This document shows positions 1-64,000 of a stretch of DNA of 64,000 bases, piece by piece. Every line of letters begins with the position of its first letter. The first letter of the stretch is position 1. Source of the stretch: Patescibacteria group bacterium (GTDB lineage Bacteria > Patescibacteriota > Kazan-3B-28). Under the pieces are notes generated by a model. It worked only from the letters and a program-made list of their open reading frames with translations. It was not told where the DNA came from and made no database searches. Where the stretch lies: assembly GCA_041649135.1 (NCBI GenBank), contig JBAZNQ010000001.1, positions 99,037-163,036 of the forward strand, in the 5' to 3' direction. The position numbers and the translations under genes are program-made.

Positions 1-940
1 GTCTGCAGTATCGGCTGGCAAAGACGATATTCGTAAGATCGTTGCGAAGCAAACTGACCAGCCCAAGGTTTTATTTTTAGATGAAATTCATCGGTTCAAT
101 AAAGCCCAGCAGGATTTTCTCCTGCCATATGTTGAGCGTGGCGAATTAACACTAATCGGTGCCACCACCGAAAATCCCAGTTTTGAGATCATTCCGGCGC
201 TATTATCACGCTGTCGGGTATTTGTCTTGAACGAATTATCAGAAACAGACATGCAGAAAATTATTCTGCAAACCAATATCAAACTGGATGAAACCGCGCG
301 GGACTGGCTGATCAACATGGCCAATGGCGACGCTAGGCAAGCGATCACCATGTTAGAAAATACTCAAAAGTTATATGGCGAGATCACCCTTGATAATTTA
401 AAGAATGCTCTCCAAAATAAATTTCTGCGGTTTGATAAACAAGGCGATGAACACTACAACACCATTAGCGCGTTTATCAAAAGTATGCGAGCGTCGCAAC
501 CTGACGCGGCGCTGTATTATTTGGCGCGGATGGTGGATGCGGGTGAAGATCCCAAATTTATTGCTCGTCGCATGGTAGTTTTTGCGTCCGAAGATATTGG
601 GATCGCTCAACCCACGGCGCTAGTCGTCGCCAACGAAGTATTCCGGGCAGTCGAAACTATTGGTTATCCGGAATGTGCGATTAATTTAGCGCATGGGGTG
701 GTGTACTTAGCCAAGTGTCCCAAAAATCGGGATTCGTACAACGCCTATTTTGCGGCACTGGAAGATGTGAAAAAACATGGCAACTTGCCGATTCCGCTTC
801 TGGTCAGAAATGCGCCGACAAAACTAATGAAAGAGTTGAACTATGGCGCAGGATATGACCCATACACCCAGACAAGTTTTTTGCCGGAAAAGTTAGTTCA
901 AAGACGATATCTGATACAACAAATTTCCAAGAAGGACTAG
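1..940 (+). CDS. rarA: Recombination factor RarA/MgsA (AAA+ ATPase), C-terminal portion; the 5' end lies outside the window
   Basis: Frame 2 is open from position 2. Translation ...[40 protein letters not shown]... then the MgsA C-terminal helical domain ([28 protein letters not shown]). Stop at 940. Confidence 0.85.
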
Positions 941-1052
941 GCTAGGCGACAGACTATGTTCTCGCTGCCGATCCCAACCACCGAAAGTCGGTTCTGCGAG
1001 CTGGTTTTTGGCTTGTCATTGTGGCCATAGAACCAATAAGCTATGAACCCTC

Positions 1053-1080
1053 TGGGCGAGCTTTCCAGCTCGCCCTTTTG
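1053..1080 (+). terminator. Rho-independent terminator after rarA
   Basis: gggcgagct-ttcc-agctcgccc followed by tttt. Confidence 0.6.
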
Positions 1081-1148
1081 ATTTTGATGATAAACTTACA
1101 GATAGAGAGTGAAACTATTTTTAAAAAATTGCGGTAACAAACAATCAG

Positions 1149-1955
1149 ATGGATACATCCAAACATCGTCCGACTATCGGTTTGGCGCTTGGGAGCGGAG
1201 GCACGCGCGGAATTGCTCACATTGGCGTCATCAAAGTTTTGGAAAAAGCCGGTATCCCGATTGATTACATTGCTGGCTCTAGCATCGGCGCAATGATCGG
1301 CGGACTTTACGCTTTACACAAAGACATTAACATCGTCGAGAATATCGCTCTGTCGGTCGATTGGCAGACCTCGATTTCGCTGATCGATCCCAGTATGAGA
1401 CAGGGATTAGTCAAAGGCGCAAAACTGGAGCAATTTTTACGTGACCAAGTTGGATTTGCCGAAATCGAAAAACTCCAAATCCCGCTCAAAATTATTGCTA
1501 CCGATTTGGCGACTGGTCAGATGGTTTGTTTGGACAAAGGCGACTTGATCGAAGCCATCCGAGCCAGCATTTCTGTTCCTCTAGTTTTTAAGCCGGTTAG
1601 TTATCGCGGTTGGACTTTGGCTGACGGTGGTTTGTCGATGCCGGTGCCGGTAGAAATAGCCAGACAAATGGGTGCCGATATTGTGATTGCCGTAAATATT
1701 GAAGGTGATTTATTTGACTATCGTCGCAGTCTTCGACCGGGGTTAGCGGCGATCGCTCTCACTTCCATCGATGCTCTGCGATATCACTTAGCCGAACAAG
1801 AAACCAACACAGCGGACATCGCTATCACCATTCATAGTCGGGGCGGCAAGCTCCTCGAAGAAGTAACTTGGGACGCGAAAAAATTGATCTCCGCCGGTGA
1901 ACGATATGCCAAACTGGCATTGCCCAATATTCGAGAACGTCTTGGACAAATTTAG
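1149..1955 (+). CDS. Patatin-like phospholipase (RssA/NTE family)
   Basis: GLALGSGGTRGIAHIGV oxyanion motif, GSSIG (GxSxG) nucleophile elbow, DGG catalytic Asp motif. Confidence 0.85.
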   Translation: MDTSKHRPTIGLALGSGGTRGIAHIGVIKVLEKAGIPIDYIAGSSIGAMIGGLYALHKDINIVENIALSVDWQTSISLIDPSMRQGLVKGAKLEQFLRDQVGFAEIEKLQIPLKIIATDLATGQMVCLDKGDLIEAIRASISVPLVFKPVSYRGWTLADGGLSMPVPVEIARQMGADIVIAVNIEGDLFDYRRSLRPGLAAIALTSIDALRYHLAEQETNTADIAITIHSRGGKLLEEVTWDAKKLISAGERYAKLALPNIRERLGQI

Positions 1956-2005
1956 ATTTTTTATCGTGGTTTGGTCGCGACAACTCCAAGGCTTGCTTTT
2001 GCAAA

Positions 2006-2827
2006 CTACACGGCGATATCTCGTCGGTTGAACGCAATTAACCCAGCCATAATTGCCGCTACGATAATCCCAGCGAATACCCACAAATTTACATTATCGA
2101 TACTAGCGGTCGTAATAATCGCATCTGGTGTGCCATAGTAGTAGAATATCGAAAGCCATTTTAGGTTTTCCCAATCGGCGTTCAGTTTGGCAAACAACTC
2201 CACCACGAAAGAAATGATGACAAATAATAGTGGTAGCAAAGTTGCCCGTCCTCGCTCTGCCACCATGGTCGAAAACATCATTGCGAGCGCGAAAATACTC
2301 ACAAAAAACAGGATGGCTACACCAATAAATGTCCAGTATCCCTCAATTGGCGCAGTCGTGATGTCTAGACGATAGGCTTGCCAGAGCATTCCCCCGATAG
2401 TTGCTGTAGTCAACGCCACTATGCCTATTACTCCAACTGCTAGTTTGCTGAAAAAGATTTGTGTTCGGGTTACTGGTTGAGACAACAGCAAGGCAATTGT
2501 GCCTTGTTCCACTTCTCCGGCAATTGCTCGAGAAGCAAACCCAATCATAAACGCACACACTGCAATCACCCAGAAAAACTTCAGATGTTCCAGCGACAAA
2601 AATCCCTCAAAACTCATCCCATTGTCCAAAAAATTTCCTCCCCCCAGTGCCTCGCGAATTTGGACCGGAATTTTATTAAATATTTCAGTATAATTTGTGC
2701 CCAAATCTTGAGCGATGGGGTAGATAAATGTCAAAAGCATACTGTACAGAAACAGGCCACCGCAGTAGAAGAGGATGGTCGACCAGTAGCTTTTTAGGGT
2801 TTGCCAAAAAATCGGCCAGCTCATCAT
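2006..2827 (-). CDS. ABC-2 type transporter permease
   Basis: 273-aa polytopic membrane protein. Its start overlaps by 4 nt the stop of the upstream ABC ATPase gene on the same strand. Confidence 0.6.
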   Translation of the reverse strand: MMSWPIFWQTLKSYWSTILFYCGGLFLYSMLLTFIYPIAQDLGTNYTEIFNKIPVQIREALGGGNFLDNGMSFEGFLSLEHLKFFWVIAVCAFMIGFASRAIAGEVEQGTIALLLSQPVTRTQIFFSKLAVGVIGIVALTTATIGGMLWQAYRLDITTAPIEGYWTFIGVAILFFVSIFALAMMFSTMVAERGRATLLPLLFVIISFVVELFAKLNADWENLKWLSIFYYYGTPDAIITTASIDNVNLWVFAGIIVAAIMAGLIAFNRRDIAV

Positions 2828-3696
2828 CGATACCAGGTTAAAAATATATCTTCAAGAGTTGATTGGGTAATCGCGATATTGGTGATGGGGTACTGGTTAA
2901 TTCGCGCCAACACCGCGTTGATCTCCCCCTGCCGCACTTGAAATTTAACTGACTGGCCATTACGCTCCGTCACCATCAATCCGGCCAGTTCAGCCTCGGT
3001 GGGTACTGTTTGAAAAGTAACCTCGACTATCAGATTGCTTCGGTTGATCAGAGTGCTGACCTCTTCTACCGCCACCACCCGGCCGTCTTTGATGATTGCC
3101 ACCCGATCGCAAACTTTTTGCACTTCAGCCAAATCATGCGAGGAAAAGAAAATTGTTGTACCACCCCGTTTTAAACTCCGCAAAACTGCGTAAAAATTTT
3201 GCTTGACGATTGGATCTAGCCCATTAGTCGGCTCGTCTAAAATTAGCAGTCGCGGCCGATGCATTAACGCTTGAACCAGCGCTAATTTTTTGCGATTGCC
3301 ACTTGAATAATTCTTAACGAAATGATTTGGATTGAATTGCAATATTTCACACAACCGTGTTAACGACAGATCATTACCGCGAGCGCGAAAAGTTCTTAGC
3401 CAGTTCAATAATTCTTGTCCGCGCATAAATGGATACAAAAACGGTTCGCTCGAGACATAACCAATACAGCGATGAATCGCCAGTGCGTCCCGATGAGCAT
3501 CAAACCCAAACAAACTGACACTGCCAGTTTGAGGCCGGATGAAGTCTAGCATCAGGCGGATGGCAGTAGTTTTACCAGCCCCATTGGGGCCCAGAAACCC
3601 AAAAATCTCTCCCTCGTTCACAGAGAAGCTAAGACCTTCTACCCCCCTTACACGCCCATAGTACTTGGTCAGGTTGTTGGCTTCAATTACTCCCAT
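2824..3696 (-). CDS. ABC transporter ATP-binding protein
   Basis: Walker A GPNGAGKTT, signature YSSGNRKKL, Walker B LLILDEP, H-loop. The most plausible start is the ATG at 3696 (MGVIEANNLTKYYG); the ORF extends to 3729. Confidence 0.85.
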   Translation of the reverse strand: MGVIEANNLTKYYGRVRGVEGLSFSVNEGEIFGFLGPNGAGKTTAIRLMLDFIRPQTGSVSLFGFDAHRDALAIHRCIGYVSSEPFLYPFMRGQELLNWLRTFRARGNDLSLTRLCEILQFNPNHFVKNYSSGNRKKLALVQALMHRPRLLILDEPTNGLDPIVKQNFYAVLRSLKRGGTTIFFSSHDLAEVQKVCDRVAIIKDGRVVAVEEVSTLINRSNLIVEVTFQTVPTEAELAGLMVTERNGQSVKFQVRQGEINAVLARINQYPITNIAITQSTLEDIFLTWYR

Positions 3697-3899
3697 AAAG
3701 GTCAATGTACACCCAAAACTCGCCTCCAATCAAGCTTTTTGGCAAAGTGGCCTAGCTTAATATGTTATGAGGCGATACTTCTTGCGGCAGGTTGATTAGA
3801 GATGCCGGAATTTACAATTTTAGTACCCAGACAACTGGACAATTCTTTTTTAACCGTTTTAAGATTGCTGATACACTAGGCTGGTAAAGGATCACATTT

Positions 3900-4382
3900 A
3901 TGGGACAGATTGCTGGAATAACCTTAGCCGGAATTAGTATGTTGGTTGGTCTTGTTGGAACAATCGTACCGATTATTCCGGGTGTTCCATTTATGTTTCT
4001 GGTGGCATTGATTTATGCCTTAATCACAAAATTCGCCATTCTGACGGGAGCCGAGCTTGGTTATCTAGCTATTTTGGTTGTCTCGTCAATTTTTATTGAT
4101 TATTTTGCCGGACTTTTGGGCGCCAAGTTTAGTGGTGCTTCCGGCAAATCGTTATTAGTTGGCACATTCGGATTTCTACTTGGTCTCATTCTATTTCCAC
4201 CGTTTGGTGGTTTTATCGGCATGTTCGTCGGTATTGTTACTGGTGAAATTTATTTTTTCAACAAACCTAAAACTGCCATTCGGGCCGCCAGTGGGGGAGT
4301 CTTGGGCACATTAGCGGGAATGGTGCTCAACTTTCTCCTCGGTCTGACTTTTGTTAGTCTATTTTTAGTCTTTGTGCTTTAG
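3900..4382 (+). CDS. Small polytopic membrane protein (DUF456-like)
   Basis: 160 aa, 4 predicted TM helices, glycine-rich hydrophobic segments. The family assignment is by eye only. Confidence 0.4.
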   Translation: MGQIAGITLAGISMLVGLVGTIVPIIPGVPFMFLVALIYALITKFAILTGAELGYLAILVVSSIFIDYFAGLLGAKFSGASGKSLLVGTFGFLLGLILFPPFGGFIGMFVGIVTGEIYFFNKPKTAIRAASGGVLGTLAGMVLNFLLGLTFVSLFLVFVL

Positions 4383-4489
4383 TTGTCGGTTACTACCGCA
4401 ACAACATCAAAGTTTATTTGTCATATCTCTTTTTGCCGTAACAGATATAATTAAGCAGTAGAGCAATAATTTATTTTAGGTTAATTCTT

Positions 4490-5266
4490 ATGGCCAAGAA
4501 AAAATTTAATATTATTTATGCTGTTATTGGACTCCCAATTTTGTTTGGCTTAATTTGGTATGGTGCTAGTTTGGGTATCGGAGTTGCTCCCCAAACTAAT
4601 GACGGTACCACACCCACTAATCGAACAGAAAACACCGCCGGAGCTAACACAGCTCAAGAGCAGTTAGATGGTTTGCCAAATAAGATCCTGATCGCCAATG
4701 TTCCATTTACCTCTCAAGCGCCTACTGGCCAATGGAGTGATGACCGTCAACAGAATGATTGTGAAGAAGCCGCTGTGTTAATCGGAACAAAGTGGATGAT
4801 CGGCGAATCGATCGGCTCTACGGAAAACGCTCTCGCGCAACTTCTGACACTTTCGAAATTAGCCGAGAGTATGTTTGGCAGTTATGTTGATTCTTCTGCC
4901 GCCGATACTTTAAAACTGTTCCAAAAATATACTGATACAACTCAAGGCCAAGTCAAATATGACGTTACGATGACCGATATCAAAACCGAACTGGCGGCTG
5001 GCCACATCCTGTTATCGCCCATGAATGGCCAAGCCTTAAACAATCCTAATTTTACCGGTGCCGGTCCGGAACGACATTTTTTGGTCATTATTGGCTATGA
5101 CGACAAAACCGGCATGTTTACCACTCAAGACCCAGGGACGCGTAAAGGGCAAAATTATCGCTACAAATACGAGACTCTCTTTGCCGCCATGCGGGATTAT
5201 CCGACCGGAGATCACGAAAAAATTGTCAGCAACCGACGAGCTGTCATCATCGTTAATAAGGTTTAG
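4490..5266 (+). CDS. Membrane-anchored papain-like (C39_2/YvpB-like) peptidase-domain protein
   Basis: N-terminal TM anchor, NDCEEAAVLIG (candidate catalytic Cys), GHILLSP / RHFLVIIGYDD (candidate His). The fold call is by eye. Confidence 0.4.
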   Translation: MAKKKFNIIYAVIGLPILFGLIWYGASLGIGVAPQTNDGTTPTNRTENTAGANTAQEQLDGLPNKILIANVPFTSQAPTGQWSDDRQQNDCEEAAVLIGTKWMIGESIGSTENALAQLLTLSKLAESMFGSYVDSSAADTLKLFQKYTDTTQGQVKYDVTMTDIKTELAAGHILLSPMNGQALNNPNFTGAGPERHFLVIIGYDDKTGMFTTQDPGTRKGQNYRYKYETLFAAMRDYPTGDHEKIVSNRRAVIIVNKV

Positions 5267-5422
5267 ATTTTCTTAACTTATCCGACATTTTAGCCGTCCC
5301 GATATCGCAATGACCGAAAATTGTTTCGGCTAGGTTTCTGGATGGCTTCAGTCCCTCGTTATTGACATAATGAGGTTTTTGTGCTATAATTAGATAGAAA
5401 AGTAAAAATAAACAAATCAGTC

Positions 5423-6376
5423 GTGGAAAACAAAAATCAAATCCCACAAACCATTTTTAGTATTATTCTCACTACCGCCAAGACAGCCGTCTTGGTTTTG
5501 TTAGTATTGTTCACAGTTTCCAGCCCACGTCAGGCCTTGGCTGGTAACGCCTTGCTGGGTCAGGAGTCGGCCATTATTACCCAAACCAACGCCATCCGAG
5601 CGGAAGCTGGTCTGCCAGCTTTGACATTTGAGGCTCGTCTAGCCCGATCAGCTGCTGCCAAAGCCAATGATATGGCTACCAAGGGCTACTTTGATCACGG
5701 TAATCCTGACGGCTATCGGATGTCCTATTGGATTAACAACACCGGCTATACCTATACCTTGGCTGGCGAAAACCTCGCCAAAGGATTTTCTAGTGTTACT
5801 CGACTAATGAATGCTTGGGTAGCCAGCCCTTCTCATTATAAGAATCTAGTTGAGCCACAGTTTACCGATATTGGCATCGGCATGGCTGAAGGTTGGTATG
5901 ACGGTCAATCCACTCTGTTTGTTGTCCAACATTTTGGAGCCGAAGCCGCTCCACTAATAAAGGATGTGAGCCAGTTTGTCTCCGGAGTAACTGCTATGGT
6001 TGCTCCCTTGGTTGAGACCGTAGCTGGCACCACCGAGGGGCAAACGATCGTTAATAATTCCACCCCACTAGTTTCTCCTACTGTTGTCAAACCAGTTCAG
6101 ACGTCGATCGCCAACAGCGCTATAACCAATTCATCTCCAACTCTCCATTTTCTGCCGTCCATCAGTCTTTTACCCCAACCTGCCCAAGCCGGAACCGTGA
6201 CGCCTTGGGTTAATTCCACCGATCAGGCTCCCATTTGTCCGAATATGGCTTGGGCGATCTTGGTGATGTTGATAGTCGCTATCCTTGCTTATTTTGTTGA
6301 TTTCAAGCTGATTGTGCTAATTCGAGACCGGTTGGCAAAAATTGCTTCCAAAACCATTTCCACCCAGCCAAAATAA
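5423..6376 (+). CDS. Secreted CAP-domain (SCP/PR-1/YkwD-like) protein with C-terminal TM anchor
   Basis: Signal peptide, CAP motifs (GYFDHGNPDG, GENLAKGF, HYKNLVEPQFTDIGIG), then a low-complexity linker and a C-terminal hydrophobic helix. Confidence 0.75.
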   Translation: MENKNQIPQTIFSIILTTAKTAVLVLLVLFTVSSPRQALAGNALLGQESAIITQTNAIRAEAGLPALTFEARLARSAAAKANDMATKGYFDHGNPDGYRMSYWINNTGYTYTLAGENLAKGFSSVTRLMNAWVASPSHYKNLVEPQFTDIGIGMAEGWYDGQSTLFVVQHFGAEAAPLIKDVSQFVSGVTAMVAPLVETVAGTTEGQTIVNNSTPLVSPTVVKPVQTSIANSAITNSSPTLHFLPSISLLPQPAQAGTVTPWVNSTDQAPICPNMAWAILVMLIVAILAYFVDFKLIVLIRDRLAKIASKTISTQPK

Positions 6377-6406
6377 ACTAAAATTTGGCATCTTTTGACG
6401 CCCCGA

Positions 6407-6440
6407 TTTGTCTCTCTGCCCCACGCTGGGCAGACTTTTT
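6407..6440 (+). terminator. Terminator after CAP-domain gene
   Basis: tctgcccc-acgc-tgggcaga + cttttt. Confidence 0.55.
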
Positions 6441-6554
6441 GATTTTGCTTGACGGGGACAGGATTTCTGGCTAACCTTAGAAAGACATGAGAGGGGAGGG
6501 TCTTTGGGGTTTGAAAGCAAGATGAACAGTTACACACATCACGGTAGTGGTTTA

Positions 6555-6590
6555 TAAAAGAAACCTGTTGTTTCTTGGTTTTTTGTATAA
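6555..6590 (+). promoter_or_regulatory. Extended -10 promoter (TGTATAAT) for the giant surface protein gene
   Basis: ttcttggt ... tgtataat about 45 nt upstream of the ATG at 6630, in an AT-rich leader. Confidence 0.4.
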
Positions 6591-6629
6591 TGAATTATTA
6601 AATTATAAAAATCTAAAAATTATATTCGT

Positions 6630-9600
6630 TTGCTAAATACACATACAGTCATGAGTAAATTGAAACAGGTAGCCACTCTTTTTTACTGGGTGACAGCTTT
6701 TGGCTTAGCGTTAGCGCCAATGCTAACCGCCACTCCAGCTTGGGCCACATATATTGATCCAACTGGCGGTCAACCAAGTGATATCGGCCCAGTGTGTAGT
6801 CCCGCTGTGGATTTGATCTCTAACGGCAGTTTCGAAGTGCCGGTAGTTGATAATGATTCCAACTGGGACATTTTCCCAAGCGACCCCAACAATGATTTAG
6901 GGAGTAACTTGTGGTGGGGCGCGGAATGGGTAGCCCCCGGCGAAGGTGCACCTAATTTTGCCAATCTTGAATTACAGAAAGCCCCGCTCAACGGCTGGTC
7001 TGCTCAAGCCGGCGATCAATGGGCAGAATTGGATACTGACTATGACGGCCCCGGTGGCAGCATCGGTGGCGAAGCCGCTTCCATCCGTCTGACCCAGAAT
7101 ATTAAAAACACCAAGGGAGGCTGTTATTATAATTTGGAATTTTATACTTTGCCTCGCCCCGGTTACGGTCCAGAAGATAATACTATCGAAGTCAGCTGGA
7201 ACGGTGTCGTAATCGATACAATTACTACAGATGGTTCGTCTCTTACTCAACCAGATTGGGCTTATCACCAATATACTGTTCAGGCCGATGATTTAACCGC
7301 CGATCTTTCCTTTACCGACATTGGCATTCCCAATTCCTTTGGGATGCTACTAGATAATGTTCAAATTCACTGCATCGAAGAAAAAACGACGATCGTTGCT
7401 CACAAAATTGTCTGTGATTCAGAAGAAGATTTGCCTAACTGGGGTATCGGTGGCGAACCAATTACTGCTACTACCGCCCAAGATTTTGTTACTTCCCGCC
7501 AAGGTAGATGTCATTTTCAGGCAGGCTGGCAGTTCCAATGGGCGCCAGAAGGTACTTCAAATCCCGGAGACACCATGATCGGAGAAGCGGGTGGTTGGAA
7601 CACCCTTCCCGCAACTGACGGAGATGGCAAGACAACGATTACTCTTACTGCCACCGACATTGCTGGTAGTAGCTATCTTTGGTTCCGTGAAGCCTTACTG
7701 GAAAACTATGTTCCGTTTAGTAGCTGGCTGTCTGATGGTTCGAACACTCCAAGTGCCGATGATGAATTTTCCGCTGAAGTTTATGCCACTACTGATGTAT
7801 TAAACTATGACAACTACGATCGGATCGAAGATGTTGAAAACGGTGGCATCAAGTTAGGTCAAACTTACTACGCCGTTGCGTTTAATGTTCTGGCCGAGCC
7901 AGAAGAAGATCCGTGTGATTTCGGCGAGCAGACCGGTTGGTTCGGCCAATACTATGATTACACCGCCAACCATCAGGACATGAACTTGCCGACTGGCGTC
8001 TGGCCAGACAAAACTCACGGTGATCCGTTGAGCAAGACTGCTACTTGGACGGCCGATTGGTATGATTCTGACTACTTTGTCAGAAGCCAAGTTGATCCTA
8101 GTCTTAATTTTGGGAACGATTTCTTCCCATTGGATAGTCCTGTACTCGTTGAAGACCCTGCTGGGAGCGGTCACAACTATCACTTCGGTGCGCATTGGAG
8201 CGGAAAGGTTACTGTTGGTACAGAAGGGGATTACAACTTTGCTCTCAAATCGGATGACGATGCTTGGGTTTATCTTGATGGCGAATTAATCAAAGACAAC
8301 TCTGGCATTCATCAGCCACAAGAGAATAATGGTTCGGCGCACATGACGGTCGGCACTCACATTGTCGATATCTTCTTCGCAGAACGGCATACGGTCCAGT
8401 CTTACATGGCATTTGCCTTTGAAAACCAAGACTTGCTGATTGTTCCATACAACGACGAGTGTCCCGTTCCAGTCCCGACCCTTTCGATCGATAAGACTGG
8501 CGTTTACGATCAGGCTGGTCAAATTGATTACACCATTACTTGGAGTGTTGAGGGTGAAGGCACACTCCATAACGTTACTATTACTGATGCTATTCCAGCT
8601 GGTACGACGTATGTGCCTAGTGATCCATCCGGTATCCCTGCCGCTGGAGTAGTAACTTGGATCTTGGGTGATAAAACCGCTCCAGATTCGGGTACCATTC
8701 ATCTAATTGTTTCAATCGATTCTTACGAACCATGGGCGGACAGTCACAGCGACTTTACCCAAGGTTTGCGCAAAGATAATACTCCAGTAGTTGAAGAAAG
8801 AAGCCACCCCGATAAAGCTCTGGGCGTAGCCGAAAACAATGACACAATTAATTTTGTTTCACTCGGCTTCGGCGGTAGTTTGGTGCTTCATTTCAACAAC
8901 TACATCTTAGACGGCGCTGGTGCTGATATCGCCGTTACCGAAACTAGCTATGGCGAGCCATCTGACACCAACTATCCGGAAAAAGTGGAAGTGTTTGCTT
9001 CCCAAACTGGTAATGGCACAGACTGGGTATCGCTTGGTAGGGGGATCCAAGACCAAGACTTCGATCTCAATGGCAGCGGTTTGGCTTGGGCTAGATATCT
9101 GAAATTGGTTGATGTCTCCAACAAGGCTGACGCTCATTTCCCAGCCGATGCCGATGGTTACGACATTGATGGGGTAGCGGCCTTACACTACGCGCCTGCC
9201 GAATGTTCAATTGATAATACCGTTCAAATGAGCGGCGATCCAGCATCAGATGATGTTCCGAAGATCGCTATGGTAGCAGTAGTTGATGACGGTCTAGTCC
9301 ACGCCAGCGATACCACTACTACCACTATTAGTGATATCTGTAATCCTCCCATCCCCGATGACCCAGAGGATACTCACACTCTGATTAGTGGAATGAAGTT
9401 CAACGACCATGATGGTGATGGTGATAAAGATGAAAATGATGGGGGACTGGCCGAATGGAAAATTTATGCCGCCCAATTAGCTGCTAGCTTTGAAGTCGAT
9501 TCACACGGCGATATTACTGGTACGCCAGTTGATTCACCAATTCTTGAGAACGGTGTGGAATATCTGATTCGTGTAAGCGATACCTTTAACGCTGGTGACT

Positions 9601-10658
9601 CCATTACCGCCGATGCTAAATATTCCATTCGCACCGGTAGTGAGTGGACTGATATAGTTGAAAACTACGTTGGATATGGTCCAGCCTTGCTTGATCTGCA
9701 GTTGGATGGCACATCTCCGAACTGGGGTAGTTACAGCCCAGCCCATATTTATTGGTATGCCATGACTGGTACAGGAGCGGCTGTTACATTCCAAATCTAT
9801 GACATTTTTGCTTCCAACAATGTTGGCACACTCGATGTCTCCCTGTATCGTGTCTTGGATTTCACTCTGACTGACGGAACTGGCAATTATTCATTTGATC
9901 TACTCAACGTCGAGGGTGATGTCATTATTGCCGAACAAAATCAAACTGGTTGGACCCAAACCGCTCCCGCTCCGGTTGACTACTATACTGTTCCATCTGG
10001 TGGAGAAGCTAGTAACCAAGATTTTGGTAACTACCAAATTCCAGCAGAGCCACGTCTTGGTTCGATCACTGGTATCAAATTCGAGGATCATGACGGTGAT
10101 GGCGTAAAAGACGGTAGTGATGATCAACCATTAGCCGGTTGGACTATCTACCTTGATGCCAATGACAATGGCAGTCTTGATAGCGGCGAATTGTCTGATG
10201 TAACTGATGATGCTGGTGTCTTTAGCTTCCCCAACCTCTCGGCTGGTACCTACATTGTTCGTGAAGTTTACCAAGATGGTTGGACCAAAACCTTCCCGAG
10301 TGCCTCGGCTTACAGCTTGATCATTGGAGATGGAGAGGGTAACGACTGGGATTGGATCGAGATCGATTTTGGTAACCATGAAGGCGTTGTCGACTCACAG
10401 GGCACAACTCCAACTGGTAGTTCAGGCAGTAGCAGCGGATATTACACTCCAGCGCCAACTCCTGATCCTGACGACGGAGATGTACTGGGCGAGCAAACTG
10501 GGAGCAACGGTAGTGGTAGCGGCGCTAGTGATGAAGCTGTCGGTGGCGAACAAACCCTGCCTGTTACTGGTACATCGCCATGGGTCATACCGGTAATGTT
10601 ACTATTAGCTCTTGCCGTACTACTAGTCGAATCTCGTTGGTCAAAACGTACAAATTAA
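6630..10658 (+). CDS. Giant LPXTG-anchored cell-surface protein (PA14 + DUF11 + SdrD-B/Cna-B-like repeats)
   Basis: Signal peptide. PA14-like segment (GDYNFALKSDDDAWVYLDGELI). DUF11-like (TLSIDKTGVYDQAGQIDYTITWSVEG...VTITDAIPAGTTYV). Two SdrD-B-like repeats (GxKFxDHDGDGxKD...LAGWxIY...G.Y.V.E). The C-terminus is LPVTG + hydrophobic stretch + SRWSKRTN, a classic sortase sorting signal. Confidence 0.85.
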   Translation: MLNTHTVMSKLKQVATLFYWVTAFGLALAPMLTATPAWATYIDPTGGQPSDIGPVCSPAVDLISNGSFEVPVVDNDSNWDIFPSDPNNDLGSNLWWGAEWVAPGEGAPNFANLELQKAPLNGWSAQAGDQWAELDTDYDGPGGSIGGEAASIRLTQNIKNTKGGCYYNLEFYTLPRPGYGPEDNTIEVSWNGVVIDTITTDGSSLTQPDWAYHQYTVQADDLTADLSFTDIGIPNSFGMLLDNVQIHCIEEKTTIVAHKIVCDSEEDLPNWGIGGEPITATTAQDFVTSRQGRCHFQAGWQFQWAPEGTSNPGDTMIGEAGGWNTLPATDGDGKTTITLTATDIAGSSYLWFREALLENYVPFSSWLSDGSNTPSADDEFSAEVYATTDVLNYDNYDRIEDVENGGIKLGQTYYAVAFNVLAEPEEDPCDFGEQTGWFGQYYDYTANHQDMNLPTGVWPDKTHGDPLSKTATWTADWYDSDYFVRSQVDPSLNFGNDFFPLDSPVLVEDPAGSGHNYHFGAHWSGKVTVGTEGDYNFALKSDDDAWVYLDGELIKDNSGIHQPQENNGSAHMTVGTHIVDIFFAERHTVQSYMAFAFENQDLLIVPYNDECPVPVPTLSIDKTGVYDQAGQIDYTITWSVEGEGTLHNVTITDAIPAGTTYVPSDPSGIPAAGVVTWILGDKTAPDSGTIHLIVSIDSYEPWADSHSDFTQGLRKDNTPVVEERSHPDKALGVAENNDTINFVSLGFGGSLVLHFNNYILDGAGADIAVTETSYGEPSDTNYPEKVEVFASQTGNGTDWVSLGRGIQDQDFDLNGSGLAWARYLKLVDVSNKADAHFPADADGYDIDGVAALHYAPAECSIDNTVQMSGDPASDDVPKIAMVAVVDDGLVHASDTTTTTISDICNPPIPDDPEDTHTLISGMKFNDHDGDGDKDENDGGLAEWKIYAAQLAASFEVDSHGDITGTPVDSPILENGVEYLIRVSDTFNAGDSITADAKYSIRTGSEWTDIVENYVGYGPALLDLQLDGTSPNWGSYSPAHIYWYAMTGTGAAVTFQIYDIFASNNVGTLDVSLYRVLDFTLTDGTGNYSFDLLNVEGDVIIAEQNQTGWTQTAPAPVDYYTVPSGGEASNQDFGNYQIPAEPRLGSITGIKFEDHDGDGVKDGSDDQPLAGWTIYLDANDNGSLDSGELSDVTDDAGVFSFPNLSAGTYIVREVYQDGWTKTFPSASAYSLIIGDGEGNDWDWIEIDFGNHEGVVDSQGTTPTGSSGSSSGYYTPAPTPDPDDGDVLGEQTGSNGSGSGASDEAVGGEQTLPVTGTSPWVIPVMLLLALAVLLVESRWSKRTN

Positions 10659-10673
10659 AAAAGTGTCTTATTA

Positions 10674-10712
10674 GTTGATCAATTTGAGCCCCGATACATC
10701 GGGGCTCAAATT
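10674..10712 (+). terminator. Hairpin terminator (copy 1 of a duplicated hairpin)
   Basis: gttgatcaatttgagccccg-atacat-cggggctcaaatt. Confidence 0.55.
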
Positions 10713-10783
10713 ATATTTCACCCTAGGATTATGCTATATTTGGGGTAGTAGTTATATTGGTCTAATCTTTTATCGGAGACATT

Positions 10784-11053
10784 ATGAAAGATAGATTAAA
10801 TGGGCACCACGTCGGTATGGTCTTGGGCGCCTTTGCCGTTGTCGTCCACATCATTTGGACGATCATGATCGCGCTGGGCATTGGCCAGACTTGGATGGAT
10901 TGGATATTTGGGTTGCATATGATCACCAACCCAATTACTGTTATCACCTTTTCTTGGGGAACAGCCGTTCTGCTCTGGATCGTTGTTCTAGTGGTAGGGT
11001 ATATCCTCGGCCATATCTTTGCTTGGGTTCACAATTTGATTCACAAGAAATAA
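10784..11053 (+). CDS. Small membrane protein, hypothetical
   Basis: 89 aa, 2-3 TM helices; bracketed by near-identical hairpins. Confidence 0.4.
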   Translation: MKDRLNGHHVGMVLGAFAVVVHIIWTIMIALGIGQTWMDWIFGLHMITNPITVITFSWGTAVLLWIVVLVVGYILGHIFAWVHNLIHKK

Positions 11054-11068
11054 GTTAGGTTTACGCAT

Positions 11069-11104
11069 CGTTGATCAATGAGCCCCGGTTTTCCGGGGCT
11101 CAAA
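11069..11104 (+). terminator. Hairpin terminator (copy 2 of the duplicated hairpin)
   Basis: gttgatcaatgagccccg-gttttc-cggggctcaaatgg. Confidence 0.55.
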
Positions 11105-11123
11105 TGGTCAGACATGCTAAGAT

Positions 11124-12206
11124 ATGTCTATGGATTTATCACCCAAACGCCGCATCATCACCCTAGATCTCCTGCGCGGTTATTTTCTGTGGGTAATTTT
11201 AGTTGACCACATCTACCGGTTCCCCGGTTTCTTTGAGATTTTCACCGGCAAAGGATTACTTTGGGCGTCGGCCGCCGATGGTTTCTTCTTGGAATCCGGT
11301 GTCTTAGTCGGATATTTGCGGGGGCGGGAAACCCGCACTGGTAATTTTGGATTAGCGTGGAAACGACTTTGGCTTCGGGCGCTCGTGCTATATGCGTGGT
11401 CGATCGGACTGACTTTATTATTTACTTTGCTGGCCTACTGGTTGCCAAATTACGTCGGTATTAAATCTGGTTTCGCTGACGATCTATCGACGTTACAATT
11501 GCTTTGGCAAACTCTGACTTTTCAATATTCCTATGGTTGGACGGACTTTTTGCCTTATTACACGATGTACATGGTTTTTGCTCCACTCGCTCTTTGGTTG
11601 ATGAACAAACGTCAAACTTGGTTGGTGCTATTTACCTCACTTATCATTTGGTTATTTCGAGGACACAATCCATTCTTGGCATGGCAAGCGTTATTTTTTA
11701 TCGGTCTGACTGGCGGTTATTATTTTCCGGAATGGGAACAATTTTGGCATCGGTTATCTCTTACCGCCCAGCGGTGGGTGCGTTGGTCGAGTGTTAGTTT
11801 AGCGTTGGTAATTTTAGTGACCAATTTATGGATTAAACATTTTTACGGTTATGAAGGTGGTTGGTTAACTCACTGGTTTGACAAATGGACGCTTGCTCCC
11901 GGCCACTTGATCGTCGGTATAATTTGGTTCATCGGTTTATATTTGTTGGTTCGAGGCATAGAACCGATCGTTGCCAAAATTACCGGCTGGTTACTTTTAC
12001 CGGCTGGTCGCAATTCGCTGGCGACTTACATTTTTGAAAGCTTTGTAGTGGTGGGTGTCAATTTGTTGCTACCGTATCCCAGCACTAGTTTTTGGGTTAA
12101 TACCGCTATCAATCTCTCTGCTATTACTGTTGTCTGGCTCTTTACTTACTTCTATGATCGCCGGCGAACTGCCCGTCGTCTGACTAGTTCTCCGATCGCT
12201 ACTTAG
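11124..12206 (+). CDS. Polytopic membrane protein, acyltransferase-3/DUF1624-like
   Basis: ITLDLLRGYFLWVILVDH N-terminal motif typical of acyltransferase family 3; about 10 TM helices. Confidence 0.4.
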   Translation: MSMDLSPKRRIITLDLLRGYFLWVILVDHIYRFPGFFEIFTGKGLLWASAADGFFLESGVLVGYLRGRETRTGNFGLAWKRLWLRALVLYAWSIGLTLLFTLLAYWLPNYVGIKSGFADDLSTLQLLWQTLTFQYSYGWTDFLPYYTMYMVFAPLALWLMNKRQTWLVLFTSLIIWLFRGHNPFLAWQALFFIGLTGGYYFPEWEQFWHRLSLTAQRWVRWSSVSLALVILVTNLWIKHFYGYEGGWLTHWFDKWTLAPGHLIVGIIWFIGLYLLVRGIEPIVAKITGWLLLPAGRNSLATYIFESFVVVGVNLLLPYPSTSFWVNTAINLSAITVVWLFTYFYDRRRTARRLTSSPIAT

Positions 12207-12252
12207 CGTCTGATAGTTACTTTTACCAAAGGTAGTTTTTGCCGTATGATGA

Positions 12253-13116
12253 ATGCAGTCACAACCTATGGTAACTGATTGGTGGAGTATTTTTATTAGT
12301 CATCTGACCGGTGGTCTCGTCCAGATGAGTGAAACAGCCGGTTTATTCTGGTCGGGTTTAATTAGTCAATTTTCACTTACCGGATTGCTCGACTTAATTT
12401 TAGTGGCCGCGTTACTCTGGTGGCTTTATCGCCGGTTGCGTCGTAGTGAATTGATCGGTATCTTACCGCGGATTTTCATTTTATTAATTATTATTTTAGT
12501 AGCGCGTATCTTGGGATTTTGGGCGCTCTTTTATGTTGGCGGAGCTTTGTTTATTATCACTCTGTTAGCGCTCTCCGCCTTGTACGCGCCGGAGATCAAG
12601 CAAGTTCTGATTACCGATTTAAAACTTGACCATCATCCACGTGCCACTATCCGTAATGTTAGTACCGCCGATTATCAAACCGCTATCAAGACACTAGTTG
12701 AGGCGCTCGCCGTGCTGACTCGCGCTCACAAGCCGGCTTTAATTGTCATTAAACGAGACAAACCCCTCACTCGGTTAGTTGATAATGGCACCAAGATGAA
12801 TTCGCCTCTACGCGCCGATTTGCTAATTGATTTTTTTGCTAATGGTTCAGTTTTGGGTAAGGGTGCCGCTATCATTGATGGCAACAAAATTATCGGGGCT
12901 GGTTCTACGCTCTTTCGGACCAATGCCCGCATCTTATTTAATCCCACCCATCCCATGATCCAGCGTGCCGCTCGCGAACTTAATGCCGTCATTATCATTG
13001 CCACCAAAACCACTAGCGATATCAACGTTGTGGCAGGGGATAACACTTACAAAAATCTCAATTTGGCCGATCTTTCCAAACTTCTGCAGAACATATTGGT
13101 TTATCGTCGGATTTAA
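12253..13116 (+). CDS. Diadenylate cyclase CdaA-like membrane protein (DAC domain; catalytic motifs appear divergent)
   Basis: Three N-terminal TM helices with LLDLILVAALLWWLYRRLRRSELIG (CdaA-like), then a DAC-like region GKGAAIIDGNKIIGAGSTLF ... IQRAARELNAVIIIATKTTSDINVV. The canonical DGA and RHR appear as DGN and IQR. A ybbR/cdaR-like gene follows immediately. Confidence 0.5.
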   Translation: MQSQPMVTDWWSIFISHLTGGLVQMSETAGLFWSGLISQFSLTGLLDLILVAALLWWLYRRLRRSELIGILPRIFILLIIILVARILGFWALFYVGGALFIITLLALSALYAPEIKQVLITDLKLDHHPRATIRNVSTADYQTAIKTLVEALAVLTRAHKPALIVIKRDKPLTRLVDNGTKMNSPLRADLLIDFFANGSVLGKGAAIIDGNKIIGAGSTLFRTNARILFNPTHPMIQRAARELNAVIIIATKTTSDINVVAGDNTYKNLNLADLSKLLQNILVYRRI

Positions 13117-14313
13117 ATGCGTCTCAATTCTCCCAATATCATGCGCTGGGTAATCCTGATCGCCGCCGTTTTGGTTTGGATCAACATTTACTCATTTCTC
13201 GATCGCACTACGACCATTTCCGCTCCGCTTTTGATCGAAAATCTTCGAAGTGATTTTGCGATTGCCGAACCAATTACGGTTGTTAATGCTACTGTGAGCG
13301 GCGGAATTCGCGATTTTGCCAGTCTGACTGATCAGACTTTTCAATTTACGATCGACGCCTCATCCATTGCCGCTATCGGTCAATACACTCTCGAAATTAA
13401 ACCCAAATTAGTGCCCAAATCGGTCAAAGTGGTTGCGATCGAGCCTCAACAACTGACCGCGACGATCGAATTGGTTGCCAGCAAAATTGTTCCGGTGTCG
13501 GCTCTCTCTCGCGGTATGACTAATGACAAATATAGTGTCTACTCACTAACTGCTGTGCCAAGTCAGGTCCAAGTTTTTGGAGCGCCGTCATTGTTGGCGC
13601 AAATCTCGGAAGCTCGCACTTATGCAGATGTTTCTCGTCGCAAAAATTCCTTCACCGCTCCGGCTTCGGTTGCGGTTGAAGATGCCAATAACCACGTTAT
13701 TCATTCACTCCGAGTTGAACCTAGTAATGTCAAAATCACCGTCGAGATCATCGCTGGGGCTGGGATTCGCAATCTTGGTTTAAAACCATCTTTTATCGGT
13801 GAATTACCGGGTGGTTTTTGGGTCAAAGAAGTAAAATTCGATCCTTCGGTTGTCCAAGTGCGTGGTCCTCAACAGATTTTAGAAGCTCTCTCATCGCTCT
13901 CATCAACGGCTATTAATTTGTCCGACCATCGTAGCGACTTTAACGAACAAGTGGCTGTCGATCTGCCGAGTGGTATCGAAATCGTTGGCGACAACTTGAT
14001 CATGGCACAAATCTTGGTCGGCTCTAGCGAGGGTACTCGTCAATTGGAAATCGTGCCCCAGTATGTTAATGTAACCGAAGGTTTCAGCATTACCGCCACC
14101 AATCCTGCTAGCATCCAAGTTGTGGTTTCTGGCGACCCTAAAGCTGTTAATCAGCTCACTCGCCAAGATATTAAACTAAACCTCGATTTAAAAGGCACTC
14201 TGTCTGGCGCCAATCAAATTGTCCTAACGCCGGCGATGTTCTCCGCCCCTCCCAACATTCAGATCGTTTCCTTCACTCCCGACAAAGTCGAAATCGTCCT
14301 GACGAGACTCTAA
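13117..14313 (+). CDS. YbbR-like (CdaR) domain membrane-anchored protein
   Basis: N-terminal TM, then repeated beta-rich YbbR-like segments; start abuts the cdaA-like stop (TAA-ATG). Confidence 0.55.
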   Translation: MRLNSPNIMRWVILIAAVLVWINIYSFLDRTTTISAPLLIENLRSDFAIAEPITVVNATVSGGIRDFASLTDQTFQFTIDASSIAAIGQYTLEIKPKLVPKSVKVVAIEPQQLTATIELVASKIVPVSALSRGMTNDKYSVYSLTAVPSQVQVFGAPSLLAQISEARTYADVSRRKNSFTAPASVAVEDANNHVIHSLRVEPSNVKITVEIIAGAGIRNLGLKPSFIGELPGGFWVKEVKFDPSVVQVRGPQQILEALSSLSSTAINLSDHRSDFNEQVAVDLPSGIEIVGDNLIMAQILVGSSEGTRQLEIVPQYVNVTEGFSITATNPASIQVVVSGDPKAVNQLTRQDIKLNLDLKGTLSGANQIVLTPAMFSAPPNIQIVSFTPDKVEIVLTRL

Positions 14314-14552
14314 AATAATCTCGCCAATTTCCCCAATTTATTCCAATCTCATCAAGAAAGTTGGTCTTTTCCATTGGTTAGATTGTTAAGATTGGTTAGA
14401 TTCCGTGCAAACCCAAAAGCTTGACCCAAAGCCGCTTTTTCTATATCCTATATCCGTCAGGTGGTTTGCCGATTCTGGCAAAAATCAATCCACCAGCACC
14501 TTAAAGACTAGCCGACACAAGCTGGCCTGCGGGGTGAGAGAAGGAGACTGGG

Positions 14553-15224
14553 ATGAAACTCCTGGCCGCCATTAATGTTGTCCTGGAATTCCTCGGGGCC
14601 TTGATTGTCGCCAAACAAGACAAGGAAGGTCACTTTGCCCGTGTGAGAGAGTTGCTCACACAGCTCAAGACCCTCGACGAGGAAGCTCTTGGTAGACTGC
14701 TTCAACGGATGAACTATGTCCGTGTGATCCTGACCCAGAACACGCTCCTCCCTACCGCAGAAGCCATACAAAGGTTTATTCTGAGCCAAGTCATCCAGAT
14801 CATTGATTGCGATACCGAACTATTTATTCCTGATTACTGGGAGGTGGTCGAGCACCAGAAGGGTGGCAAGCTGGAGTGGAACCCAGAGAAGATTCAGCTC
14901 TATCTCTCGAACGCACAAAATGACAACAGTGACATCGAGGGCCACGAGCTCTGCCGTGAGCTGAAAGGCAAGCGGGTCTTAAACGATTGCGTCCTTGATT
15001 GGCTCATTGCCCATCCCGAGTTCATCCCCGAAGAATGGAAGGGTAAATATATCTTCTTCTGGGGTACCATCTATCGCGACTCGAGTGGCTACTTACGCGT
15101 GCGGTTCCTCTACTGGGACGGTGGCAGGTGGGGCAGGTGGGGCAGGTGGCGCTGGAACTATCGCCGGCTCGACGACAAATTGCACTCCAACGAACCTGCG
15201 GCTGTCCTCGCAGACGCAGCTTAG
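14553..15224 (+). CDS. Hypothetical protein in a higher-GC islet, C-terminal GRW repeats
   Basis: About 52% GC against about 44% flanks. SD aggagactggg before the ATG. C-terminus GGRWGRWGRWRW encoded by 3 perfect ggcaggtgg units. Confidence 0.45.
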   Translation: MKLLAAINVVLEFLGALIVAKQDKEGHFARVRELLTQLKTLDEEALGRLLQRMNYVRVILTQNTLLPTAEAIQRFILSQVIQIIDCDTELFIPDYWEVVEHQKGGKLEWNPEKIQLYLSNAQNDNSDIEGHELCRELKGKRVLNDCVLDWLIAHPEFIPEEWKGKYIFFWGTIYRDSSGYLRVRFLYWDGGRWGRWGRWRWNYRRLDDKLHSNEPAAVLADAA

Positions 15225-15280
15225 CTTTCGGTTCTGAACTCGTGGGGTCAATAGACCTCTGACATCAGAACCATTGTGCG

Positions 15281-15306
15281 CCCGCCCCCTCTGGGGCGGG
15301 CGCTTA
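15281..15306 (+). terminator. GC-rich hairpin terminator
   Basis: gcgcccgcccc-ctct-ggggcgggcgc. Confidence 0.5.
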
Positions 15307-15376
15307 TCGTATAATGTTATGGCGGTATACTTTTTACTCGGTCATTCTAGGCGAAGCGAAGAATCTATAATTAACT

Positions 15377-15562
15377 CGTCATTCTGGCCTGCCTGCCGGT
15401 GGGCAGGTAAGTCCAGCCCCGAAGGTGCCCCGTTGGGGTAGGACGCATCCAGAATCTTCCTCTCGTCATTCCCGCGCCACCTTCTGTCATTCCCGCTCCA
15501 CTCTTCGTCATTCCCATTTCTCTCTTCGTCATTCCCGCGAAGGCGGGAATCCAGAAAAGAAC
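15377..15562. repeat. Composite array of MITE-like palindromic repeats (GTCATTC... family)
   Basis: gtcattctgg...ccagaatc unit, then four tandem tcgtcattccc half-sites ending in the full hairpin gtcattcccgcgaaggcgggaatccagaaaagaaca. Confidence 0.8.
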
Positions 15563-15579
15563 ATAAACTTTTAACTCTT

Positions 15580-15620
15580 CACTCTTCACTCTTCACTCTT
15601 CACTCTTCACTCTTCACTGC
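15580..15620. repeat. Tandem heptamer repeat (ctcttca) x6 directly upstream of the next start codon
   Basis: ctcttcactcttcactcttcactcttcactcttcactcttcact. Confidence 0.8.
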
Positions 15621-15627
15621 CCCCATT

Positions 15628-18045
15628 ATGTCTTACCCCGAATTTATTGTTTTAGATATCGAATCCACCGGCGTCGACTCCAAACACGACGACATTATTG
15701 AATTCTCTGCCGTCAAACTCAATGCTGCAGGTGAAATTATCGATCAACTCGATACTCTAGTTTCCACCAAACTTCTGCCACTTCGCCCACTAGTAGTTGC
15801 TCTGACTGGCATTAAAGATGAAGATTTTGAAGGTCAGCCGAATTTGGAAGCAGTCTTACCCAAAATCGAAGCCTTCTGCGGCGATTTGCCGATAGTGGGT
15901 CATAACATCAGTTTTGATGTTGAATTTTTACATGCCAAAGGGTTGAGCTTGAAAGGCGACTTGCTCGATACGTTGGAACTTGCCCAAACAGTTCTTACCA
16001 AACAACCAGCTTATAGTTTGGAAGGTCTCTGCTGGCGGTTCAATTTTCCCCATCAACCGTCTCATCGCGCTATGGCTGATGTTTTGGCTACTGTTGATTT
16101 AATGAAATTCCTAAGCCAGCAAATTGCCGATCTTAAAGCCGGTACGCGCAAAAAGGTTTTGGATACTCTGCCGGAAAAATCTTGGAACTGGCGTTGGCTG
16201 TTTGCAGAATCTTCTTTTGTCATCCCGAGCGAAGAACGTTCGACGTTCGGAGCGAAGAATCTAGGACAAAGTCCGCACATCACTCCCCACACGAGCAGTC
16301 TGATCGGCAGTCTCAATCAGGCTGAACAATTCTTACCAGACATCAAAACCGCTGAAACCGGCAAAATCAATTTTATTGAAACCCATTTTTCAATTGACCA
16401 ACTGTCCCTTGCCCTAGCTCACGCCATTGCCAAAAAACCGGCTGTATTAGTCGTGCCATTCAACGCTTGGCGAGAAATTGATTGGGAAGCAGTCGGCCAA
16501 GCCCATAACCTTAAACTGGCCGTTCGTGATCGCCAAGAATTTTTCTATCAGGCAGATAGTGAACTGGAATTGGCCAAATCTATGCCGTCCATTTCCGCTA
16601 CCGAAGCAAAATTGATCACCAAAGTTATCTTGTGGCGCAACGAATGGGGGAGCGACCCGTCAAAATTGTATCTGGTAAATGATGAGCTCTATCAATGGGA
16701 ACAAAAATTTGCTCCCATTGAAGTAAAAAAATCTCAACTTCCCGAACATGAAAAAGTTGATCTAATTATTGCCACCACCAGTTCCGTATTAGAGTTGGAA
16801 AATTTGGCAAGATACAATATCATCGTGCTTGATCCATTGAGTGTCGAGGAATCAGCGATGCGTATTAAATCTCGCACTCTGTCGTTAAATTACTTTAGCG
16901 CACTAGTTTCAAGTCGTCGGGATTTTGTACATCTCCAGATTCGTCCCAAAGATGTCAAACTGGCAGATTCATTATTCAAAATTCTTAACGATGTTAGTAG
17001 CAAACTTGCGGCTTTGAGCCCCATGTTGGTGGCGTGGTACGCCGCTAATCCGCCCAGCAATGTCTTTGACCGCAATACCGAACTCTCCGGTGTCAACATG
17101 ACTGATGAATTGCGCAGTCAGCTTGATCTGATCATCGAAGACTTATCGCAATATCTTGGTGTTATCATTGATGCTAAATTGCCCAATTCTAAATCACAGA
17201 TCGAACATACTGAAAAATTGATTATTCATTTAAAGGCTCTCGAAACAACGGATCCTAGCTTTAGATATTTCCTCAACGCGATCGAAAATCGATTCTATTT
17301 GGATATTCTTCCCGCTCATCCAGATTTTTCACTACTAGAGCGAATTTTAACAGATAGCAAATCCTGTACCGTGTTAGGCGCTGGTTTGTCCGTTCAGGGC
17401 AGGTTCAATTATTGGCACCAATCATTTGGTGAATTTAATAGTAAAGTGCTCAAAGACGATACCCCATTGGAATTATTGTTAGTGAAAGACTTGCCGGAAG
17501 GTGATGACTATCTGGAAGCGATCGGTAAATTTTCTAGCCAGATGATCGCCAACAATCCCTATTCACTCGTTTTAACTGGTTCCGCTTATGATACCGAAGA
17601 GCTCTTTGATTGGTTGTTGGCTCCCGTTACGGAAGCTGGGATCGCTCTCTCTAGCGCCAACACAACCAAAGCATTGGAGAAATTACCTGACCTAGTTGGC
17701 GCCAATCGGCATCTGGGAATTGTGGCTTACTATTGGTGGCTGGAACGAGCTCGGTTGTATTTACCAAATTTTGATTTGCTCCTGCTCGGCAAAATTCCTT
17801 TCGATCCCAACAGCCGACCGCAAGCCAAAGTGATGCAAGGGGATAATAACGGTTTCGATAGCTATACGATCCCGCGCACCACAATGAAACTCAAGGAGGT
17901 GCTTCATACTGCTTCTTTAATGAATTTCAAAACTCTAGTTTTAGCCGACAGTCGATTGGTGAAAAAAGATTATGGCGAACGGATCATCGGCTCCCTCGAA
18001 GGCTTCGTCGTCATTCCCCAAACTAGCAAAGAACTTCTCGGATAA
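15628..18045 (+). CDS. DnaQ-like 3'-5' exonuclease domain fused to a large DinG-like C-terminal region (helicase motifs not recognisable)
   Basis: N-terminal DEDDh motifs: VLDIESTGVD (Exo I), GHNISFDVEFL (Exo II), HRAMADV (Exo III). No Walker A seen in the 600-aa C-terminal part. Contains an in-frame MITE-like insert at 16219-16264. Confidence 0.55.
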   Translation: MSYPEFIVLDIESTGVDSKHDDIIEFSAVKLNAAGEIIDQLDTLVSTKLLPLRPLVVALTGIKDEDFEGQPNLEAVLPKIEAFCGDLPIVGHNISFDVEFLHAKGLSLKGDLLDTLELAQTVLTKQPAYSLEGLCWRFNFPHQPSHRAMADVLATVDLMKFLSQQIADLKAGTRKKVLDTLPEKSWNWRWLFAESSFVIPSEERSTFGAKNLGQSPHITPHTSSLIGSLNQAEQFLPDIKTAETGKINFIETHFSIDQLSLALAHAIAKKPAVLVVPFNAWREIDWEAVGQAHNLKLAVRDRQEFFYQADSELELAKSMPSISATEAKLITKVILWRNEWGSDPSKLYLVNDELYQWEQKFAPIEVKKSQLPEHEKVDLIIATTSSVLELENLARYNIIVLDPLSVEESAMRIKSRTLSLNYFSALVSSRRDFVHLQIRPKDVKLADSLFKILNDVSSKLAALSPMLVAWYAANPPSNVFDRNTELSGVNMTDELRSQLDLIIEDLSQYLGVIIDAKLPNSKSQIEHTEKLIIHLKALETTDPSFRYFLNAIENRFYLDILPAHPDFSLLERILTDSKSCTVLGAGLSVQGRFNYWHQSFGEFNSKVLKDDTPLELLLVKDLPEGDDYLEAIGKFSSQMIANNPYSLVLTGSAYDTEELFDWLLAPVTEAGIALSSANTTKALEKLPDLVGANRHLGIVAYYWWLERARLYLPNFDLLLLGKIPFDPNSRPQAKVMQGDNNGFDSYTIPRTTMKLKEVLHTASLMNFKTLVLADSRLVKKDYGERIIGSLEGFVVIPQTSKELLG

Positions 18046-18048
18046 AAT

Positions 18049-18075
18049 AAAGGGTCGCATCATGCGACCCTTTAA
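18049..18075 (+). terminator. Terminator after the DnaQ/DinG-like gene
   Basis: gggtcgcat-cat-gcgaccc + ttt. Confidence 0.55.
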
Positions 18076-18292
18076 AGATCTCTTGGCTATCCGGAAGAAT
18101 AGCAGTCCCAACCATCGCCGTCCAACCCGCCGCTGGAGAAACCCAGCCTGAAGGCGAGTAAGACAAGGAAGCATCCTCCGAAGATGCCCCGCCAAATCCT
18201 TAGCAGCAAGGTACACCTCCACACGATAAAACTGCGATCAATATATCGTTTTTTGCGCTTCTGGTCAACAAAGTCAGGATATAGTGCTTATG

Positions 18293-18321
18293 TTGACAAA
18301 ATGCTCATCCTATGCTACAAT
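18293..18321 (+). promoter_or_regulatory. Consensus sigma70 promoter (TTGACA-17-TACAAT) followed by no ORF
   Basis: ttgacaaaatgctcatcctatgctacaat; perfect -35, near-perfect -10, 17-nt spacer. Downstream is structured noncoding sequence. Confidence 0.6.
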
Positions 18322-19044
18322 GAAATAATTTGGTAACCCCTGCAGTGTGCTTTGCTCTACTGCAGGGCCGACGAATCTTTGAAAATTCACCTGTCCAGCT
18401 CGCATAGCTTCATGACAAGCTTTGTTAGCAGGAAGAGTAGGGGAATGCGAGATATCACTCCCCCCAGTGGTGTCTCGCATTCCCTTACTGTCCCGTATCA
18501 AAACTAAAATAAAATTTAGTGTTTTTGTACCTTAGATGAAACAATATTCCCCGCCATTCCTATAGTGGTTTGGAGAACAAGACAGTCGAAATTGCAAAAT
18601 GGCATCATTGCCGGCTGATCTCTCGAAACTAGCATTGGAATGGAGGGGCGGGACGGGAGGTGAACCCTTCTTGTCCCCCTGACCGTGCCAAAGTTATTTA
18701 ATTTTGGGCCCGCTGATCAGGGGGACTTTTTTGACCCCTCGGGGTCAACCCTCCGTAGCGTTATCTATTTCGAGAAGAGGATAAATATCCTAATTCGAGA
18801 AGAGATGTACGCGTAGGACGGGTAAGTATCATTGATTTATGTCCCCCCGAGGGGATTACCAAATCAACCATCAGGGGGACTTTTTTATGCCCATATATCA
18901 GAATTTCTTGCACTATACTGAACGGCCGTTCAGTATATTGTATTGCACTAGTTTGACCCGATGGAGGATATGGGAAATAATCAAACCAGTAGCGGGGGAC
19001 ATTTTCTCCGCTCGTAACTTATAAATCGGTGCCGGAGGTACACC

Positions 19045-19494
19045 ATGGGTTGCGGTCACGAGCAGACACGCAGGTTTGAAGAGAACACCACGTTGGCTGG
19101 CTTTGGTATGGCAATGTTCACATTTCTTACGCTCATCCAGACCAATGGAATCACGGCCGAGAACTTTGATGAGTTTAAGTCTAACGTGTTGGCTAGGCTT
19201 GCCGAATATGGCAATCAACTCGGTTTCGGTGACCTCTTTAAACCTAGCGCCAAGACGGAGAGTGAAACAGCTGCCCTAAGTCACCAGTTGGGTTTATGTG
19301 GACCCCCTGTACCGCTGTTTCGTTGTCATCTGCAACAGCTCTATCGGCTGCTGAAACGTTCGCAGGAACCACGGACACAACAGGGATACTACGACTTAGG
19401 GTACGAGCTGGCAAAATTACTTCAGGATATCAACAATGAGATTACCGCTCTTCAGCAAGCGCGGGACAAGAGGGAAAGCTCTAGCTGTTCCTGA
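19045..19494 (+). CDS. Hypothetical protein (higher-GC islet)
   Basis: 149 aa; followed by a strong terminator at 19508-19545 (gccgctgacgg...ctatcagcggc + ttttt). Confidence 0.45.
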   Translation: MGCGHEQTRRFEENTTLAGFGMAMFTFLTLIQTNGITAENFDEFKSNVLARLAEYGNQLGFGDLFKPSAKTESETAALSHQLGLCGPPVPLFRCHLQQLYRLLKRSQEPRTQQGYYDLGYELAKLLQDINNEITALQQARDKRESSSCS

Positions 19495-19696
19495 AGTGTG
19501 AACGGGCAGACGCCAAATGCCGCTGACGGTTAAACTATCAGCGGCATTTTTATACCCCAAACCGTTTTTTTGTCATCCTCGGGCTTGACCCGGGGATCCA
19601 GACAAAAACAACAAAAAAGCCCATTTTCAGAAGATTTTTTACTCTCTAAAATCACCTATAAACAGCCAAAAATCGGCTCTGGGAGCAGAAAAAGTG

Positions 19697-19725
19697 TTGA
19701 CAAAAAATTAGGCTTGGAGTATGCT
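19697..19725 (+). promoter_or_regulatory. Sigma70-like promoter (TTGACA-17-TATGCT)
   Basis: ttgacaaaaaattaggcttggagtatgct. Confidence 0.45.
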
Positions 19726-19739
19726 CAAACTGTTGATGC

Positions 19740-19976
19740 GGGGGCGCACACTACAACTCGAAGACACTTTGAGGAGAGAGTCTGTGGCACCCGAAGCTTC
19801 GGGGCACGTTTTGTTTGCCGGCTTAGCCGGTCAGGATGATAGCGGAGGTCTGCTACTGTCATCCGGATAACAACATGGATACTAGTTAGCTTTAAACAAG
19901 CGGCTGGGAGATCTCTGTTCTCAAGGATACTTATATCCTTTCAGAAGAGATATCTCTTGGCCGCTTTTTTGTTTTT
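19740..19976 (+). ncRNA. Candidate small RNA (promoter to terminator, about 235 nt, no credible ORF)
   Basis: Hairpins gcacccgaagcttcggggc and gccggcttagccggt; ends in the long hairpin 19900-19963 + ccgctttttt gtttttt. Confidence 0.3.
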
Positions 19977-20202
19977 TCGCTCCCTGTCATTGCGAGGAGC
20001 GAGAGGGGAATGAGCGACGAAGCAACCTCATCATTTGTCGCAGGAATAGTGGAGAGGAGAGAGTGTTGTTCGGAAGCCGGCTACTAAATAATTATTTTTT
20101 GGCCCCTTGGTCTTCCGAGCTAACTCATCTCCACCATTCCCTCGATAAGCTGATTGGAAACAGTTAGTGAATCGGGAAGCAAATTGAAAAGGGAGGTGGC
20201 GT

Positions 20203-20745
20203 ATGGCCACCAAAACAGAAGAAGAGACAGTAGTAGTGGAGTGGGGGTTGGTGACTGGGTCACCAACCACCATTAAGCCCCGCATATTCGTGCGGGTGGC
20301 GAGCAACGGGAAGTCAGGGTTGTCGTCTCATTTTAGCGACGGAAGTCGTCCGACCCCCCCATCGGATTTGGGGAAGCGCCTCGAGCGCGTCGCGCGCGAG
20401 GTGCGAGGCCTTGGCCTCGGCGCCGAGGTCGTCGACGGCAAGGTTGTTGTCGACGGGCTGGTGTATCACAACACCATCCCCAACGGCCAAACGTTGGGGG
20501 TGGACGCTAGCGGACGACCCTACCTGACCGCCAACTCTCCCATAGTGGGAGAGCTGGCAGGACGGTTACTGCCGCCCTGCTCCGAGTGGGTAGAGCTAGG
20601 GGAAATTAGAGGAGCCTACTACGGCTCCGACGGTATGAGCATTGGCCAGCCCTTGCTACACACGGTCACCCTCTCCAACGGGGAGAGGGTATTGTTGGCT
20701 ATAGGAGGGGATATGGCCGACCTGACCATCTTCCCCCTTCCATAG
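20203..20745 (+). CDS. Hypothetical protein, strongly GC-rich (about 62%)
   Basis: Strong SD gggaggtggcgt-ATG; codon usage and GC differ sharply from the core genes. Confidence 0.5.
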   Translation: MATKTEEETVVVEWGLVTGSPTTIKPRIFVRVASNGKSGLSSHFSDGSRPTPPSDLGKRLERVAREVRGLGLGAEVVDGKVVVDGLVYHNTIPNGQTLGVDASGRPYLTANSPIVGELAGRLLPPCSEWVELGEIRGAYYGSDGMSIGQPLLHTVTLSNGERVLLAIGGDMADLTIFPLP

Positions 20746-21047
20746 CCTTTCCCTTTTCCCCGCGAGCATATGAGCCGCTCGCGCACCAAATCAAGCCGAA
20801 GCCGTGGCGGCCAAGTAGTCCACGGCGCTGGAGAAATCCAATGAAGCTGAACCTTTGGCCCCCTCTGCTCTTTCAAACAGAGGGGGCAGGGCACCTATGC
20901 CCAGAACTTCACCGCTGACAGGAAAAGCGTCAAGTGAAGAATAGGTGGGTGGCTCCCGTAACAGCCATTCCTCGTAAACTGTGTAGTTTGCCTGATGAGT
21001 CCAAAAGGACGAAAGGAATATATATAAAATAATTTAATAAAAATATT

Positions 21048-22094
21048 ATGAGTAATCAAGATTTGAATCCAGAACAAAATCGAGGCGAAATCGGGACTTC
21101 ATCTATTCAGTCAGAAGTTGACGGTACAATGGAAGTTACCCCAGAAGCCAAGGCTAACGATCCCGAAATTCAGCCCAAAATTGAAGGAAGTTTTGTGGTG
21201 CTTGATCCTCGTCCTCAAAGCTTAGACGCCATGATTGCATTAGTGTCTGCTACTCCAACTCTAGGTATCGAACTGACCGTCCCCGAAATTGCTAAACATT
21301 GTGTCGGCAATATTGACCCCCAACATAGTGAAGGGAAAAACATTTCTGCAATTGAAGCAGTCTCCAGCCCAGATTTTGAAATTCCTACTCCCGAAGTCCA
21401 ACTTGCAACAGTTCGGGCCGATAATGATGCTATCGGAGCTATGGCAGTCATTGGTTTGCGTCGAATTGGTGTCGAGCTTTCTGATGAAACTATGGTGCGG
21501 ATTGCCCGCATTGCTACCGGCGATAAAGCCAGAACCGGCAAATGGCAACCCGAAACCCGTTCCTTTGACGATCGTGATTGGGATTATGTCGGATTAGCTC
21601 GAATAGTGGCTGATTTTAAAAAGCCAGTTGCCGAACGTGTCCAACTAATGGCCGATTGGCTAATGACTGGCACTTGCGAAGGTAGTGACACTGCCATCGA
21701 CATCGTCAAACTTGAGTTGGCCGAAGCCATCGCTAAAACCGATGTTTGGGTGGAAGGGAGCGTTGCCCAAGTTAACGGTGAACATCGCGGGGCTATGGCC
21801 ATAGGCTACGAACAGGCTCCCGTTGTCATCGCCGCAAATCCCAACTTTAAAATTGCGGGTGGTGAACCTCATCTGAAATACACAGTCGGTCAGTGGAGTG
21901 CTGGCTATGCCGATCTTAAATCAGTGCTAGTAGAACTTCAGGCCCTAGAACCAGGTTGGGGCGGTAGCGACACCATTATTGGCTCTCCTCAAGGCGAATC
22001 TAGCCAACTCACAATGGAGCAGATTCTAGAAATAGTCGCTAAACACACAACCTTCGACGAATATAGATCAGAAGAAGACCAGATCATACTCTGA
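21048..22094 (+). CDS. Hypothetical protein (348 aa)
   Basis: Long ORF after an AT-rich promoter region; no recognisable motifs by eye. Confidence 0.45.
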   Translation: MSNQDLNPEQNRGEIGTSSIQSEVDGTMEVTPEAKANDPEIQPKIEGSFVVLDPRPQSLDAMIALVSATPTLGIELTVPEIAKHCVGNIDPQHSEGKNISAIEAVSSPDFEIPTPEVQLATVRADNDAIGAMAVIGLRRIGVELSDETMVRIARIATGDKARTGKWQPETRSFDDRDWDYVGLARIVADFKKPVAERVQLMADWLMTGTCEGSDTAIDIVKLELAEAIAKTDVWVEGSVAQVNGEHRGAMAIGYEQAPVVIAANPNFKIAGGEPHLKYTVGQWSAGYADLKSVLVELQALEPGWGGSDTIIGSPQGESSQLTMEQILEIVAKHTTFDEYRSEEDQIIL

Positions 22095-22190
22095 CTAACA
22101 CGCCGTCTCTCCGATCGAGAGGTTCGGGATATTAAAGCTGGGTCAAAGATTCTCGGAGTACGTGGCATCTCATGGAAAGAGCTACATAGG

Positions 22191-22781
22191 TTGCTACTTG
22201 AGGGGAAAGTGAACCGGGATACTGCAGAGTTTGCGGTCATTCAAGAGGAAGAAAAGCTGAAAGATACCCATCCCGAACCACCTGCCGGTACAATTGCTCT
22301 CTTTGATGGTAGTGAATTTGTTGACTGTGATAATGCCGTTTCTCTGCGACATCGGTTGGCAAACCGATTCGGAGAACTGGTAGTAGAATTTATACTTTCA
22401 CCGGACGACATCTCTCGCAGCCAGGGTATATATACCTTCAGGGATAGTTGGGGGCTAGATCCTAAATACACAGAAGTAGAGCCGGAGGTTTATGCGAGAG
22501 AGACGAAAGCAGTCGGAATAAGAGGTATATATGCCAGTTATAACGACATACCCCTTTCACCCGAGACTCTAGTAGAACAGTTGTTAGAATTCGTAGATGT
22601 TGGTCTAGATAAAGAAATATTAAAACATTCTGGTAGAGAAATATTGTCCTTGTTGCACTCGATGTGGTGGAATAAGGACATCACGCCCGAAGAATTCTAT
22701 GACTTATATGAATTCTTATCAGGTAAAGCAGAAGAAATAATTCGGCGTTCGGGTGGCTGCAAGCTAGACGAGCCCAAGTAG
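22191..22781 (+). CDS. Hypothetical protein (196 aa)
   Basis: ORF follows the previous gene on the same strand; the true start may be internal. Confidence 0.4.
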   Translation: MLLEGKVNRDTAEFAVIQEEEKLKDTHPEPPAGTIALFDGSEFVDCDNAVSLRHRLANRFGELVVEFILSPDDISRSQGIYTFRDSWGLDPKYTEVEPEVYARETKAVGIRGIYASYNDIPLSPETLVEQLLEFVDVGLDKEILKHSGREILSLLHSMWWNKDITPEEFYDLYEFLSGKAEEIIRRSGGCKLDEPK

Positions 22782-22816
22782 CTCTTCGACAAAGAACAAT
22801 AATCAACCAACTTTAA

Positions 22817-22948
22817 ATCTCCTCTTTTGTGCCGACAACGGAATGAGATTTGGAATGCGATTTTTATCCGCAAGGATAAAATCTCTCTCCTCGAGATCGC
22901 AAACTAAACCTCTTACTAGACACCAGTTGTCGGCACAAAAGAGGAGAT
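22817..22948. repeat. Perfect 23-bp terminal inverted repeats flanking an 86-bp structured core (tiny MITE or structured RNA)
   Basis: atctcctcttttgtgccgacaac ...(86 nt with nested ttttatcc-gcaa-ggataaaa hairpin)... gttgtcggcacaaaagaggagat. Confidence 0.7.
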
Positions 22949-23109
22949 AGACTGATAAAGCACATTGCCAATTAGTAAAAACGATTCCTTAAAAGCTTTT
23001 GAGGGCGGTATTTTGTGGATTAGCCAAGACTAGCCCACAGTAGTCCGCTCTCAATTGTGAGAGTAGGAGTGTATTCATGACTGCACTCCATAATTTCGGC
23101 TAGAAAGTC

Positions 23110-23499
23110 ATGAGTTCTAGTCGATTTTTCGTGAAGGAGACTAAGATGGTTGAGGCGATGATTAAGCTGGTTCGCCCTCAATTAGAGGGCCATTCAGACC
23201 CACTAGCCCTGTGCCAGTGGGCCGCCTTCAAAGTGGCCGAGGGGGTAGTAGCTACCACCAAAGCCAATTGGGCAACTTTCAAAACATATCCGTCATTGGA
23301 CGGATATACAATGGGGAAGTTACTCTTGCTGGTAGTCGCTGGCAAGGGCGAAGATTTTGCGGAAGAAGCTGGATATCTGTCAGAGTTGGCGATTTATGGC
23401 CCAAAAGGAGGGGAGGGAGCGTGGGTTGCCAGCTACTTGCTAGAATGCTATGAAGCACTCGAACTGATAGCTGACGCTCGCCACCTTTGGGTGGCATAG
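23110..23499 (+). CDS. Hypothetical protein (129 aa)
   Basis: ORF followed by terminator aaggcccgccg-caa-ggcgggcctt at 23519-23548. Confidence 0.45.
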   Translation: MSSSRFFVKETKMVEAMIKLVRPQLEGHSDPLALCQWAAFKVAEGVVATTKANWATFKTYPSLDGYTMGKLLLLVVAGKGEDFAEEAGYLSELAIYGPKGGEGAWVASYLLECYEALELIADARHLWVA

Positions 23500-23751
23500 A
23501 CACACCTGTAACTTTCAGCACAAGGCCCGCCGCAAGGCGGGCCTTTCACTTGTCCAAACGCCCATGGTCATACATAAATAATTTCGCCATTAGATGAACG
23601 ACCGTCCAGTATATTGCGAACATTTTAACCTCTATATGTCAAGTGACCATTCCTCCATTCCCCATTGGTTAGATTGGTGTAATCGGAAAAATTGATTAGA
23701 TTTGTCCCCATCCTCTAGATACTAGATGCTAAATGCTAGATACTAGTAAGT

Positions 23752-24114
23752 ATGGACAACAGCTATTTACCGGGGATAGGAATTGCGACTGGGATGACAC
23801 TAGCGGCGTGGTTGTTAGTGTTATTTTATTTTGATCCAACCACTTCTGGCGTTCCCGGTATCACTTTATTTTTTATCAGTCTAGCGGCTACTTTAATAGG
23901 TATATTGATTTTAATTTTCAATTATCTCCGCTATCGTTTTGCCAAAACGCCCGCCTCATTTGGTGTTACCATCAGGCAGGCTGTCTTGTTAGGGCTGGCC
24001 GTCTCGGGTATCCTACTATTGTTGGCTCTGGACAAGCTAAATTGGTGGAACGGGGTCGCCATCGTAGTGGCTGGTATAGTTATTGAATCCTATGCGCTGA
24101 TCAAACCGGAATAA
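23752..24114 (+). CDS. Small membrane protein (3 TM), hypothetical
   Basis: 120 aa, hydrophobic; preceded by ctagata/ctagatg tandem repeats. Confidence 0.45.
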   Translation: MDNSYLPGIGIATGMTLAAWLLVLFYFDPTTSGVPGITLFFISLAATLIGILILIFNYLRYRFAKTPASFGVTIRQAVLLGLAVSGILLLLALDKLNWWNGVAIVVAGIVIESYALIKPE

Positions 24115-24164
24115 AAGAAATCTAACCAATCTAGCCAACCTTCGCCAATCTAACCAATCAAGCC

Positions 24165-24252
24165 GTCATTCTGGTAAGCGAAGCGCATCCAGAATCGTAT
24201 AAAAAATTAAATAAGATTCTGGTCCCTGGCCGAGCAGGCAAGCCAGAATGAC
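24165..24252. repeat. MITE-like palindromic element (gtcattctgg ... gccagaatgac variant)
   Basis: gtcattctggtaagcgaagcgcatccagaatcgtat...aagattctggtccctggccgagcaggcaagccagaatgac. Confidence 0.75.
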
Positions 24253-24261
24253 CAATACAGC

Positions 24262-25242
24262 ATGAAAGATAAACTCCAAAAAATTCTTGATTCTGCTCGC
24301 AAAGAAATTACTTCAGCTCAACCTGAAGCGTATGAAGATTTGCGAGTAAAGTATCTTGGCCGGAAGGCCGAGTTGAGTTTGCTATTGCGTCAGCTTGCCG
24401 ACCTATCTTTGGAAGAAAAAGTCGAACTGGGTAGTTTTGGCAACCAAGTGAAGACTGAAATTACTGAACTGTTAAAGCAATTAAAACGATCTCCAGCCGA
24501 AGGTAAATTACAAAACTTTGATCCGACTATTCCGGGAATTATTCAACCGCTCGGCCATCTTCATCCAGTTACCCAAACTACGTATGAACTGATAGACATT
24601 TTCAGAGGTCTTGGCTACGACGTTGCGACTGGTCCTGAAGTTGAATTGGAAAAATATAATTTCGACATGCTAAATATCCCTGCCGATCATCCAGCCCGTG
24701 ATCAGTGGGATACTTTTTGGGTCAAGCAAGAAGATGGTGGTAAAGATAATACTCTCCTCCGGACTCATACTTCGCCCGTTCAGATCCGTTATATGCTGGA
24801 ACACAAACCGCCGATCCGCATTATTAGCCCCGGCCGAACTTTTCGTTACGAAGCCGAAGATGCTACTCATAGCTCTGTTTTCTATCAACTTGAAGGACTG
24901 GTGGTTGACGAGGGGATTACGGTCGCCAATCTCAAAGCCACCCTGCAGACCATGATGCAACAGGTGATCGGTTCGGAAGCCAAAATCCGCCTTCGTCCCA
25001 GCTTCTTCCCATTCACCGAACCAAGCTTTGAAATGGATGTCTGGTTTCAGAACAAGTGGTTAGAGCTGATGGGCTGCGGCATGGTCAATCCAATTGTCTT
25101 AAAAAACTGTGGCATTAATCCTGACAAATATTCTGGTTTCGCTTTTGGTGTCGGTATCGACCGACTGGTCATGCTCAAATACAACATCAAAGACATCCGC
25201 TATTTCCTGTCTGGTAATTTAGAATTTTTAGAGCAGTTTTAA
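24262..25242 (+). CDS. pheS: Phenylalanine--tRNA ligase alpha subunit
   Basis: Class II aaRS motifs: FRYEAEDATHSSVFYQLEGL, FFPFTEPSFE, GCGMVNP, GFAFGVGIDRL. Confidence 0.9.
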   Translation: MKDKLQKILDSARKEITSAQPEAYEDLRVKYLGRKAELSLLLRQLADLSLEEKVELGSFGNQVKTEITELLKQLKRSPAEGKLQNFDPTIPGIIQPLGHLHPVTQTTYELIDIFRGLGYDVATGPEVELEKYNFDMLNIPADHPARDQWDTFWVKQEDGGKDNTLLRTHTSPVQIRYMLEHKPPIRIISPGRTFRYEAEDATHSSVFYQLEGLVVDEGITVANLKATLQTMMQQVIGSEAKIRLRPSFFPFTEPSFEMDVWFQNKWLELMGCGMVNPIVLKNCGINPDKYSGFAFGVGIDRLVMLKYNIKDIRYFLSGNLEFLEQF

Positions 25243-25263
25243 ACTGTCACTTCTTGCTTTCTC

Positions 25264-25507
25264 TGTCATTCCCGCTCCACCTTTCGTTGTTCCCACCTCG
25301 CTCTTCGTCATTCCCGCGAAGGCGGGAATCCAGAAAAGAAAAAAGAACAACCCACAAAATGTCTGCTTATGTCTACATTCTTGCCAGCAATAAAAATGGC
25401 ATCGAGCATGGAAAATAAGAATCATTGAAGAGCAGAACCCGCAATGGAAAGATTTATTTCAAGAAATTTTAATTTAATGTCTGGATTCCCGCCTACGCGG
25501 GAATGAC
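25264..25507. mobile_element. Palindromic element carrying an internally deleted GIY-YIG gene remnant (degenerate copy of the 39.4-kb element)
   Basis: Left arm tgtcattcccgc...gtcattcccgcgaaggcgggaatccagaaaag and right arm ctggattcccgcctacgcgggaatgac. Between them, 25359-25477 encodes MSAYVYILASNKNG fused to ...QNPQWKDLFQEILI*. This is the N- and C-termini of the GIY-YIG protein, joined at an AAAAATGG microhomology. Confidence 0.75.
25359..25477 (+). pseudogene. GIY-YIG nuclease gene remnant (internal deletion)
   Basis: The first 14 codons and last about 20 codons are colinear with the CDS at 39515-39802; the middle about 170 nt is missing. Confidence 0.7.
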
Positions 25508-25512
25508 GAGTA

Positions 25513-27786
25513 ATGAAATTTTCCTACAACTACCTCAAAAAAATCCTTAAGTTCAAAAAAACTCCTCAAGAAATTGCGGAGCTGATGGATTTGCATATTA
25601 CCGAAGTTGAATCGGTTTTGGCTAATGCCGCGTTTACCAAAGTGGTGGTAGGGGAGATCTTGGAAATTCGCGATCATCCCAATGCCGACAAACTTCATCT
25701 CACCAAAGTTGATATTGGTACCGAAACCTTGAATGTGGTTTGTGGAGCTGCCAATATTGCCGTTGGTCAAAAAGTGCCGCTAGCACTAGTTGGAGCCGTG
25801 CTTCCTAACGGACTAGAAATAAAGGAGGCTGTCATTCGTGGTGAAAAATCCTTTGGGATGATTTGTAGCGAAACCGAACTTGGTCTGGCGGATAAATCTG
25901 ACGGCATTTTGGTCTTGAGATCATCAGCCATTCCGGGTACACCAGTTGAGGAAATTCTGGACACCAATACTGATACGATCATCGAGCCCAAAATTCTCTC
26001 TAATCGTCCTGACTTTATGTCGTATGTCGGTATGAGCCGGGAACTAGCAGCAGTATTGAATATCGATTATCAACCAACTATCGATACTAAATTTATCGAG
26101 TCCAACGTCAAAACTATGACCGCTCTTGCCGTAAAGGTGGAAGATACCAAGTTGTGTCCTCGTTATCTGGGGCGGGTAGTCAGAAATATTACTGTCAAAT
26201 CTTCACCCAAGTGGATGCAGGATGTCTTAAATGCTTCTGGTCTTCGGCCGATAAATAATATCGTCGATATCGCCAACTTCGTCATGTTGGAACTTGGTAA
26301 TCCCATTCACACTTTTGATTATGCCAAGGTAGGGGATGGGGAAGTCGTTGTGCGCAATGCTCATGATGGTGAGACTCTCGTTTGTTTGGATGGTGTTGAG
26401 CGCAAATTAGATAACAAAACTTTGATTATCGCAGACAGTAAAAACCCAATTGCGATCGCTGGCATCATTGGAGGGGAGGAGAGCGGGGTTTCTGACCAAA
26501 CTCGTGATTTAGTCGTTGAGGTCGCCGCCTTCGAAAAAACCTCAATTCGCCGGACATCAAAAAGATTGGGAATTGCGACTGACGCTGAATTGCATTTTGA
26601 AAGGGGAGTGACTCCCCTTTCGCCAGAAAAAGCAATGGAGCGGGTCCTCAATTTAATTCAGGCCGACTCCCCTGCCTGCGAAATTCTAGCCGGCAATCTG
26701 GATGTTCACGGCAAATTGCCTTCACCGTTTTCGCTTTTACGCGTTTCAGTAGAGGGGATCAATCAATTACTTGGGATTACGATTTCTGCTCAACAAATGG
26801 CGGGGACATTGAATAAACTTGATTTGCCAACCGAAATTCGTCGCAATGATCTAGTGATTAAAGTCCCCGCCTATCGGGCTGATATTGTTGGGATGTCGGA
26901 CATTGCTGAAGAAGTTTTGCGGATTTATGGAGCCGACCAAATCCCCTTCGTTATGCCGCAAATTACTGGTAAGCCGTTTGAAATGCCGGAAATTGAAAAA
27001 GTCAAAATGCAAATTCGCGAACTGATGGTTCGACTTGGTTTTACTGAAGTTTACACTCATCCATTTGATGATCTAAAAAACGACAAACACAAAGTTGCTA
27101 TTAAAAATCCCTTAAGTGAGGGTTGGGTTTATTTAGTCGATAATTTAAGCACCAATTTAGTCGCGTTGGATATCAATCGGCCTAATTATCGGATCTTTGA
27201 GCTCGGGACTACTTTTCATGACTACGGCGAGACCTTGCCTGCCGAAGAGCAACAACTGGCAGTGCTGATCAAAGGGGCTGATGCTTATCGCATTGCTCGA
27301 GGAGTTGTCGATCAATTAATTCGCGAACTTGGTCTCAATTTGCGAATGACCGAATTTATTCACTATTCTGGTTTGCTTTTACAATTACCCAACCAAGACA
27401 TCGTGGTGGGTAGTCTTTCGGCTTTGGATGAACATCGAGCCGCATTCGTATTAGAAATTAGCCGGCTGATGCCTCATATTGCTTCGGCCAAGCACTTTAT
27501 TGAGATCAACAAATTCCCCGCTATTAAAATGGACATGGCGTTTATTATTCGTTCTGAAGTTAGGATCGGGGAGTTACAAACTCTAATTCAAGACATCGAC
27601 AAATTAGTTGATACAGTTGAGTTGTTTGATGTTTTTGAACTACCCAAAGATGGAAATCGTTCCGTGGCATTCCATATTGAACTGCGAGCTAATGATAGAA
27701 CCCTCACTAACACCGAACGTGATGATATTCACGCTAAAATTGTTGAGGCCGCCAAAGTCCGATTCGACGCCAAGCTAAGAGAATAG
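25513..27786 (+). CDS. pheT: Phenylalanine--tRNA ligase beta subunit
   Basis: N-terminal tRNA-binding OB domain (GEILEIRDHPNADKLHLTKVDIG), B3/B4 and B5 regions; 757 aa. Confidence 0.9.
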   Translation: MKFSYNYLKKILKFKKTPQEIAELMDLHITEVESVLANAAFTKVVVGEILEIRDHPNADKLHLTKVDIGTETLNVVCGAANIAVGQKVPLALVGAVLPNGLEIKEAVIRGEKSFGMICSETELGLADKSDGILVLRSSAIPGTPVEEILDTNTDTIIEPKILSNRPDFMSYVGMSRELAAVLNIDYQPTIDTKFIESNVKTMTALAVKVEDTKLCPRYLGRVVRNITVKSSPKWMQDVLNASGLRPINNIVDIANFVMLELGNPIHTFDYAKVGDGEVVVRNAHDGETLVCLDGVERKLDNKTLIIADSKNPIAIAGIIGGEESGVSDQTRDLVVEVAAFEKTSIRRTSKRLGIATDAELHFERGVTPLSPEKAMERVLNLIQADSPACEILAGNLDVHGKLPSPFSLLRVSVEGINQLLGITISAQQMAGTLNKLDLPTEIRRNDLVIKVPAYRADIVGMSDIAEEVLRIYGADQIPFVMPQITGKPFEMPEIEKVKMQIRELMVRLGFTEVYTHPFDDLKNDKHKVAIKNPLSEGWVYLVDNLSTNLVALDINRPNYRIFELGTTFHDYGETLPAEEQQLAVLIKGADAYRIARGVVDQLIRELGLNLRMTEFIHYSGLLLQLPNQDIVVGSLSALDEHRAAFVLEISRLMPHIASAKHFIEINKFPAIKMDMAFIIRSEVRIGELQTLIQDIDKLVDTVELFDVFELPKDGNRSVAFHIELRANDRTLTNTERDDIHAKIVEAAKVRFDAKLRE

Positions 27787-27805
27787 CTCCGATCCAAATT
27801 TGAAA

Positions 27806-27833
27806 AACCCCGAGTCTCTGCTCGGGGTTTAAA
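27806..27833. terminator. Bidirectional terminator between pheT and the convergent gene
   Basis: aaaaaccccgagtctctgctcggggttt. Confidence 0.6.
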
Positions 27834-27852
27834 GTTTCTACTTCCCATTATG

Positions 27853-28473
27853 CTAGTCGCTAGGAAAGTACAAGTCCAACTGCGCCCAAACGCAGTCGCT
27901 GTCCCGAGCAACTAGTGACCAACCATAGTAGAGTTGCAGGTCAGCCTTGGTGCTGAAATGAAAGGTAATGGCCGGCCCCAAATTGCTACTGACTCGACTG
28001 TCGTCGGCAAACTCACCGGAGAACACACCGACAACGGACAAGGTTGCATCTTCTCCGGCCAACGCATCCCATTGTGCTTGCTCATAAAAAGAGGTCTTTT
28101 TGCCGTTGGCGAACCTGATGCTTGTCATGGCCCATCCAAAACGACCATCAACCTTTCCTTGGAGTTTAAGCCCAGTATCCTCGCCATCGCGGAACATCAG
28201 AATGACCCGGGGTTGGACTTTAAAGTCTTCCCCCCAGCTCACTTGTGGCAAACGCCAACCGATATCAACCCCGTCCATGTCGGGGCTCCAGTCGAATTGC
28301 CAAGACGCTTGACCATCTGGCACCACCAGTCGGAGGTTGTGACTTGTTCCTCCGTTCTCTGGCGAGATGTAAGTCAAGTCCTCCACGACAACCGTACCAG
28401 CCATCACCGGGCTGGCAATCGCCATACACAGCACTACTACCGCAACTGCGGCAGCCACTAACCATCGTGGCAT
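27853..28473 (-). CDS. Secreted hypothetical protein (higher GC, about 56%)
   Basis: SD aaggagg 7 nt before ATG (MPRWLVAAAVAVVVLCMAIASPVMAG signal peptide). The ORF extends to 28548, but the internal start is favoured. Confidence 0.5.
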   Translation of the reverse strand: MPRWLVAAAVAVVVLCMAIASPVMAGTVVVEDLTYISPENGGTSHNLRLVVPDGQASWQFDWSPDMDGVDIGWRLPQVSWGEDFKVQPRVILMFRDGEDTGLKLQGKVDGRFGWAMTSIRFANGKKTSFYEQAQWDALAGEDATLSVVGVFSGEFADDSRVSSNLGPAITFHFSTKADLQLYYGWSLVARDSDCVWAQLDLYFPSD

Positions 28474-28678
28474 TTCGCATTCCTCCTTCTTGTACTTCCT
28501 AGTGGTCAAAGGACATCCCCCAACCACCGTCGCATCGTACTCTGACAATCAGCTTCCAGTCAAGCTTTTTGGCTTCTCCCAAAACTTTGCTTTTAACGCC
28601 AAGCTAAGAGAATAATCCTAAAATCTAAATTTGAAAAACCCTCGGTCGATTTCGACCGAGGGTTTCATTGTGGTCGGC

Positions 28679-28774
28679 TCATCTGCAAGCAGCGGAAGCA
28701 AAGATGAGCCATAAAAGAACAATAACGGCAATAATAAAGGCCCAAAAGACCGAAGAGTCCGCGGGTGGTTTCAT
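28679..28774 (-). CDS. Candidate 31-aa hydrophobic micropeptide
   Basis: aggaggaggttacgtt-ATG then MKPPADSSVFWAFIIAVIVLLWLIFASAACR*; the terminator hairpin at 28641-28672 lies immediately downstream on this strand. Confidence 0.3.
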   Translation of the reverse strand: MKPPADSSVFWAFIIAVIVLLWLIFASAACR

Positions 28775-29020
28775 AACGTAACCTCCTCCTTTTTACCACC
28801 GTAGTTAGGAAACCTATTCCAACCACTTGCCATTCTATCTCAACCCCGCTCCCAGTCAATTTTCCACTGTCATTGCGAGGAGCCCAGAGGTGTCGAGGGG
28901 CGACGCGGCAATCTACTTTTTGTCATATCCAAAATCTTGCTCCATAGGATAAAATCAGGTACAATTGAGGTAGCAATTTCGCCCCTAAGGCGACTTTCCG
29001 TATGGTCTTAATTACCTGTC

Positions 29021-29110
29021 ATTCCCGCGGAGGCGGGAATCCAGAAAAGAACAGAAAAATGTTTTTGTTTCTGTCTGGATCCCCAATCAAGTTGGGGATG
29101 ACGACTAAGA
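29021..29110. repeat. Full-length two-hairpin MITE-like element upstream of gyrB
   Basis: gtcattcccgcggaggcgggaatccagaaaagaacagaaaaatg tttttgtttctgtctggatcccc-aatcaagtt-ggggatgac; the right half is an imperfect reverse complement of the left. Confidence 0.8.
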
Positions 29111-29125
29111 AAAGTTTTATTACCA

Positions 29126-31174
29126 ATGCCTGACGACAATAAAAAAACTAGCGGTTCCTACGGTGCAAAAGATATTCAGGTCCTAGAAGGGCTTGAGCCA
29201 GTTCGCAAACGCCCCGGTATGTATATCGGCTCCACCTCGGTGGAGGGTCTTCACCATATGATTTGGGAGGTGGTCGATAACTCTATTGATGAAGCCATGG
29301 CCGGTCACGGCACGATGGTGGAAGTTATTATTCACAAAGACGGCAAGGTAACCGTGATTGATGATGGTCGCGGCATCCCAACCGAGATACATCCTCAAAC
29401 CAAGAAGTCCACCCTTGAAACTGTTTTAACCACTCTTCATGCCGGTGGTAAGTTCGGCGGCGAAGGTTACAAAGTTTCCGGTGGTTTACATGGTGTGGGC
29501 GTGTCAGTTGTCAACGCCCTGTCTGATTTTATGCGGGTAGAAGTAACCCGTGATGGCAAAACTCATGCCCAAGAATATTCCAAAGGTATCGCCACCAGTT
29601 CAGCCAAAGTGATCAACAAAGATGTCAAAGGACATGGTACAAAAATAACTTTTCATGCCGACAAAACCATCTTTGATGACAACGAAGGGTACGAATGGAA
29701 AACCGTTCTCGAACATTTGAAACAGCAAGCTTATCTCACCAAAGGCGTTTTTGTAAAAATTCACGATGAACGTTCGGGCGAATCGCAGGAATTCAAATTT
29801 GAAGGCGGAGTGCAGTCATATGTCGAAGATTTAGATAAAAACAAGACTCCGCTCTTCACTCCACCATTTTATATCGACAAAGAACGCAACAATGTCCAAG
29901 TTGAATTGTCGATTCAATACACGGAAGATTTTAATGAAACGCTCAAAGCTTTTGCTAATAATATTTACAATCCCGAAGGCGGAACTCACGTAATTGGTTT
30001 TCGTACCGCGTTAACTCGCATTTTAAATGCTTACGCTAAAAAAACGGGGATTATCAAAGAAGCGAAAGATGCTTTATCGGGCGACGATGTTCGCGAAGGT
30101 CTGACCGCCGTTATTTCTGTCAAACTGGCGAATCCCCAATTTGAAGGTCAGACTAAAGCCAAGTTGGGTAATGCCAATGTTCGGACTGCCGTCGATGCGG
30201 TAATGTCCGATTATTTCAATAACTACCTTGAGGAGCATCCTTCAGAAGCTCGTCGGATTATCAGTAAGACCATGTTGGCTGCCAGAGCCCGCCTAGCGGC
30301 GCGTCAGGCGCGTGAAACGGTACTGCGCAAAGGTATCCTCGAAGGTATGACCCTGCCGGGGAAACTAGCCGACTGTTCCAACCGAGATCCATCCAAATCA
30401 GAGATCTTCATTGTCGAGGGTGAGTCTGCCGGTGGTTCCGCCAAAAGTGGACGTGATCGTCAGTTCCAAGCTATTTTGCCTTTACGTGGGAAAATTTTGA
30501 ACGTAGAAAAAGCTCGGCTGGATCGCATGTTATCTTCCGAGGAAATTAAAGTTTTGATCATTGCCCTTGGTGCCGGTATTGCTGAACAATTCAATGTTGA
30601 TAAAATTCGTTACCATCGCGTAATTATTATGACTGATGCCGATGTTGATGGTGCGCACATTAGAACTTTGCTTTTGACTTTCTTCTACCGCTACATGCGC
30701 GCCATTATCGACCGCGGCTATCTCTATATTGGCCAGCCGCCACTGTATCAGCTTAAGTCTGGCAAAGATGTGCGCTGGGTTTATTCTGACGAAGAGAAGG
30801 ATAAAGTAATGAAAGACATGCAGGAAGCCGCTGCCAAGAAGAAGGAAGGCAAGAAAGCTAAGATGGAAACCGATGACACCGCCATCGTCATTCCCGCGGA
30901 GGCGGGAATCCAGACCGAAACAGAAACCATCGCCGAAGATTTGTCATCTACTAAAGGTATTGCGATCCAACGTTACAAAGGTCTTGGAGAAATGAATCCA
31001 AGCCAACTTTGGGAAACCACTATGGATCCTGCTAATCGGATTATTCACCGTGTTACTGTTGATGATGCCGAAATCGCTGATGACATCTTTTCCACCCTCA
31101 TGGGAGACGACGTTGCCCCCCGCAAGAAATTCATCGAAGATAACGCCCAATTCGTCCAGAATCTGGACGTGTAA
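29126..31174 (+). CDS. gyrB: DNA gyrase subunit B, carrying an in-frame repeat-derived insertion
   Basis: GHKL ATPase motifs (EVVDNSIDEA, GLHGVGVSVVNALS), TOPRIM (EGESAGGSAK, IMTDADVDGAHI), C-terminal QRYKGLGEMN. Codons VIPAEAGIQ at 30886-30913 are encoded by gtcattcccgcggaggcgggaatccag. Confidence 0.9.
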   Translation: MPDDNKKTSGSYGAKDIQVLEGLEPVRKRPGMYIGSTSVEGLHHMIWEVVDNSIDEAMAGHGTMVEVIIHKDGKVTVIDDGRGIPTEIHPQTKKSTLETVLTTLHAGGKFGGEGYKVSGGLHGVGVSVVNALSDFMRVEVTRDGKTHAQEYSKGIATSSAKVINKDVKGHGTKITFHADKTIFDDNEGYEWKTVLEHLKQQAYLTKGVFVKIHDERSGESQEFKFEGGVQSYVEDLDKNKTPLFTPPFYIDKERNNVQVELSIQYTEDFNETLKAFANNIYNPEGGTHVIGFRTALTRILNAYAKKTGIIKEAKDALSGDDVREGLTAVISVKLANPQFEGQTKAKLGNANVRTAVDAVMSDYFNNYLEEHPSEARRIISKTMLAARARLAARQARETVLRKGILEGMTLPGKLADCSNRDPSKSEIFIVEGESAGGSAKSGRDRQFQAILPLRGKILNVEKARLDRMLSSEEIKVLIIALGAGIAEQFNVDKIRYHRVIIMTDADVDGAHIRTLLLTFFYRYMRAIIDRGYLYIGQPPLYQLKSGKDVRWVYSDEEKDKVMKDMQEAAAKKKEGKKAKMETDDTAIVIPAEAGIQTETETIAEDLSSTKGIAIQRYKGLGEMNPSQLWETTMDPANRIIHRVTVDDAEIADDIFSTLMGDDVAPRKKFIEDNAQFVQNLDV

Positions 31175-31217
31175 CGGGACGGGTGATGAGTTGTGGGTAA
31201 TGAGTTGCGAGCGTTGG

Positions 31218-31245
31218 TAACCGCCTGCGGCGGTTTTTTGTTTAC
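31218..31245 (+). terminator. Terminator after gyrB
   Basis: accgcctgcggcggt + tttttgtttacc. Confidence 0.6.
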
Positions 31246-31618
31246 CAATTAGGAAATGCGATCGCATGATATTTTAGTAAAGATAAGTATGCCGCTTCAG
31301 AAGACGGCCGTCTTCCTAATCGGCAAATTTATCGTACGATTCCTTGGCCGCGACCGCAGGCAGGCTGGATGCGGTCACCACGGCGACCTTACCAGAATGA
31401 CGAGCAGGCGGTAGATTCTGGAGCCTCCTATACTAAGCTGACCTGCTCCTTGCTCTGCCCTAGGTAAGAAAACAAGTTCGCTACTTCCCCTCCTACTTTC
31501 TCTAGTCTAGCCACTGAACGCTAGATGCTAGATGCTGACTTGTAGTACTATGTTAGGGTAGCGCTTGGGGGAGCGCGGAGGTTCTTGGAGGTTTTTTATG
31601 TTGGGTTAATGGGAGGTT

Positions 31619-32770
31619 ATGACTAGTTCACTTGCTTGGATTACAGTTGATCTGAAAGCTATTGATTTTAACATCAAACAATTTCGTCGCCTCATAAAAC
31701 CGGAAACAAAAATTATGGCAGTTGTTAAGTCCAATGCTTACGGGCACGGGCTTTTTGAAGTTGCGCGACAGGCGATTAAATCCGGGGCCGATTATCTTGG
31801 TGTAATTACCGATCAAGAAGCTATGATTCTACGCAAACATGGGATTATCCAACCGATTTTAGTGCTAGGCGTCGTACCCAAAGACAACATTGCTATGTTA
31901 ATTCGCAATAAGATTGCTTTAAGCGTTTATAACGAAGAATCTTATCGCACCATTGCCAGAATTGCCGATATTATTAATCGCAAAGCGATTGTTCACATCA
32001 AGATTGATACCGGTACTAATCGACTTGGTTTTACTAATCTTGATAACGCTCTGCGGATTATTAAATTGATTGTAGCTAAGCGTCGCCAATTTGATTTAGA
32101 GGGTTTATATTCGCATCTCGCTAGTGTGGAAGAATTAAACCAAAGCTACACCAATGATCAGATACTAATGTTTGAGCGGCTATTGGCACGGGTAGACAAA
32201 CTCGGTATTAAAATTCCGATTATTTCTTTAGCCGCTTCTGCCGCCGCTATTATGCTTCCGGAGAGTCGGTTTAATTGTGTTCGTATTGGTATCGCACTCT
32301 ATGGGCTATGGCCTTCCCGAGGAGTGGAGCTGTGGTGTAAACGGAGCAAAAAGACCCGCAATTTTCATCTGAAACCAGCTCTCACCTACAAAACTAAACT
32401 TGTCCACATCAAACGGGTACGGGCCGGCAGTTTTATCGGTTATGGTTGTAATTATCAAGCCAAATCTGCCATGACCATCGGCGTCATCCCAGTTGGCTAT
32501 TTTGAAGGTTTGCCCAGACATTTGAGCAATATGGGTTTTGCTCTGCTTAAGGGCGCAGTCGTGCCATTTGTCGGACGGGTATGTATGAACATGACGATTT
32601 TAGACATCAGTCGTCGTCCCCGTGCCAAAGTTGGTGATGAAGTTGTTTTGATCGGTCGGAGTCAGACTAAAGAAATTACCACTACTGATATTGCTGATTG
32701 GGCCAGCACTATTAATTATGAAATTGTCTCGCGCATGCCAGAACATATTGAAAGAGTATATAAAAATTAA
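31619..32770 (+). CDS. alr: Alanine racemase
   Basis: PLP-binding MAVVKSNAYGHG; TIM-barrel and C-terminal beta domain conserved. Confidence 0.85.
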   Translation: MTSSLAWITVDLKAIDFNIKQFRRLIKPETKIMAVVKSNAYGHGLFEVARQAIKSGADYLGVITDQEAMILRKHGIIQPILVLGVVPKDNIAMLIRNKIALSVYNEESYRTIARIADIINRKAIVHIKIDTGTNRLGFTNLDNALRIIKLIVAKRRQFDLEGLYSHLASVEELNQSYTNDQILMFERLLARVDKLGIKIPIISLAASAAAIMLPESRFNCVRIGIALYGLWPSRGVELWCKRSKKTRNFHLKPALTYKTKLVHIKRVRAGSFIGYGCNYQAKSAMTIGVIPVGYFEGLPRHLSNMGFALLKGAVVPFVGRVCMNMTILDISRRPRAKVGDEVVLIGRSQTKEITTTDIADWASTINYEIVSRMPEHIERVYKN

Positions 32771-32878
32771 TAGTTAACAGTTAATAGTGAACAGTTAAGG
32801 AAAAATTATTTAATAAATTGTCGCTTGCGACACCAAAACTATTCACCCTTCACTTTTAACTTTTCACTGACTTTCGCT

Positions 32879-34537
32879 ATGAATGATACTCACATCAAAT
32901 TTATCTTCGTTACTGGGGGAGTCCTGTCGGGATTGGGCAAAGGCATTGTTGCCGCTAGTATTGGCAATATTATGAAAGCCCGCGGCCACAAAATTTTTAT
33001 GCAAAAACTTGATCAGTACATCAATTATGATGCTGGTACTCTCAACCCCGGCGAGCATGGGGAAGTATTTGTCACCGATGATGGTGCGGAAACTGATTTG
33101 GATTTAGGCCATTACGAAAGATTTATTGATGAGAGTCTGACTCAAGACTCCTCGATCATGACTGGTCGGATTTATAGCGATGTGATCAACCGTGAACGCC
33201 GCGGGGATTATTTGGGCAAAACCGTGCAGGTAATCCCACATCTGACCAACGTCGTCAAAGAATTTATTATTAATGGCGCCCAGAAAGTTGGCGCCGATAT
33301 CGCCATTGTCGAAGTTGGTGGCACGGTGGGAGACCACGAAGGATTTCATTTCTTGGAAGCCATCCGCGAAATACGTTATGACTTAGGTGAAGACAATGTC
33401 ATGTACTGTCATACCGTCTTTTTACCGTATCTTGGGGTTACCAAAGAAGTAAAAACTCGTCCAGCACAATTCAGCATCCGCGAGTTGCAGGGGATTGGCA
33501 TTACTCCAGATGCGATTTTCTGTCGTTCCGACCAACCTATTCCCCAAAGTGGACTGACCAAGATCGCTCGCGCCGCCAACTTACCCGTTACCAATATCGT
33601 CCCCCTTCAGACCGCTAGCACTGTCTATGAAGTACCATTAACTTTGGAAAATTTTGGTATTGGCAAAGTTGTTGAAAACCGTCTGAAATTAGATCCAGTC
33701 GAGCCAAATCTAACTGAATGGCGCGAGCTAGTTGGAAAAATCAAGTCTGATAAAAGAAAAATTAACATCGGTATTGTCGCCAAATATACCACGATGGAAG
33801 ATACCTACATTTGTGTCTTCGAATCTCTCCGTGCCGCCGGTTGGTATCACAATGTTGATGTCAACATAAAATGGATTGATGCCGAAGAGCTTGGTAGTCC
33901 AACTGCCAATGTCGTGGAATTAATGGCTGGTTGTGACGGCTACGTTGTGCCGGGGGGTTTCGGCATTCGTGGAATTGAGGGTAAGATCAAAGCTGCTCAA
34001 TATGCTCGCGAAAATCAAATACCATATTTGGGTTTGTGTTTGGGTATGCAAATCGCCGCGATCGAGTTTGCTCGCAATGTTTTGGGATTGTCTGATGCTA
34101 ATAGCACCGAATTTAATGAAGCCACCCAACATCCAGTCATTCACATTATGGAATATCAAAAAACTATCGTGAACAAAGGTGGCACAATGCGGTTGGGTGC
34201 CTATCCCGCCGTTCTTCAACCCTCTTCTCGCGCCTACAACGCCTATCGTCAGAGTGAAATCTCGGAACGTCATCGCCATCGGTATGAATTTAACAATGCT
34301 TACCGCCAAGCTTTCGAACAGGCCGGCATGATTCTCTCCGGCATTTCACCTAGTAACGAATTAGTTGAAATCATTGAGTTAAGAGACCATCCATGGTTTG
34401 TCGCTTCGCAATTTCATCCCGAATTCAAATCCCGTCCCAACCGACCTCATCCACTTTTCCGCGACTTCATCGGTGCCACTCTCAAGATCACTTCACTATT
34501 GGATGGGATTAGCGAACCACGCGAAGCCCTCATCTAG
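32879..34537 (+). CDS. pyrG: CTP synthase
   Basis: MNDTHIKFIFVTGGVLSGLGKG N-terminus, glutamine amidotransferase GLCLGMQ with HPEF; start taken at the ATG at 32879 rather than the ORF start 32825. Confidence 0.9.
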   Translation: MNDTHIKFIFVTGGVLSGLGKGIVAASIGNIMKARGHKIFMQKLDQYINYDAGTLNPGEHGEVFVTDDGAETDLDLGHYERFIDESLTQDSSIMTGRIYSDVINRERRGDYLGKTVQVIPHLTNVVKEFIINGAQKVGADIAIVEVGGTVGDHEGFHFLEAIREIRYDLGEDNVMYCHTVFLPYLGVTKEVKTRPAQFSIRELQGIGITPDAIFCRSDQPIPQSGLTKIARAANLPVTNIVPLQTASTVYEVPLTLENFGIGKVVENRLKLDPVEPNLTEWRELVGKIKSDKRKINIGIVAKYTTMEDTYICVFESLRAAGWYHNVDVNIKWIDAEELGSPTANVVELMAGCDGYVVPGGFGIRGIEGKIKAAQYARENQIPYLGLCLGMQIAAIEFARNVLGLSDANSTEFNEATQHPVIHIMEYQKTIVNKGGTMRLGAYPAVLQPSSRAYNAYRQSEISERHRHRYEFNNAYRQAFEQAGMILSGISPSNELVEIIELRDHPWFVASQFHPEFKSRPNRPHPLFRDFIGATLKITSLLDGISEPREALI

Positions 34538-34545
34538 TAGAACAC

Positions 34546-34572
34546 AAAAAACCGCCACAGGCGGCTACCAAA
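34546..34572 (-). terminator. Terminator for rpmA (T-run on minus strand), possibly bidirectional
   Basis: Minus-strand reading ggtagccgcctgtggcggttttttgtg. Confidence 0.55.
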
Positions 34573-34607
34573 ATTATTCACTATTCACTTTTAACTATTG
34601 ACCCGTC

Positions 34608-34889
34608 TTACCTTGTCGGCACCACATTAATGTAGGTCGCTGTGGAATGACCAGTACCATTTTGGCGGACTCGCTTCACTTCAAAATTGACCTTCCCCAC
34701 CGCTTTCGCAAAAATCGTGTGATCCTTACCCATCAACGTATTCTCACCAGACCGGTATTTTTGACCCCGCTGACGCACAATAATATCTCCCGCTTTCGCG
34801 TACTGATTTCCATAGATTTTGACCCCGAGCATTTTTGGCTTGGAGTCTTTCAGGTTTTTACTTGTCCCCGCAGCTTTTACATGAGCCAT
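34608..34889 (-). CDS. rpmA: 50S ribosomal protein L27
   Basis: [45 protein letters not shown]...GKDHTIFA, a typical L27. Confidence 0.9.
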
Positions 34890-35084
34890 AAGAAGAAAAT
34901 TAGTTTCTAGTATCTAGGATTTAGTATCTAGAAAGATGGGGACGCACCTCACCTAGTCGCTAGATGCTAGCCCCTAGATACTGATAGTACTCCGCCAGAT
35001 TACCGTATCTGGTGAAATAGGTCAAGGGGTAATAAAAAAGCTTCCCGCAAGGAAAGCTTTTGAGGAGATCTTACGCCGAGAACC

Positions 35085-35447
35085 CTACACTTTCGAACCG
35101 CTGGACGCGAGCTTATCCCGATAGATCTTGCCTACCAAGATAAACAATACCCATGCAGTTACCGGTGGAACCAGTATGGAAATAGCCGGCGGACACTCGA
35201 CAGATACAGGCCAACTTATCCGTGTTACGAATAGGTCGGCTGTAATTTGGCAACATCCCATTCGTTCAAATATCCAAATCAGCCACCAAAAAGCGATTAG
35301 GAATGAACCTAAACCGAACAGGGCTATTGCCGTCCACCACAATCCTCGCTTGAGCATCTCTGCCTCCAAAGAACAAGCATAGATACAAAGTAGCCAGTAA
35401 CAGGGCTCCCAGTCAAGTAGACAAGAAAAAAGCCCCTTGCGGGGCAA
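35085..35447 (-). CDS. Hypothetical small membrane protein
   Basis: 120-aa ORF with 3 hydrophobic segments; weak support. Confidence 0.25.
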   Translation of the reverse strand: MPRKGLFSCLLDWEPCYWLLCIYACSLEAEMLKRGLWWTAIALFGLGSFLIAFWWLIWIFERMGCCQITADLFVTRISWPVSVECPPAISILVPPVTAWVLFILVGKIYRDKLASSGSKV

Positions 35448-35783
35448 TGGGATGGGAGTCGGCTAGCTAAGTCTTGCTCATGTCTTCTTTGTAAGCCACG
35501 CGAGCCGAATTAACTAGTCAAATCATCCCAATAAAGGCAAATACCCAGTCCGAGTTGTTGACCATGACAAGGCAAATTGTCATGACACCGCATAGACAAG
35601 AAGCAATAAGATACACCCACCACATATTTCTACCCTCCTCGAGGTGGATTAAAGTCGATTTTACTATCCGACCAAACCCGCCCCCAGTCAAGCCTTTGAG
35701 CAAGAAAAAGCCCCGAGTAAACTCGGGGCGATGGTGTGCGAAGTTTTGACTCAATCGGCAGTTTTTGCCGATTGTTGCGGTTG

Positions 35784-36434
35784 TTAGTCTGCTGACTTCG
35801 TTGCCGTTATCTCTGGGAACCGAGACGGATCCCGAACAATCAACGACGATAGACACAGACGAGAAATAAGACGCTTTGCAGTATCAGCATTTACCGCTCC
35901 ATCGTGGAAGTCGTAAGTAGCCACCTCCCCTTGTTGTTGAAAACCGTAGATACATGCCCAGCCCTTACCGCTTGAATGGTGCTCGTAGGCATCATATCCC
36001 ATAAAAATGAGATATTTGGCCCCGAACTGTTCGGCAAAAGTTTCTAGCACAGCAAGTTTCTCGCCCTTGGTCCATCCTCCATCCTTCAATAATGTACGGA
36101 TATCAGTCTGACTAATGCGGTACGCATTCAAACCGAGCAGGGCGAACTGCAAGCAAAGCTGGCATTCTGCTTCGGCGAACTGCGTCTCATCTCCGTACAC
36201 ACAGTCAGTCACACACACAGGGATGGGGTTGCCCTTGGTGTGTTTGAGCAGGGCTTTTAACCGAATCTCGAATTGACAGTCCGCTCGGCCATTGGTGTAC
36301 GCATGGTGATGTGCGTTCTTCAGATTATCCTCATAGTTCTTCTCTGATTTTCCCCATGCGGCTCGATGCTTCCGGACTAGTGTCCAGATGATTCCGACAG
36401 CTACGACAATGACTGCCAATAGCCCTATCAACAT
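35784..36434 (-). CDS. Hypothetical membrane-anchored protein
   Basis: N-terminal TM (LIGLLAVIVVAVGIIWTLV), 216 aa, several Cys pairs. Confidence 0.4.
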   Translation of the reverse strand: MLIGLLAVIVVAVGIIWTLVRKHRAAWGKSEKNYEDNLKNAHHHAYTNGRADCQFEIRLKALLKHTKGNPIPVCVTDCVYGDETQFAEAECQLCLQFALLGLNAYRISQTDIRTLLKDGGWTKGEKLAVLETFAEQFGAKYLIFMGYDAYEHHSSGKGWACIYGFQQQGEVATYDFHDGAVNADTAKRLISRLCLSSLIVRDPSRFPEITATKSAD

Positions 36435-36848
36435 GTCAAGCTCCTTTTGTAAGCCTCTCTCTCGAGTAGGCAGGATTTACAATGTGGTCCCGTAGGCCAC
36501 GCCCGCATCCTAGCCCAAAACCTAGCTCCCAGTCAAGATTCTGCCCCGCTCTCCGCCATTAGAGCTTGAACATCCTTATCCACCCCGGCCCTTCAACGGA
36601 GGGTCGTCTTGAAATGAGCTAAATCTCTAGTGGGTGAAGCTGTTGTTTGATCCCGCCAGCTCGCCAAAGGCGAGCTGGGAACCGGTTGCTAAATGCAACC
36701 GGCGGGAGAGTTCAGCGAGAACGCCCAGAGATTTAGCCAATGAATAGACCCATAGTTGCGGGCCACGGCTTTGCCTACTTTCGCCAAGACGAAAGTAGGG
36801 CTGGATCAAACGCCAGCTTGCGTTTGGTCTCTGCTCGATGGCAATCGG

Positions 36849-38135
36849 CTATTTTCTTTCCAATACAAAAATCTCCCTCGACACAAACGCGTCAGGACGG
36901 GAATAGATTAGCCCGCCGCGATGAGTCGCCAAGGCCTCCCTCTTTGATACTTCTGGCGGCAAAAACTGCTTTGGGGTAAATCCGAGCTCTTTTACTTGGT
37001 CAAGAATATTCATGTACAGCAACCCTTCGTTAGTTTTCAGCACTGGCAATACCATTCCGACTTTATCAATTTTGCCATAATTTTTGTGTAAATTCTCAAA
37101 GAAACCCAAATACAATTTCTCTAATTCTTTTGCCAATTCTTTTCCATGATGTAACAGGATCGTCCCTCGTTGCGGCGGGCCAAGATACGGTTCGGTTACG
37201 ATACAAACATCACTCTGGTTCGCTTTAATCCAACGCGAACGAGTGGCATCTGCCAGTCGAATTCGCCCCGTCAGTTTAGATGGTTTAATTTTTTCATGAC
37301 CCAACTTTGGTGCGGCGGCATTGTGAGTTTTAATTAACCATGTCAGATTTTCTTGGGTCGATTTTACCGCGTCTTCATCAATGTCAGATGCCAATACATC
37401 CAATCCCAGCAATAACGATTCTTGTGGAATAATCCCGCTACCGCAAAACGGATCAAAAATCTGTTTGTGGTCAGCATCCCGCGTAATATTCACCATGATT
37501 TGAGCCAGTTTTGGTGGTAGCATTCCCGATTTCGGGTTAGGTGATGGTTTTTCCATATCCCGATGAGCGTAGCTTCGAAAATCCTGTACTGTTCGGGTCC
37601 GTCCGATTTTAAAGTTTTTATCCTGCTTAATGATCACAATCTCTGCGCCAGTTTCTACCAGCTTGTTATTGGCCACCATCACCGAAGACAACTCAAAGTT
37701 TTTCTCATCTACATATCGGATGCTGTAATTCGACTTGAATCGGCGCTTGATTTGATACGCAAAATTGCGTAGCCAGTTGATTTCCGAATACACCAGATGA
37801 GCGGTCGAATAAACGGAAAACCCAAAATTAATTTTGCTGGTCGATTGCGCAAAATATTTTTCCACCAAACTCTCCGGCGTCAAGGCTCGGCTGACTTGAA
37901 AAATCGTCCCGTCAAATTCATCCACAATCTCAATAATCTTAATTGTCCCGCCCAAGGTTTGTTGGAGCTTCTGCAATTTTGCGTCAGTTAGTTTCATCGG
38001 CAAAATCAAAATATCCTCGCCAATCCGGAGGTAACCGCCATGCGGAATTCGCTCCACGTCCAAAACGTTGAGGATTTCGAGGAAGCTCATCAGCGGATGA
38101 GACCCCAGCAAAAATGCGTATTTAGTCATTTCCAT
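36849..38135 (-). CDS. THUMP-type RNA (guanine-N2) methyltransferase (Trm11/Trm14/RlmL family)
   Basis: SAM motif I DPFCGSGII, motif IV-like TEPYLGPP, PPKLAQIMVN region. The ORF extends to 38183; the start at MEMTKY (38135) is preferred but uncertain. Confidence 0.6.
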   Translation of the reverse strand: MEMTKYAFLLGSHPLMSFLEILNVLDVERIPHGGYLRIGEDILILPMKLTDAKLQKLQQTLGGTIKIIEIVDEFDGTIFQVSRALTPESLVEKYFAQSTSKINFGFSVYSTAHLVYSEINWLRNFAYQIKRRFKSNYSIRYVDEKNFELSSVMVANNKLVETGAEIVIIKQDKNFKIGRTRTVQDFRSYAHRDMEKPSPNPKSGMLPPKLAQIMVNITRDADHKQIFDPFCGSGIIPQESLLLGLDVLASDIDEDAVKSTQENLTWLIKTHNAAAPKLGHEKIKPSKLTGRIRLADATRSRWIKANQSDVCIVTEPYLGPPQRGTILLHHGKELAKELEKLYLGFFENLHKNYGKIDKVGMVLPVLKTNEGLLYMNILDQVKELGFTPKQFLPPEVSKREALATHRGGLIYSRPDAFVSREIFVLERK

Positions 38136-38209
38136 AATGGGAAAAGTCAGTCGTAGTATAGCTTTTTTTAAGGTTAACCGCAATCCGTAAAATCAGATAG
38201 AATAAGGAG

Positions 38210-39430
38210 GTGGTGAAAACGATCCAACAACTGATCGAGGCAGAAGCCAAGCGTCAGCAGGAGACCCTGTCTCTGATCGCTTCAGAGAATATTGCCAGCC
38301 GAGCCGTTCGGGAAGCGGTCGGCTCGGTTTTGATGAATAAATACTCCGAAGGCTACCCAAATAAACGTTACTATGGCGGCAATGAGATAGCTGACGAGGT
38401 GGAGGAGCGGGCGATTGAACTAGCCAAAAAACTCTTCCACGCCGAGCATGCTAATGTTCAGCCCTATTCTGGCAGCCCCGCTAATATTGCCACTTACACC
38501 GCACTCGCCAATTTTGGCGACACCATCATGGGCATGAGCCTAGCCCACGGTGGTCATCTCACTCATGGCCATAAAGTCAGTATTAGTGGCAAAGCGTATA
38601 AATTTATCCAATATGGAGTGGATCAAGCTACCGGCTTGCTTAATTACGACGAAATCGAAACGATGGCGAAGATTTTTAAGCCAAAAATTATTGTCTGTGG
38701 CGCGACGGCTTACCCTCGTGAAATTGATTTTGCTCGATTTGCTAAAATCGCCAAACAAGTCGGTGCGTATTTATTGGCCGACATTTCCCATATTGCCGGA
38801 TTAATTGCCGGTGGTGTTCATCCACAGCCTTTCCCACACGCCGATGTCGTAATGACTACGACTCACAAAACTTTGCGCGGCCCCAGAGGTGCTATTATTA
38901 TGTGCAAAAAACCACTTGCCAGTTTAATTGACAAAGCGATTTTCCCCGGCCTTCAGGGTGGTCCGCATGATAATATTACTGCCGCCAAAGCAATCTGTCT
39001 GGAAGAGGCCAGCAAGCCAGAATTCAAAAAGTATGCTCGTCAAATCATCGACAACGCTCACGCTCTTGCCTCTAACTTAACTCAATTCGGCTTCAAGTTA
39101 GTTAGTGGCGGTACTGATACTCATTTAATGTTGGTCGATTTGAACAATAAAAAAATTACCGGCATGGAAGCCGAACAAGCACTAGAGCAAGTGGGGATTA
39201 TCGTTAACAAAAATATGATTCCTGGCGATCTGCGTTCTCCCTTTGACCCTTCTGGCATTAGACTTGGTGTCGCCAACATTACTACTCGTGGTATGACCGA
39301 ACCGGACATGGCGGAGCTGGCATCTATTATCAATGACACTCTTGCCAATCCAACCAGTAAAAGCGTATTATCACAAGCGAAAAAGCGAGTAGTCGAACTG
39401 ACCATAAAATTCCCGATTCCATCGTCATAA
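38210..39430 (+). CDS. glyA: Serine hydroxymethyltransferase
   Basis: PLP-lysine motif TTTHKTLRGPRG, GGPH; SD aaggagg immediately upstream (GTG start at 38210 or 38213). Confidence 0.9.
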   Translation: MVKTIQQLIEAEAKRQQETLSLIASENIASRAVREAVGSVLMNKYSEGYPNKRYYGGNEIADEVEERAIELAKKLFHAEHANVQPYSGSPANIATYTALANFGDTIMGMSLAHGGHLTHGHKVSISGKAYKFIQYGVDQATGLLNYDEIETMAKIFKPKIIVCGATAYPREIDFARFAKIAKQVGAYLLADISHIAGLIAGGVHPQPFPHADVVMTTTHKTLRGPRGAIIMCKKPLASLIDKAIFPGLQGGPHDNITAAKAICLEEASKPEFKKYARQIIDNAHALASNLTQFGFKLVSGGTDTHLMLVDLNNKKITGMEAEQALEQVGIIVNKNMIPGDLRSPFDPSGIRLGVANITTRGMTEPDMAELASIINDTLANPTSKSVLSQAKKRVVELTIKFPIPSS

Positions 39431-39439
39431 GCCTCCCTG

Positions 39440-39833
39440 TTCGTCATTCCCGCTCCACTCTTCGTCATTCCCGCGTAGGCGGGAATCCAGAAAGAAAAAA
39501 TAACAATCTATGAAATGTCTGCTTATGTCTACATCTTAGCCAATGGCAAAAATGGGACCTTATACACCGGCGTGACAGTACCATTGGTCAAGAGGGTGTA
39601 CGAACACAAGAGCAAATTTATTTCTGGATTCGCTGAACAATACAACGCAACCGACCTAGTCTATTACGAAATATTTGACGATATAGAAAACGCTATTCTT
39701 CGCGAAAAACATATCAAAAAATGGCATCGAGAATGGAAAATTAAATTGATCGAGAAAAATAATCCACAATGGAAAGATCTATACCAAGAAATTTTAGTTT
39801 AATGTCTGGATTCCCGCCTTTGCGGGAATGACG
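39440..39833. mobile_element. Full-length palindromic element carrying an intact GIY-YIG nuclease gene; candidate autonomous parent of the MITE family
   Basis: Left arm ttcgtcattcccgctccactcttcgtcattcccgcgtaggcgggaatccagaaag; right arm tctggattcccgcctttgcgggaatgac; 288-nt ORF in between. Confidence 0.7.
39515..39802 (+). CDS. GIY-YIG nuclease superfamily protein (YhbQ/UPF0213-like, 95 aa)
   Basis: MSAYVYILANGKNGTLYTGVTVPLVKRVYEHK (GIY-N10-YTG motif with a conserved R and E); a remnant paralog at 25359-25477. Confidence 0.75.
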   Translation: MSAYVYILANGKNGTLYTGVTVPLVKRVYEHKSKFISGFAEQYNATDLVYYEIFDDIENAILREKHIKKWHREWKIKLIEKNNPQWKDLYQEILV

Positions 39834-39883
39834 AACGTATGGCCAAGTGGTGGAATGGTATAGTGCACCCCATAAAATTTTTT

Positions 39884-39970
39884 GGCTCGGTGGCGGAACT
39901 GGTATACGCGCACGACTCAAAATCGTGTATCCGCAAGGATGTGTGGGTTCGATTCCCACCCGAGCCACCA
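39884..39970 (+). tRNA. tRNA-Leu (anticodon CAA), class II with long variable arm, CCA encoded
   Basis: Acceptor GGCTCGG/CCGAGCC, anticodon stem-loop cacga-CTCAAAA-tcgtg, 16-nt variable arm, T-arm tgggTTCGATTccca, ACCA end. Confidence 0.8.
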
Positions 39971-40039
39971 AAAAATTCAACGGGGCACGCAACGACTTCC
40001 ACCGTCGTTCAATCTCACTCCAACTAGGTCATTTGCCTC

Positions 40040-40112
40040 TTGGAGTATAGATATCACTTTGGCGGACAGGCGCCATCGTGTGGGGCAACCCTTGAGAGTT
40101 CGAGTCTCTCCT
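40040..40112 (+). other. tRNA-like 3' half (T-arm + acceptor 3' strand + CCA) with no recognisable 5' half
   Basis: gagagTTCGAGTctctc ctcggcc a cca. Its last 20 nt are repeated at 40256-40275; the strong hairpin 40113-40162 lies between them. Confidence 0.35.
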
Positions 40113-40335
40113 CGGCCACCAAGAGCGAGAATCCAACTTGTTTGGATCTTGGCTCTTGGTAGATTAAAAAAGACGAGAAGCAAGGTCCGCCACAATGCAA
40201 TCTATATCGCAAGAGACGAATGATCTATTTGCGATGAGATTAAATGACGGCGGAAGTCTCTCCTCGGCCACCAAAATAGAAAGTTAGCTCTCAACATAGG
40301 TTATTCTGCTCATCCCTCTTGACAGAGTGGCTTAG

Positions 40336-40833
40336 TTGTGGTATAAAGAAGAAAGTCGGGTTTTCCCTATACCAATGCTACAATTAATCTATCAATCCAT
40401 GATGCAGAAAAAGATTATCTTAATTCTAATCGGCCTTGTAGCAATCGGCGGCTTAAGTGGCTGCGCAGTTACCAATAATTCAAGCTCAACTACTGATAAT
40501 TCGGTTAAGGGTGAACAAACGGTGGTAGTACCAACCGACTCTAGGTGGGAAAATTTGGCTAAGGCTCTCACGGCCGCTGGCGCCAAAATGTATGGTGCCT
40601 ATTGGTGTAGTCATTGTCAGGCGCAAAAAGCAATGTTCGGTTCAGCTTGGCAATCTGCCCCCTACGTTGAATGTTCGCCTAATAAAAACGATCCTTCCGT
40701 ACAATCACCAGCCTGTGTTACTGCCGGTCTTCAGGGATATCCCACTTGGATTTTCGCCGATGGTACTCGGGTAGAACGTGTGATGAGCTTCGATGAACTC
40801 GCCCAAAAGATTGATTATCAACCGTCAACTTAA
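40336..40833 (+). CDS. Thioredoxin-like lipoprotein of the VKOR-associated type (CxxC)
   Basis: Lipobox LSGC. KMYGAYWCSHCQAQKAMFG ... YVECSPN ... CVTAGLQGYPTWIF resembles the periplasmic Trx-like domain fused to bacterial VKOR homologues. Confidence 0.6.
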   Translation: MWYKEESRVFPIPMLQLIYQSMMQKKIILILIGLVAIGGLSGCAVTNNSSSTTDNSVKGEQTVVVPTDSRWENLAKALTAAGAKMYGAYWCSHCQAQKAMFGSAWQSAPYVECSPNKNDPSVQSPACVTAGLQGYPTWIFADGTRVERVMSFDELAQKIDYQPST

Positions 40834-40919
40834 ATTGTCTTGTTAGAAATTTATAAAACCTATGGTTTGTTCAAAGGTTCAAATTAGTACTTGCTACACC
40901 AACCCAAATTTCTCATAGG

Positions 40920-41255
40920 ATGACAGACAATATTTTATTAACCCCACTCCGTGAATTTGCTAGATTTATTGTTTGGTGGGTGATGACGATGCCGAGCCGG
41001 TTATGGAAAATTGGTTGGGGGTTTTTGTTGACTGCGGAAGATAATCTTCGGCTCTTTAGTAATATCCGACTCTGGTTTGCGTTAGAGCCATTGTTCGGCG
41101 ATTACGGCTGGAAGGGGCGGCTGATTGGTTTTATTTTCCGTGGTATGAGGATTATCGTTACTGCGGCGCTGTATCTTGGTCTGCTCGGACTAGCAATTAG
41201 CTTATTGATTGCTTGGTACCTTCTGCCGATTTTATCATTCAGGTCATTTTTCTAA
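40920..41255 (+). CDS. Small membrane protein, hypothetical
   Basis: 111 aa, 3 TM, no Cys; its stop abuts the start of the Clp-like gene. Confidence 0.4.
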   Translation: MTDNILLTPLREFARFIVWWVMTMPSRLWKIGWGFLLTAEDNLRLFSNIRLWFALEPLFGDYGWKGRLIGFIFRGMRIIVTAALYLGLLGLAISLLIAWYLLPILSFRSFF

Positions 41256-43697
41256 ATGGGAGAATCATTTTCAAACCAGCAAATTAAATTGCCATCCCGT
41301 GGTTGGTTGTTTTGGCTGACTTCCAGCCGATTAGCTTGGCAATGGCTGATGTTGGTGTTGGGGTTATCACTTATTTGGTCGTCAGTTGGCCAATGGTTGG
41401 ATAATTCTGTTGCTACTGATCCGCGACTTGGTATTTTAATTTTGATGTGGATTATCTGGCTGTATTGGAATGACCGACTCAAAGGGGTTAAACCTCATCT
41501 CTATCCCAATTTAGACTTTGGTAATTACTTTAGTTTTTATGGTCGGCAAATCTTTTGGGGTGCTGTTCGCCGGTTTTATGCCAGTCATGCTGCTACGATG
41601 ACATCTCAACATCTATTGGACGCTGTCTTGACCCATCAAGGCACTCGATTGACTTTGATTCGTCTTCAATTAACTACTGACGATATTCACCAAGCTACCG
41701 TTGTAGAATCTCTTCCCCTGACCGACATTTTGGCCAAAGCGACCGAATTTGCCGTAGCGGAACATTCCCATGTCTCGTGGGATGACTTGTTAAAGAGTTT
41801 GCTCACAGTCTCCCCCGGATTAAAACAACTGCTGGCGGACTACAAAATTACTACCGATGAAGCCATCGCCGTTGTGAATTGGAGCCGTGGTGATGTGTAT
41901 CATCATCCTACCAGCGCGGGGCGAACTCTCTTCCGTGATTTATTTGGTCCACGGCGCAATCTCAATAAAACTTGGACTGCCCGTCCCACTCCAGTTTTAG
42001 ATCGCTTCAGCCAAAATTTAACTGACTTGGCTCGGGTTGGTTTATTAACCTCTGCCAAAATCCGTACTCAAGAAGTTGATGAAGCGATTCGGGTGTTGTC
42101 TCGTAGTTCCGGCAATAATTTAATCTTGGTGGGCGAAGCAGGAGTCGGCAAAACTTCCATTGTTGGCGATATCGCTCTAAAAATGATTCAGGGACAAATT
42201 ACCGCACTAGATGATTACAAATTAATTGCGCTGGATATTGGCGCAATGATTGCCTTCGGTACTTTTGATAAAGTTTTCTCCTCCGCTCTCAATGAAGCTA
42301 GTTCGTCGGGCAACACGATTTTATTTATTGGTAATCTTGACCAATTTGGCAAAGCCAGTACTAGCGAAGGTTTTGATGTATCAGCCATTTTGTTAAGCGC
42401 GTTAGACAAACCCGGTCTGCAGATTATTGGTACGTCTGATCCGTTAAATTACAAAAAATATATTGAAAATAACTCTAACCTAGTTCAAAAATTCACTCGG
42501 GTGAATATTCCCGAGCTCGATACCAGTCGGGCGATTTTAGTGTTAGAAGATTTAAGCGACCAAATTGAAAATCGCCAGCGGGTCTTGATTACCCTTGCGG
42601 CAGTTAAAGCGGCAGTTATTCTTTCTCAACGTTTAATTCATCAGGGACAATTGCCAGACAAAGCAGTTGATCTTTTGGACGAAGCCGCCGTTTATACCGC
42701 CCGTCAAGGACGTCAATTGGTCGGTGCCAATGACGTCGAAGCAGTTATCAGTACCAAGACTAACGTGCCAGTTGGCGAGATTGATACTTCCGAACGTGAA
42801 AAGCTGGTGAATTTGTCAGACCAAATTCACACCCGGATGATTGGTCAGGACGAAGCGGTCAATGCTGTTAGTGAAGCCCTCAAACGTGCCCGCTTAAATG
42901 TTTCCGCCAATACCAAACGCCCGATCGGGACATTCCTGTTCCTTGGCCCCACTGGTGTTGGTAAAACCGAATTAGCCAAAAGCTTAGCTTGGGCATATTT
43001 TGGCGACGACACCAAAATGATTCGGTTGGATATGAGCGAATATCAAACTGCGGACTCAATTAATCGGTTATTGGGTGCACCCGCGACATCCGGCGATATT
43101 GCTTTATCCGGCGGCAAATTCACGGAAAGCGTCAAAGCAATGCCATTCGCGGTAGTTTTGTTAGACGAAATTGAAAAAGCTCACCCCGATATTCTAAATG
43201 TTTTCTTGCAGGTTTTAGACGAAGGCCGATTGACTGATAATCTTGGCAATATGGTTGATTTTACGCATACAATTATCATTGCTACCAGCAATGCCCAAGC
43301 CCGATTTATCGAGGAAGCTATTCGCTCCAATCAGCCTTATACTGATATTCAGGAGCAGATGCGAGGGCTGCTGGTCCAAGAAAGTTTTAAACCAGAATTT
43401 ATCAACCGATTTGACGGCGTGATCATCTTTAAACCTCTTACTCCCGAACAGATCTTTGCCATTGCTCAACTTAAACTTAAAAAACTCCAACAATTCTTGT
43501 CTGCCAACAAAGGTTTAGAGTTAATCGTTGATGACGTCGCCCTTCACAAATTGGCCGATCGTGGCTATGATCCGGCATTTGGTGCTCGACCGTTGGAACG
43601 GTTAATCCGTGACCAAATCGAAACCAAAGTTGCCAATGCATTGCTGGCAAATCCGAGCCTAAAAGAACTGACCATCACCCCTGCCGACATTTTATAA
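41256..43697 (+). CDS. ClpA/ClpC-like double-AAA+ ATPase with N-terminal transmembrane segment; D1 Walker B degenerate
   Basis: N-terminal TM helices, two Clp_N-like repeats, D1 Walker A GEAGVGKTS with ILFIGNLDQF in place of DE; D2 intact (GPTGVGKTELAK, VVLLDEIEKAHPD, sensor/arginine finger region). Confidence 0.65.
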   Translation: MGESFSNQQIKLPSRGWLFWLTSSRLAWQWLMLVLGLSLIWSSVGQWLDNSVATDPRLGILILMWIIWLYWNDRLKGVKPHLYPNLDFGNYFSFYGRQIFWGAVRRFYASHAATMTSQHLLDAVLTHQGTRLTLIRLQLTTDDIHQATVVESLPLTDILAKATEFAVAEHSHVSWDDLLKSLLTVSPGLKQLLADYKITTDEAIAVVNWSRGDVYHHPTSAGRTLFRDLFGPRRNLNKTWTARPTPVLDRFSQNLTDLARVGLLTSAKIRTQEVDEAIRVLSRSSGNNLILVGEAGVGKTSIVGDIALKMIQGQITALDDYKLIALDIGAMIAFGTFDKVFSSALNEASSSGNTILFIGNLDQFGKASTSEGFDVSAILLSALDKPGLQIIGTSDPLNYKKYIENNSNLVQKFTRVNIPELDTSRAILVLEDLSDQIENRQRVLITLAAVKAAVILSQRLIHQGQLPDKAVDLLDEAAVYTARQGRQLVGANDVEAVISTKTNVPVGEIDTSEREKLVNLSDQIHTRMIGQDEAVNAVSEALKRARLNVSANTKRPIGTFLFLGPTGVGKTELAKSLAWAYFGDDTKMIRLDMSEYQTADSINRLLGAPATSGDIALSGGKFTESVKAMPFAVVLLDEIEKAHPDILNVFLQVLDEGRLTDNLGNMVDFTHTIIIATSNAQARFIEEAIRSNQPYTDIQEQMRGLLVQESFKPEFINRFDGVIIFKPLTPEQIFAIAQLKLKKLQQFLSANKGLELIVDDVALHKLADRGYDPAFGARPLERLIRDQIETKVANALLANPSLKELTITPADIL

Positions 43698-43784
43698 TCT
43701 CCTTCGTTATTGCTTAATTGCTCAATTGGCGAATTGTCGAATTCCCATCTCTCTCCTCTCTATTCACCATTCACCATTCACCTT

Positions 43785-44582
43785 ATGTACACCTTACCCA
43801 ATCAACCACAACCTAATTGGTTCCAGCCGACTATGCCACCAGTTCGTTACCGCCGGCGAAATTGGTTTATTGAAGTATTGAAATTTTTGGGTTTGTTTAT
43901 TTTCTTTTTTGCTGGTCTCGTGCTGATCGTGATGGGCCCAACCTATTATGCTAAACTGGCGTATCTCTGGACCAAACCAACTAATAACTATTCACAAAAA
44001 TATGAATTGCCAGTTTCAGTAACCGACGATCCAGCGGCAATTGGAGATTTGACCGACCAAGTCAGTAAAAGTAAATCTGCCTTTGGTCAAGATACTATTG
44101 TGATCCCTAAAATCAACGTCGATGCGCCGCTACTTTATTTAGAAACTACGAACAACACAGACATTATCGAAGCCATTCAGAACGGTGTCGGTCATTATCA
44201 GGGGACCGCTCTCCCCGGTCAAAATGGCAATGTTTTCTTAACTGGTCACAGCTCTTATTACTGGTGGTCGGGCGGCAAATACAATCAAGTTTTTGCCTTA
44301 CTCAACAAACTCGAAGCAGGGGATTTGATCTACCTCTACTATCAGGGCAACAAATATATTTATCGAGTTAGCCAGAGCTTTGTTGTTAAACCAGAGCAAG
44401 TCGAAGTCCTGCAGGCCACTACTGAACCAATTTTAACTCTCATGACTTGCACTCCAGTTGGCACCAATCTTAAGCGTCTGATTGTTCGGGCAGACTTAAT
44501 TAGCCAACCACCAGTTAGTGGTAGTGACTTTTCTAACCTATTCAATTTGCCCAAGCCGCCAACCATCCTGCCGCTGTACTAG
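43785..44582 (+). CDS. Sortase (transpeptidase, membrane-anchored)
   Basis: N-terminal TM, LTGHSSYYW (His), LTLMTCTP (TLxTC Cys), RLIVRAD (Arg); start at the ATG 43785 directly after the ttcaccattcaccattcacctt motif (ORF from 43710). Confidence 0.8.
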   Translation: MYTLPNQPQPNWFQPTMPPVRYRRRNWFIEVLKFLGLFIFFFAGLVLIVMGPTYYAKLAYLWTKPTNNYSQKYELPVSVTDDPAAIGDLTDQVSKSKSAFGQDTIVIPKINVDAPLLYLETTNNTDIIEAIQNGVGHYQGTALPGQNGNVFLTGHSSYYWWSGGKYNQVFALLNKLEAGDLIYLYYQGNKYIYRVSQSFVVKPEQVEVLQATTEPILTLMTCTPVGTNLKRLIVRADLISQPPVSGSDFSNLFNLPKPPTILPLY

Positions 44583-44716
44583 GAGAAAAATCTCATCAAT
44601 CTAACCAAAAAGGAAGTGGAGAGGAGGATGGAAATTCGACAATTCGCCAGAATGACGAGCTTTTTATTTTTATCTTTGCCCCTAGCTACTAGCTACTAGC
44701 TACTAGATACTAGATA

Positions 44717-46147
44717 CTAGATACTGACTGTACTAGATACTAGATACTGTCCAAGCCCGCCAAAGATATTGGAATCATTCTGACGCAAAATTAGTTCAAC
44801 CAATTTGTTGGCTTTTAACAGCCAGATTTTTTTCGCATCACTTCCAAGGTAAACTGTAGTTTTGTTAACATCAGCTACTGTATAAACATTTGTTCCGCTA
44901 ACGTCGCTAACGTTAAGTTGATTATTAGTAGTTAAAAACAAGCTTTCATCTTGTTTGCCTAGCAATTCAACTGCGGCGGGGAAATTTTTTAGTGTCATTT
45001 CAGTTTGATTAACGAAATTATGGCTCATTAAATTCCGACCAACCGTATAAAACAATCTTGGTTTCAAATTATGATGTTCGTAGTAAACGTCACCGATATT
45101 GCTAGCTACTTTTGTCCAAATCGGAACTTCGTTTTTTCCAACAACAGTTTTATCCCACAACCACAACCCCGCTGTGCTGTTTTTAGCCGTTACGATAATT
45201 CTCTCGTCATTCACAAAGACGATTTCGTAGCTTTTTCCGACCGGCAAATCGTTAGTTACCGCTTCTCCCGCTTTGTCATCAAACAAATTACTGTCTCGCA
45301 TCAGCGAAATACTTCCGTTACTGTTACGAATAATGTAGTACAACCGACTATTACTATAAGACGCCCCTAAAATATTTTTAGCGTAAAGGTTTATTCGGTT
45401 GAGATTCAGATCAACTGCATATACTGTCGTCCCCATTACTGCCATTAGTCGATCATTGTCTAACCAGCTTAATTTTTCTGCCGTTGCTTGATTCAGGGGG
45501 CTACCAAATAACTGCCCTCGATAACCTTCTTGAAAATCGGCTACCACTAACCATTTTCTTCCCCCTGAAATCACTCCCAACGCCCAAGTATTGCCATCCG
45601 ACTTTTTGGCCAAATACACGTCAGTCGTTGCCTGCAACACACTTTTTACATTGGCTGGTAATCGGCTAAAGTCCAGCGGCGTCGCTGTACCGTTAGCGTA
45701 TTTGATAAATTTTCGGTCTTTCGAAAAATATAATAAATCGTTTCCCACGCTAATTACTCGCTGGGCATCCTCTACCAAAATTTGACTCGGAATATCGGTC
45801 AGCACCAAATCCAAGTTGTGTTCTTCTACCACTTGTCTTGATGCCACGTCTATGGTTTTAAAAAACGGCCGATAATCCTTCAGCTCCAATTTGATATTAT
45901 ATGCCCCCGGCAGAACATTGCGCATTGTAATTGGGGTCAGCCGGGAGGTTTTATGATCATTAATGTATACCGTTGCTCCGCTTGGTTTACTGCTGATTGC
46001 CAACACACCAGTCTTCTGGATCGTCCAAGTCGCCAAATCCAGCCGATAGCCGGTCGCGTATCCTATGGCATAGACTGCCACCACGATGAAAACCAACGTG
46101 GACAGCACATAAGCCAGCAGTGTCGGCCAATTTTTCTGATAGGTCAT
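44717..46147 (-). CDS. Membrane-anchored PEGA-domain protein with beta-rich C-terminal region
   Basis: N-terminal TM; PEGA-like SSKPSGATVYINDHKTSRLTPITMRNVLPGAYNIKLELKDYRPF. Confidence 0.55.
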   Translation of the reverse strand: MTYQKNWPTLLAYVLSTLVFIVVAVYAIGYATGYRLDLATWTIQKTGVLAISSKPSGATVYINDHKTSRLTPITMRNVLPGAYNIKLELKDYRPFFKTIDVASRQVVEEHNLDLVLTDIPSQILVEDAQRVISVGNDLLYFSKDRKFIKYANGTATPLDFSRLPANVKSVLQATTDVYLAKKSDGNTWALGVISGGRKWLVVADFQEGYRGQLFGSPLNQATAEKLSWLDNDRLMAVMGTTVYAVDLNLNRINLYAKNILGASYSNSRLYYIIRNSNGSISLMRDSNLFDDKAGEAVTNDLPVGKSYEIVFVNDERIIVTAKNSTAGLWLWDKTVVGKNEVPIWTKVASNIGDVYYEHHNLKPRLFYTVGRNLMSHNFVNQTEMTLKNFPAAVELLGKQDESLFLTTNNQLNVSDVSGTNVYTVADVNKTTVYLGSDAKKIWLLKANKLVELILRQNDSNIFGGLGQYLVSSTVSI

Positions 46148-46305
46148 ATCGTTTACAATAAGAGGTGCCGGGGGGATGCTGAAGTATCGGTTGCCGCCGG
46201 TCTGTAAATATCATAATCTAACCTGTGAGATTAGCCCAGATTAGACCTCATGCCACAGGCTATCAGGGGAGATTCGTTCCGTTAGAAGTTTAGAAAGAAA
46301 ATAGT

Positions 46306-47430
46306 ATGTCATTTTCAAGCACAAAAACCACATCCGACGATCTTGTCCAACCTTCCAACGGGATGAAGATCGGGATTGATGCTACTGCTCTGACCCACCT
46401 CCAACCAACTGGTGTTGAAGTCGCTACTCGAGAACTGATTCGGGCACTTTTGACGTTAGATCAGACAAACCAGTACTATCTTTACACTCCCACCCCTCTG
46501 GATCGGTCTTGGCAGATGTTCGCCAATGTCTCCAATCGGGTTTTACCACCAACTCGTCGATGGCTCTTATCTCAACTCGGTCCCGCTATTCACCAAGATC
46601 GATTGGATCTTTTTTGGTCACCCAGCAATCTATTGCCTTTTAAACTGCCTGCCAGACGTCTTGCTACTGTCCATGATTTGGCGTTTTTCCACTTTCCCCA
46701 AGCTTATTCGTGGCGCAGTTGGTTAATGTCATGGTTAACGGTTTGGCGAGCGACTAAATTAGCCACCAAAATTATTGCTGTCAGCCATCACACTAAACAG
46801 GATTTAATTCAAAAATTTCATTTGCCAGACCATCGCGTAGTAGTTGTCCCTAATGCCTTGCCGCAATCTCCAACGGTTACTGTCACCCCATTAATTTTAG
46901 ATGACTATATTTTGGTAGTTGGTCGGGTGGAAACACGCAAAAATCCTCTCGCCGCCATCAAAGCTTTTGCCTTAATTGCCGCTGATTATCCCAAACTCCA
47001 ACTAATTTTTGCTGGCGGTGATGGTTTGGGAGCTACGTCAGCCAAACAATTAGCTGACACTCTCGGATTATCGCATCGAATTCAGTTTTTGGGTTTTGTT
47101 GATGGAGAAACCTTGGCCAACTTGTATGCCCATGCTCGCATCGCTCTCTTCCCAACACTTTATGAGGGTTTCGGTCTGCCAGTACTGGAAGCCTTCCAAT
47201 ATGGAGTTCCTTTGGTTGCCTCTGATACTCCAGCCGTTGCTGAAGTGGCTGGTGATGCCGCTCTATTAGTCGAACCAACTGATACTTTGGCGATTGGTCG
47301 TGCTTTGATTAGACTGTTAGAAGAACCAGAATTAAGAACCACCTTAATTGAAAAGGGGACTTTGCGTCTACGCCAATATTCATGGGAACGATCAGCCGAA
47401 GAACTGTTGGCAGTAATTAACTCCTTGTAA
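46306..47430 (+). CDS. Glycosyltransferase family 4 (GT-B)
   Basis: EGFGLPVLEAFQYGVPLVASD EX7E-type motif. Confidence 0.8.
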   Translation: MSFSSTKTTSDDLVQPSNGMKIGIDATALTHLQPTGVEVATRELIRALLTLDQTNQYYLYTPTPLDRSWQMFANVSNRVLPPTRRWLLSQLGPAIHQDRLDLFWSPSNLLPFKLPARRLATVHDLAFFHFPQAYSWRSWLMSWLTVWRATKLATKIIAVSHHTKQDLIQKFHLPDHRVVVVPNALPQSPTVTVTPLILDDYILVVGRVETRKNPLAAIKAFALIAADYPKLQLIFAGGDGLGATSAKQLADTLGLSHRIQFLGFVDGETLANLYAHARIALFPTLYEGFGLPVLEAFQYGVPLVASDTPAVAEVAGDAALLVEPTDTLAIGRALIRLLEEPELRTTLIEKGTLRLRQYSWERSAEELLAVINSL

Positions 47431-47504
47431 TATTTATTTGTCTAGTCATCCGCCAGCTAATGAATCCTTTCTCTCTTCTGCCATCCCACGTCCTTCCTTT
47501 TTGT

Positions 47505-47605
47505 CATCCTGAACTTGATTCAGGATCCAGCCAGAAACAACAAACAAAACTCTTTTTCTTTTCTTGTCTAGATTCCGGGTCAAGCCCGGAATGACAAAAT
47601 AAATA
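47505..47605. repeat. Full-length MITE-like element (gtcatcctgaac...ccggaatgac variant)
   Basis: ttgtcatcctgaacttgattcaggatccagccagaaacaac...cttgtctagattccgggtcaagcccggaatgacaaa. Confidence 0.75.
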
Positions 47606-47658
47606 ACCACGCCGAAGACGCCACCAAAACTGTTCACCTTTAACGATTAACTTGTCTT

Positions 47659-48816
47659 ATGTCTAATCCAAAAATTGCCATCGTTCACGACTTCCTCCAA
47701 TCCTTCGGTGGTGCCGAAAGAGTTACTTTGGCGATCAGCGATCTTTATCCCGATGCGCCGATCTATTCTTTGACTTACGATATCAAGCTCAATCCTTGGT
47801 TCGGTAAAAGAAAAATCCTCACGTCCTATTTGCAAAAATGGAGCTGGGTTCCGGCTAAATTTTTAATCCCGTTTTATGCTCAAGCGATTGAGAGTTTTGA
47901 TTTTAATGATTTTGACGTAGTTATTTCTAGTTCTCATTCATTCGCGAAAAATATTCTTACCAATCCGGACACAATTCACATTTCCTATATTCATTCGCCG
48001 ATGCGTTACGTTTGGGATGCGTGGCACTCTTATTTAGCTGGTCAGCGAGTTAGTCGTTTGAATGGGATTTTAGGAGTAGGGTTAGTCCGCAATACTGTTG
48101 TCAATATTCTGCACCATTTGCGACTTTGGGATCGGCTGGGTGCATCGCGGGTAGACCAATTTGTGGCTAATTCCCACTACGTGGCGGATCGTATCCGCAA
48201 ATTTTATCGTCGGGAATCAATTGTTATTTACCCACCAGTTGATACTGATAAAATTCAAATTTCTCACGAGCATAAAAATTACTTCATCGCCATTGCTCGC
48301 TTAAGCCAGTACAAGCGACTAGATTTAGTCGTCCAAGCTTGTAATGAATTAAATCTGCCATTAATAGTTATCGGTACTGGTGAAATGGAAGCCGAATTAA
48401 AAAAACTAGCTGGGCCGACAGTCACTATTACTGGCTGGATCAGCGACGAACAAAAGATTAAATATATTGAAAGTGCTCGCGCCCTAATTTTCCCTGCCGA
48501 AGAAGATTTTGGAATTGTACCGGTGGAAATTCAAGCGGCTGGTAAACCAGTGATAGCCTTTGGCAAAGGCGGCTGTTTGGAAACTGTAATTGATGGCGAA
48601 ACCGGCATCTTTTTCCCTGAACAGACGGTAGAAAGTCTTAAATTAGCTATCCAAAAATTTATTCAAATCGAGTCGACTTTCGATCCAGCTACCATTTCCC
48701 AGCACGCTCAACAATTTTCTCGTCAACGTTTCCAAACTGAACTTAGAAAACTAGTTGAAGAAAAATTAGCAGAGCATAGTTTTCGTCATCCTCTGGCTTG
48801 CGTCAGTCCTCCGTAG
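47659..48816 (+). CDS. Glycosyltransferase family 4 (GT-B)
   Basis: EEDFGIVPVEIQAAGKPVIAFGKGGCLETV. Confidence 0.8.
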   Translation: MSNPKIAIVHDFLQSFGGAERVTLAISDLYPDAPIYSLTYDIKLNPWFGKRKILTSYLQKWSWVPAKFLIPFYAQAIESFDFNDFDVVISSSHSFAKNILTNPDTIHISYIHSPMRYVWDAWHSYLAGQRVSRLNGILGVGLVRNTVVNILHHLRLWDRLGASRVDQFVANSHYVADRIRKFYRRESIVIYPPVDTDKIQISHEHKNYFIAIARLSQYKRLDLVVQACNELNLPLIVIGTGEMEAELKKLAGPTVTITGWISDEQKIKYIESARALIFPAEEDFGIVPVEIQAAGKPVIAFGKGGCLETVIDGETGIFFPEQTVESLKLAIQKFIQIESTFDPATISQHAQQFSRQRFQTELRKLVEEKLAEHSFRHPLACVSPP

Positions 48817-48867
48817 CTCAACGAGCGAAGGATGGAACCAGAGGATCCAGTCCCACCCTTTGTTATT

Positions 48868-49040
48868 CTCGGACTTGATCCGAGAATCCAGAAAAGAACA
48901 GAAAAAATGTTTTTGTTTCTGGCTGGATTCCCCAATCAAGTTGGGAAATGACAACAGAAACTTAAGAATAACCAAAAGTCCACCGTCATTCTGGTAAGGT
49001 CGACGCAGCGACCGCATCCAGAATCGTATAAGTGACGATG
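48868..49040. repeat. Two adjacent MITE-like elements
   Basis: ctcggacttgatccgagaatccagaaaagaacagaaaaaatgtttttgtttctggctggattcccc...gggaaatgac followed by gtcattctggtaaggtcgacgcagcgaccgcatccagaatcgtat. Confidence 0.75.
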
Positions 49041-49094
49041 TACACCATTCCTCATTTTCTCTGGCTTGTGTCAGTCATGTGTAGCTTGTCAGAG

Positions 49095-49260
49095 CGCAAT
49101 GGTCATCCTCGAGCTGAGTGCCGTAGGCAACTCGACGTCGGGGACCCAGACAGAAACAGCCAACAAAAACTTTTTCTTTTTTGTCTGGATTCCCGCCTAC
49201 CTGCCCGAAGTGCTACACCGTTGCAGGCGGGCGCGGGAATGACGAAGAGGAGGGCTCATA
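49095..49260. repeat. MITE-like element (gtcatcctcgag...gggaatgac variant)
   Basis: cgtcatcctcgagctgagtgccgtaggcaactcgacgtcggggacccagacagaaacag...ttgtctggattcccgcctacc...gcgggaatgacg. Confidence 0.75.
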
Positions 49261-49277
49261 ATGACAAAATATTAACT

Positions 49278-50150
49278 ATGGAAAATCGTAAAACAATTAA
49301 AATTTTAGGTACTAAAGTCGATTGCTTAACTTTGCCACAAGCTTTGCGGCGAATTGTGGATTTGGTGCGAGGGCGAAAAAATTATTATATTGTCACCCCC
49401 AATCCAGAAATGGTGATGTACGCCGATTCTCACCCTTGGTTTAAGGAAGTTCTGAATAACGCCGATCTAGCTCTGGCTGACGGTGTCGGCCTACAATGGG
49501 CGGCTAAATATTTATCTTTTCCGCTAACTAAAATCCCAGTATTAAAGCAGGTTCAAGAATTCTTCCAATTTATCTTTACTCTGCCGTTGGTTGTTTTAGC
49601 ACCCAAATTATTGAACGTAATTCCGGAACGACTAACTGGCGCTGATATGGTGTGGGAAATTGCCAAACTTGCTTCCGAACGCGATTACCGGATTTTTCTG
49701 CTAGGAGCTGGACCGGGGGTTGCCTTAAAAGCGGCCAGAACTATGCAAGCGCTCTACCCTCAACTCAATGTGGTAGAAATTATGGTTGGGCCGCCCTATG
49801 AATCGCAAGAAGAAGTTATCCGGGCAATTCAACAAACTAAACCTCAATTTATTTTTCTAGCTTTTCCGGCCGAAGAACAAATGCGCTGGATGCGTGATGA
49901 ATTACCAAAACTACAAGATGTCATCGCGATCGGTATCGGTGGCGCGTTGGACTTTATCGCCGGAGGCACGGCTATCAATGCCGGTCAGGACAAATCTCCC
50001 GCCAAAAGAGCCCCCGAATGGATGCGAGAAAGGGGATTGGAATGGTTTTATCGTTATATTACTCAACCGTGGCGCAAAAAGCGCATCCAGACCGCTACAA
50101 TTGACTTCGTAAAAAAAGTCAGACAATATAAAGCCGAATCTTGCACCTGA
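49278..50150 (+). CDS. WecB/TagA/CpsF-family glycosyltransferase (GT26)
   Basis: ALADGVGLQWAAKY, IFLLGAGPGVALKAA, RAPEWMRERGLEWFYRYITQPWRKKR; start at ATG 49278 (the ORF from 49032 runs through repeat sequence). Confidence 0.8.
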   Translation: MENRKTIKILGTKVDCLTLPQALRRIVDLVRGRKNYYIVTPNPEMVMYADSHPWFKEVLNNADLALADGVGLQWAAKYLSFPLTKIPVLKQVQEFFQFIFTLPLVVLAPKLLNVIPERLTGADMVWEIAKLASERDYRIFLLGAGPGVALKAARTMQALYPQLNVVEIMVGPPYESQEEVIRAIQQTKPQFIFLAFPAEEQMRWMRDELPKLQDVIAIGIGGALDFIAGGTAINAGQDKSPAKRAPEWMRERGLEWFYRYITQPWRKKRIQTATIDFVKKVRQYKAESCT

Positions 50151-50183
50151 AATTTATTCAGGCAACCAATTTTTGCTCCGGAG

Positions 50184-50528
50184 GTGAGCCAGATGTCGAA
50201 ACTGCATAATAGGCTTGTGTTTGGTAACGCACACACGGGGAATGTGCACCCGGCTGATTTGTGCGAAACGGCCAGAGTGAACTTGTTGTATGGCCACACA
50301 ACATGGGGGCGTATTGCAGAACTCCTCCCACCTTTCGCAGAGTTGATAGACAGTCTGGCCAAGGTGGCGACCAGATATGTAGAACTTGCGAAACAGGTTA
50401 TAGCGCTAGCGGAACAAGACTCTAGCCGTTTAGTTGACTCCGACCCCGAGCTCAGAGATGCACTCAACGAGGATTTGATCAAGCTGGTGACAGCATATAA
50501 CTTTGGCGAAGCGAAACGCCACCACTGA
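50184..50528 (+). CDS. Hypothetical protein (higher-GC islet)
   Basis: SD ggaggtgagccag-ATG; 114 aa; followed by a second small gene and a strong terminator (ccccaccactacgcagtggtgggg + tttttt at 50556-50592). Confidence 0.45.
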   Translation: MSQMSKLHNRLVFGNAHTGNVHPADLCETARVNLLYGHTTWGRIAELLPPFAELIDSLAKVATRYVELAKQVIALAEQDSSRLVDSDPELRDALNEDLIKLVTAYNFGEAKRHH

Positions 50529-50644
50529 CCTTACTATGGGGTGTAGGAGCAATAACACCCCACCACTACGCAGTGGTGGGGTACTTTTTTATCCGTGTTA
50601 AAATAAAGTTGATTAAATTGAACCTAGGGTTGGAGGTGCAGCCC

Positions 50645-50881
50645 ATGCCAGTCATTCTGTGGTGCTTGGATGATTTCTCTGGTCTACGCGCCAAAGAGAT
50701 TCTGCAAGAGTGTGGCATTGAGTTTCGTCACATCATCCCAGTTGAAGGTTTTTGCCCAAGTGGCGGATGTGATGATGGCTATGAGCCCAGACTTGAACTT
50801 GATGACGGACGGATTGTCCATGGAGTATCTGCCATCAAGGGATATGCCCAGAACCACTTAGCTTCAAAGCCCCGTCAGTAA
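50645..50881 (+). CDS. Thioredoxin-fold GST-N/glutaredoxin-like mini-protein lacking CxxC (paralog of 61620-61838)
   Basis: SD ggttggaggtgcagccc-ATG; MPVILWCLDDFSGLRAKEILQECGIEF...EPRLELDDGRIVHGVSAIKGY resembles a GST N-terminal domain (PVLE.DG..L.ES.AI). Confidence 0.5.
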   Translation: MPVILWCLDDFSGLRAKEILQECGIEFRHIIPVEGFCPSGGCDDGYEPRLELDDGRIVHGVSAIKGYAQNHLASKPRQ

Positions 50882-50916
50882 ACGGGGCTTTATCTTATAC
50901 GTGTTAAAATGGGTCT

Positions 50917-52233
50917 ATGAGAGAGAAAGTTAGAGTTAGATTTGCTCCAAGCCCGACTGGACCATTACATATTGGGAGTGCGCGTACCGCGCTCTTCAAT
51001 TATCTGTACGCTAAAAAATTTAACGGTGTTTTTGTCTTACGTTTTGAAGACACGGATACCGCTCGCAGTCAAAAAGTCTTTGAAGAGAACATTTTAGGGG
51101 GTTTAGCGTGGTTGGGGTTTGTGACTGATGAAACTTATCATCAAAGCGAACGCGAAAAAGTGTATCGCTCGTATTTACAAAAATTGACCGATAGGGGACT
51201 TACTTATGAACATGATGGGGGAGTCTATTTCAAATTACCAACCGACAATCGAAAGGTCATTGTTGATGACATTATTCGCGGCCAAGTGGAATTTGAAAGT
51301 AAAGATTTTGACGATCTAGTTTTATTTAAAAAGGATGGCTCACCGACCTTTCATTTTGCCAATGTTGTAGATGATATTGAAATGAAAATTACTCACGTTA
51401 TTCGTGGCGAAGATCATTTGAGCAACACTCCAAAACATATTTTGCTTTATGAGGCACTAGATGCTACACCACCCCAATTTGCCCACATCCCGCTGATCCT
51501 AAATCCAGATCGCACCAAGATGAGTAAACGTGCCGGTAACGTCAATTTGGACGACTACAAACAAGCCGGATATCTACCCGAAGCCTTAATTAACTTTCTT
51601 GTTCAACTTGGCTGGTCTGACCCCTCTTCTTCTGTCATTCCCGCGAAGGCGGGAATCTATTCCCTAGACGAACTAATCAAACTTTTTGATTTGTCTCGCG
51701 TCCAAAAAGCCGGAGCAGTTTTCGACATAAAACATCTCAATCACCTGAACCACTATTACCTGATGCAAAAACCTCTAGACGAATACACCGCACTAGCTAC
51801 TTCTCGTCTCTCGCAACTCGCAACTCGCAACTCGCGACTTCTTCGTTCCGCCCTGCGTCTGGTTCAAGACCGCGCCCAAACTCTGGGTGAAATCCCCTCT
51901 TTAATTGAATTTTTCTTCACCCAACCGGAATATGACTCTCCCCTGCTGGTTTTCAAAAAATCCAGTCCCGAACAAACTATGACAGGGTTGAAAACCGCTT
52001 TGAAGGTTTTAGAAGCCATCAGCGAGACAGAGTGGGCCCAACCAAAGTTACAACAAATCTTAGACGAGGCGACAGCAGCCGAATCACTTCAGCCGGGGGA
52101 TTTGTTCTGGCCGGTAAGAGTAGCTTTATCTGGTCGCGATGCCAGCCCCAGCCCGACTGAATTGTTAGACGCCCTTGGAAAAACCGAATCTATCGCAAGG
52201 ATCAAAACCGCTATTAATAAGTTGGGCAATTAA
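50917..52233 (+). CDS. gltX: Glutamate--tRNA ligase, carrying an in-frame repeat-derived insertion
   Basis: HIGH motif PTGPLHIGSAR, KMSKR. Codons SVIPAKAGIY at 51644-51667 are encoded by gtcattcccgcgaaggcgggaatc. Confidence 0.9.
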   Translation: MREKVRVRFAPSPTGPLHIGSARTALFNYLYAKKFNGVFVLRFEDTDTARSQKVFEENILGGLAWLGFVTDETYHQSEREKVYRSYLQKLTDRGLTYEHDGGVYFKLPTDNRKVIVDDIIRGQVEFESKDFDDLVLFKKDGSPTFHFANVVDDIEMKITHVIRGEDHLSNTPKHILLYEALDATPPQFAHIPLILNPDRTKMSKRAGNVNLDDYKQAGYLPEALINFLVQLGWSDPSSSVIPAKAGIYSLDELIKLFDLSRVQKAGAVFDIKHLNHLNHYYLMQKPLDEYTALATSRLSQLATRNSRLLRSALRLVQDRAQTLGEIPSLIEFFFTQPEYDSPLLVFKKSSPEQTMTGLKTALKVLEAISETEWAQPKLQQILDEATAAESLQPGDLFWPVRVALSGRDASPSPTELLDALGKTESIARIKTAINKLGN

Positions 52234-52242
52234 TTCTGTCGT

Positions 52243-52300
52243 CATCCTCGAGTCGAAAGCGTAGCGCTTCGACATCGGGGACCCAGACAGAAACAAAATA
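52243..52300. repeat. MITE-like element
   Basis: gtcatcctcgagtcgaaagcgtagcgcttcgacatcggggacccagacagaaacaaaa. Confidence 0.75.
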
Positions 52301-52332
52301 ACTAAACATACCAACTAACTTATGGGGCGCAA

Positions 52333-53466
52333 ATGAAACGAACCAAAACAACTCACAGTATCTTCGAGATCATTGCCGATAGTTCTCTCACCGGTGCCCC
52401 TCGTCATTTACTGACGCTTCTTTCTGGTGTCAATCGTCATAAATTTGTTGTCAGCGTTATTTGCCCCCCCGGCCCTTTAGTTGCTGAAGTTAAAAAACTC
52501 AAGTTTCCTGTTTTTCAAGTTCCGATGAGCGGTAAAGCGGATATTAATGCCATCAATGCTGTGGCAAGAATTTTAAAGAAATATGATCCCGATATTGTTC
52601 ACACTCACGGTCAGCGCGCTGGATTGGTCGGCCGGATGGCCGCCAAAAACCTACCTATCAAAAAGATACACACCGAACACACCTATACCCGCGAGTTTCG
52701 TTTGAATAACCCACTTCTGCACTGGAGTCATCTTCGGGGGATGAAAGGACTTGATCGCTGGACCGATCAAATCATTGCGGTCAGCAATGCAGTAAAGAAA
52801 TTTATGTTGGACGCGGGGCTTACCAAGCCAAATAAAATTGTGATGATCTACAACGGTATCAGCCCCAATGCCGCCAGAGTGGCCGAGGCCGACATCGAAA
52901 AATTCCGCGATCAGTTTGGCCTGAAGAAAACAGACATTGTTATCGGCACGGTTGGTTCATTTAATCACGCCAAAGATACTGCCACTCTCATTCACGCATT
53001 CTCTCGGATTGCCGCCAAATGGTCGCAATCAAAGTTAATTTTAATTGGTTCCGGTCCTCTAAAGCGTGATTTAACTAATCTCGCCCAAAGATTGAAGTTG
53101 GAGGACAAAATTATCTTTGCTGGTAATGTTGAAGATATCTTTCCGGCAATGAAGACTTTTAATGTATTTGTTTTGCCTTCTTTATCGGAGGCATTTGGTA
53201 TTACTCTATTAGAAGCAATGCAAGCCGGAGCTCCAATCATTGCCACTCGAGTCGGGGGCATCCCCGAGATTATTACCAACAAACTCAATGGCATTTTAGT
53301 TGAACCGAAACAACCCAAAAAACTAGCCGCCGCAATTTTGAATTTAATCAATGATAAGCGTCTCCAACGCAAATTAGTCGGCAACTATCCCGCTACTCTG
53401 AAAAGGTTTTCCGCTGACGTAATGGTGAAACAAACCGAATCCGTCTACTCCAGCTTATTCCATTAG
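52333..53466 (+). CDS. Glycosyltransferase family 4 (GT-B)
   Basis: SEAFGITLLEAMQAGAPIIATRVGGIPEII. Confidence 0.8.
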   Translation: MKRTKTTHSIFEIIADSSLTGAPRHLLTLLSGVNRHKFVVSVICPPGPLVAEVKKLKFPVFQVPMSGKADINAINAVARILKKYDPDIVHTHGQRAGLVGRMAAKNLPIKKIHTEHTYTREFRLNNPLLHWSHLRGMKGLDRWTDQIIAVSNAVKKFMLDAGLTKPNKIVMIYNGISPNAARVAEADIEKFRDQFGLKKTDIVIGTVGSFNHAKDTATLIHAFSRIAAKWSQSKLILIGSGPLKRDLTNLAQRLKLEDKIIFAGNVEDIFPAMKTFNVFVLPSLSEAFGITLLEAMQAGAPIIATRVGGIPEIITNKLNGILVEPKQPKKLAAAILNLINDKRLQRKLVGNYPATLKRFSADVMVKQTESVYSSLFH

Positions 53467-53469
53467 TTT

Positions 53470-53612
53470 CGTCATCCTCGAGCCGAGTGCCGTAGGCAAC
53501 TCGACATCGGGGATCCAGAAAAAACAAAACATTTGGTTTCCCGACGAACAGAGGGACCACCCATTTCCCTTTCTCGTCATTCTGGCTTGTCCAGAATCTT
53601 ATAAAGCGATAC
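53470..53612. repeat. Two MITE-like elements (one partial)
   Basis: gtcatcctcgagccgagtgccgtaggcaactcgacatcggggatccagaaaaaacaaaac ... cgtcattctggcttgtccagaatcttat. Confidence 0.7.
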
Positions 53613-53630
53613 ACTACCATCCGTTGTTAT

Positions 53631-53704
53631 TGGGGTGTAGCCAAGTGGTAAGGCAACGGGTTCTGGTCCCGTGATCCCTGGTCCGAATCCAGGCACCCCA
53701 GCCA
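53631..53704 (+). tRNA. tRNA-Gln (anticodon CTG)
   Basis: Acceptor TGGGGTG/CACCCCA (U1-A72 as in many Gln tRNAs), D-arm gccAAGTGGTAAggc, anticodon loop TTCTGGT, T-arm cctggTCCGAATccagg, G discriminator + CCA. Confidence 0.8.
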
Positions 53705-53893
53705 AGTAGAATATTACTCAATTATCTCCTTAGAAATTTATAAACCCATTAAGACCCGAGTGGGTTATTTAGTTTTACTCCTTACAACCAACCGAAACCG
53801 TGTTGTCTCACCAGTATAAAAAAATGCCCCACCGAGTGTGATACTCGGCGGGGCTTGGGGCAATTCCTGTGGAATTGCTAGTAAGCATGGAGC

Positions 53894-55375
53894 CTACGGG
53901 AGAGGTACGTCAGGATAACGGAAGAACTGCTCGCCTGAGATGACCATGCCGGCCAATACTTCGCTGGTGACTTCCCAGTTCCATCCACCAGTCGTGCTGG
54001 TAACATTACCACGGAACTGGCTACGAACTGCTCCGGCGTCGCCGTTGCCGTCCAAGTCGATGTCAGTATCGAACAAGATGTCCTTACCGACTCGGCTGTT
54101 GAACCACTCAAGCTGTCCGTCCATGGGGCCGAACAGGGTAGGATCGCTTCCCGAGAAGTCATTCTGATCTGCGAATCCAAGACCAGTCAAACCATAGGCG
54201 CCGTACTGCGAATCGTCATAGAGGCGACCGCCCTCTTCATAACCAAAGTATCCATAGCTACGGTGACGGAAGGAATTATCCTTCATCTCGTCCAGGGCTT
54301 CGGCGTAGAGATTGTCGGCTTCGGTGGTGAGGGTGGCGTAGTTCTGCACTTCTGAGAGACCAGCAGGCAGGAAGCACCAACCCAAATCGGTGTAATCCCA
54401 GGTTCCCAGAGGGATGCCTTCCCATTCTGAGCGACGAGCCACCAGCTCCTGGATCATGCCATCGTCTTCGTCGGTGACAGCATCAAACAGGGCAGTTAGG
54501 CCGACATCGGTACCGGAATCGTAGTCAGCGAATTCGTTGAAGCCAGTGAGTGCCGCCGCCCAGATATAGGCCGTGGAATCCCACAAGGCCAAACTGTTGC
54601 GAGCGTCCACCATGCGGGTGGCATACTCAGCACCAGTGAATTCGTCGGCGATCTCTGCGAACCAGGTCTCCGCCATGTACTGGTAGTTCGAGTTGTTGAA
54701 CACGTTTGCAGACCGGCTTAACAGGATAACATCCCAAGCGTAGGGACGATCAGCACTGGTGCTGGCGTCCGTGTCGCTGGCTGCCATAGAAGTGGCGTAG
54801 GCGTCGCCCAAGAAGCCGGTGGGGCTCAAGAACTCTGCCAGATCGTCCAAAACGTCAGCGTTGATAGGCGTCTTCGTGGAGTCGCTCGGGTCGTAGAGAT
54901 CGTAGAGCTCTACGTACTGAAGTAGCCCCATCCAGATAACAGACTGAACATTGCGCTGTGCAGTCGTGCCACCAGATTCCCATGTGAACACGTGGGGCCA
55001 ACCACCAAAGACGTTCGTACTCTCCTGCAGATATAGCAGGTAAGCGATGCCGTTGGCTGTGGCTTCGATGGCCTCGCGGTCTTCATTCGTCAGGGCCGAC
55101 AGATCCTTGTTGCCACTAGTGAAGTCGTTGAGGTCGATGAGCATCTGGATCTCAGCAATCTGGCCGTCGCCCATCTCGCCGGTCCCATCACGGGTAGGCG
55201 ACGGGTAGTAGTTCGTCACCGTGACAAATCGTGCGTCACCGGTATCAGGCGTGATGTCCGGGATGTCGATGTTCACGTCGGGTGACATCGGATCCGAGGT
55301 TACGCTGTTGCTGCCGCCACAGGAAACTACGAATGCCATCAAGATGGCAATGATAATAAACAAACTATAACGCAT
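53894..55375 (-). CDS. Lipoprotein, hypothetical (GC-rich island gene)
   Basis: Lipobox AFVVSCGGS, 493 aa acidic Asp/Thr/Gly-rich protein; about 56% GC; located just downstream of tRNA-Gln. Confidence 0.55.
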   Translation of the reverse strand: MRYSLFIIIAILMAFVVSCGGSNSVTSDPMSPDVNIDIPDITPDTGDARFVTVTNYYPSPTRDGTGEMGDGQIAEIQMLIDLNDFTSGNKDLSALTNEDREAIEATANGIAYLLYLQESTNVFGGWPHVFTWESGGTTAQRNVQSVIWMGLLQYVELYDLYDPSDSTKTPINADVLDDLAEFLSPTGFLGDAYATSMAASDTDASTSADRPYAWDVILLSRSANVFNNSNYQYMAETWFAEIADEFTGAEYATRMVDARNSLALWDSTAYIWAAALTGFNEFADYDSGTDVGLTALFDAVTDEDDGMIQELVARRSEWEGIPLGTWDYTDLGWCFLPAGLSEVQNYATLTTEADNLYAEALDEMKDNSFRHRSYGYFGYEEGGRLYDDSQYGAYGLTGLGFADQNDFSGSDPTLFGPMDGQLEWFNSRVGKDILFDTDIDLDGNGDAGAVRSQFRGNVTSTTGGWNWEVTSEVLAGMVISGEQFFRYPDVPLP

Positions 55376-55407
55376 GGTATCCTCCTAAGGATACGAACAA
55401 TGTAGTG

Positions 55408-55917
55408 TTATCGCGTCGAGACACGATAGTATAGTTTGAATGGGAAGGCATTACCTTCCACGTCCAACGCTTGCCATTCGATTTTAAGAACCGACGGCAA
55501 ACTGGTTGCGCTGTCGACCTTCAACTTCCAGAAATTGATATCTGGATGAGAGTAGGTCTGATCCTGCCAAACACTTACCAGCGTGGCTGAAGTGTTGATA
55601 ACCAAACCGCCCGAAGACAATTGTTCTGCATGGTGAATGTAGGCCAAAGGAGTTCCTTCAGCTTTTGGAACAGGTAAAACATAGGTCGTACCTGTCACAA
55701 CCACTGATCCTCCGTCAACCCATGTTTCTGTCGCCCAGAGACTAGTTTCAGCGGGGATAACCCGTGACGAGCCATCGTAACCGAAATAAAGTTCCCTGGC
55801 CACCATGTTGATAGGGTCCGGTGGGTCAGGATTGTTGACAACTGAGTTACTATCACAGCCACTGGCTACTAGCAATATTGTCATTGCTAAAGCCAAAACG
55901 GCTTGTCCAAGTCGCAA
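55408..55917 (-). CDS. Lipoprotein, hypothetical (GC-rich island gene)
   Basis: Lipobox LLVASGC; 169 aa; co-directional with and upstream of the 493-aa lipoprotein gene. Confidence 0.5.
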   Translation of the reverse strand: MRLGQAVLALAMTILLVASGCDSNSVVNNPDPPDPINMVARELYFGYDGSSRVIPAETSLWATETWVDGGSVVVTGTTYVLPVPKAEGTPLAYIHHAEQLSSGGLVINTSATLVSVWQDQTYSHPDINFWKLKVDSATSLPSVLKIEWQALDVEGNAFPFKLYYRVSTR

Positions 55918-56347
55918 TATATATCCTCCTAGATTGTCAATTTACGATACAGAGAACGCCATATCTTAATGGCGGATTAGGTATATACAATGCCTACCCA
56001 ACCAAAGCATTGTATAGCAGAGAATCTTTTTGTCAATAGTTTATTGGGATTTCGGTATTTCAAGACTATTTTTCCAATAGTTCGATATGCAAGCGTAGAT
56101 AGAGTCACAAAACTCTCTCAAAATCCATCGTGACTTCTTGCCACTGTCTCATTTGTCTCATTTTCTCCTATAATGACCTATAATTATTCGTAGTGGCGCA
56201 AACAGCTAAAAACCACCCCAATTTTACTCCTTGGGAACCACCGAGACTAAGCTGTTCAGCCAGCAAGGGCACGAGTCAAGCGACCCGTGTGCCCAGTTGA
56301 GTCGTAATTACTCGGCCTAGTAGGGTATGTTAAAATGGGAATAGCTA

Positions 56348-57067
56348 ATGAACTATGTAGCTGTAGTAGAACCAATAGCGCCAAGTGTCGCCAAAATATT
56401 CACTCTCAACAAGGGCGTGGTTTCTGGAACTGGCTCTGGCTTCTTGTTCTCAAAAGCTGGCATCATGGTTACTTGCGATCATGTGGTAGGTGGTAGCGAA
56501 ACTTTAGTCTGTCGGTTTTCGGATGAAGATAAATTCTACACCGCCAAGCTAGTTGTTCGCGACCAAGAACATGATTTGGCTCTCTTGAAGGTAGAAGATG
56601 CAGAAGCTCGTCCAGTTCTCGCTGAAGGAGAACAAGATGAAATAAAGGCCGGTATGTCAGTTCTTTTCTCTGGTTATCCCCTCAACCTCGAAACACTAAC
56701 TACTCATCAGGGAATTCTCTCGTCAATTACTACGGATGCGGTTGGCATAACCACTTATTTAATAGATGGCACAGTTAATTCCGGTAATAGTGGGTGCCCT
56801 TTAATGGATAACAAGGGAAGAGTGATAGGTGTTGTGAACGCTAAGCGTCAAGAGCGCGCTGATCTTCTTAATAAAGTAGAAAGGATGGCCCTTGGCGCCG
56901 TTGCGATTCATGGGGTAGACTTAGTAGAAATCTATCAAGCTCTCATATCAAATGTACAGCTTGGCATTGGATATGCCGTTCCCGCCTCGTATATTCCCGA
57001 ACATAAAGAGTTAGCTGAAGGGCAGCTCCCTATCATAACTCCCCAGTCAACTGATAAAGATAAGTAG
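56348..57067 (+). CDS. Trypsin-like (S1) serine peptidase, no PDZ
   Basis: Catalytic triad context: MVTCDHVVGG (His), HDLALLKV (Asp), GNSGCPLMDNKGRVIGV (Ser). Confidence 0.7.
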   Translation: MNYVAVVEPIAPSVAKIFTLNKGVVSGTGSGFLFSKAGIMVTCDHVVGGSETLVCRFSDEDKFYTAKLVVRDQEHDLALLKVEDAEARPVLAEGEQDEIKAGMSVLFSGYPLNLETLTTHQGILSSITTDAVGITTYLIDGTVNSGNSGCPLMDNKGRVIGVVNAKRQERADLLNKVERMALGAVAIHGVDLVEIYQALISNVQLGIGYAVPASYIPEHKELAEGQLPIITPQSTDKDK

Positions 57068-57079
57068 ATTAAGACAACC

Positions 57080-57370
57080 ATGAACCCAATTTTTAAATCC
57101 AACGGTATATACATAGGCTTTATTATTAGCAATCTTCTCTATTCTAGAGACGGAGAGTACTTGGGTTGGGTTGAAGATAATTTTGTGTGGGATTCTCGAG
57201 GACGGTTCAGGGGTAGAATTTGGAATGATAAATACGTCATCTCTAACAAATTTGCGGTTGCGCCAATACCTCGTGTACCTCGCCCTATCCCGCCAGTACC
57301 TACATTACCGACTCCACCAGCCAATATCACACCCGTACTACTGCCGACTGGTTGGGACGATGCTTTTTAA
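57080..57370 (+). CDS. Hypothetical protein with Pro-rich C-terminus
   Basis: 96 aa; 13 nt after the peptidase stop. Confidence 0.35.
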   Translation: MNPIFKSNGIYIGFIISNLLYSRDGEYLGWVEDNFVWDSRGRFRGRIWNDKYVISNKFAVAPIPRVPRPIPPVPTLPTPPANITPVLLPTGWDDAF

Positions 57371-57462
57371 AGATTTTTTTGATTCTCCAGTAAAATAGTC
57401 AGCTTAATAAAAAGGACATCCACCTAAGATGTCCTTTTAAAGTTGCAAATACTGATTTCAAA

Positions 57463-57828
57463 TCAGTATCCCTTACGAGCTTCTGGAGCGATATGCCAGA
57501 GTAGCCGTAGGCAAGAATAAGTGATCAGCCATGCCCACCACAAAAACCCAACCGGCTCAATTTTGAAAAGACCACAAACCAATGCTCCAATAACCCACGC
57601 CGGTATTATGCTGAACAGACTGATAAACATCTCGCCAATTGCCAACAGTATCGCTCCTAGTCCAGCACCGCGACTTAAGTCTGCGATTAGACCTAGTCCG
57701 GTCACTATACTGAAAATCCACCAGAAGATATCTCCTGGGTTTCCAAAGAGCCAGGTATTATCCATCGGCGCGCCCCTTTTGTTAAAGTCAGCCCAGTATG
57801 GCTCGTTAAATTGTCCTCCGTCAAGCAA
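57463..57828 (-). CDS. Hypothetical membrane protein
   Basis: 121 aa, 3 TM helices. Confidence 0.35.
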   Translation of the reverse strand: MLDGGQFNEPYWADFNKRGAPMDNTWLFGNPGDIFWWIFSIVTGLGLIADLSRGAGLGAILLAIGEMFISLFSIIPAWVIGALVCGLFKIEPVGFLWWAWLITYSCLRLLWHIAPEARKGY

Positions 57829-58111
57829 AGGTTTAATTTTTCATTTCAGTTGGGAAATAGCCTACCAACCTCCTTTTTCCCTTGACACACTCACCAATTT
57901 GTGTCATACTCCCCAAGTACTGATGAAAGGGCATTGCGACCTCTTGAACGGGGTCGTATTTTATTACTCGATCAGATACCTCTGTAATGGTTTAGATGAT
58001 AGAGCTTTGATTGAGTCCTCCTAAGCGTTATCTATATCAGAAGAGACAAATAACCTGTTTCTGATGAGATAAAGCGAAGGATGGACCCACATATTTCAAC
58101 AAAGCAAAATA

Positions 58112-59386
58112 ATGTATCGGAATTCTCACAAATCGATCTCTTCTCGCCACTCTACTTCTCGTAGAAGTTTTGGCGGAACCCACAGCACTGGCTCAAAACC
58201 GCCAGTTTTTAGTAGTGGAGCTCCTCATCGCTCGTCCTACGGGCGTAGCGGTGGTGGCCGTCGGTCATTTCGCTCGGCTGGAAAATCCGAGTTAAATATC
58301 GATACTTTCATCAATAAAGCTACTTCAAGATCAATTGTTACAGAATTTCACCCCCAACATCAGTTTGCTGATTTTGGGCTAGATAAAGCTTTATTTGCAG
58401 CTATCGCGCAAAAAGGCTATGCCGATCCAACTCCTATCCAAGACAAGACAATTCCTTTAATTATGGCGGGCAAAGATTTAGTCGGTTTGGCTAATACTGG
58501 TACCGGTAAAACCGCCGCCTTCCTCTTACCTTTAATTCATAAAATTAATCAGAATCGTAACCAACGAATTTTAATTCTGTCTCCGACTCGTGAATTAGCC
58601 ATCCAGATTAATCAGGAGTTCAAAAGTTTTACTACTAAACTTGGGATGCATTCTGTCGCTTGTGTAGGTGGAATGAACATTAGTTCCCAGATTCGCGAAT
58701 TGCGTTACCATCACCAATTTATTATTGGTACTCCCGGTCGGATTTTGGATTTAATGCAACGGGGTGTTCTAAAACTTGATGACGTCAAAACCATCGTGCT
58801 CGACGAAGCTGATTGTATGTTGGATATGGGTTTCATTAATGATATGCGGTTTGTGATGTCAAAAATGCCGACTTCCCGTCAGACTTTGTTTTTCTCCGCC
58901 ACTATGTCACCAACTATCAGCAAATTGATCGATGAATTTTTAACCGAACCCATAACTGTATCTGTCAGCCACCAAGCCGCCCCCACCAATATTGAACAAA
59001 ATGTGGTGCGCTTGAACGGTCGGAATCGAGTGGACGTCTTACAGGATTTACTCCAAGGTTCTGACTACACCAAAGTTTTAGTCTTTGGTCGAACTAAACA
59101 CGGCGTCGAAAAACTATCTAAAACTTTAATTGAGCGTGGCATCAAAGCTGAATCGATTCACGGCAACAAGAATCATGGCAGTCGTCAACGGTCTTTAAAG
59201 CAATTCAAAGATGGCACTGTTCAAGTGCTAGTGGCTACCGATGTGGCGGCTCGTGGTTTGGATATTAATAATGTCAGCCATGTTATTAATTACGAGCTTC
59301 CCGAATCTCGCGAAGACTATATCCATCGCATCGGTCGGACTGGTCGTGGCATTCATCTCGGTAAAGCCCTGACTTTTATTGGGTAA
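58112..59386 (+). CDS. DEAD-box ATP-dependent RNA helicase with Arg/Ser-rich N-terminal extension
   Basis: Q-motif region ...TPIQ, GTGKTAAF, PTRELA, DEAD (LDEADCMLDMGF), SAT, HRIGRTGR. Confidence 0.85.
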   Translation: MYRNSHKSISSRHSTSRRSFGGTHSTGSKPPVFSSGAPHRSSYGRSGGGRRSFRSAGKSELNIDTFINKATSRSIVTEFHPQHQFADFGLDKALFAAIAQKGYADPTPIQDKTIPLIMAGKDLVGLANTGTGKTAAFLLPLIHKINQNRNQRILILSPTRELAIQINQEFKSFTTKLGMHSVACVGGMNISSQIRELRYHHQFIIGTPGRILDLMQRGVLKLDDVKTIVLDEADCMLDMGFINDMRFVMSKMPTSRQTLFFSATMSPTISKLIDEFLTEPITVSVSHQAAPTNIEQNVVRLNGRNRVDVLQDLLQGSDYTKVLVFGRTKHGVEKLSKTLIERGIKAESIHGNKNHGSRQRSLKQFKDGTVQVLVATDVAARGLDINNVSHVINYELPESREDYIHRIGRTGRGIHLGKALTFIG

Positions 59387-59399
59387 TCAACTATTCCGG

Positions 59400-59510
59400 G
59401 TCATTCTGGCAAGCCCCCTCCGTCATTCTGGTAATTCTGCCGTACGGCAGAAGCGACCAGAATCGTAGAAAATATATTTATAAGATTCTGGCCAAGCCAG
59501 AATGACACAA
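59400..59510. repeat. MITE-like element array (gtcattctgg ... ccagaatgac)
   Basis: gtcattctggcaagccccctccgtcattctggtaattctgccgtacggcagaagcgaccagaatcgtag...aagattctggccaagccagaatgac. Confidence 0.75.
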
Positions 59511-59686
59511 ACAAAAAACAGCGCCGCAGGCACCACCAAAACTTTTTCATCGCAGATCCTTCGACCTGTCCGCCATAGCTTTAGCGACGGAGGAAGCCTT
59601 GGCGGAGGAGGACCATTCACTTTTAACTTTCTGCTATCTCAAATTATTCACTGTTCACTATTCACTTTTAACTTTTCATTATCTCT

Positions 59687-61507
59687 ATGGAAATTAGAAA
59701 CATCGCTATTATTGCTCATGTCGATCATGGGAAAACCGCATTAACTGATGCGATTTTAAAGCAAACCGGTATGGCAGAAGCCGGCATGACGATGGATTCT
59801 AACGCTCTCGAACAAGAGCGAGGAATTACGATCTATTCCAAAAATACTTCAGTTTTCTACAAAGGGACAAAAATTAACATTCTCGACACTCCCGGCCATG
59901 CCGATTTCGGTTCGGAAGTTGAACGAGTTTTGCGCTCCGTTGATTCTGTCTTGCTTGTTGTCGATGCCGCCGAAGGTCCGATGCCCCAGACCAAATTTGT
60001 TTTAAAAAAATCCTTGGAACTAGGTTTAAAGCCAATTTTGATCCTGAATAAAATCGATAAACCTGCCGCCAATGTCGAAACTGCCAGCGAAGCAGTCGCC
60101 GAATTATTTTTAGACTTGGGCGCTACCGACAGTCAGTTCAATTTTGAAACTCTCTACGCCATTGGTCGGGATGGTTTGGCCAAAAAGGACATGAGCCATG
60201 AGGCTGAAGATCTGACCCCAATTTTGGATACAATTCTAGAAACTGTTCCCGCCGCCTCTGGCGACAATCTTGCTGCCAAGCCGTTGAAGATGCAGGTGTT
60301 TAATCTGGCTTACGATAATTATCTTGGTCGGATGGGCATTTGCCGGATTTATGAAGGCACTGTCAAGGATGGTCAAAAATTGATCGTCAAGAATCCCAGT
60401 GGCCAAATGTTTACCGGCAAAATTACCAAATTGTATACTTTTGAAGGTATGGCAAAAAAAGAAACCAGCGAAGCTAGTGCTGGCGATATTGTCATGCTGG
60501 CAGGACTTCCGGAAATTTTTATCGGTCAGACTTTGCTTGATAGTGAAACCGGTGAACCCATGCCAGCGATTGCTATTGATGAACCGATCCTATCGATTTA
60601 TATGTTTGTCAACGATTCACCATTTGCTGGCAAGTCTGGCAAATTCTTAACTTCCCGCAAAATTAAGGAACGGTTAGAAAAAGAGCTTGAGGTAAACGTT
60701 GGATTGAAAGTTGATTTTGGTGATGCTCGCTACAAAGTTCATGGCCGCGGTGAGTTACATCTTGCCGTGTTAATTGAAAATATGCGCCGTGAAGGTTTTG
60801 AGCTAGCCGTTTCCCAGCCGGAAGTTATTTTAAAAAATGCTGACGGTACACCTGATACCAATCCCACCGGCTCCAAGGATGGAAAGCTCGAGCCATTTGA
60901 AGAAGTGTCAGTTCTCGTCCCAGATGACCTCTCTGGTGTTGTCATCGAAAAATTAAGTAGCCGCAAAGGTATCATGACAAGTTTAATTTCCGAAAATGGC
61001 GAGTCAAAAATTACTTTTGATATTCCAACCCGCGGACTTTTGGGTTATCGCAACGAATTTATTATCGACACCAAAGGAAAGGGGATTCTCACTTCGATCT
61101 TTTCCAACTTCAGACCGTATGTCGGCGCAATTAGCAAAACTAAATATGGTTCCATGGTTTCCATGATGACCGGCAAAGCCTTGGGCTATGCCCTGTTTAA
61201 TTTACAGGATCGTGGCACGCTTTACATCAAAGCCAATACGGAAGTTTACGAGGGTATGGTGATTGGCAATATTGCTAAAGGCAACGATGTCTGTGTTAAT
61301 CCGATCAAGGGCAAACAACTTACCAACACTCGTTCCTCTGGTACTGATGAGGCCATTCGATTGACTCCGCCGCTTGAATTAACGCTGGAAAAGGCTATCG
61401 ATATTATGAATGATGATGAATTTATCGAAGTTACCCCCGATGCTGTTAGATTGCGTAAACAGTATCTAACTGAACTCGACCGCAAGAAACATCTCCGCGG
61501 GCAGTAA
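59687..61507 (+). CDS. typA: Translational GTPase TypA/BipA
   Basis: G1 AHVDHGKTAL, DTPGHADF, NKID; EF-G-like domains; 606 aa. Confidence 0.9.
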   Translation: MEIRNIAIIAHVDHGKTALTDAILKQTGMAEAGMTMDSNALEQERGITIYSKNTSVFYKGTKINILDTPGHADFGSEVERVLRSVDSVLLVVDAAEGPMPQTKFVLKKSLELGLKPILILNKIDKPAANVETASEAVAELFLDLGATDSQFNFETLYAIGRDGLAKKDMSHEAEDLTPILDTILETVPAASGDNLAAKPLKMQVFNLAYDNYLGRMGICRIYEGTVKDGQKLIVKNPSGQMFTGKITKLYTFEGMAKKETSEASAGDIVMLAGLPEIFIGQTLLDSETGEPMPAIAIDEPILSIYMFVNDSPFAGKSGKFLTSRKIKERLEKELEVNVGLKVDFGDARYKVHGRGELHLAVLIENMRREGFELAVSQPEVILKNADGTPDTNPTGSKDGKLEPFEEVSVLVPDDLSGVVIEKLSSRKGIMTSLISENGESKITFDIPTRGLLGYRNEFIIDTKGKGILTSIFSNFRPYVGAISKTKYGSMVSMMTGKALGYALFNLQDRGTLYIKANTEVYEGMVIGNIAKGNDVCVNPIKGKQLTNTRSSGTDEAIRLTPPLELTLEKAIDIMNDDEFIEVTPDAVRLRKQYLTELDRKKHLRGQ

Positions 61508-61619
61508 GAACTAGTGGTTTGCCAGTCTCCCTAAATCGTAGCATCAGTTTGACTTGTAACACCTCCCTCAAGTAGAGTGGAGCTATCACTTGTACCTATC
61601 TCAAAATCAGGAGAAACCC

Positions 61620-61838
61620 ATGAAAATGTGGTTACTCGCGGTTCCTAACCGCGCGGCAGAGGTCGCCGAATCGTATCTTCAGCGCGCTGGCCTTGAATAC
61701 ATACGTTATTCCGAGACTGGACCGTATGATACCGAGCCGGTTCTGGAACTGGAAGATGGCAGAATTTTTGAAGGCTTAAGAGCGATCAACGAGTTCTGCA
61801 ATCGTGAAACAGCCATCAAAGGAGCGGAATCACACTAA
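61620..61838 (+). CDS. Thioredoxin-fold GST-N/glutaredoxin-like mini-protein lacking CxxC (paralog of 50645-50881)
   Basis: SD caggag 6 nt before ATG; MKMWLLAVPNRAAEVAESYLQRAGLEY...EPVLELEDGRIFEGLRAINEFC. Confidence 0.5.
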   Translation: MKMWLLAVPNRAAEVAESYLQRAGLEYIRYSETGPYDTEPVLELEDGRIFEGLRAINEFCNRETAIKGAESH

Positions 61839-61883
61839 ACTCGTCGTATCTTGGTGTTAACCCATATGTAGGAGGTGAACGTG

Positions 61884-62210
61884 ATGTTCATGGTCGGCCG
61901 GCATATTGCCAGTACCGCAGAGGAGTTCGATGCGAAGGCCACACTACTCTCTCCAAGCTACTACGCAGAGGTAGCCCGCATCGACTACGGGTTGAGTATT
62001 GGGGATGAGGAGTACTCTGGCCTCAACCTTAATGACTCCGAACCAGCAACCGAGGAGCAGAAGCACCGGCTTACTGAACTGTACGATCAGGTTCAGAACG
62101 CGCAGTTAACCGAGGAGGACTTCAAGGGAGTCGGTGTCAAGTGCGCAGCCGAGCTTATCCTTGATATGGAAAAGAAGCTTGCCTATCGGCAAGCCCATGG
62201 AGGGCAGTAA
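61884..62210 (+). CDS. Hypothetical acidic protein
   Basis: SD aggaggtgaacgtg-ATG; followed by terminator ccgccacctg-aaaccaacc-aggtggcgg + tttttt at 62228-62268. Confidence 0.4.
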   Translation: MFMVGRHIASTAEEFDAKATLLSPSYYAEVARIDYGLSIGDEEYSGLNLNDSEPATEEQKHRLTELYDQVQNAQLTEEDFKGVGVKCAAELILDMEKKLAYRQAHGGQ

Positions 62211-62331
62211 CTGCCTTCAAACAGCTGTACCTGTCGCACCCCGCCACCTGAAACCAACCAGGTGGCGGTTTTTTGTTTCATCATCTGGAAAGAAAAAATG
62301 CCACCAAGCTGGCGGCATTAATCGAATCAGT

Positions 62332-62700
62332 CTAAAACGTCGCGCTGACTCGTTGGAATTTATCAGGTACATCACGAACCTTTCGTACGGTGCGATAGCG
62401 ATAGTCCACCACCCAAGCTGTGTTCGTACCATCTACGTTAGGTACGTACACAACGTTGTGGCCATGTTTGACTACAAAGGCCCAATGAATTTCTGGCAGC
62501 CAGTCGCATTCCGTGCTAAGTATCCTTGCCATATCCCTCACCCTGATCGCGACTAGAGGTTTCACAGCGAACACGGCCAACTTTCTCCAGAAAACTGGCC
62601 AACGGCTGATTGCCACGATTAGCTTGTCAATGAAACGCATTAGTTCGTTTCTTAACTCAACTCCGATCCAGTCAGCAAAGTGCATAGCGCAAACCCCCAA
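62332..62700 (-). CDS. Hypothetical protein
   Basis: 122-aa ORF convergent with the previous gene; start uncertain. Confidence 0.3.
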   Translation of the reverse strand: MGVCAMHFADWIGVELRNELMRFIDKLIVAISRWPVFWRKLAVFAVKPLVAIRVRDMARILSTECDWLPEIHWAFVVKHGHNVVYVPNVDGTNTAWVVDYRYRTVRKVRDVPDKFQRVSATF

Positions 62701-62811
62701 TGAAATTTCTCATTCAGAGCATACTGACAGGCGTACCTGTCAGTCAAGGCTTGACACTATGTTAGAAATGTATAACATAGGACTTGTGATATATTTCTAA
62801 CTCCTATATTT

Positions 62812-63360
62812 ATGACACTCAAACAATTCCAAATCGTTAAACTAACCATTGCGGCGCTAGTGGCGGGGACTATTAGCTACAGCATCACTGTCGACAACTA
62901 TATTGTCCCGATGATCAGTATCGCTTTTTCCATTATTCTGCTTGTGTATTTGCGAAGCCGAGTGAAAGAAGTAATAGCTGATGAACGAGATTATGAGATC
63001 GGTGGTCATGCCGCTCGCTGGGCTATGATGATCTTCAGCTGGACCGCAGTCATTGCGATGTTCCTTCTGTATTACGAAAAAGCGCTTAACCCAACTTTTG
63101 AAGTAGTCGCATATGTCTTGGCCTATGCTGTTTGCGTTCTAATGCTTTTGTATTCGCTCCTCTTTCGTTATTACGATCAGATCAGATTCATGAAACGCCG
63201 AACCTACTACATTATTGCCGGAGTAGTCCTTTTAATTATTGTCGCGATCATGGGCCTTCGGTTTTTCAGCGGTGAAGACACTTGGATGTGCCAAAATGGC
63301 CAATGGGTCGAACATGGCCATCCGTCTGCTTCGATGCCAACTACTAATTGTCAAAAATAA
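62812..63360 (+). CDS. Polytopic membrane protein (DUF2178-like) paired with a downstream HTH regulator
   Basis: 4 TM helices; its stop overlaps the start of the XRE-type regulator gene by 13 nt. Confidence 0.45.
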
Positions 63361-63551
63361 ATATGAAAAACAAGATCAAACAATTTCGCGCTAAACTTGA
63401 TCTCACCCAAGATGAGTTGGCCAAAATGGCAGGAGTGCGTCGGGAGACGATCGTGTTTTTGGAGCAGGGGAAATACAACCCATCACTTCAACTAGCTCAC
63501 AACGTCGCCAAAGCGCTCAAAACCACCATTGGAGAACTTTTTGGTTTGTAA
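63348..63551 (+). CDS. XRE-family helix-turn-helix transcriptional regulator (67 aa)
   Basis: [39 protein letters not shown], a canonical Cro/C1 HTH. Confidence 0.8.
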
Positions 63552-63614
63552 AAGACTTGTTCTATCTCCCAGAGGAGCTTATTCTGTTCATAACTAGTAC
63601 CTCGGGAGTCGGCT

Positions 63615-64000
63615 ATGGCATCAAAGCGATCCGTTTACCGATCAATCTATCGGCACGAATTTCACAAGCTTTGCTCCAAAGCCTATGAGTATCTTTGCGA
63701 GCTGCATCCCAACGCTGTCACCTTCGACCCACCCACTTTTGGTGAATATGATGGGTACGGCCAACGGGGTGATCGGATTTGGTTCAACGGCAACGCTTAC
63801 ATCGGAGGGATCACCCCAAAACGTTACCTATGCGTCGCTGAACTAGTCTTTGACAGCAAAGGTAGGCTTCTTCACATCGATAGCGCCGAATATTCCTTGC
63901 TACCCCACAACGCCTACTTCGACTTCTGGATTAGCAAGGGATTGTTCGAAACACCGGGCGAACTGGAAGATCCTGATCTCTTTCGGAGAGATCGTCCACC
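63615..64000 (+). CDS. Hypothetical protein, 3' end outside the window
   Basis: SD gggag 6 nt before the ATG at 63615; frame open to the window end (128 codons); about 50% GC. Confidence 0.4.
   Translation, partial: MASKRSVYRSIYRHEFHKLCSKAYEYLCELHPNAVTFDPPTFGEYDGYGQRGDRIWFNGNAYIGGITPKRYLCVAELVFDSKGRLLHIDSAEYSLLPHNAYFDFWISKGLFETPGELEDPDLFRRDRP

Follow-up and report, generated by a model that had tools for sequence, protein, structure and literature searches.

A lipoprotein gene pair in a variable interval beside tRNA-Gln(CTG) of a Patescibacteria genome

The stretch of DNA analyzed here, 64,000 nucleotides of a Patescibacteria contig (the window), carries on its forward strand a tRNA-Gln(CTG) gene at positions 53631-53704, identified by ARAGORN and by Rfam (60 bits), which was the only Rfam assignment in a scan of 52-59 kb. 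This tRNA marks the left edge of a variable interval (a candidate replacement interval) of ~4.2 kb that extends from 53705 to ~57870; the right edge is set by the conserved promoter and hairpin-forming leader of a DEAD-box helicase gene (57876-57965, forward strand), recognized by its fold and by alignment with the relatives L012, L014 and L016. Five genes occupy the interval. Nearest the tRNA is an operon of two lipoprotein genes on the reverse strand, followed by a second module on the forward strand that pairs a Trypsin_2 serine protease (56348-57067; Pfam, 1e-23) with a 96-residue 4-fold beta-flower protein (57080-57370; Pfam PF21784, 2e-10), a fold that has been described elsewhere (PMC10584680). 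The protease domain of the former resembles defense-associated proteases represented by the PADLOC models RT-Protease_XI, LmuA and HamA. The last gene encodes a small hydrophobic, membrane-like protein without family (57463-57828, reverse strand), which the public record calls as a product of 100 residues (57463-57765).

Judged by its sequence signals and by the joint reading given below, the lipoprotein locus is a putative self-contained two-gene operon with its own promoter and terminator. A promoter-like site on the reverse strand (56009-56036; TTGACA-16-TACAAT, matching at 11 of 12 positions) precedes the small lipoprotein gene (55408-55917, reverse strand; 169 residues), which has a TTG start, an AGGAGG ribosome-binding site and the lipobox ASGC (...TILLVASG-C). 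The large lipoprotein gene follows (53894-55375, reverse strand; 493 residues); its product reads MRYSLFIIIAILMAFVVS-C at the lipobox VVSC (...AFVVSCGG). The operon closes with an intrinsic-terminator-like hairpin of 12 pairs, nine of them G-C, and a subsequent T-run (53826-53854, reverse strand). An earlier note on this DNA, made from the sequence alone, had described the tRNA-Gln(CTG) and two co-directional lipoprotein genes with lipoboxes on the opposite strand, the larger encoding an acidic protein without a placeable motif, and in all of these respects its description holds.

The operon is flanked by two copies of an imperfect 26-nt repeat, both on the forward strand: the left copy (53773-53798) starts 69 nt past the tRNA, of which it is no derivative, and the right copy lies at 56222-56247. 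The TTTTACTCCTT repeat, the direct repeat at the cassette flanks, agrees between copies at 20 of 26 positions, a match that was attained once when the two intergenic regions were shuffled 1000 times, with the qualification that the repeat was picked post hoc. The window contains just two occurrences of its 11-mer core, where 0.07 would be expected. Two public contigs bracket the right copy, one ending at 56189 and the other starting at 56261. The 11-mer core also occurs once in the relative L014, where it adjoins a Trypsin_2 gene, and the repeat may therefore have a regulatory role instead of marking an insertion; nothing comparable to it was found at the cassette flanks in L002, L003 or L009, three other genomes bearing the gene pair.

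The large lipoprotein is acidic (pI 4.05), with 10.3% Asp, 9.1% each of Ala and Gly, and 8.1% Thr. Searches of Pfam, NCBIfam and PDB sequences yielded no match at E<=1. The protein parses into a signal peptide, a low-confidence segment (residues 19-98, a proposed tether), an (alpha/alpha)6 toroid spanning residues ~100-486, and a DxDxDG loop at residues 438-446. The AF2 model places 12-13 helices in one toroid with pLDDT 80 and pTM 0.76, where pLDDT stood at 30 with five close homologues only and reached 80 once 25 distant relatives had been added. The best Foldseek matches were to GH76, GH88 and GH105 enzymes (E ~1e-3, TM 0.4-0.6, rmsd 7-9 A, 10-12% identity), and almost all of the top 30 were six-hairpin (alpha/alpha)6 enzymes, a likeness at the level of fold only that is compatible with either an enzyme or a binding protein. 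We conclude that the large protein is a lipoprotein whose body is a single (alpha/alpha)6 toroid, and that it belongs to a rare, unannotated family. Four matches were retrieved from 5.8 billion clusters, and 28 representatives from 1.84 billion proteins, eight with E<=1e-10; a second, word-indexed search for homologues, run with the alignment of 30 sequences, contributed one additional fragment only. Phage records, plasmid records and viral contigs provided no match. The lipobox Cys is retained in all ~500-residue homologues that have an N-terminus.

Profile comparison of the A1 sequences with their distant relatives (A6) gave an hhalign probability of 99.8% (E 1e-28), and the A6 profile in turn matches squalene-hopene cyclase at 1e-17; weak, sub-threshold Pfam matches of the distant members are all to alpha/alpha-toroid families. 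The DVDD of squalene-hopene cyclase (SHC), residues 374-377, aligns to a family consensus D-v-Q-t, which in the window protein reads D388-S-Q-Y. On these alignments the family is distantly related to repeat proteins of the squalene-hopene-cyclase type, with the DxDD acid motif of the cyclase replaced. The DxDxDG loop, D438-I-D-L-D-G443-N-G-D446, lies between helices 412-434 and 467-486; D438, D440, D442, G443 and D446 are invariant among the five closest sequences.

For the small lipoprotein, Pfam and PDB profile searches gave no match and NCBIfam none of significance, and no relatives of it were detected outside the pair. Its lipobox Cys is conserved in all four full-length homologues. In five distinct genomes the large gene is preceded, at a distance of 25-34 nt, by a small homologue, and in a sixth case, the short contig L007, the 3' end of a small gene precedes the large gene, as read by eye. 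The genes surrounding the pair vary: it follows gyrA in L002, lies between an AI-2E transporter gene and uvrB in L003, and precedes Band_7 in L009, with further occurrences in L005, L006 and, in part, L007; neither L001 nor L002 has a tRNA near the locus. The pair is thus a conserved unit that occupies several unrelated genomic contexts. Between the window and L002 the large proteins are 79% identical and the small ones 44% (dN 0.16 versus 0.63), whereas in all other genome pairs the two proteins have diverged about equally. By this measure the pair bears signs of recombination. Two of the homologue contigs name an organism in their records, both of them Patescibacteria MAGs, as is the window genome itself; a host-derived (for example actinobacterial) best match, which the earlier note had named as support for horizontal transfer, was not found.

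The locus is also distinguished by its base composition. The large gene (1,482 nt) has 55.6% GC, compared with 48.0% for the small gene, 45.9% for the window and 52.5% for the segment 53631-55950 overall, and no other 1,482-nt segment of the 64 kb reaches the GC of the one placed over it (0.562, versus a mean of 0.458 with an s.d. of 0.025). The GC-rich DNA perceived earlier as a 2.2-kb block is therefore real but confined to the large gene, the small gene being at background. The elevation resides in third codon positions: GC3 of the large gene is 0.67, versus a mean of 0.466 (s.d. 0.076) among 47 window ORFs, and GC1 and GC2 are ordinary, so that amino-acid composition was ruled out as the source. 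GC3 of the small gene is host-like, and the four other genes of the interval range from 0.37 to 0.48. Every large-gene homologue found has a GC3 of 0.64-0.74 with C-rich, A-poor third positions, while GC3 of the flanking genes ranges from 0.33 to 0.93; homologues only 28-54% identical share this GC3, and one homologue (L004) is situated among genes of 66-68% GC and has a GC3 below that of its flanks. GC-richness is accordingly a third-codon-position property of the large-gene family in every host, and it fails as the mark of foreign origin for which it had been taken. Elsewhere in the window, three other orphan ORFs are also GC3-high (0.60-0.71).

The codon preferences themselves are specific. 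C-ending codons prevail for Phe, Ile, Asn, Tyr and Asp, and CGT and CGC are favored for Arg; GGG, CGG, AGA and ATA are avoided, GCG is also depleted, and CGT is enriched. Such a pattern, conserved across the family in its C-ending codons, its favored CGT and CGC and its avoidance of GGG, CGG, AGA and ATA, is what one would expect if the large lipoprotein were very abundant and its codons (NNC, CGT, GGC/GGT, CAG, AAG) had been optimized by translational selection, an explanation we regard as possible but unlikely. The ribosomal S16 gene of L003 has a GC3 of 0.46, versus 0.68 for the large gene of the same genome, and the housekeeping genes gyrB, pheST, typA and pyrG of the window lie at 0.42-0.46; moreover, the small gene of the same transcript is unbiased, and the large gene of L004 is less GC3-rich than its own flanks. 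(S16 of L003 served as codon reference in place of an ORF at 23752-24114, considered as rplT and dropped because it had no Pfam support.)

Comparison with relatives locates the boundaries of the interval. The order wecG-gltX-GT4-tRNA-Gln recurs in four related genomes, each of which parts from the window just past the tRNA 3' end. The tRNA-Gln(CTG) is 100% identical in L010, L011 and L012, in each of which it follows the same GT4 gene, itself preceded by gltX in L011 and L012. Similarity of these three relatives to the window ends 4-9 bases past the tRNA 3' end (window 53708-53713), which bears out the earlier interpretation insofar as the DNA directly after the tRNA is lineage-specific. In tblastn searches of the relatives L010-L016 the flanking gltX, GT4, DEAD-box helicase and typA genes found matches of 76-95%, and the five proteins of the interval found none. 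The gene order of L012 is wecG-gltX-GT4-tRNA-Gln-[191 aa, NUDIX, MFS, S66 peptidase...]-DEAD-typA; its similarity to the window resumes at DEAD-typA, after 6.3 kb of unrelated genes. MFS and NUDIX genes after the tRNA are common to L011 and L012, which differ in gene order there, and are absent from the window. L016, which has the closest helicase (88%), has another upstream context, cysS-tRNA-Gln(TTG). The interval from 53705 to ~57870 is thus lineage-specific. Because the relatives break at the tRNA and L012 resumes at DEAD-typA, it is probably a replacement hotspot between tRNA-Gln and the DEAD-box helicase/typA genes; ordinary loss of synteny at such distances could mimic one, the relatives compared being only ~75-80% identical to the window genome in core proteins.

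These boundaries bear directly on whether the locus is a classic integrated element at the 3' end of a tRNA, as the earlier note had proposed, or the remnant of a prophage or island whose integrase and far attachment site have since been lost. Such an origin would account for the loss of similarity to three relatives only a few bases from the tRNA 3' end, and would be in keeping with an HTH_17/MerR (excisionase-like) gene directly after the same tRNA in L010, with retroelement genes in the equivalent interval of L014, and with the likeness of the neighboring Trypsin_2 protein to proteases of defense islands. Against it, none of the five genes between 53705 and 57870 encodes an integrase or other recombinase by Pfam, PADLOC or PHROGs, in agreement with the earlier remark that no integrase was visible. 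At <=3 mismatches the 25-nt tRNA 3' end is present just once in the 64 kb, without a copy in the region of 55.95-56.3 kb where a repeat had been anticipated, and 53680-53704 belongs to no repeat family; the direct repeat around the cassette is, as noted, not of tRNA origin. Neither lipoprotein is matched by PADLOC or belongs to a PHROG family, and the large protein lacks phage or plasmid homologues. Finally, the variable interval, at ~4.2 kb, is twice the size of the block proposed and includes three genes of ordinary composition beyond the lipoprotein genes. We consider an integrase-mediated origin improbable.

Ordinary erosion of synteny between distant relatives, with both lipoproteins as old resident genes, is to our minds a poor candidate as well. 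The modest identity of the core proteins and the differing gene orders of L011 and L012 after the tRNA would accommodate it, as would the outcome of a search for population variants: no cassette-free variant of the window genome was found, and an exact-sequence look-up of the Trypsin_2 neighbor returned the same arrangement plus one cut contig. Both flanks are nevertheless collinear with L012 around an entirely different interior, the context of the pair differs in every genome carrying it, the large-protein family is extremely sparse, and a direct repeat unique in the window flanks the operon.

Least likely of all is recent import of the GC-rich gene from a GC-richer donor, such as the host of this episymbiont, without amelioration since: the GC3 of 0.67 against a background of 0.47, the GC peak, the L004 homologue among its 66-68% GC genes and the unusual similarity between the window and L002 in their large genes would suit it, but the C-rich, A-poor GC3 recurs in distant homologues whatever the GC content of the host, which argues against such an import, and moreover the co-transcribed partner, whose divergence parallels that of the large gene in most pairs of genomes, has a host-like GC3, the codon shift is not uniform (GCG, GGG and CGG depleted, CGT enriched), and no homologue derives from a named organism outside Patescibacteria.

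The reading we prefer, and consider rather probable, is that the two-gene lipoprotein operon is a cassette residing in a gene-replacement hotspot of Patescibacteria that extends from tRNA-Gln(CTG) to the DEAD-box helicase and typA genes. We infer that it was acquired as an accessory surface module by recombination and not through a tRNA-targeting integrase. Both proteins would be exported, lipidated on the lipobox Cys and anchored on the outside of the cytoplasmic membrane, where the Pro/Asp/Thr/Gly-rich, low-confidence N-terminal segment of the large protein may keep the toroid off the membrane. The conserved residues W132, N142, R210, D215, D327/Y328, D388/Q390 and E468/E472, predicted to sit where every second helix begins or just ahead of that point, would form with R259, D266 and W318 a pocket at one opening of the barrel. 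This pocket may bind, and possibly cleave, an extracellular ligand, for which we favor a glycan, most likely an acidic one; the DxDxDG loop is predicted to bind Ca2+, and the small lipoprotein would work as partner of the large one.

A more far-reaching proposal, which taken as a whole we advance only as speculation and think improbable, is that the pair constitutes a new kind of Patescibacteria surface complex, a lipid-anchored, calcium-stabilized toroid receptor or enzyme with its partner, serving contact with host cells or preventing phages from adsorbing. Short-repeat recombination would carry it between lineages into accessory hotspots as a promoter-to-terminator cassette, and the codon composition of the large gene would be kept fixed and host-independent, either through selection specific to this gene or through GC-biased conversion that accompanies frequent recombination.

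Most surface proteins of Patescibacteria, which live attached to other cells, are uncharacterized. Through these analyses a rare, unannotated family of lipoprotein pairs is defined and given a confident fold, and the pair is seen to behave as an exchangeable cassette in a variable, tRNA-flanked locus. The locus also carries a caution. Its GC anomaly reflects a codon signature proper to a gene family rather than a recent import, and composition alone would therefore mis-size the island and misread its origin. Current understanding is not overturned by these findings; their one oddity is a codon composition that does not depend on the host.

With tRNA-adjacent islands and hotspots the locus shares a lineage-specific accessory block that lies between core genes, begins within a few bases of a tRNA 3' end and varies in content from relative to relative; it differs from such islands in having no integrase, tRNA-derived repeat or mobility genes, and in that its composition is odd in just one gene out of five. 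At the protein level, the GH76 alpha-1,6-mannanases, the GH88/GH105 unsaturated glucuronyl and rhamnogalacturonyl hydrolases and the AGE-type epimerases resemble the large lipoprotein in consisting of one (alpha/alpha)6 barrel of comparable size, and several conserved polar and aromatic residues at its alternate-helix starts are placed as on the active-site face of these six-hairpin enzymes, from which it differs by its lipid anchor and its additional DxDxDG loop. Homology to squalene-hopene cyclase (SQHop_cyclase_N/C) is detectable in sequence by way of distant secreted relatives. The cyclase has two domains, whereas the window protein is a single toroid, predicted to be extracellular and lipoprotein-anchored, without membrane-dipping features; it has no SQHop_cyclase Pfam match, and QW repeats of the cyclase type are found only in the distant relatives. 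Those relatives, secreted toroid proteins of ~350 residues (P0011-P0030), have plain signal peptides in place of lipoboxes, clear Q..DGSW cyclase-type repeats and no DxDxDG loop, and they share with the large lipoprotein, across its residues 120-399, the motifs WEW, N.QG, DRPY, R.SLAGWD, DWE and DYT.

Beside the tRNA-Gln(CTG) gene (53631-53704, plus strand; ARAGORN and Rfam), gene calls and lipobox cysteines confirm two co-directional lipoprotein genes on the opposite strand, as an earlier note had read them: a small gene of 169 aa (55917-55408, minus strand), whose TTG start is preceded by AGGAGG, and, after a gap of 32 nt, a large gene of 493 aa (55375-53894, minus strand). A near-consensus promoter-like site, TTGACA-16-TACAAT (56036-56009, minus strand), and a 12-pair hairpin with a T-run (53854-53826, minus strand) bracket the pair, which probably forms one transcription unit. 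At each N-terminus a basic residue and a hydrophobic stretch precede the lipobox Cys (AFVVS-C in the large protein, LLVASG-C in the small). The large product is acidic and rich in Asp, Gly and Thr, as also stated at that time (pI 4.05; Asp+Glu 79 versus Lys+Arg 22; commonest residues D, A, G, L and T). Neither lipoprotein matched Pfam or, significantly, NCBIfam, and a PDB sequence search with the large protein returned no match.

The earlier note ascribed about 56% GC to 2.2 kb; that value (55.6%) describes the large gene alone, with 52.5% for 53631-55950, 48.0% for the small gene and 45.9% for the window. Across the 64 kb, GC content peaks over the large gene, about 4 sd over the mean of equal-length windows, and the GC3 of this gene is 0.67 versus 0.466 +/- 0.076 in 47 ORFs. 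This third-position shift is uneven, C3 rising from 0.25 to 0.43 and A3 falling from 0.23 to 0.10; TTC, ATC, AAC, TAC and GAC dominate, CAG (14/14) and AAG (4/4) are used throughout, CGT and CGC are preferred, and GCG, GGG and CGG are depleted. Homologues of the large gene on five other contigs (L002, L003, L006, L007 and L009) show GC3 of 0.64-0.73, C3 of 0.37-0.47 and A3 of 0.09-0.13, with small partners at GC3 0.48-0.63 and partners and flanks mostly below the large gene; on L004 the homologue (GC3 0.74) lies under its flanks (0.88-0.93). The GC anomaly is a trait of the family, independent of host.

This codon signature may stem from synonymous selection specific to the gene, from biased gene conversion acting on a gene that recombines, or from repeated acquisition out of one donor pool. 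Translational selection would agree with the codon pattern, but reference genes do not support it: the ribosomal S16 gene of L003 has a GC3 of 0.46, and housekeeping genes of the window offer no support. A GC-rich donor is unlikely to have supplied the gene recently, because homologues only 28-54% identical cannot retain a donor's synonymous sites. Amino-acid content is rejected as the source, since the excess lies in third positions and GC1 and GC2 are ordinary.

The L004 homologue (27-1520; 43% identical) adjoins genes of 66-68% GC, one for a histidine kinase and one, unannotated, that reads like aspartate carbamoyltransferase; either the homologue has been transferred beyond Patescibacteria or the contig is chimeric. 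Within the window, three further orphan ORFs of high GC3 lack Pfam matches (14553-15224, 0.67; 20203-20745, 0.71; 27853-28548, 0.60), the first two having C-rich, A-poor third positions like the large lipoprotein gene; a second GC peak lies at 19.35-21 kb.

Relatives of the locus were gathered by exact search with the 45 nt at the 3' end of the tRNA, which retrieved two metagenome contigs, and then by look-ups of the helicase gene. An identical tRNA-Gln(CTG) follows the same GT4 gene in L010, L011 and L012, preceded by gltX in the latter two and also by wecG in L012; upstream proteins are 76-80% identical to those of the window, and nucleotide similarity to all three ends at window positions 53708-53713. 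Beyond the tRNA, L012 (a 690-kb contig) is unrelated to the window for 6.3 kb, where it encodes a 191-aa protein, NUDIX, MFS and S66 peptidase proteins along with small ORFs, and it becomes collinear again at the DEAD-box helicase and typA (80% and 95% identical to the window); L011 shares the MFS and NUDIX genes, both missing from the window. Since the content after the tRNA differs in each relative and collinearity resumes in L012 at DEAD-typA, the interval from 53705 to about 57870 is, on these comparisons, apparently a replacement hotspot. In the window it holds five genes: the lipoprotein pair, followed by genes for a Trypsin_2 protease, for a 4-fold beta-flower protein and for a small hydrophobic protein. 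None is a recombinase by Pfam, PADLOC or PHROGs, in keeping with the earlier remark that no integrase is visible, and the tRNA 3' end, sought as a direct repeat that would mark integration, has no second copy in the window. The tRNA-adjacent island is thus real in outline; it is twice the proposed length, mostly ordinary in composition, and without the machinery that a classic integrated element carries.

On the far side, a conserved helicase promoter (TTGACA...) and a leader hairpin with a U-run, GCGACCUC-loop-GGGGUCGU (57876-57965), precede the DEAD-box helicase gene and recur in L012, L014 and L016; the fold z-score is just -1.6, and Rfam gave no match for the leader. At 56348-57370, the Trypsin_2 gene is followed after 12 nt by that of the 96-aa beta-flower protein (PF21784); the Trypsin_2 protease domain resembles those of PADLOC defence proteins (RT-Protease_XI, 1e-24; LmuA, 2e-11), and the pair may constitute a small conflict module. 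Other relatives differ again. In L010 a 137-aa HTH_17/MerR (excisionase-like) gene (561-974, minus strand) directly follows the identical tRNA, a hint that mobile DNA uses this site. In L014 (4283-6785) and L015, bAvd, an RVT_1 reverse transcriptase and a 304-aa Trypsin_2 protein upstream of DEAD-typA look like a diversity-generating retroelement. Upstream of DEAD-typA, L016, with the closest helicase (88% identity), has cysS and a different isoacceptor, tRNA-Gln(TTG) (3499-3573); about 215 nt separate this tRNA from DEAD-typA, and that gap contains no accessory genes.

The large protein has extremely few homologues: 4 among 5.8 billion clusters and, across 1.84 billion proteins, 28 representatives (8 at E<=1e-10); searches of viral contigs, phage records and plasmid records found none. 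Wherever upstream DNA could be read, a small-lipoprotein homologue lies 25-34 nt upstream of the large gene. The genomic context differs in every case: after gyrA in L002, between an AI-2E transporter and uvrB in L001/L003 (a Patescibacteria MAG), and before a Band_7 gene in L009; L005 and L006 also hold the pair, and L007 the 3' end of the small gene. ARAGORN detected no tRNA on L001 or L002. An imperfect 26-nt direct repeat (20/26 identical) flanks the operon at 53773-53798 and 56222-56247; its 11-mer core has no further copy in the 64 kb and occurs once in L014. So good a match arose in just 1/1000 shuffles of both intergenic regions, in a post hoc test, and two independent public assemblies break around the right copy, one ending at 56189 and the other beginning at 56261. 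In most genome pairs the small and large proteins are nearly equal in identity (47/54, 40/43 and 26/28%); between the window and L002, values of 44% and 79% (dN 0.63 versus 0.16) suggest that one of the two genes has been exchanged.

Palindromic elements are dispersed elsewhere in the window. One, GTCATTCCCGCGAAGGCGGGAAT, occurs in 8 copies versus 0 expected (15528, 25307, 25485 on the minus strand, 29018, 30887, 39464, 39810 on the minus strand, and 51634), two of them in frame within essential genes: gltX (51634-51656; ..SVIPAKAGIY..) and gyrB (30887-30909; ..VIPAEAGIQ..). The gltX of L011 lacks the insertion. A second, related intergenic family, GTCATCCTCG...GGGGATCCAG(A/C)A, occupies 19572-19601, 48862-48891, 48923-48952 (minus strand) and 53471-53520, one copy sitting between GT4 and tRNA-Gln; L010 has short matches to it. 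Further surface machinery comprises a 1342-aa PA14/DUF11/SdrD_B protein, a sortase and a PEGA-domain protein (6630-10658, 43710-44582, 44717-46147).

AlphaFold modelling of the large protein with 30 family sequences (pLDDT 80, pTM 0.76) gave a signal helix, low-confidence residues 19-98 and an all-helical barrel at about 100-486. Among PDB structures, Foldseek ranks enzymes with a single (alpha/alpha)6 barrel highest (GH76 mannanases, GH88/GH105 hydrolases, a polysaccharide lyase and AGE epimerases) and class II terpene cyclases lower, every match being at fold level only (E ~1e-3, TM 0.4-0.6). The close family aligns with secreted relatives of about 350 aa (hhalign probability 99.8%), whose profile matches squalene-hopene cyclase at 1e-17; the large protein is rejected as a cyclase, because D388-S-Q-Y replaces the DxDD motif. 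Conserved residues include W132, N142, R210, D215, R259, D266, W318, D327/Y328, D388/Q390 and E468/E472; by alignment and model, several lie where alternate helices begin or just ahead of that point, which is how the functional face of (alpha/alpha)6 barrels is arranged. Most members of the lipoprotein subfamily have the D-I-D-L-D-G-N-G-D loop (438-446).

We propose that both lipoproteins are exported and held by a lipid anchor on the membrane's outer face, where a flexible tether would hold the toroid outward and its conserved pocket would bind, and perhaps cleave, an extracellular ligand. The arginines, carboxylates and tryptophans, together with the glycosidase-like fold, make an acidic glycan the favoured candidate; calcium may stabilise the extra DxDxDG loop, and the small lipoprotein would be a co-functioning partner of the large one. 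The sole real oddity is that the large gene keeps its codon composition whatever the host. The locus itself is of an ordinary kind, a tRNA-flanked accessory hotspot, and the lipoprotein pair that it carries is very rare and unannotated, with a known fold.
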